Origin: a virus
Length of the DNA stretch: 64,000 bases
Virus record (IMG/VR): IMGVR_UViG_3300005573_000004
Coordinates: 1-64,000 of that record
Direction: 5' to 3' (one strand)
The notes under the pieces were generated by a model. That model made no database searches, was not told the origin of the DNA, and saw only the letters and a program-made list of their open reading frames with translations. The position numbers were made by a program, and so were the translations under genes. Positions 1-64,000 of this stretch are shown here, piece by piece (the stretch's first letter is position 1; the number at the start of each line of letters is the position of its first letter).

Positions 1-59
1 TATTACCTCCCCTGATTTACTCAAAACTAACGAGAGGCGTTAAAAGGAACCCTCCATTT

Positions 60-425
60 TCAAGTCGGCCTTTTCTTTTGAAGCCTATGAGGGCTTTTCT
101 TGGCACGTTTGGTAGGTTTGGTGGGTTTGGGCTCCGGTTTAGGTTTAGAAATAGGTTCGTCTTTGGCTTCCTCCTCTTCCTCTTCTGCATAATAATAATC
201 ATCTTTAAAGAGGTCTGGCGATAATTCTTCCCCACATTCCGGACAGGTATAGGTAACGTCATACTTCCTTAAATCTATAGAATCTTCTTCGTCGTCATCC
301 CATTCTATCTTGTCTAATTCAATATCATATTGCCCTGATTTGGTTTCATATGTTCCATCAGGTAGGACCGCAGTAATATCAAGAGTATAAATTACACTTC
401 CACAAAACGGACATTTGTTAGCCAT
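60..425 (-). CDS. Zn-ribbon protein with acidic stretch and basic/Pro-rich tail
   Basis: CPFC and CPEC pairs, poly-E, KPKPEPKP tail; GGAGG RBS upstream. Confidence 0.6.
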   Translation of the reverse strand: MANKCPFCGSVIYTLDITAVLPDGTYETKSGQYDIELDKIEWDDDEEDSIDLRKYDVTYTCPECGEELSPDLFKDDYYYAEEEEEEAKDEPISKPKPEPKPTKPTKRAKKSPHRLQKKRPT

Positions 426-431
426 AAGAAT

Positions 432-587
432 TTACCTCCCTTCCTTTTCAAAAAGTTGGTCTAAATTTATCTTTAACTCTTTGTCGTTACGTTCATTTAC
501 CTCACCTAACTTATTAACTACTTCCATATTATCCTTCGTTGCATCTTTTAATAACTCTAAAAATTTCTGTTCAAATCCAGGAAACAT
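432..587 (-). CDS. small hypothetical protein (51 aa, not in ORF track)
   Basis: Hand translation MFPGFEQKFLELLKD...EKEGR*, preceded by AAGGAGGTG RBS; fills the gap between neighbours. Confidence 0.65.
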   Translation of the reverse strand: MFPGFEQKFLELLKDATKDNMEVVNKLGEVNERNDKELKINLDQLFEKEGR

Positions 588-600
588 AAAGCACCTCCTT

Positions 601-840
601 CTATTTTAGAATCCAAACATATTCATACGTAACTCCCTTCGGCTCTGTGGACCAATAGGTCTCTTTCTCCCAGAAAATCTTAGGATGCTTCCACCAGGTT
701 AGTAGGGCTTCCCGGTCCTTCTTTTTGCTTAAATCATATTCATATACCTTCCCTTCATTATACTTATGCAATTCAATCTTGTCATAGTTCCTTGATAACT
801 GGGCTAACGCTCTCATACTATTCTTTATAACTTTCTTCAT
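601..840 (-). CDS. hypothetical protein
   Basis: 79-aa ORF with AGGAGGTG RBS, tightly packed. Confidence 0.6.
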   Translation of the reverse strand: MKKVIKNSMRALAQLSRNYDKIELHKYNEGKVYEYDLSKKKDREALLTWWKHPKIFWEKETYWSTEPKGVTYEYVWILK

Positions 841-846
841 ACTTTT

Positions 847-1386
847 TCACCTCCTTTCTTTTGTATATTGTTTTAATAGTCTTACCGTTGCTCTACGCTT
901 CATCTGTCTGGCCCACTCTAAAGCAGTATAACCTTCCATATCTTTAACATTAATATTAGCTCCGGCGTCTAATAATAACTTAACTACTGCAGCATACCCA
1001 TCACTACTGGCATATAGTAAAGCAGTATTTCCATAGTCATCCTTAACATTAACCTTAGCTCCTGCTTCTAATAATAACTTAACTATCTTAATACACCTAT
1101 TAAAAAACTTGTTACTACCAACAGCTACCATTAAAGCAGTCCTTCCGAAGTTGTCTGTAGCATTAACATTAGCTCCTAACTCTATTAATAATTTAACTAC
1201 TTCATAATGACTATTAGCACAAGCTACCATAAGAGCTGTCTCACCCACAACATTCCTATTATTAATATCTAATTCTAAATTAAATTCATTATATTCATTA
1301 GGATATAATTTCTTTATAGATACTAACTTAGTATAAATAGATACAGTTTTATCAATTAATAACTTCTTTAGTTGCTTTTTATTCAT
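847..1386 (-). CDS. ankyrin-repeat protein with conserved N-terminal module (~4 repeats)
   Basis: Repeated GxTALxxA...VVKLLxxAGAxVN motifs. Confidence 0.92.
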   Translation of the reverse strand: MNKKQLKKLLIDKTVSIYTKLVSIKKLYPNEYNEFNLELDINNRNVVGETALMVACANSHYEVVKLLIELGANVNATDNFGRTALMVAVGSNKFFNRCIKIVKLLLEAGAKVNVKDDYGNTALLYASSDGYAAVVKLLLDAGANINVKDMEGYTALEWARQMKRRATVRLLKQYTKERR

Positions 1387-1409
1387 TGCTTCTCATCTCC
1401 TTTTTTAAA

Positions 1410-1438
1410 ATTTTACAAAATTTAATTTAAATTGTCAA
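1410..1438 (-). promoter_or_regulatory. sigma70/sigmaA-type promoter TTGACA-N17-TAAAAT
   Basis: Near-consensus hexamers with 17-bp spacer upstream of 847..1386. Confidence 0.7.
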
Positions 1439-2262
1439 GTAATATATTCGGCTCCTGCATAAAATAATAAATCTACTACCTTAGTATACCCATTATCCTT
1501 AGCAAGTTCTAAAGCAGTAAGTCCATATCTATTTTTAACATTAACATTTGCTCCTGCTTCTACTAATAACTTTACTACTCCAAGATACCCATGCTCACTA
1601 GCTAACATAAGAGCAGTATTTCCATACCTATTCTTAACATTAATATCAGCTCCTGCTTTAATTAATAATTCTACTATTTTAGTATGTCCATAATAACTAG
1701 CTACTATAAGAGTGGTGTATCCGTCTTCATTTTTAGCATTAACATCTGCTCCAGCATCTATTAATAGTTTTACTATTTCAATATGCCCATTTGCACTAGC
1801 TTTTATAAGAGCAGTATCTCCATCTTTATCTTTAGCACTAATATCAGCTCCTGCTTCAATTAATAATTTAACTACTTCAATATTCCCCTGCTCACTAGCT
1901 TCTATAAGAGCAGTATATCCATATGTATTTTTAGCATTAATATCAGCTCCAGCATCTAATAATAACTTTACTGCTTCAGGATACCCATAATAACTAGCTA
2001 ACATAAGAGCAGTATATTCTTTTCTATTTTTAGCTTCGATATCTGCTCCAGCTTCTAATAATAGTTTTACTACATCAGTATGACCATAAACACAAGCTCT
2101 CATAAGAGCTGTTACACCTATATCATTTCCACTATCTACAGCAAGTCCAAAATTAAATTCACTATATTGTTTAGGATATAATTGCTTTATAGCCATTAAT
2201 CTAGAAAATATACTTGCAGTTTTATCAGTTAATAATTTTTCTAATTCTTCTTTTGTATTCAT
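1435..2262 (-). CDS. ankyrin-repeat protein (~7 repeats)
   Basis: 33-aa periodic ankyrin consensus; shared N-terminal module. Confidence 0.95.
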   Translation of the reverse strand: MNTKEELEKLLTDKTASIFSRLMAIKQLYPKQYSEFNFGLAVDSGNDIGVTALMRACVYGHTDVVKLLLEAGADIEAKNRKEYTALMLASYYGYPEAVKLLLDAGADINAKNTYGYTALIEASEQGNIEVVKLLIEAGADISAKDKDGDTALIKASANGHIEIVKLLIDAGADVNAKNEDGYTTLIVASYYGHTKIVELLIKAGADINVKNRYGNTALMLASEHGYLGVVKLLVEAGANVNVKNRYGLTALELAKDNGYTKVVDLLFYAGAEYIT

Positions 2263-2263
2263 T

Positions 2264-2989
2264 TTAGACCTCCTTAGCTCCGTATTGTTTTAGTAATTTT
2301 ATTATGTTAGCATTACCATACTGTTTAGCATACATTAAAGCAGTCCATCCACTTACATTCTTAGCATTAACATCTGCTCCAGCATCTATTAATAATTTAA
2401 CTATTTCAATATGTCCATAATAACTAGCTTCTAAAAAAGCAGTCCATCCACTTACATTCTTAGCATTAACATCTGCTCCTGCTTTAATTAATAATTTAAC
2501 TATATCAGTAAATCCATAATAACTAGCTTCTATAAGAACAGTCCAACCATTTCTATCTCTAGCATTTACATCTGCTCCAGCATCTATTAATAGTTTTACT
2601 ATATCAGTATAGCCATGCTCACTAGCTTTCATAAGAGCAGTATTCCCATAATTACTTTTAGCATTTACATCAGCCCCAGCATTTATTAATAATTTAACTA
2701 TTTCAGTATAGCCATAATAACTAGCTATCATTAAAGCAGTCAATCCACTTTTATTTCTAGCATTTACATCAGCTTCAGCTTCAATTAATAATTTTACTAC
2801 ATCAATATGCTTATAACTACAAGCCCTCATAAGAGCAGTATATCCTATCTCATCTTGACTATTTATATTAACGTCTAAATTAAATCTACCATATTCTTCC
2901 GGATATAATTGCTTTATAGCTACTAACCTAGAAAATTTACTTGTAGTATTATTAGCTAATAACTCTTTTAATTCTTTTTTAGTAACCAT
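2264..2989 (-). CDS. ankyrin-repeat protein (~6 repeats)
   Basis: Ankyrin consensus; shared N-terminal module. Confidence 0.95.
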   Translation of the reverse strand: MVTKKELKELLANNTTSKFSRLVAIKQLYPEEYGRFNLDVNINSQDEIGYTALMRACSYKHIDVVKLLIEAEADVNARNKSGLTALMIASYYGYTEIVKLLINAGADVNAKSNYGNTALMKASEHGYTDIVKLLIDAGADVNARDRNGWTVLIEASYYGFTDIVKLLIKAGADVNAKNVSGWTAFLEASYYGHIEIVKLLIDAGADVNAKNVSGWTALMYAKQYGNANIIKLLKQYGAKEV

Positions 2990-2999
2990 TTTAGTCCTC

Positions 3000-3620
3000 C
3001 TATCTGGCTTTATATTGTTTTAGTAATTCTACTATTTTAACATACTTATAATAACTAGCCTTCATAAGAGCAGTTTCTCCATATTTATTTTTGGCATTAA
3101 TATCTGCTCCTGCTTCTAATAATAACTTCACTATGTCAGTATGACCATATACACTAGCTTTCATAAGAGCAGTCCAACCATCTTTATTTCTAGCATTAAC
3201 ATCCGCTCCAGCTTCTAATAATAACTTTACTAGTTCAATATATCCACGTTCACTAGCTAATATAAGAGGGGTAACTCCATACGCACTTTTAACATTAACA
3301 TCAGCTCCTGCTTCTATTAACATCTTTGCTACACCAGGATTCTTACCATAAATGGATTCCATAAGAGCAGTCACATTAAATTTATTTTTAGCATTAATAT
3401 CAGCTCCAGCTTCTAATAATAACTTTACTATTTCAATCTGACCATATACACTAGCTATTATAAGAGCAGTATCTCCATCCTCATTCCGACTATTAATATC
3501 AGATTCTAAACTAAATTCACTATAGTCTTTCGGATATAACTTCTTTATAGCTACTAACCTAGAAAATTTACTTGTAGTATTATTAGCTAATAACTCTTTT
3601 AATTCTTTTATATTATCCAT
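3000..3620 (-). CDS. ankyrin-repeat protein (~5 repeats)
   Basis: Ankyrin consensus; N-terminal ELKELLANNTTSKFSRLVAIK identical to 2264..2989. Confidence 0.95.
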   Translation of the reverse strand: MDNIKELKELLANNTTSKFSRLVAIKKLYPKDYSEFSLESDINSRNEDGDTALIIASVYGQIEIVKLLLEAGADINAKNKFNVTALMESIYGKNPGVAKMLIEAGADVNVKSAYGVTPLILASERGYIELVKLLLEAGADVNARNKDGWTALMKASVYGHTDIVKLLLEAGADINAKNKYGETALMKASYYKYVKIVELLKQYKAR

Positions 3621-3643
3621 CGCTCTTACCTCCTTAGTATTAA

Positions 3644-4276
3644 CTAATGCTGGTCAAAATATACTCCTTTGATTTTACCATTCTGCTTTGCGTTCCAACA
3701 AATCTGACACCTGGTCCCACAATAATGCTCTTCTAAATCTCCAGGCATACAAGTAAAATATCCTTTCGGTGGAGTTTCACCCCTCAAAACTAAATGGGCT
3801 TTCGGAAGATCTTCTGGTGCTTCTTCAATTGTAGCATCATAATCAGTGCTAGCAAACAAAGATAAATTAGGTAGAGATTTTAATTCAGAAAAATTAAAAT
3901 ATTTACCCTTCTTTCTATACGATTTAGTATAGGCTAAAAACTTAACTTCTGGACACGCTTTTATTATCTTAACCCAAGCATTGATATATGCTTGTGAATA
4001 GAAGTCTCCAGACTCGTGTAGCCTTACTTTCTTTAACTTCCTCTCTTTTATTTCTTTAATCATCGCTTCGGCAAAGGCTTCTGTTCCTTGTGTTTCAATA
4101 AACATAAGATTTTGCATCCTTTTATTTCTTACTGTTCTGTAAAGTCTTTCAGCTTTATTTGCATAGCAAAGCTTACAAGCATCAGATTTACCTGGACAAG
4201 TTAAAGCCTGCGGCAAATTAAAGATGCCAATCTCCTTTCCTAATTTTTGATTCATACCAACTGATAATAACTTCAT
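3644..4276 (-). CDS. GP88-family (radical-SAM-like) phage protein
   Basis: FNLP..TCPG...C..CYA, RLHESGDF, F.AYTK and C-terminal C..C..C motifs. Confidence 0.7.
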   Translation of the reverse strand: MKLLSVGMNQKLGKEIGIFNLPQALTCPGKSDACKLCYANKAERLYRTVRNKRMQNLMFIETQGTEAFAEAMIKEIKERKLKKVRLHESGDFYSQAYINAWVKIIKACPEVKFLAYTKSYRKKGKYFNFSELKSLPNLSLFASTDYDATIEEAPEDLPKAHLVLRGETPPKGYFTCMPGDLEEHYCGTRCQICWNAKQNGKIKGVYFDQH

Positions 4277-4298
4277 AGAGCACCTCCTTTAATATTGT

Positions 4299-4799
4299 TT
4301 ATTGTGTTGCTCCGTAAGATTTTAAAAATTTTCCTATCTTTTCGTATAAGTTTACTTCCCACTTCTTCCCGGTTACTTTTGCTATATCCCTATAATTTAT
4401 TATATATCCATAAACAGTAGTTCCATAAGTATCTTTGATATTAACATCAGCTCCGGCATCTATTAACATCTTCATAATTTTTTTAGTAAGACGATAACCA
4501 TTTTCACGACAAAAGAAAAGGGCTATCATTAATGCTGTTTTGCCGGATTCATTTTTAATATTAACATCTGCTCCAGCTTCTAATAATAATTGTATACCAT
4601 CTAAATCTAGAATAGGCATAATAGCATTCATTAATGCTGTTGCCCCTAATTCATTCTGAGCATTAATATTAGATTCTAAACTAAGCTTGCCATATTTATC
4701 GGGATCTAATTTCTTTAAAGCCATTAGCCTAGAAGTTATACTCGCGGTCTTATCTTTTACTAAAGCTTTTAATTCATCTTCATAAGTCATTTTAATCAC
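4299..4799 (-). CDS. ankyrin-repeat protein (divergent, ~3 repeats; likely start 4790)
   Basis: GATALMNA, AGADVNIK repeats; shared N-terminal module. Confidence 0.88.
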   Translation of the reverse strand: MIKMTYEDELKALVKDKTASITSRLMALKKLDPDKYGKLSLESNINAQNELGATALMNAIMPILDLDGIQLLLEAGADVNIKNESGKTALMIALFFCRENGYRLTKKIMKMLIDAGADVNIKDTYGTTVYGYIINYRDIAKVTGKKWEVNLYEKIGKFLKSYGATQ

Positions 4800-5314
4800 C
4801 TCTCTGCTCCATATTTTAATAATAATCTTACTATATTATATTTTCTTCTACGCTCAGCCCAATCTAATGCTGTTTCCCATCTATCATTCATAGCATTAAC
4901 ATCTGCTCCTGCTTTTAATAATAATTTTACTGTTCCAATATTTCCATAATCAGCAGCTTTCATAAGAGCAGTGTTATTAAAATGATCTCTAGCATTTACA
5001 TCTGCTCCTGCTTCTAATAATAATTTTACAATTTTAGTATATCCTTCTGTGCAAGCTACTATAAGAGGAGTCCACCCATCATAATCTTTGCAATTAACAT
5101 CAGCTCCGACATCTAATAAGAATTTAACTACTCCATAATGTCCATTAAGGCAAGCTTCCAAAAGAGCTGTCCACCCTTTTGAATCTTTATTATTAATAGA
5201 TTCCATTAAATTAAATTGTTTATATTCAGGATATAATTTTTCTAAAGTTACTAACCTAGCAAATACACTAGCTCTCTTATTTTTTAGAAACCTCTTTAAT
5301 TTTAAAGCTTCCAT
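4796..5314 (-). CDS. ankyrin-repeat protein (~4 repeats)
   Basis: Ankyrin consensus; shared N-terminal module. Confidence 0.93.
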   Translation of the reverse strand: MEALKLKRFLKNKRASVFARLVTLEKLYPEYKQFNLMESINNKDSKGWTALLEACLNGHYGVVKFLLDVGADVNCKDYDGWTPLIVACTEGYTKIVKLLLEAGADVNARDHFNNTALMKAADYGNIGTVKLLLKAGADVNAMNDRWETALDWAERRRKYNIVRLLLKYGAER

Positions 5315-5316
5315 TT

Positions 5317-6261
5317 TTAACCCTCCTTTTCACTGATATAACCTTCTATTGCTTCATCCATCTCATAAGTAAAATTTGCACGATTAACTTTCTTTGCTTT
5401 TATTTTTATAACTTTCTTAGTTAAGGTATTTGAAATAACCTTGTTAATTTTGTCTTCAAACTTCTCTAACTCTATGCTAAAATCTAACTTCGAAAATTTT
5501 ATAGTAACTCCATTTCCACCATTTTCATTATTCCCACCATTTATTTTCTTAAAGCTTATTTCAAATTCAAAATCAATAGTTAAATCTAAATAACTATCAA
5601 AGGACTCTAGCTCCTCGTGAGTTAAACCAAAATCTTTTAATACTTCCTTAGTGCAAGGCATAGTAATAATTGCTTGACATTTATTTTCTGAGCCAACCCC
5701 AAATCCTTTATCACCTATAAATAAATCTACTTCTGATAACTTTTCTAACTTCTCCAATTTATTTTGAAGTTCCTTGACAGATCTTATCATAGCAAAATTA
5801 ATCATAGTTTTAGATGCTCTAGCAAACCGCTTAGCATTTCCAAAATATATTACTTTAGCTGATTTAAGGTATTGGGATAAAGCATCTCTTCTAGCTTTTA
5901 TTTTACTTGCTAGATTTGTTTTAAATATATTATCTATAAATTTAATTTTGGTTCTAATTGTTTCAAGCACTCTTATATTAGTTTCTTGTTCTAATAAAGG
6001 TTTTACTTGGTCAGGAGCATTCAATTCAGCCCAGTATAACAATATTGCGAACAATTCCGGCAACCTCATATAATATCCTAAATCAGAATCTTCTTTCGGT
6101 ATTGTATCCTTAATACTCTTATACAACAATACGACATCAGTATCTTTATTACACGCAGCACAGATATATGGAGCTAAGTCTTGTATCCTAATTCTAGATT
6201 CTACTGTCTGTAAAACTTTATCTAACCTATCCAAACCAAACAAAATAGTTGAAGTATGCAT
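5317..6261 (-). CDS. hypothetical protein, paralog family A
   Basis: N-terminal xxSTI...DTDxxLL...PxxxxxxLEQ pattern shared with neighbours; RBS. Confidence 0.6.
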   Translation of the reverse strand: MHTSTILFGLDRLDKVLQTVESRIRIQDLAPYICAACNKDTDVVLLYKSIKDTIPKEDSDLGYYMRLPELFAILLYWAELNAPDQVKPLLEQETNIRVLETIRTKIKFIDNIFKTNLASKIKARRDALSQYLKSAKVIYFGNAKRFARASKTMINFAMIRSVKELQNKLEKLEKLSEVDLFIGDKGFGVGSENKCQAIITMPCTKEVLKDFGLTHEELESFDSYLDLTIDFEFEISFKKINGGNNENGGNGVTIKFSKLDFSIELEKFEDKINKVISNTLTKKVIKIKAKKVNRANFTYEMDEAIEGYISEKEG

Positions 6262-6291
6262 AAAAACACCTCCTTTAAATTATTTTAAATT

Positions 6292-7413
6292 TTATCCGCC
6301 AATCTTTTTATATTCTACTTTAAATCCATTCTTTACGTGTTCTATTATCTGAGTAATCACATCAATAGCATAAGTATATTTATTCCCTGCCACTGCTATT
6401 CTTCCTTCATCAATAATAAAAGTTGGACCAGCATTAGCATTCAGCCAATCTACTGTTGGCAGGCTTGATTCCGCCCACCTGGTTATAGAATTTCTATAAC
6501 CTGTTAATAATTCTTTAGTTGAATCTCTGGTATGCCTTAACCAATTGAACCAAATATAGTCCACCTTTATATTAAAAAACGGAGGATAAATTGGAAGATC
6601 TTTAAATGCAAGATCTTCAGTATGCTTCCCGTTTAATTGTGAAAGTTCTACTTCAACAAAAACTGTTATAGCTCTTTCTTTAGATTCTAATCTATTTTCT
6701 ATTTGTTTAATTTCAGATCGTGTTAATGATAAAGGCACCCCTTTAATTATATCATCTAAAGGAACATCTACACTTATTCGTGGATAATCTTCTTTACGAG
6801 AGATACCATATGCATTTCTAATCCAAACATCATATTTAAGTTTAGTTAAGAATAGATTCTTTAATCCCTCAAATCCATTTACTGTAACTCCTGATTTATA
6901 ATCGTCAGGCCAATCTTTATGAATATTTGGAAATGTCTGTGTCAATAATTCATATAAAGGATGTCTTCCATTACGCCATAATATTCTTGGATATCTTTCT
7001 GTAAATTGTTTTACATACGGTAATATGGTCTTTTCAATATAAGACCATATAGGTTCACGGACAGTTGGAAGTAATACCTTCGGAACATCCTCGCAGATAC
7101 TATTAAAATATCTTCCAAGTTTAGCAGGACTAAGATCAGATTGTTCTAAAAACTTGGTAACCAATTCAGGATATTTAATTGAAGCATACTGTAATACTAT
7201 ATCCGCAACACCATATCTATCTAACTCAGTTAATAACAATTCAAGATCAGTATCCGCATCTATTAAACTAAACAATACTGGCAACGCCAAAAAACCACGT
7301 GGTCTTTGATCCCAATCTGAATCAACATCAGGATCAAAAACCGAATCAAAAACTGAATCATCTTTTCCTTTTAAAGATTGTTTTACAATTTCCATAATAG
7401 TTGAAGCATTCAT
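6292..7413 (-). CDS. hypothetical protein, paralog family A
   Basis: MNASTI...LPVLFSLIDADTDLELLL...KYPELVTKFLEQ. Confidence 0.6.
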   Translation of the reverse strand: MNASTIMEIVKQSLKGKDDSVFDSVFDPDVDSDWDQRPRGFLALPVLFSLIDADTDLELLLTELDRYGVADIVLQYASIKYPELVTKFLEQSDLSPAKLGRYFNSICEDVPKVLLPTVREPIWSYIEKTILPYVKQFTERYPRILWRNGRHPLYELLTQTFPNIHKDWPDDYKSGVTVNGFEGLKNLFLTKLKYDVWIRNAYGISRKEDYPRISVDVPLDDIIKGVPLSLTRSEIKQIENRLESKERAITVFVEVELSQLNGKHTEDLAFKDLPIYPPFFNIKVDYIWFNWLRHTRDSTKELLTGYRNSITRWAESSLPTVDWLNANAGPTFIIDEGRIAVAGNKYTYAIDVITQIIEHVKNGFKVEYKKIGG

Positions 7414-7467
7414 TGAAACACCTCCTTAAAAAGTTTTTAAAACTAACTAAATTGAACCTCCTTTCTT

Positions 7468-8505
7468 TTAATATAGATCATGGTAATCAAAATTTATAGC
7501 TCTAACTTCTTGCAATTTTTTAGATTCTAATAATATTCTAAAGCCCCAAAGACTCCCATCTAAATCATAATTATAATCATTGTCTTCATCTATTGGATGC
7601 CCTATCTGATTAAAATAGTCACGCACTTCCTTTGAATATGCTTTTAAAGTACGGCGTAGCTGCTCTGTTGTTTTATAGAATCTTCCTTTAGCATATATTT
7701 TTAACATAGATTCTTCAGCATTCACTTCTGCTTCTAATCGTGGTTCAGTTTTATATTCTTTTAATTGACGCATTAATTCATTTTTTATTTCCCATTTATA
7801 TTTCTTAAAGTATGGAGCTAAAGTTCTATCTGTATTCTGTACATGGTATATAATAAACTTTTTTCCACTGTTTTGTTTATCAAAATCATCCATAACAATA
7901 ACACGATTTATATTCTTATGCATAAACTCAGTAGTATCCCAAAACACTTTTTCTGCCGCTTCACCATTAAGTTCATCATCTGCATTATTCGTGTATATCC
8001 AATGACCATCAGATACCATAGGAAGCGTTTTTGAAAGAGATGCTACCTTTGCTACTCCAGTAGTATACGTATCATTAATAGTAATAAAAGTATCAGGCTT
8101 ATCCCAACCTGCTAATTGTGGATTTGTATTAAAAATATGAGTTAATCCTATCTTTGCAATCTCTTTAAACTCTGCTTTACGCGCAAGAATTTTACCCTCT
8201 TCCGGAAAAAACTGTGGACAAAATAGATACAGTTGTTCAGTTAAAGTTAAAGAATTTAACAAGTTCTTAAATCCTTCTTCATCCCCTGCTATATAGAATA
8301 ACATAGGTAATACATACGCTATACTATGAGCATTTATTTTATCGTATGCCTGACCAGCTTTCATATGCAAATAAATTAACCTTCTAACCACTATTGGCTC
8401 ATGATACCATTTTGGGATTGAAGTAAAAGCACAGGACGAATTAGGCATTAACTGATCCAAAGCACTAAAAGAAACATTAAACTCCTTTTGTTTAAGTTCT
8501 TCCAT
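7468..8505 (-). CDS. hypothetical protein, distant member of family A
   Basis: LPMLFYIAGDEEGFKNLL...FFPEE resembles LPVLFSLIDADTDLELLL...KYPEL. Confidence 0.5.
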   Translation of the reverse strand: MEELKQKEFNVSFSALDQLMPNSSCAFTSIPKWYHEPIVVRRLIYLHMKAGQAYDKINAHSIAYVLPMLFYIAGDEEGFKNLLNSLTLTEQLYLFCPQFFPEEGKILARKAEFKEIAKIGLTHIFNTNPQLAGWDKPDTFITINDTYTTGVAKVASLSKTLPMVSDGHWIYTNNADDELNGEAAEKVFWDTTEFMHKNINRVIVMDDFDKQNSGKKFIIYHVQNTDRTLAPYFKKYKWEIKNELMRQLKEYKTEPRLEAEVNAEESMLKIYAKGRFYKTTEQLRRTLKAYSKEVRDYFNQIGHPIDEDNDYNYDLDGSLWGFRILLESKKLQEVRAINFDYHDLY

Positions 8506-8517
8506 GATTGCACCTCC

Positions 8518-9648
8518 TTAATTAGATTTTGGAAAGAAGTTTTTTATTTCTTGGAATATTTTAGATTCACTTGCAGTTTCTATTATATCACCATCTATAG
8601 TTTCATTGTGTATTGGAATAACTTTTACTTTCAACGCTTTTAAAGCTTTAACTACATCATTAGTTGCATCTTTAAAGTAATTGTTTATTTTATTTATCAT
8701 AGCCTTTCTTGTTTTTATTACCTCTTCTGAAGGTTTCGCATCCTCAAATAGATCTATCTTTTCATTAAAGAAATAATTAAGTTTATATAGATCCCTCCCT
8801 TTTTTAGAAACAAATTTTATACTATTATCTAACACATCTTTAAATACTTTTCCATCAGCTTGAAATCTTACTTGAAATGTTTTTTGAGCACTACTTAAAT
8901 TGCTTATTGCATATCTTATATTTTTAGGCAAGCTTTTAAATCCAGGCATACTTTTTAAATTAAGAACATCCGCACCAAGACGAAAAATTATCTTTATTGG
9001 TTCAGTTCTACCAAGATAAACTGGAGATACAATTGTTTTAATACTACTTAGAAGCTTCTTATAATTCTCTTTAGTCACCGTGATATCATCAGTTATATCA
9101 ATAATTAGATCCTCTGTTAAATATAATCCTTCACATTCATGCTCTATATAATCAGATATTCTACTTGCTAAAGAGCTATACTCTTTATTAATAAATACTA
9201 AACCAGTTTGTAATTTCATCCATTCTTTTAAACCATTTATATAGACATCTAATATCTCTTGTATTATTGGTTTAATTTCTTTTTGCACTACATTAAGAGA
9301 GTATTCATGTAGTTTCATTGTAGATTTACTATGCTTCATTCCCAAATCTTTTAGGAAAGAATCTATAGCATCAAAATCTACAACATCATATAAAAAGGCT
9401 TTAGCTTTTTCAGGATAATGTAATAACATATATTTAAGCACTGCTAAATAAATATCACCAATATCATATCCTCTTTTAGTATGTTCCATTTTATATAGTT
9501 CCCTAACCAATAAATCAATATCAGTATTAGGACCTATAAGCATTAATATGTCTTCTGGCTCTAATTTATTATATGCTTGCATAGTTTTTAATTGTTTATC
9601 CTGTGCTTCAAGAATACTTAAAATAGTAGAAGCATTTAATTCTGACAT
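8518..9648 (-). CDS. hypothetical protein, paralog family A
   Basis: LNASTIL...NTDIDLL...HYPEKAKAFL. Confidence 0.6.
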   Translation of the reverse strand: MSELNASTILSILEAQDKQLKTMQAYNKLEPEDILMLIGPNTDIDLLVRELYKMEHTKRGYDIGDIYLAVLKYMLLHYPEKAKAFLYDVVDFDAIDSFLKDLGMKHSKSTMKLHEYSLNVVQKEIKPIIQEILDVYINGLKEWMKLQTGLVFINKEYSSLASRISDYIEHECEGLYLTEDLIIDITDDITVTKENYKKLLSSIKTIVSPVYLGRTEPIKIIFRLGADVLNLKSMPGFKSLPKNIRYAISNLSSAQKTFQVRFQADGKVFKDVLDNSIKFVSKKGRDLYKLNYFFNEKIDLFEDAKPSEEVIKTRKAMINKINNYFKDATNDVVKALKALKVKVIPIHNETIDGDIIETASESKIFQEIKNFFPKSN

Positions 9649-9705
9649 AGTTATTACCTCCTTTTAGGTTTTAGGCGAGCGGAGTAAACCGCCCGCCTTT
9701 ATTCT

Positions 9706-10218
9706 CTACTTAAATACTACTATAGTGTCGCCGTGTTTTAACCTCCTTATATTTTCTAATTTAATATTATACGTATTAGGCTCCACCTTATACTTAGCAG
9801 AAGGTTTAGCCCACGCTTCATATGCCGCTTCCCATTCTTCTTTAGATACCTTCTTGCCATCTTTATAATACATCAAAGTCTGTGGTGTATGGTTGCTATT
9901 GGCTATACGATAAAACCTCAGATAATAATCATCTTTAGTTTTATGTTTCCAAAGCAACTTGTTCTCTGATACAGGAACGCAATAAGTTCCTTTGCTTTCT
10001 CTTTCACCTCTGAGTATAAAGTCTTCATAATCTCTTTTGGTTAATGATACCACCAACTTTACAACCTTAGTGAGATTATGATCTTTATACTCTGCTGCCA
10101 AATCTTTACTCTTATCAGATACATACACCATTGAGAAAATACCATAAGTATCCATCTTTCTTATGGCATTTCTCTTTTCTCTGTTAGTCCTGCATACTAT
10201 TCGTGCCATATACTCCAC
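9706..10218 (-). CDS. hypothetical protein
   Basis: 170-aa ORF with RBS, followed by a GC hairpin at ~9672-9699. Confidence 0.6.
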   Translation of the reverse strand: MEYMARIVCRTNREKRNAIRKMDTYGIFSMVYVSDKSKDLAAEYKDHNLTKVVKLVVSLTKRDYEDFILRGERESKGTYCVPVSENKLLWKHKTKDDYYLRFYRIANSNHTPQTLMYYKDGKKVSKEEWEAAYEAWAKPSAKYKVEPNTYNIKLENIRRLKHGDTIVVFK

Positions 10219-10232
10219 CTCCTTTTTTATAT

Positions 10233-11279
10233 TTATTTTTTAGCTCCTGCTTTTTTCAAGAGTTCTACTATTTCAGTATGCCCAAATTTCTTTGCCAACC
10301 TTAAAGCAGTTTCTCCATCGTTATTTCTAGCATTTACATCAGCTCCTGCTTTTATTAATAGCTTCACTACATCAGTATGTCCATAGGTACTAGCCCATAT
10401 TAAAGCAGTCCATCCCCGTCTATCTTTAGCATTTACATCCGCTCCTGCTTTAATTAATAATTTTGCTATTTTAGTATTCAAATGTGCACTAGCAGATACT
10501 AAAGCAGCATTACCCCGTTTATCTTTAGCGTTCATATCCGCTCCTGCTTTAATTAATAGTTTTACTACTTCAGTATGTCCACGATCACTAGCTTCTAAAA
10601 GAGCAGTATTTCCATTTATAGTTTTAGCATTAACATCAGCTCCAGCTTTTAATAATAATTTTACCACTTCAGTTCTACCATCTATACTAGCCTCAATAAG
10701 AGCAGTTTCTCCATCTATAGTTTTAGCATTAACATCAGCTCCAGCTTCTATTAACTTTTTAACCAAGTCAGTTTGACCCTCTGCACTAGCACACATTAAA
10801 GCAGTATATCCATCTTTATCTTTAGCATTTACATCCGCTCCTGCTTTAATTAATAATTTTGCTACTTTAGTATCCAAAGTTCCACTAGCTATTATTAAAG
10901 CAGTATCACCCCGTCTATCTTTAGCATTAATATCCGCTCCTGCTTTTAATAATAATTTTACTACTTTAGGATGCCCGTTAAGACTAGCCAACATCAAAGC
11001 AGTTTCTCCCAAAGTATATTCCTTAGCATTTACATCAGCTCCTGCTTTAATTAATAATTCTACTACTTCAGTTAACCCGTGTCCACTAACATGCATTAAA
11101 GCAGTTTCTCCACTATCATTTATTACAGTATTAACTTTATCTGGAAATGCATTAGCAATCTGATAATCAGCCCATAGCTTTTTTAGAGCCATCAATCTAG
11201 AATATATACTTGCAGTTCTATCTTTTACTAGTTTTGATAAATCTTTCTGATATGGAGTAAGTTCGTCCATATATAACAC
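10233..11279 (-). CDS. ankyrin-repeat protein (~9 repeats)
   Basis: Highly regular KAGADVNAK..GxTALxxAS repeats; shared N-terminal module. Confidence 0.95.
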   Translation of the reverse strand: MLYMDELTPYQKDLSKLVKDRTASIYSRLMALKKLWADYQIANAFPDKVNTVINDSGETALMHVSGHGLTEVVELLIKAGADVNAKEYTLGETALMLASLNGHPKVVKLLLKAGADINAKDRRGDTALIIASGTLDTKVAKLLIKAGADVNAKDKDGYTALMCASAEGQTDLVKKLIEAGADVNAKTIDGETALIEASIDGRTEVVKLLLKAGADVNAKTINGNTALLEASDRGHTEVVKLLIKAGADMNAKDKRGNAALVSASAHLNTKIAKLLIKAGADVNAKDRRGWTALIWASTYGHTDVVKLLIKAGADVNARNNDGETALRLAKKFGHTEIVELLKKAGAKK

Positions 11280-11285
11280 CTCCTT

Positions 11286-11585
11286 TTAGTTTTTAGTTAT
11301 GGTTAATATATGACCATAATCTTCTTTATCTTTTAATGGATAAAAGACTCTTGCTTTTATAATTGAATTATTCTGTAATACTCGTTCAAGCACCCCCTTT
11401 CTTATTGCAGGAAATTCAACAACTGCAGTTCTATTTTCAGTAATACCCACAAATTCAGTTTTAGTGGCTTCAAACTCTAAATTAATTAATTCAAGATTAC
11501 TACTAATTTGATTTAAGATATTTTTCATAGAGCACCTCCGTATAATAAGATATCTAACTGAGAAAATATTACAATGAATAGCCAT
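11286..11585 (-). CDS. hypothetical protein (likely start 11528, MKNILNQ)
   Basis: GGAGGTG RBS precedes the internal Met. Confidence 0.5.
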   Translation of the reverse strand: MAIHCNIFSVRYLIIRRCSMKNILNQISSNLELINLEFEATKTEFVGITENRTAVVEFPAIRKGVLERVLQNNSIIKARVFYPLKDKEDYGHILTITKN

Positions 11586-11716
11586 AATAAAACTAATATT
11601 ATCAACGCAGTTATAACTCTACCAATCGGATGCTCAAGGCAAATATACTCTATCCATTCATCTAAAGTTCTTGGCTTAATAAATCTCTTGCTATTCTTAA
11701 TAATAAACCAATTCAT
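11525..11716 (-). CDS. small membrane protein
   Basis: Hydrophobic stretch VITALIILVLLWLFIVIF. Confidence 0.55.
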   Translation of the reverse strand: MNWFIIKNSKRFIKPRTLDEWIEYICLEHPIGRVITALIILVLLWLFIVIFSQLDILLYGGAL

Positions 11717-11946
11717 TATTCTACCTCCTTATTAGTTTTAGACCAATCAATTTCTTGAATCTTATACGTTTCTCTTAACAACATCTTCGCAGTTCCAATC
11801 ACAGCCCCAGTCTTACTCCAAGTTAATGCTACTGTCTTGTCATCAAATAACTGAGGCTGTATTCTTATTCCAACTTCGTTTAATAAATCTTCTAATACGA
11901 TATCACCTACACCAATCTTTACATCTTTGTTTTTCATAGTTATCAC
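11716..11946 (-). CDS. hypothetical protein
   Basis: Packed ORF with RBS. Confidence 0.55.
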   Translation of the reverse strand: MITMKNKDVKIGVGDIVLEDLLNEVGIRIQPQLFDDKTVALTWSKTGAVIGTAKMLLRETYKIQEIDWSKTNKEVE

Positions 11947-12371
11947 CTCCTTTTAGCTCCATATTGTTTTAGTAATTTTACTATTTTAATATAACCAGAA
12001 TCAATAGCCTTCACAAGAGCAGTATTTCCCCATTTATCTTTAGCATTAACATCAGCTCCAGCTTCTAATAATAACTTTACTATTTCAGTATGTCCATAGT
12101 CGCTAGCCCACTTTAAAGCAGTATCTCCATCTATAGTTTTAGCATTTACATCTGCTCCTGCTTCCAATAATAACTTCACTACTTCAATATGCCCATACAT
12201 ACTAGCCCACATTAAAGCAGTATCTCCATCTTTATCGCAACTATTAATATCAAATTCTAAATCAAATCTACCATATTCTTCAGGATATAACTTCCTTATA
12301 GCCATTAATCTAGTATAAATAGATGCAGTATCATCAGCTAATACTTTCTTTAATTCTTCTTTAGTAATCAT
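11943..12371 (-). CDS. ankyrin-repeat protein (3 repeats)
   Basis: Ankyrin consensus; shared N-terminal module. Confidence 0.94.
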   Translation of the reverse strand: MITKEELKKVLADDTASIYTRLMAIRKLYPEEYGRFDLEFDINSCDKDGDTALMWASMYGHIEVVKLLLEAGADVNAKTIDGDTALKWASDYGHTEIVKLLLEAGADVNAKDKWGNTALVKAIDSGYIKIVKLLKQYGAKRR

Positions 12372-12385
12372 TTTTATCCACCTCC

Positions 12386-13744
12386 TTACCTTTGTTCTGG
12401 ATCTATTAGAATATTTAAATATGGACGAGATGCTCCTTTAAAATTCACTGTATTATGCGTAGTAAATACTATCACATTACTACGCCTTGGACCATATTCT
12501 AACTCAGGGATTTCGCCATCAGTAAGCAATATAAAATTTAATTTTTCACTACCTCTTTTATTTTTCTCAAACTCTTCCCAACGTTTCATTATTGGGTTTA
12601 AATCTGTTCCACCCAATCCAGGAACTTTATTTGGTATTGGATCGCCTTTCTTAACTATATTCTGAATTTGAGTATCACAATATACTACTTCTTCAAATTC
12701 AGGTAATCCCATTATATAGCCAAGAAAGGATTCAATATAATCATCACACGAACCAGAAACATCTATCCCAGCATATACTCTAAATTTTTGATTTCTCTTT
12801 CTTGGAATAAATGTTTGTCTTAATCTACCAGTAGTATCACGTAGTCTGATTCTACGAGATGGTCTACTGAAATCATACTTTTCTTTATACAACATCACCT
12901 CAAGCACCTGATTAAACGGGAAATCTTTTCTTACAATTTCCATTAACTCCCTAACAAAATTTCCTGCTATAGAACCATACTCATTTGACTTTGCTGCCTT
13001 TATCATATTGTCTATGGTTTCTTTTATATCCCCGTTAACATCATCAGGATGAGGTTGACCATCATGATTATCCAACCTCATATTATCAAGATCTTCAAGA
13101 CTTATTTTACCGGATTTAGAACAACTGGAATTACTGGAATCCTTAGAATTATTGTTACTATTGTTACCATTGTTACCATTGTTACTATTGTTACTATTCT
13201 TCTTTAATATTTCATAGATTTCATCTGAAGTGACTTCGTCTACTGATCTATTTTCAAGAAAGTTTGCAGGAAGAATTTTCTCTTCCATTAAACTTTCAAT
13301 AGTAATACCAATTTTCTTCCCTGAATCATCAGTAGGTTGGTTAAGTGCTCCTTTATAATACTTATTTAGCAAAGAGTTTATTACGGCATCCTCTGCGATG
13401 TTTAAAGCTTCCGGATTATCATACTTTTCTACCCTAATTAAATGCGATAATAATAAATGTGCTGCTTCATGAGCTAAGATATACATTTGTTCAGAAATTG
13501 TGTGTTGTAATAACTGTGTTACGTTCACTTGCATATGTATATTCTTAGTCTTCTTATTCATTACCATCGCAGCATAGAAATGATCGTCTTTACTTTTAGG
13601 AATATATTCTTCAATTCGCAACATCAAGAATAATTCCATGAAGAATCTTAAATCTGAATTGAGTGCGAAGTGCTCAAATGGAAGGACGTTTCTAATTGGA
13701 TCAGTGCTGATATTTCTATTTCTTAATTCATCTCTTAAACTCAT
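12386..13744 (-). CDS. DUF2201-type putative metallopeptidase-vWA protein
   Basis: HEAAH (HExxH), N.A.D.VIN, Asn-rich linker, MIDAS DVSGS, GGTDL and LLTDG; adjacent to a MoxR ATPase. Confidence 0.85.
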   Translation of the reverse strand: MSLRDELRNRNISTDPIRNVLPFEHFALNSDLRFFMELFLMLRIEEYIPKSKDDHFYAAMVMNKKTKNIHMQVNVTQLLQHTISEQMYILAHEAAHLLLSHLIRVEKYDNPEALNIAEDAVINSLLNKYYKGALNQPTDDSGKKIGITIESLMEEKILPANFLENRSVDEVTSDEIYEILKKNSNNSNNGNNGNNSNNNSKDSSNSSCSKSGKISLEDLDNMRLDNHDGQPHPDDVNGDIKETIDNMIKAAKSNEYGSIAGNFVRELMEIVRKDFPFNQVLEVMLYKEKYDFSRPSRRIRLRDTTGRLRQTFIPRKRNQKFRVYAGIDVSGSCDDYIESFLGYIMGLPEFEEVVYCDTQIQNIVKKGDPIPNKVPGLGGTDLNPIMKRWEEFEKNKRGSEKLNFILLTDGEIPELEYGPRRSNVIVFTTHNTVNFKGASRPYLNILIDPEQR

Positions 13745-13811
13745 AATACACCTCCTTAGGTTTTATAAGGGGGCAGGATTCCCTGCCCCCTTAAGATTTT
13801 AGTTGAAAATT

Positions 13812-14960
13812 CTATTTGCTTTTACTCTTATTTTTATTCTTAGCTCCCGCTTCTTTAAGCAATGAATCATAATAACTACTGAATTTTTCACCTTTACAAG
13901 TCAAGGATTCAAATAATATCACATCTTTTTCTACAATACCACGTCCAAAACTCGTAATAATCTCTGCTACCGGCTCAGTTTCTACTAATTTATCTAAAAA
14001 TGGCTGTATTTTCTTCAGTAGTTTTTCTCTTATTTCTTTGTTTGGTTCAAAATCTACAGGAAATAAGATAGCAAGCACATCATTCAATGCTGATTTACGT
14101 TTCATAGGATTATTCTTAGCCGCTTCATATCTACTCCAAGCAGTTTTATCCAATTCCAACAATTTTTCCGCATTTATCACGGAATCTTTAATGAATTCGG
14201 CAAACAAACTTACTGTGCTTGGAGATAAGAAGCCTGATGCATACATTAAGATCTTATCTTGATCTTCATCTTTATCGGGATCTAATCCCATCTGTTTTAC
14301 AATATTGTCTAACTGAGACCAGCCCCTTGGATTGCTCCACGGTTCAAATGGAGCATCTTTTTTCGGGCGGACATAGAACACTTTGCTTTCATACGCCTTA
14401 ATAAAATCTGCGATGGCTTTCACTGGCTTTTGGAATTCAATCCACGCATCAATCTCTGGTCTTCTTACGGCAAAAATCATACCTCTTCCACCAGTTAACG
14501 CAGTGCTAAACGCCTTCGCAAATGTTCCATCTTCACCGCCCATATTCCCAAGCAGAACGAATAACGTTCCCTTGGGAAGTTTAACTCCATCTATTTCTTT
14601 CTGCCAAATCACATCTAAAATCGCACCCTGAACATCTTCTGCGGCCAATGTTGCTTCATCACATATTACAACTGCCTTTCCATTTGCTTCTATTACTTCT
14701 TTCCAGAAGTAAGGAAGCTTCCATTGCGTATAAGTCCCACTGACATCTGGAATACCTTTGATGTCATAGGGTTCAATCCTTCCCAAGGAAATTTTTACTG
14801 CTTTTCTCCCTTCTTCGGCAACCACCTGCTCAATGCCGAAGGATTTTCCAATACCAGGGTCACCAAAGAACATCACTGTTGGTGGGTCAGGAAGTTTCAT
14901 TAACCCCCTGACAAGTTCTTTCATCTCTGTGACTGTAACTACTTTTAAATTGGATGCCAT
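13812..14960 (-). CDS. MoxR-like AAA+ ATPase
   Basis: Walker A GDPGIGKS, Walker B VICDE, NPRGW motif. Confidence 0.85.
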   Translation of the reverse strand: MASNLKVVTVTEMKELVRGLMKLPDPPTVMFFGDPGIGKSFGIEQVVAEEGRKAVKISLGRIEPYDIKGIPDVSGTYTQWKLPYFWKEVIEANGKAVVICDEATLAAEDVQGAILDVIWQKEIDGVKLPKGTLFVLLGNMGGEDGTFAKAFSTALTGGRGMIFAVRRPEIDAWIEFQKPVKAIADFIKAYESKVFYVRPKKDAPFEPWSNPRGWSQLDNIVKQMGLDPDKDEDQDKILMYASGFLSPSTVSLFAEFIKDSVINAEKLLELDKTAWSRYEAAKNNPMKRKSALNDVLAILFPVDFEPNKEIREKLLKKIQPFLDKLVETEPVAEIITSFGRGIVEKDVILFESLTCKGEKFSSYYDSLLKEAGAKNKNKSKSK

Positions 14961-14995
14961 AAGACACCTCCTTCAGATTAATTAGATTAATACTG

Positions 14996-15031
14996 TGTCA
15001 GCGTATTATTAATTCCCCGCTGACAAGGGAA
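14996..15031 (-). promoter_or_regulatory. H-type pseudoknot element (fully covaried variant) upstream of the MoxR gene
   Basis: TTCCC T TGTCAGCG GGGAA TTAATAATA CGCTGACA. Confidence 0.7.
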
Positions 15032-15032
15032 G

Positions 15033-15061
15033 ATTTTAATATAATTTTACTGCAATGTCAA
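15033..15061 (-). promoter_or_regulatory. sigma70-type promoter TTGACA-N17-TAAAAT
   Basis: Near-consensus hexamers with 17-bp spacer. Confidence 0.65.
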
Positions 15062-15064
15062 GCT

Positions 15065-15736
15065 TTATTTTGTCTCACCTCCCTTCTCATTATGTATCTT
15101 CATATACTCTAACAGCTTTTCATACATAAATTCACCAGGCTTTATATCTGCTCCTGCCTTTACCAGCTCTAACATTACTGAAAAAGCATTCATTCTACTG
15201 GCATATGCTAGAGCGGTTTGTCCTAATTTATTCTTTATATTAACATCGGCTCCAGCAGATATTAGAGCTTTGACTATATCAACTCTATCATCAAAATTAT
15301 AGGCAGCTTTCATAAGAGCAGTGTCTCCGTCATTATCTTGAGCATTTATATCTGCTCCTGCCTTTATTAAAAGATTAACTATTGTATCACTATTATACAT
15401 ACAAGCAAACATAAGTGGACTTGTTCCAAAATAATCTTTGGCATTTATATCAGCTCCTGCTTCTATGAGAAGCTCTGCAACCTTAGTATGCCAATGTTCA
15501 CAAGTAATCATAAGAGCTGTTCTATTATATTCATTTTTTGCATCAATATCAATTTCTAAATCAAATTCTTCATAAATATCTGGATATAATTTTTTTAATG
15601 CCACAATACGAGAGAATAGACTGGCATTTTTGTCTAATAATAATTCTAATAATTCATTCCGATTATACCGATTATCCATAATAACACCCCTTTCAATAAA
15701 ATTATCTGAAAACTTTATATACTGTTTCTTTTCCAA
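15065..15736 (-). CDS. ankyrin-repeat protein (~5 repeats; likely start at MDNRYN)
   Basis: Ankyrin consensus; shared N-terminal module. Confidence 0.92.
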   Translation of the reverse strand: MEKKQYIKFSDNFIERGVIMDNRYNRNELLELLLDKNASLFSRIVALKKLYPDIYEEFDLEIDIDAKNEYNRTALMITCEHWHTKVAELLIEAGADINAKDYFGTSPLMFACMYNSDTIVNLLIKAGADINAQDNDGDTALMKAAYNFDDRVDIVKALISAGADVNIKNKLGQTALAYASRMNAFSVMLELVKAGADIKPGEFMYEKLLEYMKIHNEKGGETK

Positions 15737-15944
15737 ACAATTTAGAGAGCATATAAACCCAGCCGTGTTCCCTTATTGCACTCTCTAAACAATGTTTGGT
15801 TTTAATCTGAATAATCTTTCCGCCAGGTGTTAAGAACTTTGCTTGTTCTATTTCATCTGGCATTACTTTTTTCCAATAGATATCAAACGGAGCTGGGTAT
15901 CCGTATGATTCTAATTGTTTTTGTATTAAGTCCTTAACGTTCAT
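15702..15944 (-). CDS. hypothetical protein
   Basis: Packed ORF, overlapping start/stop with upstream gene. Confidence 0.55.
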   Translation of the reverse strand: MNVKDLIQKQLESYGYPAPFDIYWKKVMPDEIEQAKFLTPGGKIIQIKTKHCLESAIREHGWVYMLSKLFGKETVYKVFR

Positions 15945-16132
15945 AATGTGCCTCCATCCTTCATGGTCTTTTTTATTTGCCGCATTACATCTCTGATAGC
16001 TGCTTTATAAGCATACTCCAGAGTTAATTTCTTAACAAACTTTGGGCGAACATATTTTTGCCCAAAGAATTTCATATGTTTCTTCATCCTTTCTTCTGTA
16101 GTGATTACCGGAGCATTAAAAATGTCTTTCAT
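15941..16132 (-). CDS. hypothetical protein
   Basis: AGGAGGTG RBS. Confidence 0.55.
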   Translation of the reverse strand: MKDIFNAPVITTEERMKKHMKFFGQKYVRPKFVKKLTLEYAYKAAIRDVMRQIKKTMKDGGTL

Positions 16133-16150
16133 AAAGCACCTCCTATAGGA

Positions 16151-16564
16151 TTAGTATTCACGGAAACGAACGAATTTAAATTCGCTCGTTTTAATTCCGT
16201 CTTTTTCCACAGCAATTCTTGCTGTGGTCGCTGCAACAGGAACTTTTCCCTGTGCGAGCAATTCATTTACAAGCATATGCGTCAAGGTATGTTCACCTTG
16301 AATCATAATATGCTTGTAATTATATTTATTTAATTTCTTTAATACTTTTTGAGCTAACTTTGTTACATCTTCCTTAGATGCCTCAGGTGGCACCATAGGA
16401 AAATGAATATCAACTATCTGGGATGCTACGTGAGGAGCATATCCCTCAGTAGCAATGCTGTATAATGCGTCCCTTTGTTCTTGGGACCATTTGTTGCTCG
16501 GGTGATTGCTTAAATTTATCGCAACCACCTTTAAATTGTGTTCTAATGTTAATTCTAATTCCAT
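16151..16564 (-). CDS. Csx20-like CRISPR-associated ring-nuclease homolog (candidate anti-type-III protein)
   Basis: INLSNHPS.KWS.EQ, FP.VPPEAS, IQGE.TLT..LV, PV.ATT.R, K.SEF.FVRFREY match my recollection of the Csx15/16/20 group. Confidence 0.72.
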   Translation of the reverse strand: MELELTLEHNLKVVAINLSNHPSNKWSQEQRDALYSIATEGYAPHVASQIVDIHFPMVPPEASKEDVTKLAQKVLKKLNKYNYKHIMIQGEHTLTHMLVNELLAQGKVPVAATTARIAVEKDGIKTSEFKFVRFREY

Positions 16565-16629
16565 ATTACACCTCCTTTAGTTGCCTATGTATTATTTCCC
16601 CCATAGGCAGGGGAGAATTAAGAAATAGT

Positions 16630-17106
16630 TTATTTCAATCTTACGTCAGGAAGGATCTTAACTGTGCTGTCCATCTTGACAACACAATTAATCCCCCTCT
16701 TCTGCAACGCCGGTACTAAGAGGAACATTAGCACCGGAGTGCAGTCTATGAAGGCGATTTTATCCTCGCCTTCAGATATGTTTTGTAAATATATATTATC
16801 CATTCTTTTCAGGATATCATCAACAATATCCTGAAAGAAACTATAGTAATCCCCATTGGGATCACTATAGATAACTTCACTTTCCGTCTTTTCAGACGGA
16901 AAGTAATTATACTTTGTGAAGTTAATAATCTCTACGTCATCCCATTTGGGAGTGGCGTAGAACGTAGTTGCATTATCTATGATTATCACTCCTTCCTTTC
17001 CCGTGGTTGGATCTGCTTTATCCCCCATAAAGCAGTCCAAAATTTTTTCTTTCAGCTCTGGACTCCAGCGTTCTGCTGGAGTATTTGAAAAATTAAAAAG
17101 CTTCAT
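16630..17106 (-). CDS. divergent Csx15/Csx20-like paralog, copy 1
   Basis: LFNFSNTPAERWSPE aligns to INLSNHPSNKWSQE; C-terminal AFID...LVPALQKRGI.CV aligns to MIQG...LVNELLAQGKVPV. Confidence 0.5.
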   Translation of the reverse strand: MKLFNFSNTPAERWSPELKEKILDCFMGDKADPTTGKEGVIIIDNATTFYATPKWDDVEIINFTKYNYFPSEKTESEVIYSDPNGDYYSFFQDIVDDILKRMDNIYLQNISEGEDKIAFIDCTPVLMFLLVPALQKRGINCVVKMDSTVKILPDVRLK

Positions 17107-17161
17107 ATTACACCTCCTTTAGTTGCCTATGTATTATTTCCCCCATAGGCAGGGGAGAATT

Positions 17162-17464
17162 TTATTTATTATTTAATATTAATTTCTTGACAAACATATT
17201 AAGGGCATTTACTAAATACCCTTTTAAATGCATAATATAATATGTAGCGTATTCACCTCCTTCCGATCCGAAATCAACTTTCTTTACGAAGTAAAATGGA
17301 TCCTTCAGCTGTGCTGAAGAATCCTTTACTTCTACTACTGAATATGCAGGCCCTGGAATATATATCTCACAGGGACCTGTAAATCCTAACGCTTTGGAGC
17401 CTATAATATGCTCCAAAGATTTTTGTAACTCTTCTTTGCTTGAAAATTCTTTTAATTCTATCAT
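17162..17464 (-). CDS. small early protein, family B
   Basis: Near-identical to 18568..18870; RBS and pseudoknot leader. Confidence 0.7.
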   Translation of the reverse strand: MIELKEFSSKEELQKSLEHIIGSKALGFTGPCEIYIPGPAYSVVEVKDSSAQLKDPFYFVKKVDFGSEGGEYATYYIMHLKGYLVNALNMFVKKLILNNK

Positions 17465-17523
17465 ATTACACCTCCTTTAGTTGCCTATGTATTCTTATTT
17501 CCCCCATAGGCAGGGGAGAATTT

Positions 17524-17970
17524 TTATTCCCCAAATATTTTCTTCATCAAATCAGCCACCAACTTTTTGGTGGCTTCTTCATCGTGCTTAACCCACTTGA
17601 GTGAGTTAAGCCATTTTTTGTGGAGAGCTACTTTCTTCTCCACATGTTTCTTATTCTTGTCCCCATACTCTCCTTCGTGTATGGGGACTACAGAATAAAC
17701 ATCATTCGGTAAATCTTTTATATTGATATTTTCCGGAAGATGTCCGTCATCTACGACACCTCCGGAAAATGTTTTAATCTTACAATATTGTAATACAGAG
17801 AGATTACTCTTCTCTGTATCGTATACTTCCCCTTCTTCTGTGAAGAGGGGAAACTCTACCACATCGCCTGGAGCCCAGGCGATTACTACTTCTTCCCCCT
17901 GAATATATAACTCGTGAAGAAGTTTTTGAACTTCTTCAGAGTCATAATTGTTATTTTTTAATTTTATCAT
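17524..17970 (-). CDS. hypothetical acidic early protein
   Basis: RBS and pseudoknot leader. Confidence 0.7.
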   Translation of the reverse strand: MIKLKNNNYDSEEVQKLLHELYIQGEEVVIAWAPGDVVEFPLFTEEGEVYDTEKSNLSVLQYCKIKTFSGGVVDDGHLPENINIKDLPNDVYSVVPIHEGEYGDKNKKHVEKKVALHKKWLNSLKWVKHDEEATKKLVADLMKKIFGE

Positions 17971-18035
17971 AAGACACCTCCTACAAATTTGCCTATGTAT
18001 TATATTCCCCCATAGGCAGGGGAGAATTAAGAATA

Positions 18036-18512
18036 TTATTTTAACCTTACTTCTGGTAAAACTTTAAATGTGTTGTCAAAACGGACAACACATTTAATTT
18101 CTCTTCTCTGCAACGCCGGTACTAAGAAGAACATCAGTACCGGAGTGCAGTCTATGAAGGCGATTTTATCCTCGCCTTCAGATATGTTTTGTAAATATAT
18201 ATTATCCATTCTTTTCAGGATATCATCAACAATATCCTGAAAGAAACTATAGTAATCCCCATTGGGATCACTATAGATAACTTCACTTTCCGTCTTTTCA
18301 GACGGAAAGTAATTATACTTTGTGAAGTTAATAATCTCTACGTCATCCCATTTGGGAGTGGCGTAGAACGTAGTTGCATTATCTATGATTATCACTCCTT
18401 CCTTTCCCGTGGTTGGATCTGCTTTATCCCCCATAAAGCAGTCCAAAATTTTTTCTTTCAGCTCTGGACTCCAGCGTTCTGCTGGAGTATTTGAAAAATT
18501 AAAAAGCTTCAT
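18036..18512 (-). CDS. divergent Csx15/Csx20-like paralog, copy 2
   Basis: Identical to 16630..17106 except in the last ~30 aa. Confidence 0.5.
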   Translation of the reverse strand: MKLFNFSNTPAERWSPELKEKILDCFMGDKADPTTGKEGVIIIDNATTFYATPKWDDVEIINFTKYNYFPSEKTESEVIYSDPNGDYYSFFQDIVDDILKRMDNIYLQNISEGEDKIAFIDCTPVLMFFLVPALQRREIKCVVRFDNTFKVLPEVRLK

Positions 18513-18567
18513 ATTACACCTCCTTTAGTTGCCTATGTATTATTTCCCCCATAGGCAGGGGAGAATT

Positions 18568-18870
18568 TTATTTATTATTTAATATTAATTTCTTGACAAA
18601 CATATTAAGGGCATTTACTAAATACCCTTTTAAATGCATAATATAATATGTAGCGTATTCACCTCCTTCCGATCCGAAATCAACTTTCTTTACGAAGTAA
18701 AATGGATCCTTCAGCTGTGCTGAAGAATCCTTTACTTCTACTACTGAATATGCAGGCCCTGGAATATATATCTCACAGGGACCTGTAAATCCTAACGCTT
18801 TGGAGCCTATAATATGCTCCAAAGATTTTTGTAACTCTTCAACTGTGTTAAATTCTTTTAATTCTATCAT
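18568..18870 (-). CDS. small early protein, family B
   Basis: Duplicate of 17162..17464, offset 1406 bp. Confidence 0.7.
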   Translation of the reverse strand: MIELKEFNTVEELQKSLEHIIGSKALGFTGPCEIYIPGPAYSVVEVKDSSAQLKDPFYFVKKVDFGSEGGEYATYYIMHLKGYLVNALNMFVKKLILNNK

Positions 18871-18977
18871 ATTACACCTCCTTTTATAGCCTATGTATTA
18901 TTTCCCCCATAGGCAGGGGAGAATTTTTTTGCCTATAAATATTTTAGCTTCCTATAGGCAGGAAGCTAAACGAATTA

Positions 18978-19262
18978 TTAGAGATTACCCGCTAATAATT
19001 CGTTTAAAAATATCGTATTAGCATACTCTACGTTCCCTTTTACATAGATAATAGAGAACGTAACCTCTTCATAAGAGGCTTTCTTCACTATATAAAATTT
19101 ATGCTTCAATAATAAAGCTTCTTCATTTGCGTATTCTAATGCCCCGGCAATCCCTTGAACATAGATGCTTTCATCTTCCTTTTGAGAGGCGATAGCCTCT
19201 TTTAAGGAAGCTAGCAACTCTGGCATACCTGATACTTCTTTTACTTTAACATCTACATGCAT
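18978..19262 (-). CDS. small early protein, family B
   Basis: EL..SL...I.S, IY..G.A, LK..FY.VKK, I...KG motifs shared with 17162..17464. Confidence 0.65.
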   Translation of the reverse strand: MHVDVKVKEVSGMPELLASLKEAIASQKEDESIYVQGIAGALEYANEEALLLKHKFYIVKKASYEEVTFSIIYVKGNVEYANTIFLNELLAGNL

Positions 19263-19442
19263 ACGATGCCTCCTTTCATAGCCTATGTATTCTTATTTCC
19301 CCCATAGGCAGGGGAAAATTTAAATCCCCTTTAGGCGGGGTCAAAGAACTTTTGGAAGCGGAGAGTCTATGCTCCCCGCTTCCAAATAGCCTACGTATAT
19401 TTTAGCTCCCCCGTAGGCTGGGAGCTTAAGGAACTAATGTTC

Positions 19443-19859
19443 TTATTTTTTGGACATTAGTTCCTTAAGCTTTTTTTCCTCCTGCTCCCGCCTATTGGAG
19501 CGGTTTTTGTCAATTGCCTCTTTTAAAACTGGGAGGCTTGCCTCCCAGTTTATCCCTCCCCAACTATATTCATTAGCTAAGGCCATAATGGTCTTAGCTA
19601 CCTTGTCGGAATCAATACATTCCGACAAATTAGTAAAAATCCTGATATGGGGAACTCTGTTCCCCATATCCTCAAAAATCACCAAGGCGTTCCATGACAC
19701 CTTGGTGATTATCTCTTTCACCTTGGCGGGGGTATCAAGACCCCACCAAGTAAGATTTAAGAATTCCCCGCCTTTGACGAGGAATTCATTTCTTCTGGCA
19801 TATGGGTTTCCTCCCCATACGCCTTCCATTTGGTCTACCAATATAAATTTGGATTCCAT
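19443..19859 (-). CDS. hypothetical early protein
   Basis: RBS and pseudoknot leader. Confidence 0.7.
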   Translation of the reverse strand: MESKFILVDQMEGVWGGNPYARRNEFLVKGGEFLNLTWWGLDTPAKVKEIITKVSWNALVIFEDMGNRVPHIRIFTNLSECIDSDKVAKTIMALANEYSWGGINWEASLPVLKEAIDKNRSNRREQEEKKLKELMSKK

Positions 19860-20081
19860 AACACACCTCCTTTTATAGCCTATGTATTATATTCCCCCAT
19901 AGGCAGGGGAAGATTTTTCTTGCTTGTTGTTTTTTTACAAGGGGAGCAAGAGCCCCTTGCAAGCCTATATTTTAGGGGCTGGCTTGATGCCCCTTTGGGG
20001 GCGAGAATCAGGGACTTCTGCCCCCAAATAGCCTACGTATGTTTTAGCTCCCCGTAGGCGGGGAGCTACAAAATAACAGGG

Positions 20082-20261
20082 TTATTTCTTTATTTCAAAC
20101 CCTGTTATTTTGTATTTCTGAAGCTGGGCAGGAGCATCTGCCCAGCTCCATAATTTACCCGCAAGGGTAACAGATCCACCCCTGTGGGTAAAAACTATCT
20201 GTTGCACAGGCTTCCCTGTAGCCTGTGCCTTTTTAATGATTCTTAAATTATTCTTCGTCAT
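20082..20261 (-). CDS. 59-aa basic protein (not in ORF track), copy 1
   Basis: AAAGGAGGTGA RBS then MTKNNLRIIKKAQATGKPVQQIVFTHRGGSVTLAGKLWSWADAPAQLQKYKITGFEIKK*. Confidence 0.6.
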   Translation of the reverse strand: MTKNNLRIIKKAQATGKPVQQIVFTHRGGSVTLAGKLWSWADAPAQLQKYKITGFEIKK

Positions 20262-20446
20262 CTGTAATCACCTCCTTTCTTTTAATGAATAGTAGGCTCG
20301 GTTGCTCAAGCCGAGCCTACTTAAAACAAATCCCCTTTAGGCGGGGTCAAAAGAGCGTGTAGAGGCAGGGAGCATAAGCTCCCCTGCCTCTAAGAGCCTA
20401 CGTATATTTTGGCTCCCCGTAGGCGGGGAGTATAAATAAGGTCATT

Positions 20447-20764
20447 CTATTTTTTTAGAATGACCTTATTTATTAAGAATTCTATGGCACTATTTAAAAA
20501 TTCCGGCTTTGTAATAACTTCAAAGCCTGAGTCCATTATTTCATCATCCTGGTAGATCCTCTCTACCAGGAAATAATTTATTTTATCAGTCATTATTATT
20601 ATTTTATCTTTTTCCTCAGAGGAGGAAAAAGATAAAATTTTTTCCATACAGTCCTCTATGAGGACTGTATTATGTTCCCACCAACGGTGGGAATCTATCA
20701 GCCCAACCTTTTGGTTGGATAGCAAATCTTTAATGTCGTTTGAAACTTTTACTTTTACATACAT
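20447..20764 (-). CDS. small early protein (distant family B), copy 1
   Basis: Paralog of 21363..21680; RBS and pseudoknot leader. Confidence 0.7.
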   Translation of the reverse strand: MYVKVKVSNDIKDLLSNQKVGLIDSHRWWEHNTVLIEDCMEKILSFSSSEEKDKIIIMTDKINYFLVERIYQDDEIMDSGFEVITKPEFLNSAIEFLINKVILKK

Positions 20765-21004
20765 AATTACCTCCTATAAGTGCCTATGTATTATATTCCC
20801 CCATAGGCAGGGGAAATTTTTCCTACTCTAACCCGGTAGGACGGGCTTGCCTATGTTTTACAAGGAAGGCAAGCTCCTTGCAAGCCTTTTTAGTTTAGGG
20901 GCAGGCTTGTAGCCCCTTTGGGGGCGAGAATCAGGGACTTCTGCCCCCAAATAGCCTACGTATGTTTTAGCTCCCCGTAGGCGGGGAGCTACAAAATAAC
21001 AGGG

Positions 21005-21184
21005 TTATTTCTTTATTTCAAACCCTGTTATTTTGTATTTCTGAAGCTGGGCAGGAGCATCTGCCCAGCTCCATAATTTACCCGCAAGGGTAACAGATCC
21101 ACCCCTGTGGGTAAAAACTATCTGTTGCACAGGCTTCCCTGTAGCCTGTGCCTTTTTAATGATTCTTAAATTATTCTTCGTCAT
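21005..21184 (-). CDS. 59-aa basic protein, copy 2
   Basis: Duplicate of 20082..20261. Confidence 0.6.
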   Translation of the reverse strand: MTKNNLRIIKKAQATGKPVQQIVFTHRGGSVTLAGKLWSWADAPAQLQKYKITGFEIKK

Positions 21185-21362
21185 CTGTAATCACCTCCTT
21201 TCTTTTAATGAATAGTAGGCTCGGTTGCTCAAGCCGAACCTACAAAATCCCTTTTAAGCAGGGTCAAAGAACTTTTAGAAGCGGAGAGTCTATGCTCCCC
21301 GCCTCCAAATAGCCTACGTATGTTTATACTCCCCGTAGGCGGGGAGTATAAATAAGGTCATT

Positions 21363-21680
21363 CTATTTTTTTAGAATGACCTTATTTATTAGGAATTCTA
21401 AGGCACTTTCTAAAAACTCAGGCTTTGTAATAACTTCAAAGCCGGAATCAGTTTCTTCATTATCATCCTGGTAGATCCTCTCTACCAGGAAATAATTTAA
21501 TTTATCAGTCATTATTATTTTATCTTTATCCTCCTCTGAGTAGGAGGATAAAACTCCTCCATCGCAATCTACGTAGTATATTGTATTATGTTCCCACCAA
21601 CGGTTGGAACCTGTCATTCCAACCTTTTGGTTGGATAGCAAATCTTTAATGTCGTTTGAAACTTTTACTTTTACATACAT
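21363..21680 (-). CDS. small early protein (distant family B), copy 2
   Basis: Paralog of 20447..20764. Confidence 0.7.
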   Translation of the reverse strand: MYVKVKVSNDIKDLLSNQKVGMTGSNRWWEHNTIYYVDCDGGVLSSYSEEDKDKIIMTDKLNYFLVERIYQDDNEETDSGFEVITKPEFLESALEFLINKVILKK

Positions 21681-21867
21681 ATTACACCTCCTTTTATAGC
21701 CTATGTATTATATTCCCCCATAGGCAGGGGAGAATTTTTTCTTGCTTTTTGTTTTTACAAGGGGAGCAAGAGCCCCTTGAGAGTCTATATTTTATGGAGC
21801 GGACTCAACGCTCCATTTTTTTTTATCACCTCCTTTCTTTATGCTTCCTTGCAAAAGCAAGGAAGCA

Positions 21868-21980
21868 TTTATTATAATATATAGATAATATATTATATTA
21901 TTATAATATATTATCTATATATTATCTATATATTATATTATTATAATATTATATTATTATAATATTATTATTATTTTAAT
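21868..21980. repeat. almost pure A/T, partly palindromic tract
   Basis: TATTATATTATTATAA-type repeats with only a few G/C. Confidence 0.8.
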
Positions 21981-22052
21981 TCTCATAAGAGAAGAAGAAA
22001 GAGTTGATGATGGCCGTAGAATCCGCTATATATCCCCTTCAAAACCAGGAGA

Positions 22053-22252
22053 ATTTTGGAATTTAGGGTCCCCTGGAACCCAAAATTTTCTATAGGAAAA
22101 ATTTTTGGAATTTAGGGTCCCCTGGAACCCAAAATTTTCTATAGGAAAAATTTTTGGAATTTAGGGTCCCCTTTAACCTAAAAATTTCTATAGGAAAAAT
22201 TTTAGGGTCCCCCTGAACCGAAAATTTTCTATAGGAAAAATTTTTGGAATTT
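22053..22252. repeat. four tandem ~49-bp repeats
   Basis: GGGTCCCC cores at 22066, 22115, 22164, 22205, each followed by AAAA(T/A)TTTCTATAGGAAAAATTTT. Confidence 0.9.
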
Positions 22253-22275
22253 CCGCCCCCATAATTACTCCATAC

Positions 22276-22347
22276 CGTGAATACTGTGAATACTGTGAAT
22301 ACTGTGGATAATGTGTATAATGTGTATAATGTGAATAATGTGAATAA
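22276..22347 (-). promoter_or_regulatory. head-to-tail DnaA-box array
   Basis: TTATCCACA (22303-22311), TTATACACA x2, TTATTCACA x2, plus three degenerate boxes, all abutting at 9-bp period. Confidence 0.75.
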
Positions 22348-22407
22348 GGCAATTAAACTGCCGTATAGATATTTAGAAGGAAGTAGGAAGGAATATATTG
22401 GGTAGAA

Positions 22408-22452
22408 ATAAAAAAGCCGTTAACCAGCCTATTTCACACTGATTAACGGCTT
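22408..22452 (-). terminator. intrinsic terminator
   Basis: AAGCCGTTAA...TTAACGGCTT stem followed by a T tract on the minus strand, after 22480..22761. Confidence 0.7.
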
Positions 22453-22479
22453 ATATTAAGTATATTAGTCTTTGGTAGT

Positions 22480-22761
22480 TCAGTTTTCAAAAATTTTTAT
22501 AAAGGGATAAATTATAAAAGCTATTCCTAAAAATCCTATTATAAAAGAAACAACAAGTCCTAACAATTTTAAAGAAGATTCTAACCCAACTATAAAATTA
22601 TGATAAAAATCACAACACGGTAATGACCAAACGTGCCCACAATTCCAAAATCCTATTACAATACTTCCTAAAATAATTGCAATAGTTAATAAAATTAACC
22701 CTTTCGCTATATACATCATATACATCAATTGATAGATACCAAAATTAATTTTGTTTTTCAT
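22480..22761 (-). CDS. two-TM membrane protein
   Basis: Two long hydrophobic segments. Confidence 0.6.
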   Translation of the reverse strand: MKNKINFGIYQLMYMMYIAKGLILLTIAIILGSIVIGFWNCGHVWSLPCCDFYHNFIVGLESSLKLLGLVVSFIIGFLGIAFIIYPFIKIFEN

Positions 22762-23087
22762 TTTGTACCTTCCTTTCTGTATATTAGCCCTTTTCCATAT
22801 TTTTTGGCAATTTTTATTTCACGTTTCATGCCTTCTGTTATCCCTTTTTCGTTGTTTATATATACCATATCACAAATAGATACTAATTGTCCACAAAAAC
22901 TTAAAATTCTTTCCCTGGTCTTTTCATCCTCTTTTTCTATGAAACTAAAATTTAAATGAGGAATTACAGGTATATAGTTCAAACCTAAATCAAAAATTTC
23001 TTTACCTAATTTCTTGGCTATTTCTATATTCTTTTTTATACCTTTTTTGGTTTTTGCACTATATGGACTACAAATATAAACTAGCAT
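22758..23087 (-). CDS. DUF4406-like / nucleoside 2-deoxyribosyltransferase-fold protein
   Basis: VYICSPYS, P..PHL, CD.V, GM..EI..A motifs. Confidence 0.7.
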   Translation of the reverse strand: MLVYICSPYSAKTKKGIKKNIEIAKKLGKEIFDLGLNYIPVIPHLNFSFIEKEDEKTRERILSFCGQLVSICDMVYINNEKGITEGMKREIKIAKKYGKGLIYRKEGTK

Positions 23088-23088
23088 A

Positions 23089-23472
23089 TTATATCTCCTG
23101 ATTTTTGGGCAAATCCATAGTTCCTCTATTTAGTTCAAGCGTTGTTCTTATTTTTGCTTCTAGTTTGTCACTTAAATAATAAAAAGCTGCCCAGGGGTCT
23201 GTTTCTTCACCACACGTGAAAAGATCAACTGCAGCATAACCGTGCTCCGGCCATGTATGTATAGCAAGATGCGATTCCGCCACAACTACTACTCCACTCA
23301 CTCCGTGCGGACTGAATTTGTGGAATACTACCTGCACAATCGTAGACTTAGACTCCTTCGCCGCCTCTGTCATCGCCTCTTCAATAAATTTTAAATCGTT
23401 CAACTTCTTTTTATTACACCCGTAAAATTCAACTAGTAAATGCTTTCCCAAACTTTTCAATTTAAGGTTCAC
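23089..23472 (-). CDS. speH: S-adenosylmethionine decarboxylase proenzyme
   Basis: [35 protein letters not shown] (E-SH autocleavage site), DLFTCG. Confidence 0.93.
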
Positions 23473-23496
23473 CTCTATTTTTTTAAAATTTTTTAA

Positions 23497-23531
23497 GCCT
23501 ACGTATATTTTTTCTCCCCGTAGGCTGGGAG
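23497..23531 (-). promoter_or_regulatory. type-B pseudoknot element upstream of speH
   Basis: CTCCC A GCCTACG GGGAG AAAAAATATA CGTAGGC. Confidence 0.75.
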
Positions 23532-23627
23532 CAAAAGAAAGGTAGGAGTGAGTAAAACTAGTATATTATTCCTCTGATCCCATTAATGATATCATATACC
23601 ATTTCCTTTTCATCCTCAGTAAGAGGC

Positions 23628-23730
23628 GTGAACCTACCTCTGTCTAAAGGCAAAGGCTTCTTGCTTCTATCGAGCGGCATTGTTGCACCTACTCTCCACA
23701 AGCGTTAATTTCCTACGTTCCATAGGTATT
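23628..23730 (-). mobile_element. orphan IS200/IS605 right end / omegaRNA scaffold relic
   Basis: TACCTATGGAACGTAGGAAATTAACGCTTGTGGAG...TCGATAGAAGCAAGAAGCCTTTGCCTTTAGACAGAGGTAGGTTCAC; 3' part resembles the tnpB end at 50633-50664. Confidence 0.7.
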
Positions 23731-24019
23731 TTGTTTCTAATTCCTCATCCTTCTTTTTATAGTTTTTATAAGTGGAAAATAAACCAATAATCATAAAAAT
23801 AAAAGATATAACTGATAAACCCAAATAAAATTTTGCTTCAACACTAACTTTAACCAAAAAAGCATTGTAAATTTTATCAACCGTTACCCCAAGCCTGTTT
23901 GTTAATTCCTGTAAAACTTCTGTTAATTTATCCATTTTATATCTCCTATTTATTTTTAAATTTGCCGTTGCTTCGCTACGCTGGGGCAACGGCCAAACCC
24001 TCGATAGGGTCTTTACCAC
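23705..24019 (-). CDS. membrane protein (likely start MDKLTEV), probably truncated by the IS relic
   Basis: TM segment; AGGAG RBS before the internal Met; stop lies inside the IS-end relic. Confidence 0.5.
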   Translation of the reverse strand: MVKTLSRVWPLPQRSEATANLKINRRYKMDKLTEVLQELTNRLGVTVDKIYNAFLVKVSVEAKFYLGLSVISFIFMIIGLFSTYKNYKKKDEELETKYLWNVGN

Positions 24020-24052
24020 AGGTAAAAACCTCGATCGTTGTCATCTTTTAAT

Positions 24053-24502
24053 TTAATTTTTTGCTCCATATCGTTTTAATAATTTTACTATTTCCTTATG
24101 GCCATATACAGAAGCTAAATCTATCAATGAATCTCCATCTTGAGTTCTGACGTTTATATCAGCTCCAGATTCTAAAAGAAATTTAGCTATCTCTTTATTT
24201 CCATTCAAACACGCTACAGTAAGTGCCGTCCAACAAGCATTGTCTTTCGCATTTATATCTGAACCTGCTTCTAGAAAAAATTTTACTAAGTCTAGGTTTT
24301 GTTCAGCACATGCCTTCATTAAGGCTGTAGTTCCAAGAACCGTTCTATTGTCAATATTGGATATTAAATTAAATTCTTCATATTCCGGATATAATTTTAC
24401 CAATGCAACAAGTTTTGCCACTAAACTAGCATTTTTATCATTTAATAAATTTAATAATTCATCTTTAACTTTTTGTGATTTGATGGCTTTCTTTGGCTCC
24501 AT
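24053..24502 (-). CDS. ankyrin-repeat protein (3 repeats)
   Basis: Ankyrin consensus; shared N-terminal module. Confidence 0.92.
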   Translation of the reverse strand: MEPKKAIKSQKVKDELLNLLNDKNASLVAKLVALVKLYPEYEEFNLISNIDNRTVLGTTALMKACAEQNLDLVKFFLEAGSDINAKDNACWTALTVACLNGNKEIAKFLLESGADINVRTQDGDSLIDLASVYGHKEIVKLLKRYGAKN

Positions 24503-25250
24503 ATGACTCCAATAATTTTATCATTTCAATATTATTACTAACTCTGGCTTTGTCTAAAACCGTATACCCAGTATTATCTATCTCATTTACATTAGCTCCC
24601 GCTTTTAATAATATTTTTACTACGTCAATGCTATTAACCATACAAGCTAATGCAAGAGGAGTTCGGTTCCGTAAATCCTTAGCATTTAAATCAGCTCCAG
24701 CCTTTATTAACGTTTCTATAACTTTTGTGTCTCCAGAAACACAAGCTAACATAAGAGGAGTTTCAGAGTCATTGTTTCTATCATTGGCATTTGCTCCAAA
24801 TTTTAATAATAATTTGACTATAGCATCATTCCCGTGTAGACTGGCTAACATAATAGCAGTATTACCATTTTTATCTCTACTATTTACATCTGCTCCTACT
24901 TCTAATAAAAATTTTACTATTTTTACGTGATCGTACGAGCTAGCTAATTGAAGTGCAGTCCATCCAGCCAATTGAGTTTTCCAAATTGCATCAATATTTA
25001 CTTCTAATGCAAAAACGCTATATAATGGATATAACTTCTTTAACGCTACTAATCTAGACGTAATACTAGCATTTTTATTATTAAAAAGTTCCAGCAATTC
25101 CTTCCTTTCTTCCTTACTCATAACATTTTTATCATCTATATAGTGATTTGGTATTATTTCTTTTATTTCCTCTAATTCTTTGCGTCTTTTCGCTTTTAAA
25201 AGACTTGCTACACTATCATATTTTTTTGATTTCCTTGAAGTTTTACTCAC
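24465..25250 (-). CDS. ankyrin-repeat protein (~5 repeats)
   Basis: Ankyrin consensus; shared module begins at EERKELLELF. Confidence 0.92.
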   Translation of the reverse strand: MSKTSRKSKKYDSVASLLKAKRRKELEEIKEIIPNHYIDDKNVMSKEERKELLELFNNKNASITSRLVALKKLYPLYSVFALEVNIDAIWKTQLAGWTALQLASSYDHVKIVKFLLEVGADVNSRDKNGNTAIMLASLHGNDAIVKLLLKFGANANDRNNDSETPLMLACVSGDTKVIETLIKAGADLNAKDLRNRTPLALACMVNSIDVVKILLKAGANVNEIDNTGYTVLDKARVSNNIEMIKLLESYGAKESHQITKS

Positions 25251-25264
25251 AGGTCTCCTCCCAT

Positions 25265-25720
25265 TTATTTTTCGTTTTTGTAAATCGTATTCCGCAACAA
25301 CTCTATCTGCTTATCTTGAGAATCTACTCTGTCCTGTGTCTTTTTTAATTTTAATTGCAATGTTTTCATCTGCTTAGTTTGTATAGCAACAGTAGAATTA
25401 AGTTCTTCCAATTGATTTTTCATTTTCTGTGAGTCTTCAGCTAATAAACCTACCGATCTCTCTAAAAAAGGAATAGACGTATTGAAATCAGCTATATTTT
25501 TCTGAATTAGGAATAGTTTCAATCCAACAAGCAAAACTGCTACAATACATAGAATTAAAAATACGAATAGAATATTAGTCTCTTTAGATATATCATTAAT
25601 ACTATTTTTGAAAAATTCATTCTGTGCTGACGTTGACTTAGTTACCTTAGTTGACTTGGTTGATTTGGTCATTTTAATTGAATTCATTTTTTCCTCCTTT
25701 TTAATTACCAGTATATTCAA
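25265..25720 (-). CDS. single-TM coiled-coil protein
   Basis: Hydrophobic segment followed by heptad pattern. Confidence 0.55.
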   Translation of the reverse strand: MNILVIKKEEKMNSIKMTKSTKSTKVTKSTSAQNEFFKNSINDISKETNILFVFLILCIVAVLLVGLKLFLIQKNIADFNTSIPFLERSVGLLAEDSQKMKNQLEELNSTVAIQTKQMKTLQLKLKKTQDRVDSQDKQIELLRNTIYKNEK

Positions 25721-26288
25721 TCATCCAATTAACAAATCTTAAATTATTATTAATCTTTGATGTGCGGTCTGGGTTTTTCTCGTCCTCTGGTAAACTATCA
25801 TCTAATTCTTTTGCTTTCAATAGATATGTTTTTGCTTCAATACAATAATAAATTTTAGATCCAAAAATCTTCTTAGTCTCAGCGTCATATTCGTTCTTTT
25901 TAGCTGTATCAGTCATAGATTCATATGTTTCTATCCTCTCAAGGTATTCAGTTTCCATCTGAAAATCCTTGATTAGTTCATATGCTAAATTATTAAACTT
26001 CCAAGCTAATCTGGCGTGGAATTTTGGATCTTTCTCGGTAGCTACAGCATAAGCCAATGTTGCCTTCCTTAAACTATCTACATCTTCCTTTTTCTCAGCT
26101 TCTAATAAATCATTATACAATTTGTCTTGGTGAACTTGTTCCCAAGTCTTACCTTCTGGTAATTCCCAAGGTTGAGTAATACGTGCAGCAAAAATATTAA
26201 TAGTGAAAAATAACAAAAATATAATTTCTATTATTTTACTTATTTTTCTCATTTTGCTCATTTGCTTCCTCCTACTATTTAAAATCAT
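25701..26288 (-). CDS. exported helical (TPR-like) protein
   Basis: Signal-peptide-like N-terminus; paralog of 39843..40271. Confidence 0.55.
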   Translation of the reverse strand: MILNSRRKQMSKMRKISKIIEIIFLLFFTINIFAARITQPWELPEGKTWEQVHQDKLYNDLLEAEKKEDVDSLRKATLAYAVATEKDPKFHARLAWKFNNLAYELIKDFQMETEYLERIETYESMTDTAKKNEYDAETKKIFGSKIYYCIEAKTYLLKAKELDDSLPEDEKNPDRTSKINNNLRFVNWMIEYTGN

Positions 26289-26703
26289 GGTATAAGTGAC
26301 GCAAAATTTTGTCTAAATCACCGCTCTTTAAAGAAGTTAATACTTCTTTTATATAATTATCTAACTTAGTTAATGAATTAAAAACTTCATCATAAGACGA
26401 ATTATGACTTATAGACGAAATTTCATCTGAATCAATAGATTCATATAATTCAATAATAATATCAAAATTATTCTCTGAATTCACAATTTGAAGTTTTAAT
26501 CTTACGGGCATTTCCATTTGCTTCAATTGTGAATTTATACTACTAATAACGTTCGCAAGATCCTGCACTTGTCCATTTGTTAGTACTGACGAATTGGATT
26601 TAGATGTTTTTTTAGTGCTTTTAGTAATTTTAGTGCGTTTTGTGCTTTCAGTTTTTTTAATTTTTTTAATTCTCTTATCTTTTCCTGACTTTTTCAATGG
26701 CAT
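26275..26703 (-). CDS. hypothetical protein with basic N-terminus
   Basis: ORF with RBS. Confidence 0.55.
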   Translation of the reverse strand: MPLKKSGKDKRIKKIKKTESTKRTKITKSTKKTSKSNSSVLTNGQVQDLANVISSINSQLKQMEMPVRLKLQIVNSENNFDIIIELYESIDSDEISSISHNSSYDEVFNSLTKLDNYIKEVLTSLKSGDLDKILRHLYHDFK

Positions 26704-26714
26704 TGAAATCCTCC

Positions 26715-26978
26715 TTAGATTTGTGGAATATTATTTTGTGGATAAGAAGCATTAGAAATAGTTCTATTATAATTATCTAATAAAGCTACAAGTACTTGGT
26801 CCATAGTTTTACCCATATTTGTTGTAGCTGTAATAAGCTGATTAGCTAAATTTGGATTATCCCTTAAAACATCAAATGGTCCAGATATCTTATATTCAAT
26901 TTCAATATGCGTATAATTTCCAGTATTATATCTTCTCAATACTCTAATCTCTGCTACTATTTCAGGTTTAGATTCCAT
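26715..26978 (-). CDS. hypothetical protein
   Basis: AAGGAGGT RBS. Confidence 0.6.
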   Translation of the reverse strand: MESKPEIVAEIRVLRRYNTGNYTHIEIEYKISGPFDVLRDNPNLANQLITATTNMGKTMDQVLVALLDNYNRTISNASYPQNNIPQI

Positions 26979-27000
26979 AATATACCTCCTTTAAGGTTAT

Positions 27001-27672
27001 TTATTGATCACGAGGATCAGTAGACGTCAATGCCCGTTTTTCTCCTGAATATACTTCTTTAAATAAATAATACATATTTATAGCATAATCATATGCACTA
27101 TTTATATAAATCTGTGCTGCTTTAATTGAAGCTAATTCTTCTAATTTCTGAAGATAATTCGGGTCTTGTTTTGCTATTGCTTCACGCTTATCTTGAGAAC
27201 TTCCAGAAGCCTGGCTAATTGCAATTGAATATATCTTCTTTAATTCAGCATCTTGCTTTTCTTCTGTGTATTTTAACATAGATTTATATGTAGATAAATA
27301 TGCTGCAATTGTAGCTGCTTGGATAGCATATTGCACAGCAGAAACAGGATCTATCACACCCTTAATTTCATCACACTGCTGTTTAAATAATTCATAAGAT
27401 CCAATATCAATATCTTCAAGACGTATAATTCTATTTACTAAATGTTTTAATCCTCCCTCTATAACTTCAACCTGGTTCATAGAAACTACTGCTTCTGGAT
27501 ACGAAGCGTTCAATGGAGTGTCAAATGCAACGTGATATTTTGTACTTCCTACTAGCCTTTTTACAAAACCTGTGCTTCCAGCTTTAGCTAATAAAACTCC
27601 TTCGTGTGTAATATCTGTTTTAAATTTAACCAGCATTTGTTCCTCCTGGATCATCCGGAAGTTTTGAAACAT
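27001..27672 (-). CDS. hypothetical protein, helical C-terminus (possible UvsY-like mediator)
   Basis: Long amphipathic helices, ..KREAIAKQDPNY..; weak resemblance only. Confidence 0.35.
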   Translation of the reverse strand: MFQNFRMIQEEQMLVKFKTDITHEGVLLAKAGSTGFVKRLVGSTKYHVAFDTPLNASYPEAVVSMNQVEVIEGGLKHLVNRIIRLEDIDIGSYELFKQQCDEIKGVIDPVSAVQYAIQAATIAAYLSTYKSMLKYTEEKQDAELKKIYSIAISQASGSSQDKREAIAKQDPNYLQKLEELASIKAAQIYINSAYDYAINMYYLFKEVYSGEKRALTSTDPRDQ

Positions 27673-27838
27673 ATTCTTTAATTTTGTCAGTAGTTACCGC
27701 AAGATCCATTAACTGCTTTTCAAAAGTTTTCTTCAATTCTTCTGGCAGCTTCGCTTTTAGATCAATTCGTTTGTATACAGCAGCTATATTATTCAAATAT
27801 CCACTAATACTGTTTGAAAGCTGTACCAACAATCTCAT
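27626..27838 (-). CDS. hypothetical protein
   Basis: Packed ORF. Confidence 0.5.
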   Translation of the reverse strand: MRLLVQLSNSISGYLNNIAAVYKRIDLKAKLPEELKKTFEKQLMDLAVTTDKIKEYVSKLPDDPGGTNAG

Positions 27839-28101
27839 AACGCACCATGTATGCCAATAGATTTTTTTAATATACTAGAATAGTATTCCTTATTCTTTTG
27901 CGTAGTATCAGTCAATGATTTTAATTGCATTTCATAATTTGCTATCTGTGCTTTAAGTGCTTTATTTTCTTCTGTCAGTCTTTGGATTTCTACATCCTTC
28001 TGATCTTTCTGAATAACCGTTGGATTTACCGGATTAGGTGGAATAATTGGATTAATTGGATTTTGTTCCATTATGGTCCTCCTTGTAAAATATTTTTTCA
28101 T
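27835..28101 (-). CDS. coiled-coil protein (likely start MEQNP)
   Basis: RBS before the internal Met; heptads. Confidence 0.55.
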   Translation of the reverse strand: MKKYFTRRTIMEQNPINPIIPPNPVNPTVIQKDQKDVEIQRLTEENKALKAQIANYEMQLKSLTDTTQKNKEYYSSILKKSIGIHGAL

Positions 28102-28354
28102 AATGTTTAATTATCTTTTCAAAAAGTAACAAAATACGTTCTAAATGAGAATATGGAACTACTAGTTTAAATGTCCACGCTGGAATTGGGGCTGTTTTAG
28201 CCTGTGCAGCTACAGTTATTTCAAACAACCTATTATCATAGTCATAAGCGATATAATGTATCATTTCCTGGTCCAATTCTACCGCAGATTTAAACAAAGC
28301 TCTTATTCCTAGTAGTTTTTTAAATAAGCTTCCTTCAACTTCCATCTTCAGCAC
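28052..28354 (-). CDS. hypothetical protein
   Basis: Follows the conserved phage promoter motif. Confidence 0.55.
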   Translation of the reverse strand: MLKMEVEGSLFKKLLGIRALFKSAVELDQEMIHYIAYDYDNRLFEITVAAQAKTAPIPAWTFKLVVPYSHLERILLLFEKIIKHYEKIFYKEDHNGTKSN

Positions 28355-28355
28355 C

Positions 28356-28380
28356 TCCTACTATATATAGACGACAAATT
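28356..28380 (-). promoter_or_regulatory. conserved phage promoter-like motif, copy 1
   Basis: AATTTGTCGTCTATATATAGTAGGA; four copies in the window. Confidence 0.7.
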
Positions 28381-28403
28381 TCAGTATTTTAAAAAAAATT
28401 TTT

Positions 28404-28856
28404 TCAAAAATTTGAATTGTTTTCTACAATAAACCTTTCATCAAAATATTTATCAAAAATTTCTTCAATTACCTTCCATTCCAATCCACCATCTTCGTTT
28501 TTAGACCTACCTAAAACAATTTTCTCCCACTTATTCTGATCAGCCATATGTCTAAGTTGTTCAGCCGAAGTTTCTACTAATTTTGCATCTTCTCTGAGAT
28601 ACCATTGTGCTTTCGTAGGAAATACTCCGAGTTTTATCTCTTCAAAGTACATTACACGTAAACCATTTTCTGCTATGGCTCGTCCGATAACCAAAGCAAT
28701 ATTTGGAAGTCTATCTTTTGCTTCTTTAGCATTTCCTCTTCCCATGACAAGCTTGTTTCCCCGTTGTATAGTGCCGTTAATATTAATGAAAATCTTTGCC
28801 TTTGGATCTTCAGCATAATCCCATATACTCTTTTTCTCTTCAATAAATTTTCCCAT
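28404..28856 (-). CDS. macro-domain (DarG/TARG1-like) ADP-ribose-processing protein
   Basis: N....VMGRG.A, FPTK..W, GGLEW motifs. Confidence 0.65.
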   Translation of the reverse strand: MGKFIEEKKSIWDYAEDPKAKIFININGTIQRGNKLVMGRGNAKEAKDRLPNIALVIGRAIAENGLRVMYFEEIKLGVFPTKAQWYLREDAKLVETSAEQLRHMADQNKWEKIVLGRSKNEDGGLEWKVIEEIFDKYFDERFIVENNSNF

Positions 28857-28857
28857 A

Positions 28858-30000
28858 TTAGCCTCCTTTTTGTGTTAAAAGATTTTTATAGAATGCAAAC
28901 CATTTTTGTCCTATTATTTTTTGATCAAAATTATCATCAACGAATTGAGCTCCACTAACTCCTAACATATGTCTAAATTTTGGATTTTCAATAAGTTCTT
29001 CAATAGCATCTCTCCAAACCTTATATGTATTACCAGAAGTTTTTACTAATATACCTGTTTTTCTATCTTTAATAGTATTTTGATATGGGTATATTGATGA
29101 AGCAATTACAGGTATTCCTAAAGATGCAAATTCTAAATATTTTATATTGCTTTTACTTTCGTTGAAAACAATTGGTGCTAATGGACAAATAGCAATATCA
29201 ACTTTTTGAAGACTTCTATAATAATCTAAAACATTATCATACCAGGAACCGTAAATAATTTGATCCGAATTAATATCTTTGAATAAAGGACAATCTGACC
29301 ATCCTCCTAAATAGAATTTAACATTTTTATGGGTTTTCAAAACATCTTTTATTACAGGAACTACAACTTTAAGATCTATATAATGTGTAAAACCGCCAGC
29401 CCAACCAATTATTATTGGATCATCGCGATAATAATCTTCTTTTTTCTTACGTAAAGTTTTCATAAAATCTGTATTTACAAAATTTGGAAGAACGTGTACA
29501 TTGTCGTGTAAATGATTTAAAACTTTCTTAAGAGGTTCAGTACTGACAGTTACTGCGTCCACTTTCTTTAGAAATTCATAAATATTTTTTAACGTATCTG
29601 GTGTATAAGCTTTTGCTGCCGGAGATGTTGGATGAATTTTAAATAAATCATCATCTAATTCATAAACTAAAGTTATATTTTCCTGCTTAAATTTATGTAA
29701 TAAATTTAATATCGTATCCGATGTTTGTCTCTGTAATACTATCATATCCCAAGATATATGATTTGGATGGTCTTTTTCAATATCCTCTTTCATAATACAA
29801 TTACTTACAACAATATTTATATAATCAGAATACTTCGTATTTAAAAAGCTTGCAGGAGTTCTACCACGATACCATCCACATCCATTAAGGTCAGCAAGTA
29901 AAAATAAAATTTTTTTAGAATTTGGAACAAAATTTTCTAATTCATACATATGTCTAATTGGTTTGTGTTCAATATGAGCTAATGATGCTTGTTCTGGCAT
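28858..30000 (-). CDS. GT4-like glycosyltransferase
   Basis: GCGWYR, YELDDD, VTVSTEPL, IGWAGG..H..DL, FN..KSNIKYLEF. Confidence 0.85.
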   Translation of the reverse strand: MPEQASLAHIEHKPIRHMYELENFVPNSKKILFLLADLNGCGWYRGRTPASFLNTKYSDYINIVVSNCIMKEDIEKDHPNHISWDMIVLQRQTSDTILNLLHKFKQENITLVYELDDDLFKIHPTSPAAKAYTPDTLKNIYEFLKKVDAVTVSTEPLKKVLNHLHDNVHVLPNFVNTDFMKTLRKKKEDYYRDDPIIIGWAGGFTHYIDLKVVVPVIKDVLKTHKNVKFYLGGWSDCPLFKDINSDQIIYGSWYDNVLDYYRSLQKVDIAICPLAPIVFNESKSNIKYLEFASLGIPVIASSIYPYQNTIKDRKTGILVKTSGNTYKVWRDAIEELIENPKFRHMLGVSGAQFVDDNFDQKIIGQKWFAFYKNLLTQKGG

Positions 30001-30002
30001 GT

Positions 30003-30599
30003 TTAGTTATCTCCTTTTTTTACTCTATAAAATACTAAAAATCCATTTCCTACCTGATCATCAGATTCTAATATCAATTCTTTTATGTAATTCCAAAGTT
30101 TTTGTTCGTTTCCATATTGTATTAAATTATCAAATGTCTTAGTATCCCAAACGGTTTGATGAGCTGCAGGATCAAAATTTGAATATAAATGTGGGTTCTT
30201 CCAACGGTCTATAAATTCTGACAATGTTGTTAATGGTCTTCCAATATCATTGGGCGAAGCATCCCGCTTTGGAATAATAGCAACTATTAACCCATCATTT
30301 TTAATAACTCTAAACCATTCTATCAATACAGCAATTGGATTTGGGTGATGCTCTAACATATGAGATGAAAAAACAAAATCTTGAGAAGAATCTTCTACTG
30401 GAATAGAAGCTGCATCCGCTTCATAATCAACTGGTGCCGGAGAAAGCCCTAGTTTTCTGGAATAATCTTCCCATACTTTTCTATTTGGTATATCTACATT
30501 TTTAGCATCTAAATGAAAATCATTCCATGCTGATTTTCCAATTTCTAATCCTTTTTTACCTTTTAATAGTTCTGATATAATTTTACTCATGAAATTCAC
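30003..30599 (-). CDS. class I SAM-dependent methyltransferase
   Basis: GLEIG, DFVFSSHMLEH..NP...L.EW.RV. Confidence 0.8.
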   Translation of the reverse strand: MNFMSKIISELLKGKKGLEIGKSAWNDFHLDAKNVDIPNRKVWEDYSRKLGLSPAPVDYEADAASIPVEDSSQDFVFSSHMLEHHPNPIAVLIEWFRVIKNDGLIVAIIPKRDASPNDIGRPLTTLSEFIDRWKNPHLYSNFDPAAHQTVWDTKTFDNLIQYGNEQKLWNYIKELILESDDQVGNGFLVFYRVKKGDN

Positions 30600-31000
30600 T
30601 CATCCCTCTCTAAATCTATACCTTCTTGTTTATATACCGCCTTTTCCGCTGTACATATTGGACAATCCTTTTTAACACATTCATATTTGTGTCCGTGCGA
30701 AATATATGTACTAACTCTCTTTTCTTTCCATCTAGTACTAGGTTGAAATTCTTCTATTACACTATCAATAAATTGTTTGAACTTTTCAACATCAAAATTG
30801 TCTTCATCACCAAAGTCAAAACATTCAGTATAATTTTCACTATCATATTGATAGGAATTATGATACCGCAATACTACTCCGTTTTCTGTCCGTTCAATAC
30901 ATAATGTATATTTTCCTTCTAAAAGTTTTAGGATCTTTTTAAGAGTATCTTCTTTTTTTATTCGTTTCATCTTAATTCCTCCTTTATTTTTTAAATTCAA
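30596..31000 (-). CDS. hypothetical protein with C-terminal Cys/His cluster
   Basis: HGHKYEC....CPIC. Confidence 0.5.
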   Translation of the reverse strand: MNLKNKGGIKMKRIKKEDTLKKILKLLEGKYTLCIERTENGVVLRYHNSYQYDSENYTECFDFGDEDNFDVEKFKQFIDSVIEEFQPSTRWKEKRVSTYISHGHKYECVKKDCPICTAEKAVYKQEGIDLERDE

Positions 31001-31259
31001 TTAATTTAGCTTCAGTCAACTCATATACAACTGATCTTGGGATTGGCAAATCTTTATGAAATATAACTCCAAGATATCCATTCTGTATTATGTCTGGATG
31101 ATCTTCCAAAAATTTTTTCAATTTTGGCAAATATTGATCTATACATATTTGACATATTTGTTCTTTATTAAATGTAGGTTTACCGCATATTTTACACGGA
31201 TTTCCTTCCTGTTCTATATTAAGATCTTTCAAATCTATTTTATCATCTGCCATTTTCAC
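30984..31259 (-). CDS. Zn-finger protein
   Basis: CKICG...CQIC. Confidence 0.55.
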   Translation of the reverse strand: MKMADDKIDLKDLNIEQEGNPCKICGKPTFNKEQICQICIDQYLPKLKKFLEDHPDIIQNGYLGVIFHKDLPIPRSVVYELTEAKLIEFKK

Positions 31260-31621
31260 TCCTCTACAGTATCAACCTTTTTTCTAGCTTTTTTCTTTTT
31301 GCTTTTATATGGTTTCACCGTTAAGGATTTATTAGATTCTGCAAAGCTTCCCATTCCTGTTTTCTTATCAACATCTAATTTTATAGGTTGAATAAATTTC
31401 ATTTCAATAGCTTCATCTATACCATATAATGCTTCCCGTTCTATCTGTGACCCAGCGAAATCTCTACTAACAACTAAAATTGAAGTAATGTTTTCTGGTA
31501 AAACATGCAAACGAAATTGACCGTTAAAAACTATAGTACTAGCTGCTTTAGTCGGTCCGTAATAAAGGTCAAAATCTTGTTCAACTGTGATTTCTGTTAA
31601 TGCATAGTAACCTATTACCAT
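31256..31621 (-). CDS. hypothetical protein
   Basis: ORF with RBS. Confidence 0.55.
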   Translation of the reverse strand: MVIGYYALTEITVEQDFDLYYGPTKAASTIVFNGQFRLHVLPENITSILVVSRDFAGSQIEREALYGIDEAIEMKFIQPIKLDVDKKTGMGSFAESNKSLTVKPYKSKKKKARKKVDTVEE

Positions 31622-31633
31622 AAGATCACGCTC

Positions 31634-32437
31634 CTATCCCCAGCAAAATTTTTTAAATAAACAGTTATAACACGCTTTTGGGTTTCTGTTAAATTTAGTT
31701 GTAGTCTCTAATTTATAAATAAGATCAATTAGGTTATTCAATGTATTTAGTCGTTCTGATTGTTTAATCTCTAAAGTACGAACTATTAATTTACTATGTA
31801 AATAAACATACTGGAAAATCATATCTTTGTCAAATAAAATCGTATAAATCTGTGTCTGAAAACTCTTTCTTAATTCTCTGATAGCAGATGGACTAGACTG
31901 AGTTTTAAAATCAATAATAAGGTTTGGATAGATAATTAAATCAATTTTCCCTGTTATAACTACATCCTTAAACGTTGTATATTGCGGATGCAACTGGTCT
32001 TTCGGAAATACTTGAGCCAATTCTCCAATTGTTGTATCAAAAGTTTTTTCTGTTTCTATTCTACGTGTATAAAATTGATTTGTTATAAAATAATCATAAT
32101 ATGGATAAATATAAGATTTAAAGATTTCTTCATCATTAAATCCAATTTTAGTTAACATATTTGGATTTTGGCTTCTTGAATTGGCTATATTAACCATAGT
32201 TAATTGGTGAATTTTTGCATATAAATCTTTTGCTAAAGCAAGATGGTCTTCTGGTAGTTTTGAATTAATTATATACTTATGGAAATCCTCTAAAATTTTA
32301 TGTATCATAATTCCAAATAACATATGCTGTGTCGGAGATACGTGTCTATTATAATTCTTAACGTATCTTAAATAATATCTATATGGACACGATACATAGT
32401 TATCTAACCCTGTAGCAGAAATTCTCGTGATTTTCAT
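31634..32437 (-). CDS. PD-(D/E)XK exonuclease, Cas4/AddB-like
   Basis: S.T.L..Y..CP, GKIDL, IIDFKT, Q..IY, C..C.F...C (four-Cys staple). Confidence 0.82.
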   Translation of the reverse strand: MKITRISATGLDNYVSCPYRYYLRYVKNYNRHVSPTQHMLFGIMIHKILEDFHKYIINSKLPEDHLALAKDLYAKIHQLTMVNIANSRSQNPNMLTKIGFNDEEIFKSYIYPYYDYFITNQFYTRRIETEKTFDTTIGELAQVFPKDQLHPQYTTFKDVVITGKIDLIIYPNLIIDFKTQSSPSAIRELRKSFQTQIYTILFDKDMIFQYVYLHSKLIVRTLEIKQSERLNTLNNLIDLIYKLETTTKFNRNPKACYNCLFKKFCWG

Positions 32438-32445
32438 ATATACTC

Positions 32446-34479
32446 CTAATTCAAAACTACTACACTTGATACGCCATTTTCTTTTTTTACCAAAAGTGAA
32501 TTATTAAACTCATAGGCAAAATCTGGAAAATGCGTTATTAAAAATATTTGGAATTGCCCAGATATACTTTTTAACATACTGGCAACAAATTCACGATATG
32601 GTTCGTCTAGGTCCTTTATACCTTCATCTACTATCAAATATTGAAAATTATATTTATTTGCGACCAACGTAGTTAAAGCTAAACGTAACGCAAAATTCAC
32701 TAAAACAAATTCAGCTCCCGATAATTCATCTAATTCACAAACTTCTTTATATTGATTAACTACCATAGTGTCAAAAACAGGTATAGTACCTTCAGAAGAT
32801 TTCTTAGACTTTTCAAATTGAAAAAATACTGATTTACCCAAACGAGTTAAATAAGAATTAGCTAAAATTGTTATCTCTTCTAATGCTTCAGAAATAAGAG
32901 CCTTTTGTATTCCATTTATAGATAAAATATTTGCACTATGTGTAGTTAAACTTTGAGCTTTTGCATATTGCTGTATTTCAGAATCTAATTGTACTATTTG
33001 ATCCTTTATAGTTAATATGTTTGCTTGCATATTTTCAATTTTCATAATATTCCTTTGTAAATCTTCAATTTCTGTTTTAAGTATATCAATAGATGCATAT
33101 AATTCTTTTAATTGATCTGGATTGCTTCCTTGAAGTAGTTTCTCAGTATCTTCTAATTGTTTTTTATTAAATGCTAATTCCTGTTGTTCTTTCTCACATT
33201 GTTTAGTTAATAATTGATTTATAGATTCTAATTGATTTATTTTTCCTTCTAATTCTGTTTGAGTCCTTATATTTTCATTATAAATAGCTATTTGCTTATT
33301 CATTTCATCTACCTGTTTAGCTAAATTTGAACGAATATCTATTAAATTATTATATTCTTCTCCAAGCTTTTGATAAGTATTATTCATTGAAGCTATCTCA
33401 CCATTAAGATGTTTTTCCAATTCTGACTTATATGAGTCGTCCATAACTCGCCTACAAAAAGGACACATATTCTGTTGTAAAATTAATGGTTTCTTTCTTT
33501 CAGCCTCTCTAATCTGGTCCTCTATCATTTTCATTTCCTGTTGCTTTGCAGCTACAGTTTTTTCTGCAGATAAAAAACTACCCAGTAAATTCTTTTTATA
33601 ATTTTCATCAATAGGGGTGACTCTATGCTTAATTAAATCCTCTAGAATTGGTTTATATTTTTGTAATTGGGCATTATTGTCTGCTAAAGTTTTATTTGCA
33701 TTCTCTAATGATTCGGTTAATGTTTTAATTTTTTTAATGATTTCTTCCTTTTTATTTAATAAAAGTTCTGTTTGTTTATTAGCTTCTAAAAGCTGCTGTT
33801 TCTCTTTTAGCATAGATTGTTTCAAAGAAAGTTGCTGTTGTAATTGTTCAATATCACTTTTAGATAATGCTTCTTGAATAGAAGCAAGTTGCATTTCTAA
33901 TATTTCTTTTTGCTGTTTACTTTTAGATCCATAATCAACGATTAGTTTAGTTAAATTCTTAGCTACTTGATGGTATGTTTCCCATTGTTTTATTTCCATA
34001 AGTGACATTATGAAATCTGTTTTAACTTGTTTCGGTGCATTACCAAAAGCATCGGAAAAATGTTGGCTTTGATAGATAGTATATTCATAAAGTTTACGGT
34101 CTATACCTAATAAATCATACATATATCTTTCAACTTCTGTTTTTTGTTGAGAAATCAATTGTCCGTCTTTATATAAAGACGGTTTATAATCACTATTAGT
34201 AAATTCTTTTATAATATTATAAATATGACCATTATGTTCAAAAGTTAAGGATGCCTTACCTTCCGTCGCTCCTCTACGTAATCTATGTTTACGTTTTGTA
34301 AATAAACAATAATCTATACCCTTAAATAAGGTTGATTTTCCAGCCTCATTTGAATGCTTTTCAGATCCCCTATCTAAATTTATACCTTTAATCAAGACTG
34401 GTGAGCCTAATTGAGTGAAATCTATATATGTATTGGCATGTGCCATAAAATTTTTTAATTCTAAGTTAAGTAATCTCAT
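32446..34479 (-). CDS. sbcC: SbcC/Rad50-like ATPase
   Basis: NEAGKST Walker A, coiled coil with CPFC hook, LSGAE signature, LIVDE. Confidence 0.9.
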   Translation of the reverse strand: MRLLNLELKNFMAHANTYIDFTQLGSPVLIKGINLDRGSEKHSNEAGKSTLFKGIDYCLFTKRKHRLRRGATEGKASLTFEHNGHIYNIIKEFTNSDYKPSLYKDGQLISQQKTEVERYMYDLLGIDRKLYEYTIYQSQHFSDAFGNAPKQVKTDFIMSLMEIKQWETYHQVAKNLTKLIVDYGSKSKQQKEILEMQLASIQEALSKSDIEQLQQQLSLKQSMLKEKQQLLEANKQTELLLNKKEEIIKKIKTLTESLENANKTLADNNAQLQKYKPILEDLIKHRVTPIDENYKKNLLGSFLSAEKTVAAKQQEMKMIEDQIREAERKKPLILQQNMCPFCRRVMDDSYKSELEKHLNGEIASMNNTYQKLGEEYNNLIDIRSNLAKQVDEMNKQIAIYNENIRTQTELEGKINQLESINQLLTKQCEKEQQELAFNKKQLEDTEKLLQGSNPDQLKELYASIDILKTEIEDLQRNIMKIENMQANILTIKDQIVQLDSEIQQYAKAQSLTTHSANILSINGIQKALISEALEEITILANSYLTRLGKSVFFQFEKSKKSSEGTIPVFDTMVVNQYKEVCELDELSGAEFVLVNFALRLALTTLVANKYNFQYLIVDEGIKDLDEPYREFVASMLKSISGQFQIFLITHFPDFAYEFNNSLLVKKENGVSSVVVLN

Positions 34480-35567
34480 GGTTTTAATCCTAAAATTGGA
34501 ATTTCAAATGGAGAAGTTTCCATTTTTATTTTCTCAGAAACTATATCTTCACAAATAGATAATATGGCTTTATGTTCAGGAACTAAATTGTTTCTTTTAA
34601 CATAATCATCTATATAATTTTCTAAAGTCACTTTTTGTCTCCTAACAAATTCAGGAGCTGATGTATAAGAAATCGGTTTAAAGTTCTTTATTATACGAAC
34701 AGGATACCCTTTCGCTTCTAATTCTTTTTGAAGTTTATCCAATTCTGGAACTAAACTAACATCTATATCTTTTGCTATGATTTTGACCATAGTTCCTGGA
34801 ACAGATATTTTTGACTGATCAAATGTTTCAAAATCAAACACTTGTATAGGTCTAGCATTTGTGGGTATAAACCCTACATTTCCTGAATCATACAAAGAAA
34901 TATATTTTGTAGGTTCTTCTTCTCCCCAATCAGTCCTATAAGGTGAACCGCTATAATAAAAGTTTCCTATAATCTGTCCTCCAGTATGGATATGGCCTAT
35001 TGCTCCATATTTTACTTTGGATAAACTTTGTAACCATCCTGATGAAACAGTAAATTCAGATGAAGATGGAGTTATCGCAGAGAACTCATTAACCCAAAGA
35101 TGTCCTATTAAATATAATTCATTTCCTTTATAATCATCGTGAAGTCTTTGAATTGTATTAAGACAAACATCTTTTGCGTGGTATTTATATGGTATCACAA
35201 GAATATCTATGTCTTTTACTCTATATAAACCTTCTTCATCAAAAATAAAAAGATTTTGTAAGTTTAAATTTTTTAAAGGTTTAAGTGTGTGATGTGCTTC
35301 TTCATTATCAGGTTGGTCATGATTTCCAGGTATCATAACAATTGTACACCCAAGATCTAATAATTGTTTTAAGAATATATGAGCCAATGAATATTCCGTA
35401 GGAGTTGGTTCTTTTTTATCAAACAGATCCCCAGCAAAAAATATATATTCTGGTTGGTATTGTTTTACTACATCAAGAATAAAACGTAATTGTCCTAATA
35501 AATCGTATTTATATCTGTCATCACTCTTTAATTTAATATGTAAATCTGCAAAATGAAGTATTTTCAT
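34476..35567 (-). CDS. sbcD: SbcD/Mre11-like nuclease
   Basis: FADLH, AGDLFD, GNHD, GHIH, YSGSP. Confidence 0.92.
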   Translation of the reverse strand: MKILHFADLHIKLKSDDRYKYDLLGQLRFILDVVKQYQPEYIFFAGDLFDKKEPTPTEYSLAHIFLKQLLDLGCTIVMIPGNHDQPDNEEAHHTLKPLKNLNLQNLFIFDEEGLYRVKDIDILVIPYKYHAKDVCLNTIQRLHDDYKGNELYLIGHLWVNEFSAITPSSSEFTVSSGWLQSLSKVKYGAIGHIHTGGQIIGNFYYSGSPYRTDWGEEEPTKYISLYDSGNVGFIPTNARPIQVFDFETFDQSKISVPGTMVKIIAKDIDVSLVPELDKLQKELEAKGYPVRIIKNFKPISYTSAPEFVRRQKVTLENYIDDYVKRNNLVPEHKAILSICEDIVSEKIKMETSPFEIPILGLKP

Positions 35568-35965
35568 AAATATTCCTTCATGATTTTCATAATTCGTCTA
35601 ACCCTTCTATTTAAAATTTCTTGATTCGCATATGTCTTTCTTTTATTTCTAATTGTGGTTATTAGTCCTCGTATTTGAGTTAATTTATCTTTAAATGCCA
35701 ATTTCTTTTCTTTAATCTTGTTTATACGTTCTCTTTCTTCTTCTAATAAATCTACGGTAATTGGGTCACCAAACAAACGCATTAGAGTAGTGACATTTCC
35801 ACTTCTTTTACACCCCCAACAAAAGAAACTATTAGTTTTCGGATATATAGTAAAAGATCCAATTGTTTCTTTATGGTCTGGATATGGACATAGCATCCTA
35901 TAAATAGATCCAACAGGCTTTGGATTATATCCTTTACTTTTTAAATAATCTAATATATCCATCAT
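35564..35965 (-). CDS. stand-alone CHC2 zinc-finger (primase ZBD-like) protein
   Basis: CPYPDH.E...SF......F.CWGC...G. Confidence 0.8.
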   Translation of the reverse strand: MMDILDYLKSKGYNPKPVGSIYRMLCPYPDHKETIGSFTIYPKTNSFFCWGCKRSGNVTTLMRLFGDPITVDLLEEERERINKIKEKKLAFKDKLTQIRGLITTIRNKRKTYANQEILNRRVRRIMKIMKEYL

Positions 35966-36339
35966 ACATTATTCCTAATATCATCTAATATTTTCGTAAG
36001 AAATTCAATAGGAGATAACCGTGCTAAACGTTCCATATAGGTTGGTTCTGAATCTTCTACTTTTATCCTGTGTTTCTCAGCGTGGATCAATAATTTAATA
36101 TAATCATCATTTACATTATTAGTTTTTATATATACTTTACCACATTGTATTTCAATTTTTGCCAATCCTTTAGTAGTAAAAACACTAAAATCACAATCTA
36201 ACATCTTTTTAATTTTTCTAAATGTTTCGCTTATATATGGGTCATCTGGTCTAGTTACTAACTGCACCCAAGGTAGTTTAGCTAACTTACGTGCCTGTTC
36301 TAAATTTAATCTTTTGTTATGAAATTTTATTATTCTCAT
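35962..36339 (-). CDS. hypothetical protein
   Basis: Packed ORF. Confidence 0.5.
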   Translation of the reverse strand: MRIIKFHNKRLNLEQARKLAKLPWVQLVTRPDDPYISETFRKIKKMLDCDFSVFTTKGLAKIEIQCGKVYIKTNNVNDDYIKLLIHAEKHRIKVEDSEPTYMERLARLSPIEFLTKILDDIRNNV

Positions 36340-36745
36340 TTATTAGTTTTCTCCTTTTATCCTCTAGAAATAAACATTTAATTTTTGACCTAACTTGGTA
36401 AATTGGAATACGTAATCTTTCTACTATCTCGAATTCTGGAATTAACAAGTCTAAACTTTTTATTTTATAGAATTGATTTTCTTCAACCATATAACTTACA
36501 TAATTTGATCTACCAACTGCAAATACAATCAAATCTAATGAAAATTCTTTTCCTATCTTTGCTACTTGATAGATTATTTTTTCAGGAGTTGATTCGTCTG
36601 GATTAAATCTAATCCAGAGCATCTTAATTCCAGTACTTTGTTCTACAACATATGTTTCAACAAAAATATTTGCGTTATGCTCCTCAACCAAAGCTCTAAT
36701 ATGCCAGTATTCTTCGGAGGAATCGTCTATAGGTCTGTCGGACAT
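36317..36745 (-). CDS. hypothetical protein
   Basis: Packed ORF. Confidence 0.5.
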   Translation of the reverse strand: MSDRPIDDSSEEYWHIRALVEEHNANIFVETYVVEQSTGIKMLWIRFNPDESTPEKIIYQVAKIGKEFSLDLIVFAVGRSNYVSYMVEENQFYKIKSLDLLIPEFEIVERLRIPIYQVRSKIKCLFLEDKRRKLINENNKIS

Positions 36746-36752
36746 CTTTTGC

Positions 36753-37826
36753 TCATCTGTGCAAGAAATCTAAGATATCAATATAACTATTGTTTTTATA
36801 ATCCCAACCTAACCCTTTTGTTGCATAATCATATCCATCTTGTAAAATCTGTGTTTTTGTAAAATCTAATGAATCGCATGGAGCTTTTTCTGGCCAAAGA
36901 GCCATAACATCCCAATCAGAATTTTTAACCTTATCAATAATAAGCATTTCTGCTAATTGTTCTTGAGCACTTAATGCTGCTGGGATGGTGCCTAATAATG
37001 CATCCCTGTAAGCTTTAAATGATTTATCTGAAGTTTGTGGAGCTTCGTTTGTCCAAGTATCTATAGTTTCATCTGGAAAACAAAATATAATTATAGCTTT
37101 TTTAACTGCATTATCTGGAAAAGCTTCATTATATTTTGAAAGCGAAATAAAAGGATTATTTGCTCCAGCACCGCCATCTACATACCAATTAGTTTTACCA
37201 TTGATAGTTATAGGTACAGATTTAAAAATACCAGGAATAGCAGACGTAGCCTTTAATGCATCCGCAACTTTTACATTTGCCACTCTTTGATCAAAACTAC
37301 TAAAAAATTCTTCTTTCTGAGTATTAAGATTTAATGCAGAAACAATGATTTTCATATTAAATAGAGTTGAAGCTTCTTTAAAAGTCATATCTCTAAAAAC
37401 ATTATCAATAAGTTTATGCAAATTTGAATTATCTAAAATTGATTCTGCTCCAGTTAAAAAACCTATACCTGCTCCGATCTTGCCTAATAAATTTAATTCA
37501 CCTTGATAAATATCACTATTCTTTGTAATTCCTTCCCAAACATCAATTGCAGCAGTATATGGTTCTGGCGGACGTCCTCCAGAACCCATATCAATTCCAG
37601 TTTCTATCTTATCTTTAGGTAATGTTCCGCCATACAAAGCGAATAAACCCGAGTTCAACCCTCCTACCGAAGTTCCAGTAACGACCTTAGCTTGTTCCAA
37701 AATACCTAATTGAGCTAAGGCTACCAAAACTCCGGCTTGCCACCTTCCAGCTCCCCCTCCACCTGCAAGAACTATCCCAAATGGTGGTAATTGTTCCTGA
37801 ACAAATATTCCTTCTTTTAATTTCAT
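36753..37826 (-). CDS. patatin-like phospholipase
   Basis: LAGGGGAG oxyanion loop, GTSVG nucleophile, SAIPG, DGG. Confidence 0.88.
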   Translation of the reverse strand: MKLKEGIFVQEQLPPFGIVLAGGGGAGRWQAGVLVALAQLGILEQAKVVTGTSVGGLNSGLFALYGGTLPKDKIETGIDMGSGGRPPEPYTAAIDVWEGITKNSDIYQGELNLLGKIGAGIGFLTGAESILDNSNLHKLIDNVFRDMTFKEASTLFNMKIIVSALNLNTQKEEFFSSFDQRVANVKVADALKATSAIPGIFKSVPITINGKTNWYVDGGAGANNPFISLSKYNEAFPDNAVKKAIIIFCFPDETIDTWTNEAPQTSDKSFKAYRDALLGTIPAALSAQEQLAEMLIIDKVKNSDWDVMALWPEKAPCDSLDFTKTQILQDGYDYATKGLGWDYKNNSYIDILDFLHR

Positions 37827-37838
37827 TTCATCCTCCTA

Positions 37839-39799
<1,961 letters not shown>

Positions 39800-39842
39800 A
39801 GTATCCTCCTTTCTTTTTATTTAAATTATGAATTACCTAAAC

Positions 39843-40271
39843 TTATTTTACAGAATTGATCCAAAATTTACAAAAATCAATATTCTTATCAATTTTCGGA
39901 ATTACTTTTTTTACATTTAATTCTTTTGCTTTCTCTAAGTAAGTCAAGGCTTCTTTTAACAAATTTATATTTTCTATTTTGTTACCTAATGTCCTAAATT
40001 TTTTAATTAAGCAATATCCTGCACTATTAAGCTGATATGCCTGTATTTCAACAGTTGCTGATTTTGCTGCAAAGTCTGCCGCTTTGAGATAATTCACGAT
40101 TGCTATAGTAGTACTTCCATCAGTATCGGCTTTTATTGCTGCATCTCTAGCTAATTTATACGCCTTATAATCACCTGCATTCTTCCAAGAACCTGCTACT
40201 AAAGAATTAACAAAAATCAAAGATAAACCTATTAACATAATTAATTTTAATTTTTTCATATAGACCTCCAT
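39843..40271 (-). CDS. exported helical (TPR-like) protein
   Basis: Signal peptide; EA.TYL.KAKEL and KI..N..F..W shared with 25701..26288. Confidence 0.6.
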   Translation of the reverse strand: MEVYMKKLKLIMLIGLSLIFVNSLVAGSWKNAGDYKAYKLARDAAIKADTDGSTTIAIVNYLKAADFAAKSATVEIQAYQLNSAGYCLIKKFRTLGNKIENINLLKEALTYLEKAKELNVKKVIPKIDKNIDFCKFWINSVK

Positions 40272-40276
40272 TTATA

Positions 40277-40576
40277 TTATTTTTTATTTTCCTTTTGTGT
40301 CGGAAATTCAAGTCTTACACGTTCAACAGTTATTGCTTTTAATGCTCCTAAGATTTTGAAATCTACAAAATTTCCTGAACCTTTTCTTTTATTTACTGTT
40401 TCAGTCCATTTTTCTTTAAGCCATTCTGTAGTTATCTTTTCTGGTAAAACAAGTACACCACCTTTTTGAAAAATGTCATTTACTATTCTGCAAATACTAT
40501 CCATTCCGACAGCATCTGGTGCGTAATTTGGATCTGTAAATTCCATTCTGAAAATTATTGATTCTACTTCAGGCAT
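40277..40576 (-). CDS. hypothetical protein
   Basis: AAGGAGG RBS. Confidence 0.55.
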   Translation of the reverse strand: MPEVESIIFRMEFTDPNYAPDAVGMDSICRIVNDIFQKGGVLVLPEKITTEWLKEKWTETVNKRKGSGNFVDFKILGALKAITVERVRLEFPTQKENKK

Positions 40577-40672
40577 AGATTTGCCTCCTTTCTCATTAAA
40601 ATGGAATTATAATCATGAACCCTATTATGGAACCAAAAGTTATTGAACTTGTAAATATAGGAACCAAAAACA

Positions 40673-41200
40673 TTATTCGCCTCCTTTTGGATTATCTAAA
40701 CCGTCTTCATCATCTTTTGACGGAAATAAATCACACCATAACAAAAATAACAAGCAACAACCAGCATGAGCTAAATGCATAAGTCCTGATTCTTTATCAT
40801 AAATCTTCTCACGGTTACGTCCATAATTTGCATCTTCCTTCCAAGCAATTAAATGTCTCATTAATGCATCATAGTATCTCCAACGTCTTCCTTTTACTAA
40901 TTTCCAATTATTTGGTGCATATTTTTTTGCTCCATAAGTTAAAACTTTAACTATTTCTCTTACTGCGGCATCAGGCAATAGTCCCCATCTTAATTTTTCT
41001 CCGTCAAACTTCATTCCTGTATCATTTTGTTTATCCTCTTTTAATTCAGAAATTTCTTTTTCCTCTAGCACTACCAAAGACTTTGAAGATATATCATTAA
41101 AATCGTATGCCTTCGTTATAGCATTAAATTGTTCAAATTTTATATGCCCATATTCTGGATGAAAATATATTTTACCACTTACTAATTCTTCTTTTTTCAT
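40673..41200 (-). CDS. DUF5664 dATP/dGTP diphosphohydrolase-like protein
   Basis: G.KFD..K.RW.LLP, VLTYGAKKY...NW, DA..RH, ESGL.HLAHA. Confidence 0.85.
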   Translation of the reverse strand: MKKEELVSGKIYFHPEYGHIKFEQFNAITKAYDFNDISSKSLVVLEEKEISELKEDKQNDTGMKFDGEKLRWGLLPDAAVREIVKVLTYGAKKYAPNNWKLVKGRRWRYYDALMRHLIAWKEDANYGRNREKIYDKESGLMHLAHAGCCLLFLLWCDLFPSKDDEDGLDNPKGGE

Positions 41201-41232
41201 TTTTCCTCCTTATGTTCTGTATCATACTTAAA

Positions 41233-41400
41233 CTAACGTATAATTTTTGCTTGATGTTTGTCAATGAACCAATACTTACCAAGATATTTAACAAGATACT
41301 TGTTTCTATGTATTTCATAAACTGGCAAAATAGTTCCTACTGGAATAATTATCTTGGTAGCATTACCTTTAATTTCTTTTACTGTTTTTACTTGTTTCAT
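41233..41400 (-). CDS. small hypothetical protein (55 aa, not in ORF track)
   Basis: AAAGGAG RBS; MKQVKTVKEIKGN...AKIIR*. Confidence 0.55.
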   Translation of the reverse strand: MKQVKTVKEIKGNATKIIIPVGTILPVYEIHRNKYLVKYLGKYWFIDKHQAKIIR

Positions 41401-41424
41401 ATCTTACTCCTTTCACTGTTACTC

Positions 41425-41450
41425 TCCTACTATATATATACGACAAAATT
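41425..41450 (-). promoter_or_regulatory. conserved phage promoter-like motif, copy 2
   Basis: AATTTTGTCGTATATATATAGTAGGA. Confidence 0.7.
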
Positions 41451-41483
41451 ATGTATTTTTTAGAAAAAATTTTAAAAAATTTT

Positions 41484-41560
41484 TGGCGCCCCCGGAAGGG
41501 ATCGAACCTTCGGCCCTTTCATTCGTAGTGAAATGCTCTGATCCACTGAGCTACGGGGGC
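41484..41560 (-). tRNA. tRNA-Arg(ACG)
   Basis: Cloverleaf: GCCCCCG acceptor stem, GCTC D-stem, TTTCA-CTACGAA-TGAAA anticodon arm, TTCGATC T-loop, encoded CCA. Confidence 0.95.
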
Positions 41561-41567
41561 ATTCCGT

Positions 41568-42266
41568 TCAATCTAATATTTCTAATTTTTGAACATTATT
41601 TTTAATAGTTTCAGCTAAATCTTGCATTTCTTGCTTTGTATAAGAATGATATTTAGACCATTCTGGATCAAGTGTAGTTATTGGTCTAAACGCTTGCAAA
41701 ACATAAAGTTTTGCCCCAATTATTATAGTGCTAATGTTATAAATATCTACATCAGTATGAAATTCTTTAATTAAGGTTGTACGAAATTGATAATCTATAT
41801 TAGATTGTTTTAATAAAGCAATAGATTCTAAAATTTTTGTAGTATCTATTTTTATACCAGCTGCTTGACTATATTTTTCGTCATTTAAAGGGTCTTGTTT
41901 AATATCCATAGCTATATAATCAACTAAATTACTATTTAATAATTTAAGCAGCATTTCTGGGTTATATCCATTAGTATCTAATTTTATAGATAACCCAAGG
42001 TCTCTAACTTTTTTTAAAAAATCTAAGATATCTTTTTGAATAGTAGGTTCTCCTCCAGAAATTACTAAACCTTCTATTAGTTTAGAACGAGATTTTAATA
42101 TTGATAAGATTTGGTCTTCTGACGAAATTTCAGTTTTATAATTTACCAATTCATAGTTCTGACAGAACGGACATTTAAAATTACATCCAGGAGTAAATAC
42201 GACAATTGATATCTTATCTGGATAATCTATGGAGGAACTTGGTATAATCCCACCAAACTGCATCAT
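41568..42266 (-). CDS. nrdG: anaerobic RNR activating radical-SAM protein
   Basis: GCNFKCPFCQN, ISGGEPT, KLDTNG; adjacent to nrdD. Confidence 0.92.
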   Translation of the reverse strand: MMQFGGIIPSSSIDYPDKISIVVFTPGCNFKCPFCQNYELVNYKTEISSEDQILSILKSRSKLIEGLVISGGEPTIQKDILDFLKKVRDLGLSIKLDTNGYNPEMLLKLLNSNLVDYIAMDIKQDPLNDEKYSQAAGIKIDTTKILESIALLKQSNIDYQFRTTLIKEFHTDVDIYNISTIIIGAKLYVLQAFRPITTLDPEWSKYHSYTKQEMQDLAETIKNNVQKLEILD

Positions 42267-45262
42267 TTATCATCTCCTTCCTGCAATTTTCTTAACTCTT
42301 CCTCTAAAGCCTTTTTCTCTTCTAAACATTTTGGACATACGCTATGCTCTCCTGAAATATACCCGTGTTTTGGACAAATACTAAATGTAGGCGTAATTGA
42401 TATATAGGGTAAATTATATTTTTCAAATATTTTCTTTACCAACAATTTTGCTTGCTTTGCTACTAATCTTTCTCCGGTATATATGTGCAATACCGTTCCA
42501 CCAGTATATGAAGATTGAATTTTATCTTGGTGTTCAAGTACTGTTGCTATATCATTTGTGAAATTAACTGGTAGCATAGTTGAATTAGTAAAGTATGGAG
42601 TATCTTTACCAGAAGTAAAAATTTTAGAACTCCGTCTTTTAGCAGCAAGAGCTAATTTATAAGATGCTCCTTCAGCTGGAGTAGCCTCTAGATTATAAAA
42701 GTTTTTAGTTTCATTTTGAAATTCTAATAATTTTTTATTCATAAATGCTAATACTCTTTCAGCTAATTTTTTACCTTCTTCGGTTTCATATTTAATTCCT
42801 AACATTTGTGCCGCTTCATACATTCCAATTATACCTATAGTTGAAAAATGGTTTGCCCAATACCGACCATCACGTAACTTTACGTTTTTTAGATAATGCT
42901 TTGAATAAGGATATAGTCCTTTCTCAGTTAATTCTTCTAATACCTTTCTTTTTGCTTCCAATGCTTCTTTTGCAATTATCATATATTTCTCTATGCCTGT
43001 AAAAAATTTATCAATAGAACCATTAGCATCATAAGCAATCATCGGTAAACTCAAAGTTATAACACCAATACTTCCTGTTAATGACCCAGACCCAAATAAT
43101 CCTCCACCACGTTTATGTAATTCCTTTAATGATAGTCTTAATCTACAATTGTGCGTAAGAGTTCCGACTCTACCTACTGTAAATAAATGGTCATCTGTAT
43201 CTACTTCTAAACAATAAGCATCTTCAATACGATCTAAATCTTTAATTGATTCTATACGTATCCATAATTTGTTTTCACGTTTAAATACTATGTCTTTACT
43301 GTATTTTTTATTTGATTGGTATAATGAAACAGTATATTTTGTTTTTGAAAAAATATTTTTATTAGTAACATTTTCTACAAACGTAGTAGTTCCTAAAGAT
43401 GCGGCTATTAAATTCAACATTTCTACCATCTTAGATGAAGATGTATGAATTTTGTCTCCGCCATATGTATCAAAATGTCCATCAATCAGTCCTTGTCTAA
43501 ACTCAGCAGAAGTATTCAATACTGATGGAAGATAGTATTTATCTTGTCTAATTCCACCTACATAATCTCTACATAGACCAACTGCAGCTTTGGATTTAAT
43601 ATTTAAACTAATAGAATTTCCAGAATCATTTACATTAACTTCTGATCCCCATAAATTTTTTGAAATTATAAAATCGCGTATTTTTTGTAATATCTTTGAA
43701 CTTATATTTTTATTTAATATAAAAGTTAAACTGGAGTCTCCTTGACAGAATCCTGATCCAGCATAACATCCGACAAAATATCCTAATTCATATGTACCAC
43801 CATCTCCTGGTAGGACCTCCAACGAATATGGTAGATACATTCCAGGTTTTAACTCATTTGTAGGTAGTGTAATAGATTTTTTACTTTTATTATTTTGCAT
43901 TACCAAATTAGCGTGGTCGTTGGATGTAACTAGTTTATGTCCGTTTGCTAAAGTAATTTCAACCATTTTTTTACCTTCAAATTTATTTACCCTTGCAGGA
44001 ACGTATTTATTACCAGATAGTACTTGAATTTCTTTTCCACTATAAGAGTTATAATATAAATCTTTTATTGTAGATATTTTTACACCATAGTCGCCTTTAG
44101 ACTTGTAAACTATCAATTCATTCTTTTCTAAAGGACACATTGACCTAGCATCCTCTGGACTTAAGTCTGAATTAATAAAATTTGCAAAATATGGAAGTCC
44201 ATATTTCGCCGTTGCTTCCCATAAGATATCTAAATTTGGATTATCCCAATCAAAATTTTTATCTATATTTATAGTTGGAATAGGAAAAGTAAATATTCTT
44301 CCGTGTGCATCTCCTTCTATCATAACTTCAAAGAACGCTCTATTAAACATATCCATCTCTTTCTGAAATTCCTTAAAAGTCTCTTTTTGATATTGTCCAC
44401 CAATTATTACTGGTTGATCCGCTAAATGTTTTGGAACTACTAAATCTAAGGTTATATTACTAAAAGGTGTTTGCCCACCAACTCTTGTCGGTACGTTCAT
44501 ATTGAATACAAAATTCTGCATAGCTTGTTTTACTTCTTTATAAGTCAATTTGTCATAATAAATAAATGGAGCTAAATATGTATCAAAATTTGAAAAAGCT
44601 TGAGCTCCACTAGATTCGTTTTGTAATGTAAATATGAAATTAACTGCTTGTCCTAATGCTGTATCAAAATGTTTTGGAGGTGCTGAATACACCTTTCCTG
44701 GAACGCCTCCAAATCCTTGAAGTAGTAAGTCCTGAATATCCCAACCTACACAATACACTGAAAACGAGTCTAAATCGTGAATATGCATATATCCCTCTTT
44801 ATATGCAGTTGTAGCCTTTTGCGGATAATATAATTCCAACCATTGTTTTTCAATTACCGCTCTAACTATGGCGTTATTAAGACCTTGTAACGAATAACTC
44901 ATATTTGCATTTTCATTTATTTCCCATGAGTCTTTATTTATGTATTTTGTAAAAACTTGTCTTAGTCCAGCTGGAGTTTGTATAGCATTTTGTAGTTGAC
45001 GCTGATATCTGTATTTTATATAAGCCCTAGCTACATGAAATAATTTATTTGACATAAGTACATCTTCTATGGTTTCTTCTACTTCATCTTTTGAAATTAT
45101 TTCTTTTTCCAAATTTTTTAATTTTTGAGTAACTTTGTCCGCCAATTCTTTAACCATATCTGGTATTAGTACATTTCCAGATGCTTGAAAGGCTTTTTCA
45201 ATTGATTCTACAACCAAAGCTTTGTCGTATTCTACTATTCCGCGTTTAGTTTCTATTTTCAT
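42263..45262 (-). CDS. nrdD: class III ribonucleotide reductase with ATP cone and intein
   Basis: HIHDL, RSMC/CRL finger loop split by an intein, EATPAEG, YTGGTVLH, FSICPKHGY...CPKC. Confidence 0.93.
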   Translation of the reverse strand: MKIETKRGIVEYDKALVVESIEKAFQASGNVLIPDMVKELADKVTQKLKNLEKEIISKDEVEETIEDVLMSNKLFHVARAYIKYRYQRQLQNAIQTPAGLRQVFTKYINKDSWEINENANMSYSLQGLNNAIVRAVIEKQWLELYYPQKATTAYKEGYMHIHDLDSFSVYCVGWDIQDLLLQGFGGVPGKVYSAPPKHFDTALGQAVNFIFTLQNESSGAQAFSNFDTYLAPFIYYDKLTYKEVKQAMQNFVFNMNVPTRVGGQTPFSNITLDLVVPKHLADQPVIIGGQYQKETFKEFQKEMDMFNRAFFEVMIEGDAHGRIFTFPIPTINIDKNFDWDNPNLDILWEATAKYGLPYFANFINSDLSPEDARSMCPLEKNELIVYKSKGDYGVKISTIKDLYYNSYSGKEIQVLSGNKYVPARVNKFEGKKMVEITLANGHKLVTSNDHANLVMQNNKSKKSITLPTNELKPGMYLPYSLEVLPGDGGTYELGYFVGCYAGSGFCQGDSSLTFILNKNISSKILQKIRDFIISKNLWGSEVNVNDSGNSISLNIKSKAAVGLCRDYVGGIRQDKYYLPSVLNTSAEFRQGLIDGHFDTYGGDKIHTSSSKMVEMLNLIAASLGTTTFVENVTNKNIFSKTKYTVSLYQSNKKYSKDIVFKRENKLWIRIESIKDLDRIEDAYCLEVDTDDHLFTVGRVGTLTHNCRLRLSLKELHKRGGGLFGSGSLTGSIGVITLSLPMIAYDANGSIDKFFTGIEKYMIIAKEALEAKRKVLEELTEKGLYPYSKHYLKNVKLRDGRYWANHFSTIGIIGMYEAAQMLGIKYETEEGKKLAERVLAFMNKKLLEFQNETKNFYNLEATPAEGASYKLALAAKRRSSKIFTSGKDTPYFTNSTMLPVNFTNDIATVLEHQDKIQSSYTGGTVLHIYTGERLVAKQAKLLVKKIFEKYNLPYISITPTFSICPKHGYISGEHSVCPKCLEEKKALEEELRKLQEGDDK
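43148..44137 (-). mobile_element. 330-aa intein with LAGLIDADG-type endonuclease remnant
   Basis: Starts CPL, block-B T.DH, LGYFVGCYAGSG and GLIDGHFDTYG helices, ends LTHN followed by Cys+1. Confidence 0.9.
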
Positions 45263-45271
45263 AGTTCCTCC

Positions 45272-46624
45272 TTAACCTAGATTTGATTCATCCCATAGCC
45301 CTTTAAGTGTGGGATTATCTTTAATTGACATAAGGGATGTTATATTAAAATCTTTCATTAGTTCAAATGAATCATTGGACCCATAACGGGATATTACACG
45401 GAAACGTAATGGAGAAACATTCAAACTATCTGGTTGGTCGTTCTGAATTACAAATAAGACATCTGCAGTTTGATACCAAACAAATGACCTTCCTATTGAT
45501 TCTCCACCTACTTCAAAATTATTTTTAGCATCATCTTGACTTTGTTTAAATGCTTTTTTAATACGAGCTTCATCGTTCTTACGTTGTACAGCAGCTAAAA
45601 CCGTAATATGATGTTTCCTTGCTATTTCTCTTAAATCTTCTGCTATATGTGCCTGATCTAAATGATCTTTGCCTGAAGGTATATTTGGACGCATCATAGT
45701 TCCGTGGTCAACTACTATTACATCATATTTTATCCCTGTCCTTAATTGCTGTTCTTCTAACTGTGCTTGAATAAAATCCGGAGTGCAACCTCCAAGAGTA
45801 TCAATAATAGTCAATTTTCCCCAATTATTTTCAATTTCATATTTAACTTGAGATAATTTTTGTAAGTCTTCTTGCGTCAATGTATGTTTTTCTAACGATG
45901 AATACGGAATTTTAGAAAAACAACTCATACATAAATTTACGTATTGATCTCTTGGAACTTCCAAAGTAAAAATTAAAACATTTACTTTTTGTTTAACCAT
46001 TCCACACGCCCAATTAATTAAAGTCCTTGTTTTTCCGATTTTTGGTAATGCAGCAACTAATACAAGCCATTCTGGTCTAAACCCGCCGACAAGGTCATCT
46101 ATTTCTGGATATCCAGTCATTATAGATTTAATATTTTTCTGAATTTTATAATTTTCAATAACATTTCCAACTTCTGAATTTAAATCAATAGTAAGTCGTT
46201 GTGTTGTTTCTATTTGAGCTAAATTTTGAATTATTTTCTTTATATTATTTTCTGCACTAGTTGGATCTGAACTTCTAAGGTTTATTAAAGTAGATTGCAA
46301 TCCCTGCTCAATTATCACCGATTTTTTCTTTGTTCTTAATTGGTCGGCTAAGAATTCTATATGCAATTCACTTAATTCATCTGGATTAAACTTAACATAT
46401 TCATCAATTATAGCTTCTGGAGTTTGCAATTGTGCCAATTTTAATTTTAAAGCTTCTGAAGAAATCGGTTTATTATATTCTCTAAAATAATCAAACATGA
46501 CTCTAGCAACAGTTTGATTGGCCGGTGTCATAAAATATGTAACATCTATCCCTAACGATATCAGTTCTCGCATACTATCTGGAGAATATAATAAAAAATG
46601 AATCGTTAATTTTTCTATATCCAT
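45272..46624 (-). CDS. dnaB: DnaB-like replicative helicase
   Basis: TGY..ID...GG, A.PKIGKT, FTLE, VVDH, L..IAR, Q.AD. Confidence 0.88.
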   Translation of the reverse strand: MDIEKLTIHFLLYSPDSMRELISLGIDVTYFMTPANQTVARVMFDYFREYNKPISSEALKLKLAQLQTPEAIIDEYVKFNPDELSELHIEFLADQLRTKKKSVIIEQGLQSTLINLRSSDPTSAENNIKKIIQNLAQIETTQRLTIDLNSEVGNVIENYKIQKNIKSIMTGYPEIDDLVGGFRPEWLVLVAALPKIGKTRTLINWACGMVKQKVNVLIFTLEVPRDQYVNLCMSCFSKIPYSSLEKHTLTQEDLQKLSQVKYEIENNWGKLTIIDTLGGCTPDFIQAQLEEQQLRTGIKYDVIVVDHGTMMRPNIPSGKDHLDQAHIAEDLREIARKHHITVLAAVQRKNDEARIKKAFKQSQDDAKNNFEVGGESIGRSFVWYQTADVLFVIQNDQPDSLNVSPLRFRVISRYGSNDSFELMKDFNITSLMSIKDNPTLKGLWDESNLG

Positions 46625-46649
46625 TATTAGATGACTCCTTTCAGGATTT

Positions 46650-47330
46650 TTAACTATTTCTTGCGTTTGGCCTAAAATTTACTCCTACTACTTCTGATAT
46701 CCATTGAGGTGAAAGCATTGCTGATAAAACTGGAAATTTTACTACTAAATCTCTATAATCTCTGGATGAAACAAGAATAGTTGGCATCTTATTTCCATAT
46801 CTCGGTTTAATTATCTTCTCTAATAAATCTTGGGCGTATTGAGAAGTGCTGTTAATGTTAAGTTTGTCTTTTCCTAAATCATCTATAACTAAAAAATCTA
46901 CAGAGCGTAATTTTTCTATTAGTTCATCGTCTACAATATTGCCATCTACTAAATCCGTCCAAATAATATATAAACACGTATAATCCTTTTTCAAAGCTTC
47001 TTTTAAAATTAGTGAAGCTGCAAGTGTCTTTCCTACGCCAACATCCCCATAAATTAACCAAAGCGTTCCGTCTTGTCTATGCTTATGTATGTTTTTCATA
47101 TAAGCTTCAACATCCCTAGTAAACTGAACGTGCTTAATATGCTGCACTTGTGGTTGAAAATCTTTAAACGTTAAAGACCAGTACGCTCTCTGAATTCCTG
47201 CTTCTAAAAATTTTTGTTCTCTAATTTTTTGTTTAAGTTGCTGACCTGCTATGCAATCACAATAAGCTACAAATTTGTTGTTTCCATCTGTAATATAACC
47301 TGTATCATGACATTTTATACAGTTACTCAC
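46650..47330 (-). CDS. DnaC/IstB-like helicase loader
   Basis: C..C.D.G...C.C Zn site, GDVGVGKT, LVIDDLG, R.....PTI; adjacent to dnaB. Confidence 0.85.
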   Translation of the reverse strand: MSNCIKCHDTGYITDGNNKFVAYCDCIAGQQLKQKIREQKFLEAGIQRAYWSLTFKDFQPQVQHIKHVQFTRDVEAYMKNIHKHRQDGTLWLIYGDVGVGKTLAASLILKEALKKDYTCLYIIWTDLVDGNIVDDELIEKLRSVDFLVIDDLGKDKLNINSTSQYAQDLLEKIIKPRYGNKMPTILVSSRDYRDLVVKFPVLSAMLSPQWISEVVGVNFRPNARNS

Positions 47331-47901
47331 GATGACTCTCCTTGTATAAATGATATAGTTTTCTTTTTAATGATAGTATACGAATTATACTATATTTCAT
47401 GTGTTTGTCAAGCTTTATCTTACATAATTTTAAATATAATTTATTTAAAACATCTGGAGATTGAACATCTGTCATGCTAGCAACTATTATTGCTTTTCCT
47501 TCAGGTTTTAATCTATAAAATAAAGATTTCTTGTCTATACTTACTGGAGTGCCTAATAAAAATTTTCTTATTAACGAGAGCGACTGATAATAAATTCCGT
47601 GTGAATATTTCGGATTTCCAGCATCTAACGAAACTATCAAGATAATATGTCCACTATGTATTTTTACATCAAAATGAAATGCACTAGTAGGAACAACAAC
47701 TACATTAAAGTCGTATGATAACGGCACTAAATCAGATATTCCAATATGATATATGTTTTTAACTTTTATTTGTTTAATTGCATCTGGTTTAACAGCATCT
47801 ATAAATTTTTTAATAGCTAAACTTGGATAATGTCTTTTATAAATAGGTTCATCTGGATTAACAAGATAAAGACATACTTTATGTTTAATAATTTGTGCCA
47901 T
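47323..47901 (-). CDS. hypothetical protein
   Basis: Packed ORF in the replication cluster. Confidence 0.5.
   Translation of the reverse strand: MAQIIKHKVCLYLVNPDEPIYKRHYPSLAIKKFIDAVKPDAIKQIKVKNIYHIGISDLVPLSYDFNVVVVPTSAFHFDVKIHSGHIILIVSLDAGNPKYSHGIYYQSLSLIRKFLLGTPVSIDKKSLFYRLKPEGKAIIVASMTDVQSPDVLNKLYLKLCKIKLDKHMKYSIIRILSLKRKLYHLYKESHRE
47384..47411 (-). promoter_or_regulatory. sigma70-type promoter TTGACA-N16-TATAAT upstream of loader/helicase
   Basis: Perfect hexamers with 16-bp spacer. Confidence 0.6.
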
Positions 47902-47913
47902 AAGTTTTCTGCC

Positions 47914-48552
47914 TCACTTTACTATGACTAAGGTATCTGATTGTGGGCTTAATTCAATTTGTACTGTTAAATCAAACTTTTCAAGAAGGTCTAATATTTT
48001 TGCTGAAATAATATCTCTGTTCTTACAAATAAAATACCAATTTCCATATTCATCTGTGAATAATGCTGAAAAATATTTTCCTAGTATTTTACTATTTTTA
48101 TCCAATAATCTGGATAAGCGTTCACTAGTTGTAGTATATGGCAATGTTAGAGAATGAAATAATGTATTCCCAATAAATAATTTATCAACATAAGTATTAT
48201 CATAAAATACATATTTATGGTTAAATGAGCCTGTTTCTTTTTCTGGTAGTCCTCCTAGAATATAAAATACATAACGTTCGTCTACTATATTACCTTTAAC
48301 CCATGTAAAAAGTATTCCATCTTTTACTGCTCCAGAAACAATAGTTCCGTTATAGTTTAAATAAGATGCCATTTTCTTTTTAACTTCTAGATTTTTTTCT
48401 TTAGATAATTTTAAATTATAAAATCTAGGGTCCAGAAAATACATTTCTCGTTGAACAGGAGACATAGATGGTAAATTTTTCTCAATTATAGGTTGTATTA
48501 GTAATGGTTTTTTCTCTCTGTTGTAAGCTGCTAATAAATCCAAATATTCCAT
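47914..48552 (-). CDS. hypothetical protein
   Basis: Packed ORF. Confidence 0.55.
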   Translation of the reverse strand: MEYLDLLAAYNREKKPLLIQPIIEKNLPSMSPVQREMYFLDPRFYNLKLSKEKNLEVKKKMASYLNYNGTIVSGAVKDGILFTWVKGNIVDERYVFYILGGLPEKETGSFNHKYVFYDNTYVDKLFIGNTLFHSLTLPYTTTSERLSRLLDKNSKILGKYFSALFTDEYGNWYFICKNRDIISAKILDLLEKFDLTVQIELSPQSDTLVIVK

Positions 48553-50367
48553 TCACTCCACCTTGATAGTTTTTGATAATCTACTTAAACTAACATTATA
48601 CTTCGGAAATACTTTATCAGATTCACGTTCTTTAGTTTCAATGATTTTTATAATTCTCTCTTCAATAGTTCCAAGAGTAACTAAATTGTAAATATATAAT
48701 TTGGGTGCTGTATTGTTTGATCTATCAATTCTTCCTATGCGTTGTTCTAAATCAGCACTAGACCAAGGTAAATCAAAATTAACAATCGTATCACAGGTAT
48801 ATAAATTATGGGCTCTGGACAAACTATCAGTTCCAAGAAGTATATTAACATCTCCTTCTACAAATTCAAAAATCTCTTTCTTAATCATCTTGCAATATCT
48901 ATATTTTGGGCACTCATTACATTTTGCTATCATTGGATATTTACAACCACGTGCCGAATCTCCAGTTACAACTTTTACAGCATATGTTGGTGAAAGAATT
49001 TTTGCAAGCAATTCTACAGCGGTTTTAAAGAAACTAAATACAACTATTTTTTTCTTCTGTAAATCTACTACCTGATGAATTATTTCTTTTAGTTTATCTA
49101 TTTTATTTGTTGAGTCTTCTATGCTTATATTTGGATATAACAAATATGATTTAGTTTTTGGTCTTCCATGAGAATCAAATATTGGATTACCTTCTAGGTC
49201 TAAAACTGGACGAACTTCTGATACTATAGCTAAAGTATTACAAATCTGACGAAGTATAGTGCCGCTTTCAAATGCAGTCCTTTCTCCACTTTCAATCTCT
49301 TGTTTAATTCTATCCAATTCTTTTTGCTGCAATGGAGTTAATGGAACTGGAAATGAAATCATCTCTTTTGGTTTAACTTCCATAACATCCTTTTTGACAA
49401 TAAAAACTGTCCAAGGAAAAATTTTTCGTTTAATCTCTTCTTCTGCTCCTGGTTTTAATCCTCTTGGATTATTAAATATATCCAATTGTAAATATCTATC
49501 TGAAAAATTCTGTTTACTAGTAAATATATTTGGGTTTATAGTTTTCATTATTCCATACAGATCATAATAATTAGTAACTATTGGTGTAGCTGACAAACCA
49601 TATTTGTATGGTGCATCTAATTCTGATACCCCCTTAAACACATCAGTTGAAATATTTTTTATTTTTGTTATTTCATCAAATAATAAGACAGTCCAATTTT
49701 TGGGAAGATTTTTAAATTCTATTTTTACTGTATCATAAGATGCAATCCAAAGCCAGTATTTGTTCATATCTGCCTTCCCGTATTGAATCCGTCTAGCACG
49801 TTCTTCCGCATTTCCTTCAATAATCAAAAAATCTTTTAAGTCTGTAAATTTTAAAATAGTGTCTATCCAAGGTTTATGAATTTGATTTGATTCGCATACT
49901 ATTAAAACTTTAGCATCAACAAGTTCTTTAAGTTTTAAAATTGTATATAAAGACATAACAGTCTTTCCAAGTCCAACTGGAACGACCAATAAACATTTAT
50001 GCATCAACAACATCTGAGAAATAATACTATACTGATAATTGTATTTTTCTTCTAATTCATTCTTAAACAAACTAGGCTTTGTAATATTAAATGATTTAAT
50101 TTCATTGTTTTTTAATTTTTTAACAATTTCTACTTTTGTAGTAAAATCAATGTATGCCTTTTCTACAACTGGATCTAATTCTACGTGCTCTTGTATTTTA
50201 TTAGCGTATTCCAAAATATCTGCAATCTCCGTAATAGGATATGCCCAAATTTTTTCTAATCTAAAATATACACGTGATGGACTCTTTGGTAACCATTTAT
50301 TAACTAAATAATTATCAGATATTACTTTGCAAAATTCTGGATTAGCACTATGTTCTAGTTTTATCAT
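48553..50367 (-). CDS. SNF2-family helicase
   Basis: GLGKT, LFDE, LSATP, VVFS.F, NFDLPW....EQRIGRIDR, GTIEE. Confidence 0.88.
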   Translation of the reverse strand: MIKLEHSANPEFCKVISDNYLVNKWLPKSPSRVYFRLEKIWAYPITEIADILEYANKIQEHVELDPVVEKAYIDFTTKVEIVKKLKNNEIKSFNITKPSLFKNELEEKYNYQYSIISQMLLMHKCLLVVPVGLGKTVMSLYTILKLKELVDAKVLIVCESNQIHKPWIDTILKFTDLKDFLIIEGNAEERARRIQYGKADMNKYWLWIASYDTVKIEFKNLPKNWTVLLFDEITKIKNISTDVFKGVSELDAPYKYGLSATPIVTNYYDLYGIMKTINPNIFTSKQNFSDRYLQLDIFNNPRGLKPGAEEEIKRKIFPWTVFIVKKDVMEVKPKEMISFPVPLTPLQQKELDRIKQEIESGERTAFESGTILRQICNTLAIVSEVRPVLDLEGNPIFDSHGRPKTKSYLLYPNISIEDSTNKIDKLKEIIHQVVDLQKKKIVVFSFFKTAVELLAKILSPTYAVKVVTGDSARGCKYPMIAKCNECPKYRYCKMIKKEIFEFVEGDVNILLGTDSLSRAHNLYTCDTIVNFDLPWSSADLEQRIGRIDRSNNTAPKLYIYNLVTLGTIEERIIKIIETKERESDKVFPKYNVSLSRLSKTIKVE

Positions 50368-50401
50368 GTCTTTTTCCTCGTATACTTAATTTTTAAACAG
50401 G

Positions 50402-50428
50402 TCCTACTGTATATATACGACAAATTTT
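50402..50428 (-). promoter_or_regulatory. conserved phage promoter-like motif, copy 3
   Basis: AAATTTGTCGTATATATACAGTAGGA. Confidence 0.7.
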
Positions 50429-50495
50429 GGTATTTTTATGAAAAAATTTTTTAAATTTTAATTTTTTCTTATGTTACGAAAACAACGAAAGATAA

Positions 50496-50637
50496 CGAAA
50501 ATACTCCGAAAGAGTAAAAATTTGATAGGTCAAAACTCATGTTTTACACCGCTTTTTTATAGATTAAAGAGTGTTTGATAGGTCAAAACTCTTATTTTAT
50601 ACCGCACTAATTTTTATCAAATTCAATGCGGTGTGAA
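50496..50637. repeat. ~142-bp imperfect direct repeat, left copy
   Basis: Matches 51860..52001 (offset 1364); contains TTTGATAGGTCAAAACT twice. Confidence 0.9.
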
Positions 50638-50725
50638 CTACTTCTGCCTAAAGGCAGAGGCTTCAAGTGACACACTATTTGGAGAAAGATTGGAAGGATT
50701 GTCACTTAGGCTCGTTCCGAGCCTT
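50609..50725 (-). ncRNA. predicted TnpB omegaRNA (scaffold plus guide; 5' boundary uncertain)
   Basis: IS200/IS605-type end GAAGCCTCTGCCTTTAGGCAGAAGTAGTTCAC overlapping the tnpB 3' end. Confidence 0.7.
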
Positions 50726-51792
50726 AATATATTTAAAGCTGAATTAAAATCTCTATCTAAGGAGCAGTTACAATGAGGACAATTATGAATACGAATATCA
50801 AGAGTTTTAGGAACTACTTTTCCACATTGGCTACAAATCTGAGATGTATCTTTGGCTGGAACTTTAACTATTGTTCTACCAGCTTCTGCCGCTTTATAGG
50901 ACAAAATGTTAAAGAACTGAAACCAGGCTACATCTCTCATGCTCCTATTAAGATTTCTAAAACTTGTAAAAGCATTCATTTTTTCGTGACAAATAGTATC
51001 ATAATTATCTACATAATATCTAGCAACTTTATGATGAAAATCAAGACGTTGATTAGCGACCTTCTCATGAACTTTACTCAAAAGCAATTTAGTTTGTTTG
51101 TATTTATTAGAACCTTTGACTTGTTTAGAAAGTTTCTGTTGAAGTTTTTTAATTTTCTCAAAAGATTTATTCAACCATCTTGGATTTTCAATCTTTTTTC
51201 CTTCACTATCTGTAAGAAAACTTTCACAACCTACATCTATTCCAATTGCTTTATTAACCTTTGGAAGAACTTTAGGAGTTATATTATCACAAACAAAACT
51301 AATATACCATTTTCCAGTACTAGTTCTGCGGATAGTAACTGTTTTGATTTTGGCCTCTTTAGGAATTTGTCTATGAAACCTAATTTTGAATATACCTATT
51401 TTAGGAATATTCAAAACAGAACCTTCCAAAGACCAACTTGCTTGTTTAAGAGTAAAGGAATCATATCTATTAGTTCCTTTAAACCTTGGAAATCCTGGAT
51501 TTTCTCCTTTTTTGACTCTATTAAAAAAATTTTGATAAGCTCTATCAAGACGTTCTATAACATCTTGGAGACTTTGAGAAGGAATTTGTTTAAATTCAGG
51601 ATAATATTGTTTGAGTTCCGGAAGTTGTTTTATTTGATCAAATTTAGAAATAGACTTCCTATGGAGCTTCCAAGCATTAATTCTTTGACTAAGACAAAGA
51701 TTATATACTTGGCGACAAAGTTCAAGGACTATATTTGTTTGTTTCTCTGTTGCCTGATTGATATAGGCTCTGAATTTATATGTCTTTTTCAT
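50638..51792 (-). CDS. tnpB: RNA-guided endonuclease TnpB (solo, no tnpA)
   Basis: YKFR HTH start, GFPRFK, RuvC GIDVG / ICHE / DRDFNSALNI, TSQICSQCG...CPHC. Confidence 0.95.
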   Translation of the reverse strand: MKKTYKFRAYINQATEKQTNIVLELCRQVYNLCLSQRINAWKLHRKSISKFDQIKQLPELKQYYPEFKQIPSQSLQDVIERLDRAYQNFFNRVKKGENPGFPRFKGTNRYDSFTLKQASWSLEGSVLNIPKIGIFKIRFHRQIPKEAKIKTVTIRRTSTGKWYISFVCDNITPKVLPKVNKAIGIDVGCESFLTDSEGKKIENPRWLNKSFEKIKKLQQKLSKQVKGSNKYKQTKLLLSKVHEKVANQRLDFHHKVARYYVDNYDTICHEKMNAFTSFRNLNRSMRDVAWFQFFNILSYKAAEAGRTIVKVPAKDTSQICSQCGKVVPKTLDIRIHNCPHCNCSLDRDFNSALNILRLGTSLSDNPSNLSPNSVSLEASAFRQK

Positions 51793-51859
51793 TTAGTTTC
51801 TCCAAATAGTGTTTATAGCTTTTGTTTATTTAGACAACTTTATGTCAAAAAAGTTTCGG

Positions 51860-52051
51860 CGAAAATACTACGAAAAAGTAAAAATTTGATAGGTCAAAAC
51901 TATTATTTTATACCGCTTTTTTATATGTTAAATGCTATTTGATAGGTCAAAACTCTTATTTCACACCGCATCAATTTTTATCAAATTCAATGCGGTGTGA
52001 ATCGGCAGTTTTGACCTAAAAAACGGTGTAAATTAACAGTTTTGACCTATC
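51860..52051. repeat. right copy of the direct repeat plus inverted iteron-like units
   Basis: TTTGATAGGTCAAAACT at 51885 and 51938; inverted partial copies at 52007 and 52038; TTCACACCGCAT/ATGCGGTGTGAA inverted repeat 51960-52001. Confidence 0.88.
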
Positions 52052-52366
52052 CTAAAATTTGACTTTTATCTAAAATTCACTTGTAAAATAAGGCACTTTT
52101 TAGATTTGTTCAAGTGAAGGTTGAGGGTGATATATAATAGTATTATAGTATATATTTATTTGGTAGTACTAATAGTATTAATAGTACCATCTAGTAGTAC
52201 TATTAATAAAAATAATATAATTAATACTACATGTACTATTATATACACGCTTTCGTAAATTTTCGTAAACTATCAAAAATCTCTCTTAACTAAATGACTA
52301 CAAGATAGCGTGTACGTTGCGGCCGAAAATTTTTAAATTTTTAAAAATTTTTTTAAAAAAATCCTG

Positions 52367-52392
52367 AATTTTGTCGTATATATACAGTAGGA
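52367..52392 (+). promoter_or_regulatory. conserved phage promoter-like motif, copy 4 (divergent from copy 3)
   Basis: AATTTTGTCGTATATATACAGTAGGA. Confidence 0.7.
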
Positions 52393-52419
52393 GCGAAATT
52401 TTATTAAAACTGAAAGGAT

Positions 52420-53331
52420 TTGTATATGCATAAAAAAGCATTACTTGAATTAAAAAAATTTCAGAGCAGAAAGAATAATAATATCTTTGGATTAAGATTT
52501 AGGTCTTTTAATACAGCTTTGTTTTTTCTTAAACATAAAATTTTTGAAGACGAGTTAAATTTTTATTTGTCCAACATACAATTTACAACTGCTAAGTTTA
52601 TTACTTTTCTTTCTTCAAAAGTTTTTGTATTTTGTCCTTTTGGATCAAAAAAATCCAAAAACAAATCTTGTATAACTTGTCCTTTTAAAGATGGAGCTAC
52701 GTTGTCAATTGAACCAATATTAGTTCTTGGATATTTAGATCCGTTTAAACTTCAAGATTTTATTAGAACTCAAGTACAAATTAAATTTGCACTTCCGTGC
52801 AAACAATTTATAACTCCAAAGTATAGATTTTTGGAAAAGGATAAAGCTTTATTTTTATTGTCTACAAAACAAAATCAAGATGTATATTTATTAACTAGTT
52901 CAGACTATTCTTTAGACCGTATTAATAAACTTTATATTGGATTTAATTTTTTCGGAAATTTAAAAGTTTGGTCTTCAGAAAACTATTTTTGTATTGGGAC
53001 TACTGAGAAAGATTTAAAAACAAATAATATAAATCACGCATTAGAAGAATTGTTATGGATATTAAATAAACCAGAATATAAAAATTCAATTGATAATGTT
53101 TTGATATTTGCCGATTATTTTAAATCTAATAGAATTTCAAAAAAATATTGGAACAGTTATGGGCTCCCGGAGAAACTTTTAGCCGATTTACATAAACACG
53201 GTTTTTTATCTTACAGTGATTATAGATATTATAAAACTAAAAAATTAAACACAGTTTTAAATACTTTAGTGCCTAGCACTAAAATTGAATGTTGTATAGA
53301 TGTTCCATCTGAAGTAGTTGCAGGCTCTTGA
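52420..53331 (+). CDS. hypothetical protein with Cys cluster
   Basis: CPF...CITCPF; first gene after the strand switch. Confidence 0.55.
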   Translation: MYMHKKALLELKKFQSRKNNNIFGLRFRSFNTALFFLKHKIFEDELNFYLSNIQFTTAKFITFLSSKVFVFCPFGSKKSKNKSCITCPFKDGATLSIEPILVLGYLDPFKLQDFIRTQVQIKFALPCKQFITPKYRFLEKDKALFLLSTKQNQDVYLLTSSDYSLDRINKLYIGFNFFGNLKVWSSENYFCIGTTEKDLKTNNINHALEELLWILNKPEYKNSIDNVLIFADYFKSNRISKKYWNSYGLPEKLLADLHKHGFLSYSDYRYYKTKKLNTVLNTLVPSTKIECCIDVPSEVVAGS

Positions 53332-53381
53332 TTTTTTGAGCCTAGTAGTGTATACTTGATTAAAACCAGAAAGGAGAAAAA

Positions 53382-53936
53382 ATGATCGTGGGAAGAAGAC
53401 TCAGAGCTATTAATCCTGCTGTAATGGAATTAAGAAGAATTGTTTCAGTAGCTATGGATCATATTGCGACCCTTAAAGGATTAAGCTCTACCAATCCAAC
53501 TAGTTATACAGTCTTCCAAATTGAGTTCTATAATTTTTTAAAAAAAGCAAAGCAATTAGACAAAATAGATCCACAGGAATTATTAACCATTCTCATAAGA
53601 AATCCAAATTTAGTAAATTTTATAAAAAGAAAAAAATTTGGTGATTTTATGAACGCAGTTAGACAACTAACGCATTCACAAGAAGATAGAGAAATAGTTT
53701 TTGTAACTTTGTATTATGAGTATTATTATAAAACCCGGAAGGTATCTTCTGCTATATTGCGTGCTACAAAATATAAGCTGGATAAATTTGATCTTAAATT
53801 CGTTAAGAACGTATTTGATAAATATCCATTTTTAGTTGAACAAGACCATTTAAAGCACGTAATAGAATTACTTGACAAGCATAAGTATTCTTGTTTATTA
53901 ACTCAAAACGGAATTAAGGAGAAATATAATGTCTGA
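53382..53936 (+). CDS. hypothetical protein
   Basis: AAAGGAG RBS. Confidence 0.6.
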   Translation: MIVGRRLRAINPAVMELRRIVSVAMDHIATLKGLSSTNPTSYTVFQIEFYNFLKKAKQLDKIDPQELLTILIRNPNLVNFIKRKKFGDFMNAVRQLTHSQEDREIVFVTLYYEYYYKTRKVSSAILRATKYKLDKFDLKFVKNVFDKYPFLVEQDHLKHVIELLDKHKYSCLLTQNGIKEKYNV

Positions 53937-54711
53937 AAAATTATCTTATTATGAATGGATTGTTAATGATGTTATGCCGAATGATCTTTTCCCGTTCAAA
54001 GATTTTGATGTTCAAAAATTCTTGGTTGATAAAAATTCGTTTTTGAAGGACTATGTTATAAACCAAACTGAGCTTGAAAATGAGTTAGAGATGACTATAA
54101 AAACCAGAGAAGATATTTCTAATTGGCTCAATAGCATTACTTCTCCAAGTGCTGCACAGCAGGACGAATATAAACAGAAAAAACGTCAGTTAGAAAATTT
54201 AGATAAAAGAATTAACTGGTTAACAGAGTTAAAACCGTATTTTGGAAAACCATATTCACAATTTTTAACAACTTTATGTCAGCAGTTTAATATTAACACA
54301 AAAATAATTTTAGCTACATTACAAAAAGAACAGAGTTTAGTAGTTAAACCCACTCAACTCCCAAGAAAAATAATGGATAGAGCTCTTGGTTTTGGAGCGA
54401 CCGATAGAGGAGATTTAATATATTACTATGGATTTGAAATACAAAATTATAAAGCCATCCAGGATCTTAAATCTGATTTTGATAAATATTCTCAATTAGA
54501 TACTCAGCCTATGAAATTTGTTGATAATGGATTTTTACAAATTACCCCAGCCAATGCTTTTACTTCTGTGCTTTATGAATATACTCCGTGGACAGGTTCT
54601 CCAGATTCTGCATATTATCCGAAATGGGGAGTGCACGGAGTATACCTATTTTGGAAGATTTGGCGTTGGTGGTGGGGAGACGAATTAAAAGAATTTTATC
54701 ATATTGTTTAA
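53929..54711 (+). CDS. putative lysozyme-like cell-wall hydrolase
   Basis: IN.KIILATLQKEQSL, ALGFG..D, YGF..Q, N..T..LY.YTP motifs recalled from an uncharacterised lysozyme-like family. Confidence 0.5.
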   Translation: MSEKLSYYEWIVNDVMPNDLFPFKDFDVQKFLVDKNSFLKDYVINQTELENELEMTIKTREDISNWLNSITSPSAAQQDEYKQKKRQLENLDKRINWLTELKPYFGKPYSQFLTTLCQQFNINTKIILATLQKEQSLVVKPTQLPRKIMDRALGFGATDRGDLIYYYGFEIQNYKAIQDLKSDFDKYSQLDTQPMKFVDNGFLQITPANAFTSVLYEYTPWTGSPDSAYYPKWGVHGVYLFWKIWRWWWGDELKEFYHIV

Positions 54712-55708
54712 GGAGGAAACTATGAAATTTTTTATTAAATGTGATCAATGTGGTTTTAAATTATCACAAGAGATGAAGCACGCAGTTGATAAGGGTGAAT
54801 GTCCTAGTTGTGGTGCAAAATTAGATATACAGAATGCTTTAGGAGTTTTAGAGTTTTTAGTTACAGTAAACGAACTCAAGCTACCTCTTACAGGCAATCA
54901 TCTTAAACAAATTGTTGATGCTTATTTTAAAAAACTTCCTGGTTTTGAGACTTTGCCAGAAATTTTTATTGAAGAAGAAATGTCAGACAAAATTCGTTTT
55001 GGTAGACAGGTTCAGCAAGTTCAGCAGACTCAACCAGCTCAGCCAGTTCTACAGAATAAATCTGTTTCACCCGCACAGGAAGTACAACGTATAGAAGAAG
55101 ATGTGGATACTACTAATAACACGGATAACACTGGCGATATAAGTAATAGCACTATCAATTCTGAAGAAGAAAATATAGTTAAAAAAATAATTAAACCAGG
55201 AGATAAGGATCATCCTGCTATAATAGTTGACAAAGATGGACTTATAACGCAAAAAGGAGGTTCAAATGCAAAGTTGACACCAGAAGAAATAGAAGAGGTG
55301 AAAAGAGGATTGGGCGTGAGACCTATTACAAAACCTTCTGATCCAAACAAAGGTGACCAATTCACTGAGAGAGTTCCAGGATTGCGTTTTATTACAAACA
55401 AAAAATTCAGAGAACTAAAAGAGGAAATGAAAGCTAAGACTCCAGACTACTATGAGGCTTTAGAAAAACAAGCTGAAGAAGAAGCTACTCAATTAAGAAA
55501 TGATTTAGGTTCAGAATCTCCAATACAGGGACCAACATCAGAAGATAATACTACATCAAGTATAAATAATATACTTAATTCCGGATACACTGAAGATTTT
55601 GAGGGTGGAAGACCAATTACGTTGCCAAAATTATCCAATCCGGCTAAAGGAAATACAATTTTGGATCCATCTGCCATCATCAAACCAAAAGGAGTTCACA
55701 ATGGATAA
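54704..55708 (+). CDS. Zn-ribbon protein with low-complexity C-terminus
   Basis: CDQC...CPSC. Confidence 0.55.
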   Translation: MFKEETMKFFIKCDQCGFKLSQEMKHAVDKGECPSCGAKLDIQNALGVLEFLVTVNELKLPLTGNHLKQIVDAYFKKLPGFETLPEIFIEEEMSDKIRFGRQVQQVQQTQPAQPVLQNKSVSPAQEVQRIEEDVDTTNNTDNTGDISNSTINSEEENIVKKIIKPGDKDHPAIIVDKDGLITQKGGSNAKLTPEEIEEVKRGLGVRPITKPSDPNKGDQFTERVPGLRFITNKKFRELKEEMKAKTPDYYEALEKQAEEEATQLRNDLGSESPIQGPTSEDNTTSSINNILNSGYTEDFEGGRPITLPKLSNPAKGNTILDPSAIIKPKGVHNG

Positions 55709-56621
55709 CAAAACAACTATAGCATCAAATATTCAGATTGATAAACAAGAACCTCCGACAATTTATACTGTTGGATACCAGCCGATTGAGATAATCGGAC
55801 GTGATTATCGTTTAGTTGATCTTGTAAATCTTATTACAGATAAATGGGATGTAACTGGAAACGTATATGATGCTGTAATTGAATATGTAAAAAAATTTCA
55901 ATTAAGACCAGAGGATAAATATTTTTTAAACACAAAGAAAAATTCTCAGGTTATTCCATATATTTGGGAAAATCTAAATAGATTTGATTCTTTGAAGCAA
56001 TTACTAATTTATGACCCATCTTATGTTGCATCGGATGCTGAAATTTATAAAATATTAAAGGATCTAAAATCAGTCATTGGTCCAAAACAAGGATACAGAT
56101 CTTACATTGATGCGGCTAATGCCGTTAGAGAGACTTTAGTGCGGGTAAAGGATAATATGTCACAAAAGGATTATTTTAATGCTTTAATGCTTTTATCTGA
56201 TCTAAATAAAAGTTCAGTTGATGCTTTTATTCAATATCTTTTGTCATTTACACAGCCGTATCAAATGAATATGACTAAAAAAGTAATTTTCTTTGGAGAT
56301 CCTGTAACTCCAAGATATTTTGAATATTTAAATTCTCAAGGAATTTTTGTAGTTTCTTTTTTACCATATGAATTCTTTTTAACTCCTTGTATGACTCCAG
56401 AACAATATTATTTTGAAAATCCGATGTATCAATCTCATTTATTTACACTTGTTGAGCTTAGAAGGCTAATAACGATTTATATGCCAGACGCATTGATCTT
56501 AAATCCTGGAGGTTTATATCTTACTCCAGGAGATGCAAAATTTTTTGCGTATGAATTGCAAAACGATGTAAAAATAAAAATTTTGTCTGGGAATTATCCA
56601 GGCGAACAAATTTCAATTTAA
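55599..56621 (+). CDS. hypothetical protein (likely start 55701); weak resemblance to 2-hydroxyacyl-CoA dehydratase D fold
   Basis: AGGAG RBS before MDNKTT; P.EII....VDL.NL and G.P......YL...G..VV patterns. Confidence 0.35.
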   Translation: MRVEDQLRCQNYPIRLKEIQFWIHLPSSNQKEFTMDNKTTIASNIQIDKQEPPTIYTVGYQPIEIIGRDYRLVDLVNLITDKWDVTGNVYDAVIEYVKKFQLRPEDKYFLNTKKNSQVIPYIWENLNRFDSLKQLLIYDPSYVASDAEIYKILKDLKSVIGPKQGYRSYIDAANAVRETLVRVKDNMSQKDYFNALMLLSDLNKSSVDAFIQYLLSFTQPYQMNMTKKVIFFGDPVTPRYFEYLNSQGIFVVSFLPYEFFLTPCMTPEQYYFENPMYQSHLFTLVELRRLITIYMPDALILNPGGLYLTPGDAKFFAYELQNDVKIKILSGNYPGEQISI

Positions 56622-56632
56622 GGAGGAAGATT

Positions 56633-56893
56633 ATGTATATTCAAGCATCAAGTTACGGAATGAACCCACCGCAGAAAGAAAACGAAGAAGTCAAAGAAGG
56701 AGCTTATTTTATCGTTGATTGGGTTGGTAATGATCCTATTCGTCGTGGAAATAGAAAGCCAATAATAATTGCAGGTAATTTAACAGAAGAAGAACTAGCC
56801 AGCGTTAAGGATGGAAGGATTAAGCTTGAGCCACCAAGATTTGGAACTGTCCAGAGAGTTTTATTAAAAGTTGTGTCTGTAGAAAAACTTTAA
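56633..56893 (+). CDS. hypothetical protein
   Basis: AAGGAGG RBS. Confidence 0.6.
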   Translation: MYIQASSYGMNPPQKENEEVKEGAYFIVDWVGNDPIRRGNRKPIIIAGNLTEEELASVKDGRIKLEPPRFGTVQRVLLKVVSVEKL

Positions 56894-56935
56894 CCGTTTC
56901 CAAAATGGAAACAGTTTCTTCTGGGAGGAGCACGA

Positions 56936-59440
56936 ATGTTTGAAAATTTCAAATGTGAAAAATGTGAGCTTCATAAAGTAAAATTGAATTATGTATTACC
57001 ACACGGTAATATTAACGGTCGTATTCTAATCATAGGTGAAGCTCCAGGGCGTGAAGAAGATAGAGAGGGAAAGCCGTTTGTAGGTCCTTCTGGGGCTTTA
57101 TTACGTGAAGCTTTAGACAAAGCAGGCATTTCAATTTCAGACATTAATATTACAAACACAATAATGTGTAGGCCGCCGAATAATCGTCAGCCTATGAAAG
57201 AAGAATTAGAAGCGTGTAAAGAACACTGGCAAGCTGTTATTGCTGCAATGCCTAATCTTCAATTGATTATTCTTTTGGGTGCTATTGCGGTTCAAGCTGT
57301 GCTCAAACAGAAAAATATTATGGACAAACGTGGGACAATAATTAAGAAAGACGGAAGAGATTTTCTTCCAATTTTACATCCTGCAGCAATTTTAAGAGAT
57401 CCAAACAAGAAAGAGATGTTCTTTAGAGATTTTGTTTTTGCGAAAAATTATATTGAAAAATCCTTCCAAGTCGGAGAATATAAACTTTGCAATACTCTTG
57501 AACTAGCTAATAATGCTCTTGATCTTATTCAGGATAAAGAATATATAGCATTTGATATTGAGACATCTGCTATAGATGAGGATGAACCGAATTTAGCAAA
57601 TGATGAGATTATTGGAGTATCATTTACCTCAGAGCCATATAGGGGTTATTATATTCCATTTATTAGTGCTAACACCCAAGTTTTTTCAGATGAGCAAAAA
57701 ACTCATATTGTAAATAGACTACGTGATATACTTACGCATCCGAAAAAGAAATTGATATTGCATAATGGAAAATTTGATGCTAACTTTTTGAAGGCAAAAT
57801 TTAACATAGATATTGTAAAATTTTTTAAAAGAGACGATGGTTCTTTAGGAACAAATTTATATTTTGATACTATGCTTGCTCATCATTTACTTTGGCAAGC
57901 TCCACCACACGGGTTAAAATTCTTATCTAGAATTTATCCAGATTTAGCATATTATGAATCAGAACTCAAGGAGTATAAAGACAAAAATAAGATTAAGAAT
58001 TATGCTATGATTCCACAAGACGTTATGTATAAATATGCAGCTACTGATGCTGATGCGACGATACGTTTATTTTATAAATATTGGGAAGAGCTTTCCCAGA
58101 AAAATTTGCTTGGGCTCTTTTTTACTGCTGTTATGCCTTTAGTTCCTGTTTTATGTCAAGCAGAATATTATGGAGCTAAAATAGATAAAAAGGCGTTATT
58201 GGATTTAAAAGTTATTTTAGAAAACAAGATAAAAACTTTAGAAAAAGAAATTTATGAATTAGCTGGAGAGGAATTTAATATTAACTCCCCAATTCAAAAG
58301 GCAAAAATTTTATACGAAAAATTAGGTATTCCGAAACCGAAGAATAGAACCAAAAAGAGTGGGAGTCTTCCTACTGATAAAGAAACTTTATCAAAGATTG
58401 ACCATCCTATTGTTACAAAGTTGATAGAATATGCTCACGAAACTAAAATGAAATCTACATATGTTGATAGTTTATTAGAAAAAGCAGATCGTTTAGACAG
58501 AATCCATACTAATTATAAACAGCACGGAACAGCCACTGGGCGTCTGAGTTCATCCCAGCCTAATTTACAAAATATTCCTGCTGAGAAACAATATCGTCAA
58601 ATCTTTATATCTGAAAAAGGATATTCATTGGTAGGTTCAGATTTTTCTCAGATAGAATTAAGAGTTTTGGCTAGAGTATCACAGGATCCGAAATTATTAC
58701 AAGCATTTATGAACGGAGAAGATATTCACGACCAAGTAGCAAGAGAAATTTTTAATATTCCTCCGGAAGAAAAAGTTCCCAAAGATATACGTCGTGTAGC
58801 TAAAACTATTAATTTTGGAATTGTATATGGTATTCAAGCCCAAGCTCTTTCAAAGCAAATTAATAGTGACGAAGGTACTGCTCAGGAATATATTAATAGA
58901 TATTTATACAAATATCGTAAGGTTGCAGAGTTCCAGGAATATATTAAGGCTTTTGTACGTGAGCATAAATTTGTAAAGAATATTTTTGGACGTATACATC
59001 ATATTCCAGAAATAGATTCTCCAGATAGATTTATTCAGGGTGAAGCAGAACGAACAGCTTTAAATAGTCCTATTCAAGGAAGTGCAGCAGAAATAACTAA
59101 TGCAAGTGCAGTTCAAATATATTTAGCTTTTGAAAGAGAAAATATTGATGCAAAACTTGTGTTGACTGTACACGACGAGCTTGTATATGAAGTAAAGAAT
59201 GAACAAGTAATTAGAGCAGCTACAATAATTTATAATACTATGAGGTCTATTGCGGAACATCATCTTAAAATACCAGTTCCAGTTGATCAATATGTAAATG
59301 ACAAATGGCTGGAACACGATATTGATGATCATAAATTTCCAGCTTTACATCAAGCAAGATATTTACGTAAGATAGGAATTAAGGCTCGTGATTTTTATAA
59401 TATTCCGAAGGGATATATATCTGCAATTCCCAGAGGATGA
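56936..59440 (+). CDS. polA: family A DNA polymerase with N-terminal family-4 uracil-DNA glycosylase and 3'-5' exonuclease
   Basis: C..C.L, GEAPG, PFVG.SG, CRPP.NR, HPA; FDIET, HN.KFD, YA..D; TGRLSS..PNLQN, DFSQIELR, R..AK..NFG..YG, VHDE. Confidence 0.95.
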   Translation: MFENFKCEKCELHKVKLNYVLPHGNINGRILIIGEAPGREEDREGKPFVGPSGALLREALDKAGISISDINITNTIMCRPPNNRQPMKEELEACKEHWQAVIAAMPNLQLIILLGAIAVQAVLKQKNIMDKRGTIIKKDGRDFLPILHPAAILRDPNKKEMFFRDFVFAKNYIEKSFQVGEYKLCNTLELANNALDLIQDKEYIAFDIETSAIDEDEPNLANDEIIGVSFTSEPYRGYYIPFISANTQVFSDEQKTHIVNRLRDILTHPKKKLILHNGKFDANFLKAKFNIDIVKFFKRDDGSLGTNLYFDTMLAHHLLWQAPPHGLKFLSRIYPDLAYYESELKEYKDKNKIKNYAMIPQDVMYKYAATDADATIRLFYKYWEELSQKNLLGLFFTAVMPLVPVLCQAEYYGAKIDKKALLDLKVILENKIKTLEKEIYELAGEEFNINSPIQKAKILYEKLGIPKPKNRTKKSGSLPTDKETLSKIDHPIVTKLIEYAHETKMKSTYVDSLLEKADRLDRIHTNYKQHGTATGRLSSSQPNLQNIPAEKQYRQIFISEKGYSLVGSDFSQIELRVLARVSQDPKLLQAFMNGEDIHDQVAREIFNIPPEEKVPKDIRRVAKTINFGIVYGIQAQALSKQINSDEGTAQEYINRYLYKYRKVAEFQEYIKAFVREHKFVKNIFGRIHHIPEIDSPDRFIQGEAERTALNSPIQGSAAEITNASAVQIYLAFERENIDAKLVLTVHDELVYEVKNEQVIRAATIIYNTMRSIAEHHLKIPVPVDQYVNDKWLEHDIDDHKFPALHQARYLRKIGIKARDFYNIPKGYISAIPRG

Positions 59441-59509
59441 AGGAGGTGAATAATTTGTTTTTTGCAGAACGTCGTTTCGACGTAAAAATCTATTTTAGGA
59501 GGTTCAACT

Positions 59510-60433
59510 ATGGCATCGTGGGATGATCCAAGAGCTGTACAAGCAGCACATCAAGGTCCGAGAGAACAGTTGTTTTTAAGTCTCAAAGAAGATTTACGCG
59601 TTAGGGTTATTGGTGCACCAGAATTTTTTGAAAGACATTGGGTAAGTAGTCGTACAGGCAAATATGTCGGTATTAGATGTCCAGGTGCTTCACACTGCCC
59701 TGTTTGTGCGATGGGAGACAAACCAAGACTGAGAGCTATTTTGCCAGTTTTAGACAGAAAGACTAACAAGGTAAGATTATTAGACGCTCCTCAAATCATC
59801 ATTGGCTATTTGAAAGCATTAAAAGATGGAGAATGGGGAGACTTGTCTGGATATGACGTTGTTATTCAACGTGTCCAAGTTGGTAAGAAAACTGACTATC
59901 AGGTAACGCCACAACCATCAAGAACTCCGTTAACGGAAGCAGATAAAGCTGAGATTAATAGATTTTTTGAAACTGTAGACTATAAGAAATATGCACAGCC
60001 ACATACGATTGAAGAAGCGTTAGCACTTTTAAATGGTCAGCAATTACCAAGTAAGAGACCAGAAACGATTTCATATACCGGAGAACCAGCACGTATGCAG
60101 ACAGCATATACTAATGCATATGTACCTCAGGCACCAGCACCAGCGTATATTCCTCCAAATTATTCGCAGTCTCAGACTGTTGCTACTCCAATGGCACCGC
60201 AGATGCAGGCACCTGCACCACAGACTGGGGCTCCAATTTCATCAGGTACGCCAAATATACCAAATACACAGCCAGGAACGAACGCACAGCCGTCGTATGT
60301 TCCACCAGCACCAGCTAATACGCCTAATACAGTTACAGATCAATTAATTCAACAATTTTTGCCACAGGGGTATCCGTCATCACCTCCGATACCTCCGTCT
60401 CTTTCATCTCCTCCCAATTCCGGCTTGAGGTGA
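59510..60433 (+). CDS. single-stranded DNA-binding protein (gp32-like, Zn-binding) with Pro-rich tail
   Basis: RHW...CPG...CPVC, GYDV.I.R....T.Y.V.P; located between polA and resolvase. Confidence 0.65.
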   Translation: MASWDDPRAVQAAHQGPREQLFLSLKEDLRVRVIGAPEFFERHWVSSRTGKYVGIRCPGASHCPVCAMGDKPRLRAILPVLDRKTNKVRLLDAPQIIIGYLKALKDGEWGDLSGYDVVIQRVQVGKKTDYQVTPQPSRTPLTEADKAEINRFFETVDYKKYAQPHTIEEALALLNGQQLPSKRPETISYTGEPARMQTAYTNAYVPQAPAPAYIPPNYSQSQTVATPMAPQMQAPAPQTGAPISSGTPNIPNTQPGTNAQPSYVPPAPANTPNTVTDQLIQQFLPQGYPSSPPIPPSLSSPPNSGLR

Positions 60434-60442
60434 TTTGATTTC

Positions 60443-60478
60443 ATTAGAGGCTCCGGCTTTTTCGTCGGAGCCTCTAAT
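60443..60478 (+). terminator. stem-loop after the SSB gene (terminator or processing site)
   Basis: ATTAGAGGCTCCG...CGGAGCCTCTAAT. Confidence 0.5.
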
Positions 60479-60493
60479 AACTTAGGAGAAATT

Positions 60494-60976
60494 ATGAAAT
60501 CACTTGGATTAGATATATCACAGACTTCTACAGGTTGGGCTGTTTTACAAGACCGTTCGTTGGTTGACTATGGTTATTTTCAATTTAATAAAAATAACCG
60601 TTTAGGAGACAATCTTCTTTTGTTTTATAGTTATTTGGAGACTATAGTAACAAAGCATCCAGATTTAGATTTTATTTGTATTGAAGATACGTTCTTTGGT
60701 AAAAATATTAAAACATTAAAACTCTTGACTAGATATAGTGGTGTAGCGATAGTAGCTTGTCGTAAATTATTGCCTAAAGCTCGTATATTAGTTTTGACAG
60801 TTGCATCTATTCGTTCTGCATATTTTCCTGGGCGGAAACTTGACAAAGATGAAGTTTATAAGTATATTTGTACTGACTATAAATTAGGTAATATTCCAGA
60901 TGATGTAACAGATGCAATTGCAGTTGCATCATTTCCATTTTTAGGAAAGAAGATTGATAAAAAATGGGAGATATGA
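60494..60976 (+). CDS. RuvC-like Holliday junction resolvase
   Basis: LGLDIS..STGWAV, ICIED.F, DD.TDAIAVA. Confidence 0.85.
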   Translation: MKSLGLDISQTSTGWAVLQDRSLVDYGYFQFNKNNRLGDNLLLFYSYLETIVTKHPDLDFICIEDTFFGKNIKTLKLLTRYSGVAIVACRKLLPKARILVLTVASIRSAYFPGRKLDKDEVYKYICTDYKLGNIPDDVTDAIAVASFPFLGKKIDKKWEI

Positions 60977-61263
60977 AACAGAATAAAGTTTGGATAGTTG
61001 GCAATGGAATGATAATTGACACTGGATATATGACTGAATCTGAAGTTAACGAGTTTTATAAGATGTCTTCTGACGCTCGTAAATTGTTTATTGAGGAATA
61101 TATTGCAAAGTTTCCAAAAGCTTTTATTAATACAGCTGGATTTTGTACTCTTAGGAGAAAGCATATGAGTGAAAAAGACTGTATAGCTTGTGCTAGGGCA
61201 CAAGGTATGACAAAATTAGCAGAATTTAATGTATGTAGAAGTCAACATCTTAGTAGACCCTGA
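60964..61263 (+). CDS. Cys-rich hypothetical protein
   Basis: Packed ORF with four Cys. Confidence 0.5.
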   Translation: MGDMKQNKVWIVGNGMIIDTGYMTESEVNEFYKMSSDARKLFIEEYIAKFPKAFINTAGFCTLRRKHMSEKDCIACARAQGMTKLAEFNVCRSQHLSRP

Positions 61264-61276
61264 AGGAGGTTAAATT

Positions 61277-62428
61277 ATGACTAGTAAAAAGAAAATATCA
61301 GAGGCCAAAACAAACTCAAAAGTTGATAATGCCGTAAATTCAGATCTGAGAAAACGTATGGAAGCAGCAAATGCTAAACTTAATAAAATTATTCAAAAAG
61401 ATAATTTACCAGTAATTGACGATGAAGTAGAAGGCTCACAGGATTTAAGTATCCCATTATTTTCTACTGGTATATTAGCTCTTGATAGGGCTCTTTCTGG
61501 TGGAATGCCGATGGGACGTATTACTGAATTGTATGGTGAAGAAGGCAGTGGAAAATCTCTTATTTCATTAATGGCGATTGCAGAAACTCAAAAAAATGGA
61601 GGACGTTGTCTATTATTTGATGCTGAATCTTCGTATGATCCTATTTGGGCAGCAAAGTTAGGAGTTAATACAAAAGAGCTTATGGTATCAGATGCTAACA
61701 TAGCTGAAGATGTTTTTAAAATTATTCAGACTTATGCAGAAGAAAAATTAGTTAATTTAGTTGTAATAGATAGTATAGCTAGTTTAACTACGTTAGATAT
61801 TATGAATAGCGAACTTGGAGCTGCAAAGTATGCTTCTCTAGCTGGTGTTTTATCTAGGATACTTCCAGTTTTATTAAAATATTTAAAACGTAATAATGTT
61901 TCACTTATAGTGGTAAACCAAGTTCGTGATGCTATTGGATCCTATACGCCTATGTTACGTACTCCTGGTGGAAGGAGTTTAAAACATTTATATCATACGA
62001 GAATTAAAGTATTTAAAGCTGGAAGTTCCAAATTGTTAAAAGATGGAGACACGGTAAGAGGAGTTGAAATTGAAACACAAGTTACCAAACATAGAGGTGG
62101 ACCAAATTATCTTGGAGCGACTTTTAGGATAGATTATAACAATGGTTTTGATTATGTTTATGATTTAGTTAGTTTTTTACTTGCAACTGGACATATAACT
62201 AAAAATGGAGCATTCTATACTTATTCTAATCAGAAATATCAAGGTTTAGAGAACCTTATGGATGCATTTCGCAAGGATCCAGCTGCGTTTAAAGCTGGAA
62301 TTGAATTTGCTAAAGAGATTTTAAAATCAGAAGCTGGAAATAAAAATGTGATTCCATCAGTTCCAACTGATAAAGATTTAGTAGAACCTATAGATGTGTC
62401 AGGAGATAATGATGAATCAAATGACTAA
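61277..62428 (+). CDS. recA: RecA/UvsX recombinase
   Basis: STG...LD.AL.GG.P.GRI.E.YG.E.SGK, DAE, IDSIA, NQVR, TPGG..LK. Confidence 0.95.
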   Translation: MTSKKKISEAKTNSKVDNAVNSDLRKRMEAANAKLNKIIQKDNLPVIDDEVEGSQDLSIPLFSTGILALDRALSGGMPMGRITELYGEEGSGKSLISLMAIAETQKNGGRCLLFDAESSYDPIWAAKLGVNTKELMVSDANIAEDVFKIIQTYAEEKLVNLVVIDSIASLTTLDIMNSELGAAKYASLAGVLSRILPVLLKYLKRNNVSLIVVNQVRDAIGSYTPMLRTPGGRSLKHLYHTRIKVFKAGSSKLLKDGDTVRGVEIETQVTKHRGGPNYLGATFRIDYNNGFDYVYDLVSFLLATGHITKNGAFYTYSNQKYQGLENLMDAFRKDPAAFKAGIEFAKEILKSEAGNKNVIPSVPTDKDLVEPIDVSGDNDESND

Positions 62429-63059
62429 TATAGTCCAAAGCCTTCCTCCAACTTTGTTGGATGTTAGTCTTGAGCATAAGTATGAAGGAAGTTATTTTGA
62501 ACAGCGTGGTGTTTCAAAAGAAATTTTTCAAAAATTTAATTTAGGTACAGTAGTTTCGGCTATTAATACTCTGCCCTCATCTGTTATTGGATCACCCGCA
62601 TTTCCTGTATACGATGAAAGTGGCTATTTTGTTGGTTGGATCTTTAGACCAGGACATCAAGATTTTAAATATAGATATCATGGTTTAAAGACGTTTGATT
62701 ATGTTTATGGTTTAATTCATGCTATTCCGGCAATTATTAGAGAAGGATCTGTTATTATTGTTGAAGGACCTTTTGATGTGTTGCTTGCTCATTCTGCCGG
62801 AATAGAAAACGTCATAGCAGTTCTTGGAGCACATATTTCTGTTAACCAAATTTTGTTGTTAGGATCGTATACTAATAAATTTATTTTTGCATTAGATTCA
62901 GACAAAGCAGGGTTGGAAGGAATGGACAGAAGTATACAATTAGTTAATAAAATATTACCGGAGGTATCTACCGATCGTATGCTGCTTTATCCGTATAAGG
63001 ATTTTGCAGACTACGCATTGGCAAAAATAAAAAATGAAAAAGAGACACAAAAACACTAA
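62394..63059 (+). CDS. DnaG-type primase catalytic core (TOPRIM) lacking a Zn-binding domain
   Basis: F..RG, FP......G, IVEG.FD, A.LG, LDSD.AG, KD. Confidence 0.85.
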   Translation: MCQEIMMNQMTNIVQSLPPTLLDVSLEHKYEGSYFEQRGVSKEIFQKFNLGTVVSAINTLPSSVIGSPAFPVYDESGYFVGWIFRPGHQDFKYRYHGLKTFDYVYGLIHAIPAIIREGSVIIVEGPFDVLLAHSAGIENVIAVLGAHISVNQILLLGSYTNKFIFALDSDKAGLEGMDRSIQLVNKILPEVSTDRMLLYPYKDFADYALAKIKNEKETQKH

Positions 63060-63528
63060 AAGTACTAGAAGTATTAGAAAAATAAAGAATGAGACCGACG
63101 ATATACGTAATTCAAAAGAAATATTTTTATCTGATTATTTAGAAGATGAAAAATTACCACTAGAGTTTTTTACACAAAAATTTGTCACAGAGATGGAGCC
63201 ATTTAACGAAGCTATAGAAGTATATAAATCTAATTTGTTATATGTAATGATGGATTTAATTTCGACAGAAATTATGCGTTTGACTGCGGCACAAAGGGAA
63301 GTAATTATTCGTTATTTTTTTAATTCAGAATCTATAAGGATGATTGCTAAGTGTCTTAATAAGGATCTAAGCAGTGTTAGGGATTTAAAATCAAGAGCAC
63401 TTAAAACTTTACGCAGGCGTTTATCTGAAAATCCATATTTTATGCAATTATTTAAGGAGTATCAAGAAGGCGACCCTAAATTATCTATACTAATAGAGAT
63501 AGAAAAATTTTTAGAAAAAAATGTCTAA
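63034..63528 (+). CDS. sigma-70 region-4 HTH protein
   Basis: LT..QREVI..YFF...S...IA..L......V......AL..LR. Confidence 0.78.
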   Translation: MKKRHKNTKSTRSIRKIKNETDDIRNSKEIFLSDYLEDEKLPLEFFTQKFVTEMEPFNEAIEVYKSNLLYVMMDLISTEIMRLTAAQREVIIRYFFNSESIRMIAKCLNKDLSSVRDLKSRALKTLRRRLSENPYFMQLFKEYQEGDPKLSILIEIEKFLEKNV

Positions 63529-63579
63529 AACCCACCCACACCCCCACCCTAATATATAATAGGACCATAAGGAGTCTCT

Positions 63580-64000
63580 ATGCTTTTAGGAAGAGAAAAT
63601 AAAAGAGATTTTGACCATATAATTAATGTTTTAGATATATTGGACCATAAAACTGATGGTAGATATAGACATAGTATAGACAGAATAAAAGAAATATTAC
63701 AGGAATTAGATAAAAATTTAAGTGAAGAAGTAGATCTTCGTTCTACTCTTGAAAAGTTTCGTAGTAAAGGTTTTAAGGTTTCAAAGTATTTAACAACTTC
63801 TTTTTCAGATCCTAATAGTATGATGAGGAAACTTAATAAACTCTGTGATGAACTTAAAGAACTTGATAAAATAGTAATGGCATATAATAATTTAAAACGA
63901 GAATTAAAAGAAACTGAAACTGCGAAACGATTAGAATCCATTATGTATGATCCGGAAAAAATAATGGAGGCTAAATCGCTTTGGCATAAATTAAATAAAT
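63580..64000 (+). CDS. hypothetical protein, truncated by the window end
   Basis: AAGGAG RBS then MLLGRENKRDFDH..., runs to the window edge. Confidence 0.6.
   Translation, partial: MLLGRENKRDFDHIINVLDILDHKTDGRYRHSIDRIKEILQELDKNLSEEVDLRSTLEKFRSKGFKVSKYLTTSFSDPNSMMRKLNKLCDELKELDKIVMAYNNLKRELKETETAKRLESIMYDPEKIMEAKSLWHKLNK

Follow-up and report, generated by a model that had tools for sequence, protein, structure and literature searches.

The window analysed here, a stretch of 64,000 nucleotides, belongs to the genome of an uncultured phage of 149,961 bp (~150 kb). Twelve small genes lie on its minus strand between 16.15 and 21.87 kb, and the 5.7-kb block that they form with their spacers is structured throughout, the coding sequences as much as the spacers between them. 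No Pfam family was found for the block proteins. One of these, of 137 aa (gene 16151-16564), aligns over positions 6-124 of 124 with the NCBIfam profile CAS_Csx20 (NF040559) at an E-value of 3.4e-12, with a score of 46.8 bits that lies below the curated cut-off of 70. Judged from this profile match, the gene likely encodes an anti-CRISPR enzyme, a Csx20-like ring nuclease. The block contains three Csx20-like paralogues and the family has 14 members across the clade; a tblastn search of cultured phages with the Csx20-like protein gave no match. Csx20 is a proven cA4 ring nuclease known from a few phages (10.1101/2024.09.24.614671). The start of the block adjoins a DnaA-box and iteron-like region. 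The features of the locus are as follows.

16151..21868, minus: hyper-structured block, 12 small genes (105, 59, 105, 59, 138, 94, 100, 158, 148, 100, 158 and 137 aa) and spacers, saturated with hairpins and pseudoknots, coding and non-coding
21841..21868, minus: perfect 12-bp hairpin that opens the operon leader, immediately past an A/T-only tract
21837-21829, minus: Shine-Dalgarno-like GAAAGGAGG, followed by 12 nt and then the minigene (read from sequence)
21816-21805, minus: 3-codon minigene AUG GAG CGU UGA, overlapping stem 1 of the first knot
21781..21816, minus: PK1 variant AUGGAGCG-uu-GAGUC-CGCUCCAU-AAAAUAUA-GACUC (knot scan)
21740..21779, minus: PK2, CAAGGGG-c-UCUUGCU-CCCCUUG-L3-AGCAAGA (knot scan)
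21699..21731, minus: class A leader knot, 18 nt 5' of the ATG of gene 21680-21363
21348..21389, minus: 18-bp perfect hairpin across the stop of the 105-aa gene, repeated at 20473-20432
21312..21350, minus: class B knot, stop codon 12 nt upstream
20954..20991, minus: class B knot 3' of the 59-aa gene, adjoining the 17-bp hairpin at its stop codon
20781..20917, minus: stack of PK1 (20917-20881), PK2 (20880-20845), a small knot (20845-20821) and class A (20815-20781)
20396..20430, minus: class B knot (genome knot scan)
20031..20068, minus: class B knot (genome knot scan)
19878..19994, minus: stack of PK1 (19994-19960), PK2 (19959-19918) and class A (19911-19878)
19388..19426, minus: class B knot (genome knot scan)
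19281..19317, minus: class A leader knot (knot scan and gene positions)
18889..18969, minus: class B variant (18969-18930), then class A (18920-18889)
18530..18562, minus: class A leader knot (knot scan and gene positions)
17990..18023, minus: class A leader knot (knot scan and gene positions)
17482..17517, minus: class A leader knot (knot scan and gene positions)
17124..17156, minus: class A leader knot (knot scan and gene positions)
16582..16614, minus: class A leader knot upstream of the Csx20-like gene
14996..15031, minus: class A variant upstream of a MoxR-like ATPase gene
23496..23531, minus: isolated class-B-type knot, 23 nt 5' of the start of a SAM decarboxylase gene

The initial annotation had described five types of pseudoknot motif, stacked in tandem in the intergenic spacers, and had offered a comparison with dinucleotide shuffles as a check. 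All five were found again by direct reading and by the knot scan on the minus strand, at 21816-21781, at 21779-21740 and 19959-19918, at 19994-19960 and 20917-20881, at 20880-20845, and at 20845-20821, the last being a weaker motif with a 4-bp stem. Gaps between adjacent knots are only 0-8 nt, which makes them true stacks. Perfect H-type knots (S1 of at least 5, S2 of at least 6, L1 of 0-2 and L3 of 3-14) were sought exhaustively, and 26 were found on the minus strand between 14900 and 23600, compared with 0.57 ± 0.76 (maximum 3) in 60 dinucleotide shuffles. When knots with at least six G-C pairs were counted on the minus strand of the whole genome, 24 of 27 fell within 14996-23531, and the other three look like chance matches. 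On the plus strand the whole genome holds three GC-rich knots, two of which are reverse-complement echoes of block elements. The mean dimensions of 24 knots are S1 6.4, L1 0.6, S2 7.2 and L3 8.3 nt, and each of the two stems is stable by itself (-10.1 and -9.1 kcal/mol on average). When the spacers are folded with nested pairing, z-scores are only -1.9 to -3.8, because such a fold can hold just one stem of each knot.

At least ten distinct stem-sequence types occur among the knots, and there are roughly four families that are unrelated to one another (A/B, PK1, PK2 and a small fifth). The description of the knots as unrelated in sequence is correct between families, but the variants within each family are homologues linked by compensatory changes. 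The PK1 variant at 21781..21816 is connected to the other PK1 copies through UAGGAGCG/CAAGC in the related phage L083, and the class B variant at 18969-18930 has CUUCC/GGAAG and GCCUAUA/UAUAGGC, compensatory in both stems. In the ATPase leader, stem 2 is formed by UGUCAGCG/CGCUGACA, whereas the orthologous site of L053 has UGGUG/CACCA instead. Covariance models did not place these elements in a described family. A search of the 64 kb at Rfam gathering scores returned a tRNA as the single match, a search of 19700-22100 at E<=10 gave nothing relevant, and no family of Rfam 15, among them preQ1-I/II, SAM-II, ToxI, UPSK, xrRNA and CRISPR-DR, matched the knots at gathering score. A preQ1-like riboswitch was rejected in view of the stems, which are variable, the lack of unpaired junction bases and the lack of an Rfam match.

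The positions of the knots relative to the genes are fixed. Class A ends 16-19 nt before the ATG at ten genes (35 nt in one variant), with its 3' end 3-7 nt from a strong Shine-Dalgarno sequence (GGAGG), and it occurs beside the Shine-Dalgarno sequences of 10-11 unrelated genes and nowhere else in the 150 kb. In L053 a hairpin lies between knot and Shine-Dalgarno sequence, so the two do not abut directly in every case. Class B, which begins 8-16 nt past stop codons, follows the stop-codon hairpins. Upstream of the first cistron, promoter-like hexamers are present in the A/T-only tract at ~21.9 kb, and GAAAGGAGG precedes only the 3-codon minigene and no real ORF. A role as readthrough or frameshift stimulator was rejected, since the extension past the stop codon would comprise just 17 codons and the majority of knots lie outside a distance of 5-9 nt from a stop.

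That selection acts on the fold, as the initial annotation had proposed, was supported by relatives, which were retrieved by protein search and a structured metagenome pattern and were drawn for the covariation analysis from four metagenome projects. Across these relatives 97.3% of cells were paired. Both sides had changed at 9 of 25 pairs, compared with 3.1 ± 1.3 in shuffles, none of which (0/500) reached 9, and slid controls gave at most two pairs changed on both sides. PK2 was kept outside these pair counts, as its MAFFT alignment was shifted by one column between rows, and its covariation is descriptive. Double changes preserved pairing 38 times and broke it 6 times, while one-sided changes yielded G-U in 79 cases vs A·C in 54. 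Substitutions amount to 6.3% in stems vs ~10.8% in loops, and the low rate in stems indicates purifying selection. The sense strand is the richer in G-U pairs and in excess stability, and the loop geometry of the knots is sterically feasible on the minus strand only.

These observations bear on the possibility that the structures arose at the DNA level and have no RNA function, either as recombination modules or through template-switch 'palindrome correction'. The PeSL (promoter-early stem-loop) elements of T4-type phages, each a strong sigma-70-like early promoter with a terminator hairpin that acts on DNA and transcription (PMC2839356, PMC4122927), are similar in that short conserved regulatory modules lie on either side of small orphan early genes within a hyperplastic region. 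In both cases recombination between copies duplicates and shuffles cassettes (PMC2839356). Here the repeats bound both tandem and dispersed duplications of cassettes, at 16.6-18.9 kb and 19.9-21.8 kb of the window, and the gene order of the cassettes differs in L063, L064, L079 and L083. Template switching can also produce apparently compensatory changes. Unlike PeSL, however, the modules are pseudoknots with RNA-type covariation, they lack conserved promoter hexamers, and folded genes lie between them. The asymmetry of the loops (L1 of 0-1 nt and an A-rich L3 of ~8 nt) is meaningful for one strand only, and the G-U excess on the sense strand, the fixed start and stop spacing and the purifying selection on stems likewise make a purely DNA-level origin very unlikely. 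A TATAAT-like loop 3 is present in just 4 of 11 class A copies and absent from relatives, which argues that the class A knot is not a promoter. This reading of class A was rejected as its hexamers are not conserved; there is neither a -35 hexamer nor a U-tract 3' of the knots.

The closest structural counterpart of class A is found in the T-even phages. Gene 32 mRNA is the most stable T4 message, and gp32 and RegA exert translational control in T4 through RNA binding. The NMR structure of the T2 gene 32 knot reportedly has a stem 1 of ~6 bp and a stem 2 of 7 bp, which are crossed by loops of 7 nt and 1 nt, respectively. Class A resembles the gene 32 element of T2, T4 and RB69 as an H-type knot in a phage 5'-UTR with two coaxial stems, and the averages given above match its dimensions. 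In T2, T4 and RB69 the leader pseudoknot is an autogenous translational operator for a single gene, whose own product binds it. The knot is found ~67 nt upstream, at the distal end of an extended A+U-rich operator that lacks structure (PMC3014915). In contrast, class A is only 3-7 nt from GGAGG with no long unstructured operator, it precedes 11 unrelated small genes with no SSB gene among them, and further knot classes are found after stop codons and in stacks.

Class A could therefore be considered as a translational operator through which a phage or host RNA-binding protein switches the early genes jointly, the other knots being accessory. Its exclusive position beside ribosome-binding sites would fit such a role, as would its geometry, which equals that of the T2/T4 gene 32 knot (PMC3014915), and its sequence, which is almost identical across copies and in L053, with stems that are near-invariant also in L064 and L083. 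However, some copies have an entirely different stem 2 (GCCAGCG, GUCAGCG, UGGUG), which argues against sequence-specific recognition at these sites. Class B, PK1 and PK2 are not adjacent to ribosome-binding sites, an operator leaves the hairpin-saturated coding sequences unexplained, and no candidate binder was identified; a profile search of the genome for gp32 was empty, although its control was uninformative. We consider joint control of this type unlikely, if still worth serious attention. Regulation in trans by antisense RNA was rejected, as no antisense-like copies of leader pieces occur elsewhere in the genome.

The initial annotation placed the structures in the spacers. The spacer knots are real, but their extent was understated, as knots run from 14996 to 23531 and the coding sequences are equally structured. 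Mean MFE z-scores in 120-nt windows are -3.5 to -5.5 in the block vs about -0.3 elsewhere, and 43 of the 76 perfect hairpins of the genome fall in 16-22 kb. Against synonymous-codon shuffles the coding sequences of the block score -3.3 to -11.4, the two genes immediately downstream -3.0 and -3.9, and six control genes +0.5 to -1.4. The same pattern is seen in the related phage L053 (-6.7 to -12.7), and intragenic hairpins are maintained via compensatory changes.

Two further explanations start from this continuous structure. In the first, folding hides early transcripts from the crRNAs of type III or VI systems and delays detection until ring nucleases have been made. Target occlusion requires that coding sequences and spacers are both structured, as they are, and the three Csx20-like paralogues with their 14-member clade family point to a conflict with type III CRISPR. 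Yet only the 5.7-kb block is structured although other transcripts are equally targetable, and a published precedent was not found, which leaves this a rather improbable explanation. In the second, structured nascent RNA denies loading to Rho or prevents R-loops by the origin-like region, so that a long early transcript is completed even if translation is impaired. The structure does continue across the 5.7 kb including the coding sequences, and the DnaA-box and iteron-like region is nearby. Why knots stand so exactly at ribosome-binding sites and stop codons would then be unexplained, and we regard an effect on processivity as extremely unlikely.

The initial annotation had suggested that the stacks are stable non-coding RNAs that act as decoys, or else redundant exonuclease roadblocks. 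A decoy would be produced by processing of the stacks to stable small RNAs, which would sequester a host RNase or an RNA-binding protein of defence in the manner of a ToxI mimic. ToxI consists of identical tandem repeats of 34-45 nt beside a toxin gene of the ToxN/AbiQ family, and its processing is carried out by this toxin. The present knots are similar to ToxI and phage pseudo-ToxI in being pseudoknot units of ~36 nt, encoded by a mobile element or phage in a defence context; units of 33-42 nt with A-rich tails and stacks of 110-140 nt flanked by A-rich linkers could be read in this way. In contrast to ToxI, however, the units are heterogeneous and interleaved with genes, being embedded in mRNA UTRs at fixed distances from starts and stops, and no toxin or RNase partner gene is adjacent. 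Rfam gave no family match even at E<=10, and a search of the genome for ToxN_toxin, a weak one with an uninformative control, was empty. The proposal of decoys found no specific support and appears very doubtful indeed; a property of the whole transcript is favoured over discrete decoy RNAs because the same selection covers the coding sequences.

The roadblock idea fits the anatomy predicted from the sequence, with knots at the 5' edges of ribosome-binding sites and just 3' of stop codons, and would also fit the operon leader with its terminal hairpin and STAB-SD-like GAAAGGAGG. Firmicute stabilisers, of types known from Bacillus, include the cry3A STAB-SD and hairpins at the 5' terminus through which RNase J1 is blocked (PMC4113751). 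The predicted leader described here would be comparable in combining a terminal hairpin with GAAAGGAGG and no real ORF, and in its proposed block of 5'-to-3' decay. The known Firmicute stabilisers each occur once, at the 5' end of a single transcript, whereas the phage knots stand before every cistron and are mirrored at 3' ends. Several knots placed end to end in a UTR are also known from the upstream pseudoknot domain of tobamoviruses. Viral xrRNAs are mechanical roadblocks that need a ring-forming three-way junction. Both UPSK and xrRNAs, unlike the present knots, are 3' UTR elements of eukaryotic RNA viruses, and no sequence or Rfam similarity to them was detected.

In view of the above, the reading we tentatively prefer, with confidence somewhat short of even, is that the structures serve an immediate-early operon with genes for Csx20-like ring nucleases, as cis-acting RNA armour and as insulators of its ribosome-binding sites. 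The knots would be modules of a polycistronic minus-strand mRNA that starts from the A/T-only tract at ~21.9 kb. Each small gene forms a cassette that begins with a compact H-type knot (S1 ~6 bp, L1 0-1 nt, S2 ~7 bp, A-rich L3 ~8 nt) positioned 3-7 nt before a strong Shine-Dalgarno sequence, followed by a coding sequence in which codon choice builds a chain of hairpins, and then by a long stop-codon hairpin and a second pseudoknot. In some spacers another two or three knots are stacked coaxially. The 5' knots could halt 5'-to-3' exonucleolytic decay by enzymes like RNase J at the border of the ribosome-binding site and hold the Shine-Dalgarno sequence single-stranded whatever the genetic context, while the 3' hairpin and knot could halt 3'-to-5' exonucleases. 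Pairing of the whole transcript would leave little single-stranded RNA to housekeeping or defence endoribonucleases (Csm6/Csx1). Such armour may secure early expression of counter-defence genes such as those for the Csx20-like ring nucleases. We infer transcription of the block, protection from RNases and the link with defence from the architecture described. The presence of RNase J or RNase Y in the host is presumed from the Firmicute-like Shine-Dalgarno sequence.

Several points count against armour. We know of no proof that simple H-type knots block bacterial exonucleases, the near-identical class A sequence could equally reflect recognition by a protein, and heavy structure in coding sequences is expected to slow translation, which would be costly for early genes. 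A more far-reaching version is that the early operon is an 'armoured mRNA', a dedicated counter-defence of a dsDNA phage. The first messages would be near-double-stranded, with cistrons capped by triple-helix-type pseudoknots, and would survive or evade RNA-directed immunity until inhibitors are made; this immunity would comprise type III CRISPR recognition, collateral cleavage by Csm6/Csx1, Cas13 and toxin RNases. We rate this version as unlikely, yet deserving of mention.

We found no published description of an early operon structured in this way. Known structured leaders and 5' stabilisers are single elements, while this locus has at least four unrelated pseudoknot families in ~24 repeats at both ends of cistrons. 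Synonymous codons are arranged such that whole genes fold, with z-scores down to -11 vs synonymous shuffles, and to our knowledge selection of this strength on coding sequences is otherwise known from RNA viruses and not from genes of dsDNA phages. If armour is the true function, survival of mRNA as a counter-defence would be a new layer of the arms race, and the knots (33-40 nt, 3-7 nt from the Shine-Dalgarno sequence) would be compact natural parts to stabilise or insulate genes in Gram-positive hosts. Irrespective of mechanism, the knots fall into covarying families that are new among RNAs and could be modelled.

The feature appears to be restricted to a narrow clade, since the more distant ATPase relatives L055, L057 and L058 (45%, 56% and 54% identity) have no such knots. 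Megablast and tblastn searches of cultured phages found no relative, the DNA polymerase being at most 31% identical, and a search of viral contigs for the locus with the ATPase as single protein gave no match. Exact-sequence scans of IMG/VR with the class A and class B cores returned 52 matches, all of which (52/52) were chance matches that lacked the 3' partner. An adaptation to high temperature is unlikely as the cause of the folding, as only this block is structured and the anticodon stem of the tRNA-Arg of the phage is A-U-rich. The 121-bp 'terminal repeat' of the genome looks like an assembly overlap.

The minus strand of 14900-23600 was searched exhaustively for perfect H-type pseudoknots and yielded 26, against 0.57±0.76 (maximum 3) in 60 dinucleotide-preserving shuffles. 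All motifs quoted in the initial annotation, which described stacked knots in the spacers of 19878-21816, were found on this strand at their coordinates. Counted over the full genome, the minus strand has 27 knots containing six or more G-C pairs, of which 24 are located in 14996-23531 and the remaining three look like chance matches. The plus strand has only three such knots genome-wide, two of which are reverse-complement echoes of elements of the block (16151-21868, minus strand, with 12 small early genes and their spacers). The 24 knots fall into at least ten types by stem sequence and have a mean length of 36 nt, with average values of 6.4 bp for stem 1, 0.6 nt for loop 1, 7.2 bp for stem 2, 0.1 nt for loop 2 and 8.3 nt for loop 3, the latter being 68% A and 25% U. 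Each stem folded alone is stable (averages of -10.1 and -9.1 kcal/mol); the nested-folding z of the spacers is modest (-1.9 to -3.8) because nested folding accommodates only one stem per knot. A loop of 0-1 nt spans the deep groove of the 7-bp stem 2 and about eight A-rich nucleotides span stem 1. This asymmetry makes the fold sterically feasible in the minus-strand sense only, and the minus strand carries all genes of the knot region.

The knots divide into four main classes and a weaker fifth. The earlier description of the knots as unrelated in sequence is correct between the roughly four families, but members within each family are homologous. The classes and the elements of the operon are as follows.

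Class A: UUCCCC-U-GCCUAUG-GGGGAA-AAUAAUA-CAUAGGC; in ten genes, 3' end 16-19 nt upstream of the ATG and 3-7 nt upstream of GGAGG
Class A variant: other stem 2; upstream of the MoxR-like ATPase gene
Class B: CUCCC-C-GCCUACG-GGGAG-AAAAYAUA-CGUAGGC; starts 8-16 nt downstream of stop codons
Stacks in three spacers: PK1-PK2-(small knot)-class A; inter-knot gaps of 0-8 nt
21868-22450: region upstream of the operon; terminator (22430-22414), then DnaA-box and 49-bp-repeat region, then A/T-only tract
21868-21841, minus: 12-bp leader hairpin, first element of the operon
21837-21829, minus: GAAAGGAGG, after the leader hairpin and 12 nt ahead of the minigene
21816-21805, minus: three-codon minigene AUG GAG CGU UGA, its codons forming stem 1 of the first pseudoknot
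21268-21249, 20352-20334 and 19342-19324 (contig L053: 1239-1258, 1698-1717 and 2357-2376): motif GACCCYGYYUAAARGGGAUU

Class B lies directly 3' of perfect hairpins of 17-18 bp that span the stop codon. The upstream region, with abutting TTATNCACA 9-mers resembling DnaA boxes, four repeats of about 49 bp and an A/T-only tract of about 110 bp, is probably an early promoter or origin. The tract immediately precedes the structured operon, and its equivalent in L053 (790-865) lies ahead of the first knot there. The GAAAGGAGG element and the minigene (21805-21837) may act as a ribosome-parking or STAB-SD-type stabiliser. The PK1 and PK2 stems are all based on CAAG/CUUG cores, which are invariant in relatives, and the PK1/PK2 junction GGCUUG|CAAGG is palindromic (e.g. 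19965-19953), so alternative registers or intermolecular pairing are possible. The GACCCYGYYUAAARGGGAUU motif, common to this phage and L053, forms a hairpin of 4 bp, one pair of which shows a compensatory change from C-G to U-A. In the window it opens with TTGACC, so a weak internal promoter could have its -35 hexamer here.

Scans of viral contigs with exact sequences gave only chance matches. Homologues of the ATPase pointed to the related contigs L053 (74% identity) and L056 (86% identity), and in L053 the arrangement is the same, with four identical class A knots coming after an A/T tract. In the orthologous ATPase leader stem 2 is UGGUG/CACCA in L053 and UGUCAGCG/CGCUGACA in the window. 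A structured pattern scan of metagenomes added L063, L064, L076, L078, L079, L083 and L085, on which dozens of knots lie in total, with new variants in, among others, class A stem 2 (GCCAGCG/CGCUGGC), PK1 stem 1 (AGGGCUG/CAGCCCU and GAGCG/CGCUC) and PK2 stem 1 (CAAGGAA/UUCCUUG). In an alignment of 12 stacks, scored for PK1 and class A pairs, 97.3% were paired and 9 of 25 pairs showed two-sided changes, compared to 3.1±1.3 in shuffles (none of 500 as high) and no more than two in slid controls. This supports the proposal that selection acts on the fold. More distant ATPase relatives (45-56% identity) are without these knots, and together with the covariation this indicates a fold selected within a narrow clade. 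The knot could also be a protein-binding operator, in agreement with the near-invariant class A sequence. Against this, stem 2 is exchanged wholesale in some copies, and the coding sequences are structured too. In geometry the knot is the same as the gene 32 knot of T2/T4, but the context that defines the operator there is missing. No family in Rfam matched.

The block coding sequences are as structured as the spacers between them, which extends the original observation, as does the wider knot region of 14996-23531. In 120-nt sliding windows the mean z is -3.5 to -5.5 over 16-22 kb and about -0.3 elsewhere; these 6 kb contain 43 of the 76 perfect hairpins (≥7 bp) of the genome, at 5-19 per kb in block genes versus about 1 per kb in adjacent genes. 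Synonymous-codon shuffles that keep protein and codon usage gave z values of -3.3 to -11.4 for block genes, +0.5 to -1.4 for six control genes, -3.0 and -3.9 for the two genes immediately downstream, and -6.7 to -12.7 for the first four genes of L053. The block genes are real; their products form families common to the relatives, the largest being Csx20-like with 14 members over related contigs.

Selection preserves the hairpins. Where paralogues have diverged, each one carries perfect hairpins of its own; in homologues, double changes kept pairing 38 times and broke it six times, substitution is 6.3% in stems versus about 10.8% in loops and linkers, and one intragenic helix is retained between the window and L053 through five compensatory substitutions. 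Two copies of a 59-aa ORF lie almost wholly within five conserved hairpins:

20082-20261: 59-aa ORF
21005-21184: 59-aa ORF

These hairpins span most of the message and substitutions are located in loops. Relatives preserve the frame, L085 with a 3-nt deletion that stays in frame, and the ORF may function both as an RNA and through its small protein. Selection at the level of the sense RNA is moderately supported: one-sided changes give 79 G-U versus 54 A.C, G-U pairs number 96 on the sense strand versus 39, and the excess stability is larger on the sense strand (-365 vs -327 kcal/mol). The repeats could instead have a recombination or mutational origin like the promoter-early stem-loop (PeSL) cassettes of T4-type phages, and the cassettes do shuffle; yet loop asymmetry, G-U bias and fixed spacing point to a function at the RNA level. 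Genomic behaviour resembles that of PeSL cassettes, but the molecular nature differs.

The most economical reading, in which we infer function, is that knots and hairpins act in cis within an immediate-early mRNA that is polycistronic. Bordering each ribosome-binding site on its 5' side, the knot would be a roadblock against 5'-to-3' decay and also an insulator that keeps the Shine-Dalgarno sequence exposed wherever a cassette lands. The stop-codon hairpin with its class B knot would form a 3' barrier, and pairing across coding sequences would minimise single-stranded RNA. Terminal hairpins and STAB-SD are established types of Bacillus stabiliser (PMC4113751), and the operon leader likewise has a terminal hairpin and a STAB-SD-like element. 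Extension of this reading to resistance against defence RNases is attractive but speculative. The structure could instead block access of crRNA to targets, or guard against Rho or R-loops. For the knots as ToxI-like decoys no specific support was found; the initial annotation had considered a decoy role, and its interpretation is partly supported. In our literature searches we found no account of phage cistrons flanked by arrays of pseudoknots, nor of phage coding sequences saturated with hairpins.

Three block genes belong to the Csx20-like family:

16151-16564, minus: Csx20-like 137-aa gene; NCBIfam CAS_Csx20, full profile, E 3.4e-12
16630-17106 and 18036-18512, minus: two 158-aa paralogues of the 137-aa protein

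The match scores 46.8 bits, below the curated cut-off of 70. The ring nuclease activity of Csx20 on cA4 has been demonstrated, and the enzyme has been found in a few phages (10.1101/2024.09.24.614671). The match and this known activity make an anti-defence early operon plausible, and the genes are candidates for a phage expansion of ring nucleases that counter type III CRISPR.

The window covers the first 64 kb of a viral record of 149,961 bp. Positions 1-121 are identical to 149841-149961; this exact 121-bp 'direct terminal repeat' is probably where a circular or permuted assembly overlaps itself, and not the true ends of the genome. The G+C content is about 31%, ribosome-binding sites are Firmicute-style (AAAGGAGGTG), and DNA polymerase I, DnaB, NrdD, GroEL and SbcC-like proteins are encoded, as is a single sigma-70-family factor, whose gene is at 134 kb. 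A search against cultured phages gave no close relative (DNA polymerase identity ≤31%). Many ankyrin-repeat proteins are encoded, an unusual richness for a phage. Other features are:

847-5314, 10233-12371, 15065-15736 and 24053-25250: ankyrin-repeat genes, at least 11 in the first 25 kb, interspersed with a MoxR-like ATPase and a DUF2201/vWA-type gene
23089-23472: Bacillus-type S-adenosylmethionine decarboxylase (TIGR03330, E 3.8e-46), with an isolated class-B-type pseudoknot upstream
42263-45262: NrdD-like protein of 999 aa; reductase profiles match residues 8-364 and 731-982

Between its reductase matches the NrdD-like protein has an unrelated segment that weakly matches a terminase large-subunit profile at 631-707; this segment may have been inserted as an intein or homing endonuclease.

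Follow-up and report, generated by a model that had tools for sequence, protein, structure and literature searches.

The tnpB gene at the strand switch of this viral genome (copy A) is probably an IS605-family gene sitting at a canonical insertion site, beside a duplicated target that carries the element's own terminal motif (TEM) and with a nuclease aimed at the unoccupied sites of related phages. The genome is a 149,961-bp IMG/VR virus record with direct terminal repeats and a GC content of approximately 30%, and the window analyzed here comprises its first 64 kb. The original prediction proposed that, should the TAM resemble the TTCAC in front of the guide sequence, TnpB would act on the strand-switch region of its own phage by cutting or binding it. 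We no longer hold this view, because TTCAC proved to be the end of the element itself and related phages that lack tnpB carry TTTAT at the corresponding position.

Copy A lies in an intergenic region of 2,052 nt (tnpB included) between an SNF2 helicase gene and an ORF of 303 aa; the coordinates of all features are listed in Table 1. The strand switch described in the original prediction is real, with the minimum of the cumulative GC skew near 52000, where the coding strand changes. An iteron, GATAGGTCAAAAC...T(T/C)A(T/C)ACCGC, is present six times, clustered in the intergenic region, and the iteron variants TTTAC, TTTAT and TTCAC occur naturally. Direct and inverted repeats accompany the skew minimum, and the repeats are conserved in relatives; operators of divergent promoters are an equally good reading as an iteron-type replication origin. 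Searches of the ORFs flanking the region against Pfam and PHROGs gave no family match apart from the SNF2 helicase, and an Rfam scan of 50300-52500 returned nothing meaningful. Megablast of the locus against 50,697 GenBank phages gave no match, and in IMG/VR the exact iteron pattern produced nothing beyond single chance matches.

Table 1. Features of the tnpB copy A locus, in window coordinates unless stated otherwise
Feature	Position	Strand	Description
SNF2 helicase gene	start 50367	minus	
Origin-like/regulatory intergenic region	50402..52392		divergent promoter-like motifs, iterons, palindrome, AT-rich repeat block
Mirror-image promoter-like motifs	50402-50425 and 52371-52392		
Repeat R1	50496..50637		137 nt of flank plus the element's TTCAC; two direct iterons and the palindrome arm cut by the element
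Guide-encoding right flank	50609..50632	minus	ACCGCATTGAATTTGA...; begins at the A/B boundary; first 24 nt of R1 past the TEM
TTCAC (TEM)	50633..50637	minus	final 5 nt of the element, where the predicted omegaRNA scaffold also ends (3')
Predicted omegaRNA scaffold	50633..50735	minus	within the 3' end of the ORF; three hairpins
tnpB copy A	50638..51792	minus	384 aa
Loop in the omegaRNA region	50672..50687	minus	perfect 16-nt complement of the tnpB RBS (51797-51812)
Remnant of the element's left part	51793..51859	minus	RBS, leader, half of the promoter region
Repeat R2, duplicated flank	51860..52001		contiguous with the right-hand inverted iterons; full palindrome restored
Second TEM and guide copy	51973..52001	minus	TTCAC + 24 nt; exact
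AT-rich repeat block	52150-52260		
303-aa ORF	start 52420	plus	
tnpB copy B	134416-135603 (genome)		97% amino-acid identity to copy A

Pfam searches with the copy A protein identified PF01385 (OrfB_IS605; 9e-24), PF07282 (Cas12f1-like TNB; 2e-21) and PF12323 (HTH_OrfB_IS605; 3e-7), and the closest solved structure was ISDra2 TnpB (8bf8/8exa), matched over residues 3-358 with an E value of 3e-53. In an alignment with ISDra2-type TnpB, GIDVG, CHEKMN and DRDFN fell on the catalytic motifs, which bears out the earlier statement that the RuvC D/E/D residues are intact, and the CxxC...CxxC zinc ribbon aligned as well. The genome contains a second copy (B), and comparison of the two gave a dN/dS of 0.24, a value calculated from only 7 synonymous and 7 non-synonymous changes. 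Judged by its sequence, copy A is an IS605-family TnpB of an already known kind, with a TAM/TEM pair like that of ISGst2. The gene appears to be maintained, as indicated by the intact ORF and catalytic residues, the dN/dS, the conserved scaffold and the pairing of the RBS with a loop in the omegaRNA region.

In minus-strand orientation, TTCAC (50637-50633) comes directly after the stop codon TAG (50640-50638) and leads into ACCGCATTGAATTTGATAAAAATT (50632-50609). As originally noted, these 24 nt recur exactly, again after TTCAC, at 51996-51973. The alignment of copies A and B runs from the RBS through ...GTAG-TTCAC and breaks off at the very next base; because homology stops exactly there, TTCAC belongs to the element. 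This comparison also places the element boundary where the guide had been predicted to start, directly past TTCAC. Right ends reading ...TAGTTCAC or GGTTCAC were found in homologues from phage-like contigs (L042, L060, L166 and L169; 67-89% identity), and the four copies in a 164.6-kb contig (G001:C67) end in TTCAC, TCCAC, TCCAC and CTCAC. L060 had also been considered as a nested insertion that might reveal the TAM; it is in fact a degraded gene followed by the stray 3' end of another tnpB.

The last 103 nt of the element, which form the predicted scaffold, fold into three hairpins at -29.2 kcal/mol (z -3.4), and none of 200 shuffled sequences folded as well. Its hairpins are conserved among homologues, and the right-end hairpin, TCTGCC-TTTA-GGCAGA, lies 10 nt before the element end and fits the expectation for an IS605 right end. 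A guide length of approximately 16 nt was assumed from ISDra2 (PMC8612924). The pairing between the RBS and the omegaRNA-region loop is kept, with differing sequences, in copy B and in L169, L172, L167, L166, L042 and L165, so that compensatory change maintains it across the subclade. Among 88 homologues this complementarity gave no signal below about 67% identity, and we therefore regard it as a feature of the subclade. A covarying pairing of this kind in a phage-borne subclade may be the more original lead to come out of this analysis, and it could point to translational feedback.

The left end of copy A is truncated. In copy B and L165 the left part is approximately 130 nt long and contains a TTTA-loop hairpin followed by a TTGACT...TATAAT promoter; L169 and L172 possess comparable promoter-like boxes downstream of the hairpin, the stem of which varies with compensating changes among these four elements. 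This hairpin is absent from copy A, and the weak homology that links copy A to B and L165 in this part runs out exactly at the border of R2 (~51859). Copy A thus has a hairpin at its right end and none at its left. A promoter scan upstream of copy A gave nothing above the shuffled background, and, with positive controls, a search of the 149,961-bp genome with a profile for TnpA (Y1/HUH, PF01797) found nothing. At its right junction copy A is canonical, with the TEM followed by flank. IS605 elements make no target duplication; at the left of copy A, 137 bp of flank are repeated and the TAM no longer abuts the element. Given the loss of the left-end hairpin and, apparently, of some promoter sequence, copy A may be poorly expressed.

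Relatives of the phage were found via SNF2 and neighbour-gene proteins that fall in the same 90% identity clusters as its own; the SNF2 representative of the relatives is 98% identical to the SNF2 helicase of this phage. Five contigs from five samples (L177, L178, L181, L182 and L183), which represent three haplotypes, span the region and are 89-93% identical to the window across it. The intergenic region measures 691-697 nt and lacks tnpB in all five. The original prediction had suggested checking whether relatives without tnpB carry one repeat or two: the repeat (R) is present in a single copy in 5/5. A search of IMG/VR and JGI metagenome contigs with SNF2 as the query yielded only a more distant relative (67% identity), which lacks tnpB, differs in its iterons and was too divergent for counting repeats. 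None of the relatives examined had a canonical insertion without the duplication.

On the tnpB strand, the site in the relatives reads ...AAAACTGTCAA-TTTAT-ACCGCATTGAACTTGATAAAAATT (also given as ...CTGTCAA-TTTAT-ACCGCATTGAACTTGATAAAAATT). TTTAT followed by ACCGCATTGAACTTGA... is present in all five and differs from the guide by 1 mismatch in 24, at guide position 12, where the relatives have C and both copies in the window have T. By sequence, this is exactly what the empty site (donor joint) of a TnpB element should look like. We infer that the TAM is TTTAT from this one empty site (three haplotypes) together with four left-end flanks: NTTAT was found 17-21 nt 5' of the foot of the left-end hairpin in 4/4 elements (B, L165, L169 and L172), which is the distance known for IS608. 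TTAAC, a candidate TAM suggested by B and L165, was ruled out, since it is missing from L169 and L172, and TTAT stands at the expected distance in all four elements. In the 164.6-kb contig, the left flanks of the four copies share no motif, lack a hairpin and are uninformative on the TAM. The site of copy A is thus a canonical TnpB insertion site with TTTAT as the predicted TAM and TTCAC as the TEM, as in ISGst2.

The same division of roles between these two motifs has been described elsewhere. TTCAC is the TEM of Geobacillus ISGst elements and differs from the TnpB2 TAM, TTTAT, at positions 3 and 5 only; the target of ISGst2 TnpB is the donor joint, i.e. the TAM plus the right flank (PMC10055086). 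In Sulfolobus IS605 elements TTCAC is completely conserved at the right end, and it abolishes cleavage by SisTnpB (PMC11043419). It had been pointed out that TCAC serves as a TAM for some TnpBs, and this is true of AmaTnpB (PMC10278001). The precedent does not extend to an element that itself terminates in TTCAC. Were TTCAC a TAM here, each copy would attack the junction at its right end.

We also examined the other guides for self-matches. The guide of copy B has no second match in the genome, and within the 164.6-kb contig no second match exists for the guides of its four copies. A search of the genome for TTAT-flanked sites with fewer than 4 mismatches in 16 to the guide of either A or B identified none. 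Because the other guides lack a self-match, the match of copy A is a one-off result of the duplication rather than a property of these elements. The phage genome contains no target flanked by the predicted TAM.

The second match was traced to the repeats R1 and R2, between which the gene lies, as first described. The two are 142 nt long and differ by 16 mismatches (89% identity), and they are 93% (R1) and 91% (R2) identical to the single R of relative L181. The divergence between R1 and R2 (11%) about equals that of each from the relatives, which argues that the duplication is old. For the 24-nt guide-flank sequence, these two sites are the sole 12- to 24-nt matches in the 149,961-bp genome, and the second is not due to chance, because the right flank is duplicated. 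R2 reads ...CTGCCGA-TTCAC-, followed by the same 24 nt as after copy A. The other arm of the R2 palindrome has likewise changed from TTTAT to TTCAC, so that the palindrome stays symmetrical; as ssDNA it folds at -16 kcal/mol (z -8). A genome search for a GCCGATTCAC template that would explain four transitions at the junction of R2 with the upstream flank found none.

The perfectly conserved stretch of 29 nt to which the original prediction drew attention is real but not unique, as perfect runs of 25 and 24 nt lie over two iteron cores. If the 16 mismatches are placed at random, the probability of any run of at least 29 nt is 0.33, and that of a terminal run of at least 29 nt is 0.02, so that the stretch is modestly significant by its terminal position and not significant otherwise. 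Only three states that are derived with respect to the relatives are common to R1 and R2; all three are located within the 29-nt block and none in the other 113 nt, and they correspond to TAM positions 3 and 5 and to the T at guide position 12. ISDra2 TnpB makes a staggered cut 15-21 bp from the TAM, and cuts matching ssDNA without a TAM (PMC8612924). The 29-nt block spans positions -5 to +24 around the border between TAM and target, and encloses these cut positions. A passive duplication, originally offered as the fallback explanation, was nearer the truth but incomplete, since the duplicated target is altered at TAM positions 3 and 5.

These observations can be placed in a sequence of events. 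The element (51859->50633, minus strand) would have inserted 3' of TTTAT in the right arm of the iteron palindrome, within the origin-like region, thereby interrupting the inverted-iteron palindrome at TTTAT|ACCGC. A non-canonical duplication of the 137-bp right flank on the left side of the element may then have rebuilt an intact palindrome beside the upstream sequence, and the ancestral TAM in the duplicate, TTTAT, would have become TTCAC, identical to the element's own end. We suggest that the 29-nt block is a gene-conversion tract from the right-end junction, formed after a break at the expected cut site. The conversion probably followed cleavage of a duplicate that still bore the TAM, or arose in the duplication event, for instance if both broken ends were extended along the junction template and then joined.

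Because the duplicate carries TTCAC in place of TTTAT, the omegaRNA-TnpB complex would not be expected to unwind or cut its own genome. The only known cognate sequence with a flanking TAM is that of sibling phages, and the most likely role of the putative nuclease is thus in homing or competition against unoccupied relatives. Cutting of an unoccupied allele, with repair that copies the element in, is the established role of TnpB; here it would take place between co-infecting phages. A competitive effect is also possible, as the cut would fall in the origin-like region of the relatives. The mismatch at position 12 in all known empty alleles may weaken cleavage, or may represent an escape variant.

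In its full form this account describes an RNA-guided homing or competition nuclease directed against the origin palindrome of sibling phages, with the upstream copy as a healed former self-target: aberrant repair of a break would have produced the 137-bp duplication, and conversion would then have changed TAM to TEM, after which the other palindrome arm followed. We put this full form forward tentatively. The 29-nt identity could instead reflect constraint on a protein-binding site, given that the iteron cores are also perfect over 24-25 nt, and the TTCAC in R2 need not derive from the element, as TTCAC is among the natural iteron variants. The same coincidence of perfect runs with iteron cores would fit another history, which we consider rather unlikely, in which copy A is an inert, immobile remnant, the duplication and the second match are neutral by-products and its TnpB acts on no DNA. 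The missing left-end hairpin and part of the promoter, the lack of a promoter-like site above background upstream of the gene, the absence of TnpA from the genome and the position-12 guide mismatch in 5/5 known empty sites are all consistent with such a relic. Evidence against a relic comprises an intact 384-aa ORF in which all catalytic and zinc residues are kept, two copies at 97% identity with a dN/dS of 0.24, conserved omegaRNA hairpins and a 16-nt RBS-loop pairing that compensatory change has maintained across the subclade, and the clustering of the three shared derived changes at the TAM and the cut site argues against neutral by-products.

Domestication of the system for self-targeting appears very improbable. 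Here the RNP would bind or nick 51973-52001, through a tolerated TTCAC or through TAM-free ssDNA or a cruciform, and would thereby initiate recombination-dependent replication, control transcription from the divergent promoters or keep out related phages. The exact 24-nt match, at which position 12 co-varies (T in both copies, C in the relatives), and the location of the target in a strong palindrome at the strand switch would suit such a function, and by sequence the nuclease is intact. Recognition of TTCAC could be likened to the TCAC TAM of AmaTnpB, but TTCAC ends all close copies, each of which would then suffer breaks at its right-end junction; it abolishes SisTnpB cleavage and is the ISGst TEM, while the empty sites and left-end flanks point to TTTAT. 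The main route left to this explanation is TAM-independent cleavage of ssDNA at the unwound palindrome, for which ISDra2 provides a precedent (PMC8612924). The lack of a self-match for the other copies, both here and in the related 164.6-kb contig, argues against a self-targeting function, as does a RuvC domain that has not been inactivated, unlike that of TnpB-derived regulators.

The attractive idea of a phage using TnpB on its own origin is thus unsupported, and a largely conventional picture takes its place. The occurrence of occupied and empty alleles in sibling phages, with a TAM/TEM pair identical to that of ISGst2, may provide a natural system for TnpB homing or interference between co-infecting phages. 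The 137-bp duplication and the change from TTTAT to TTCAC may show how a genome tolerates a second copy of a TnpB target. If the upstream copy is indeed a healed self-target, it would be a natural record of TnpB self-targeting and TAM-to-TEM immunization in a virus.

The closest known parallel to copy A is ISGst2 TnpB2 of Geobacillus stearothermophilus (Meers et al. 2023, PMC10055086), with an identical pair of motifs, TTTAT as the TAM at the left end and TTCAC as the TEM at the right. ISGst2 and, by prediction, copy A both take their guide from the right flank, have an omegaRNA that extends into the 3' part of the ORF and target the donor joint or empty site, which is known from excision for ISGst2 and from sibling phages for copy A. 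ISGst2 has complete ends, mobilization by a TnpA in the same genome, a bacterial chromosomal location and no duplication, whereas copy A has a truncated left end, no TnpA, a 137-bp flank duplication and a phage host. ISDra2 TnpB (8bf8, 8exa and 8h1j; Karvelis et al. 2021, PMC8612924) shares the HTH/WED-RuvC-zinc-ribbon layout and the D/E/D triad. Its identity to copy A is approximately 34%, as estimated by comparison with Deinococcus homologues, and its TAM is TTGAT as opposed to the TTTAT predicted here. The IS605 TnpB7 of Sulfolobus islandicus, with a conserved TTCAC before its native guide, is a precedent for TTCAC plus guide as a protected sequence (PMC11043419); it differs in being archaeal and in having TTTAA as its TAM.

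Two further systems can be compared with copy A. TldRs are TnpB-derived RNA-guided transcription factors; they are nuclease-dead, with an inactivated RuvC, and their TAM-flanked target lies near a promoter. Copy A likewise encodes a member of the TnpB family, and its guide has a match within a regulatory region of its own genome, but its RuvC is intact, its self-match is flanked by the TEM and the genome holds no TTAT-flanked target. Large lytic phages also contain free-standing homing endonuclease genes (intronless homing, e.g. T4 seg/mob), which lie next to the site that their nuclease recognizes; sequence differences protect the site in the carrier, and in co-infecting relatives the site is cut and then repaired with the carrier as template. 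The specificity of T4-type nucleases is encoded in the protein, whereas that of copy A, for which homing is a proposal, would be RNA-guided and set by the flank of the element.

Analysis of the minus strand around the window tnpB (copy A) revealed that the ribosome-binding site and leader of the gene are complementary to a loop in the omegaRNA region over 16 nt. The corresponding pairing was 13 nt in the second tnpB of the genome (copy B). In contigs carrying tnpB homologues, it was 13 nt in L169, 12 nt in L172, 10 nt in L167, about 9 nt in L166, and 8 nt in both L042 and L165. The pairing was preserved among these genes despite their differing sequences. Non-cognate combinations paired over at least 8 nt in 4% of trials and over at least 10 nt in 0.2%; no signal was detected among homologues of less than about 67% identity. 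Translational feedback, exerted through the omegaRNA or the 3' end of the mRNA, is a candidate role for the pairing.

Coordinates of the tnpB elements and associated features
Feature	Location	Strand
tnpB ribosome-binding site and leader, copy A	window 51797-51812	minus
omegaRNA-region loop, copy A	window 50672-50687	minus
Copy B including left end	genome 134416-135750 = L002:1453-2790	minus
R2/upstream-flank junction, with GCCGA	window 51997-52008	
GCCGA at the other R2 border	window 51856-51860	
L180 (ENA ERZ27247235 k141_335718), position 1	window 52004	
Promoter-like motif	window 50402-50425 and 52371-52392; L165:3600-3640; L003:5898-5957	
Region in the 67% relative equivalent to the tnpB intergenic region	L003:5370-5930	
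Site of the L165 element (89% TnpB homologue)	L165:3560-3640	
Degraded tnpB and adjoining tnpB 3' end	L060:3300-3845	

Copy B has kept a complete left end, comprising a hairpin and a TTGACT...TATAAT promoter, and is flanked there by GGTTAT. Its stop codon was lost through an indel, so that the open reading frame, at 396 codons, runs on past TTCAC and enters the flank that encodes the guide. Over the 365 residues preceding this C-terminal indel, all five amino-acid differences between copies A and B lie at residues 13-21. We also examined a phage-like contig of 164,629 nt labelled as an Omnitrophota MAG (G001:C67, L184-L198; NCBI GCA_023229385.1, JALNZI010000002.1), which carries four tnpB copies ~70% identical to the window gene plus two distant ones. 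Mutual homology of the four begins only about 57 nt upstream of the start codon; this stretch includes the promoter and lacks the left-end hairpin, and the left flanks share no common motif.

In L060, a tnpB degraded by frameshifts and an internal deletion terminates in GGTTCAC. Immediately after it come the final 65 codons of another tnpB, with its ...GTAGTTCAA end, giving two tandem omegaRNA-like 3' modules. The L165 element, with nrdG and an intein-containing nrdD upstream and a tRNA gene adjoining, has a degenerate 3' scaffold end without TTCAC, which suggests an omegaRNA in decay.

Where R2 meets the flank upstream of it, the window differs from all relatives by four transitions in 12 nt (GTCAATTTAT to GCCGATTCAC), for which a search of the genome found no template; the pentamer GCCGA is present at both R2 borders. 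Contig L180, 99.4% identical to the window, ends 3 nt beyond R2; the assembly of that sample may have broken there at a junction polymorphic in structure or in sequence.

The tnpB intergenic region is bordered on either side by a conserved, outward-facing promoter-like motif, TTTGTCGT(A/C)TATATA(C)AGTAGGA, probably a phage-specific early promoter, which relatives also carry, including before the L165 tnpB insertion. In the 67% relative, the equivalent region contains a 114-aa open reading frame and another repeat set (GGTTACGTCAAAATGACGTAA). This set is unlike that of the window, indicating rapid turnover of putative binding-site repeats between related phages.
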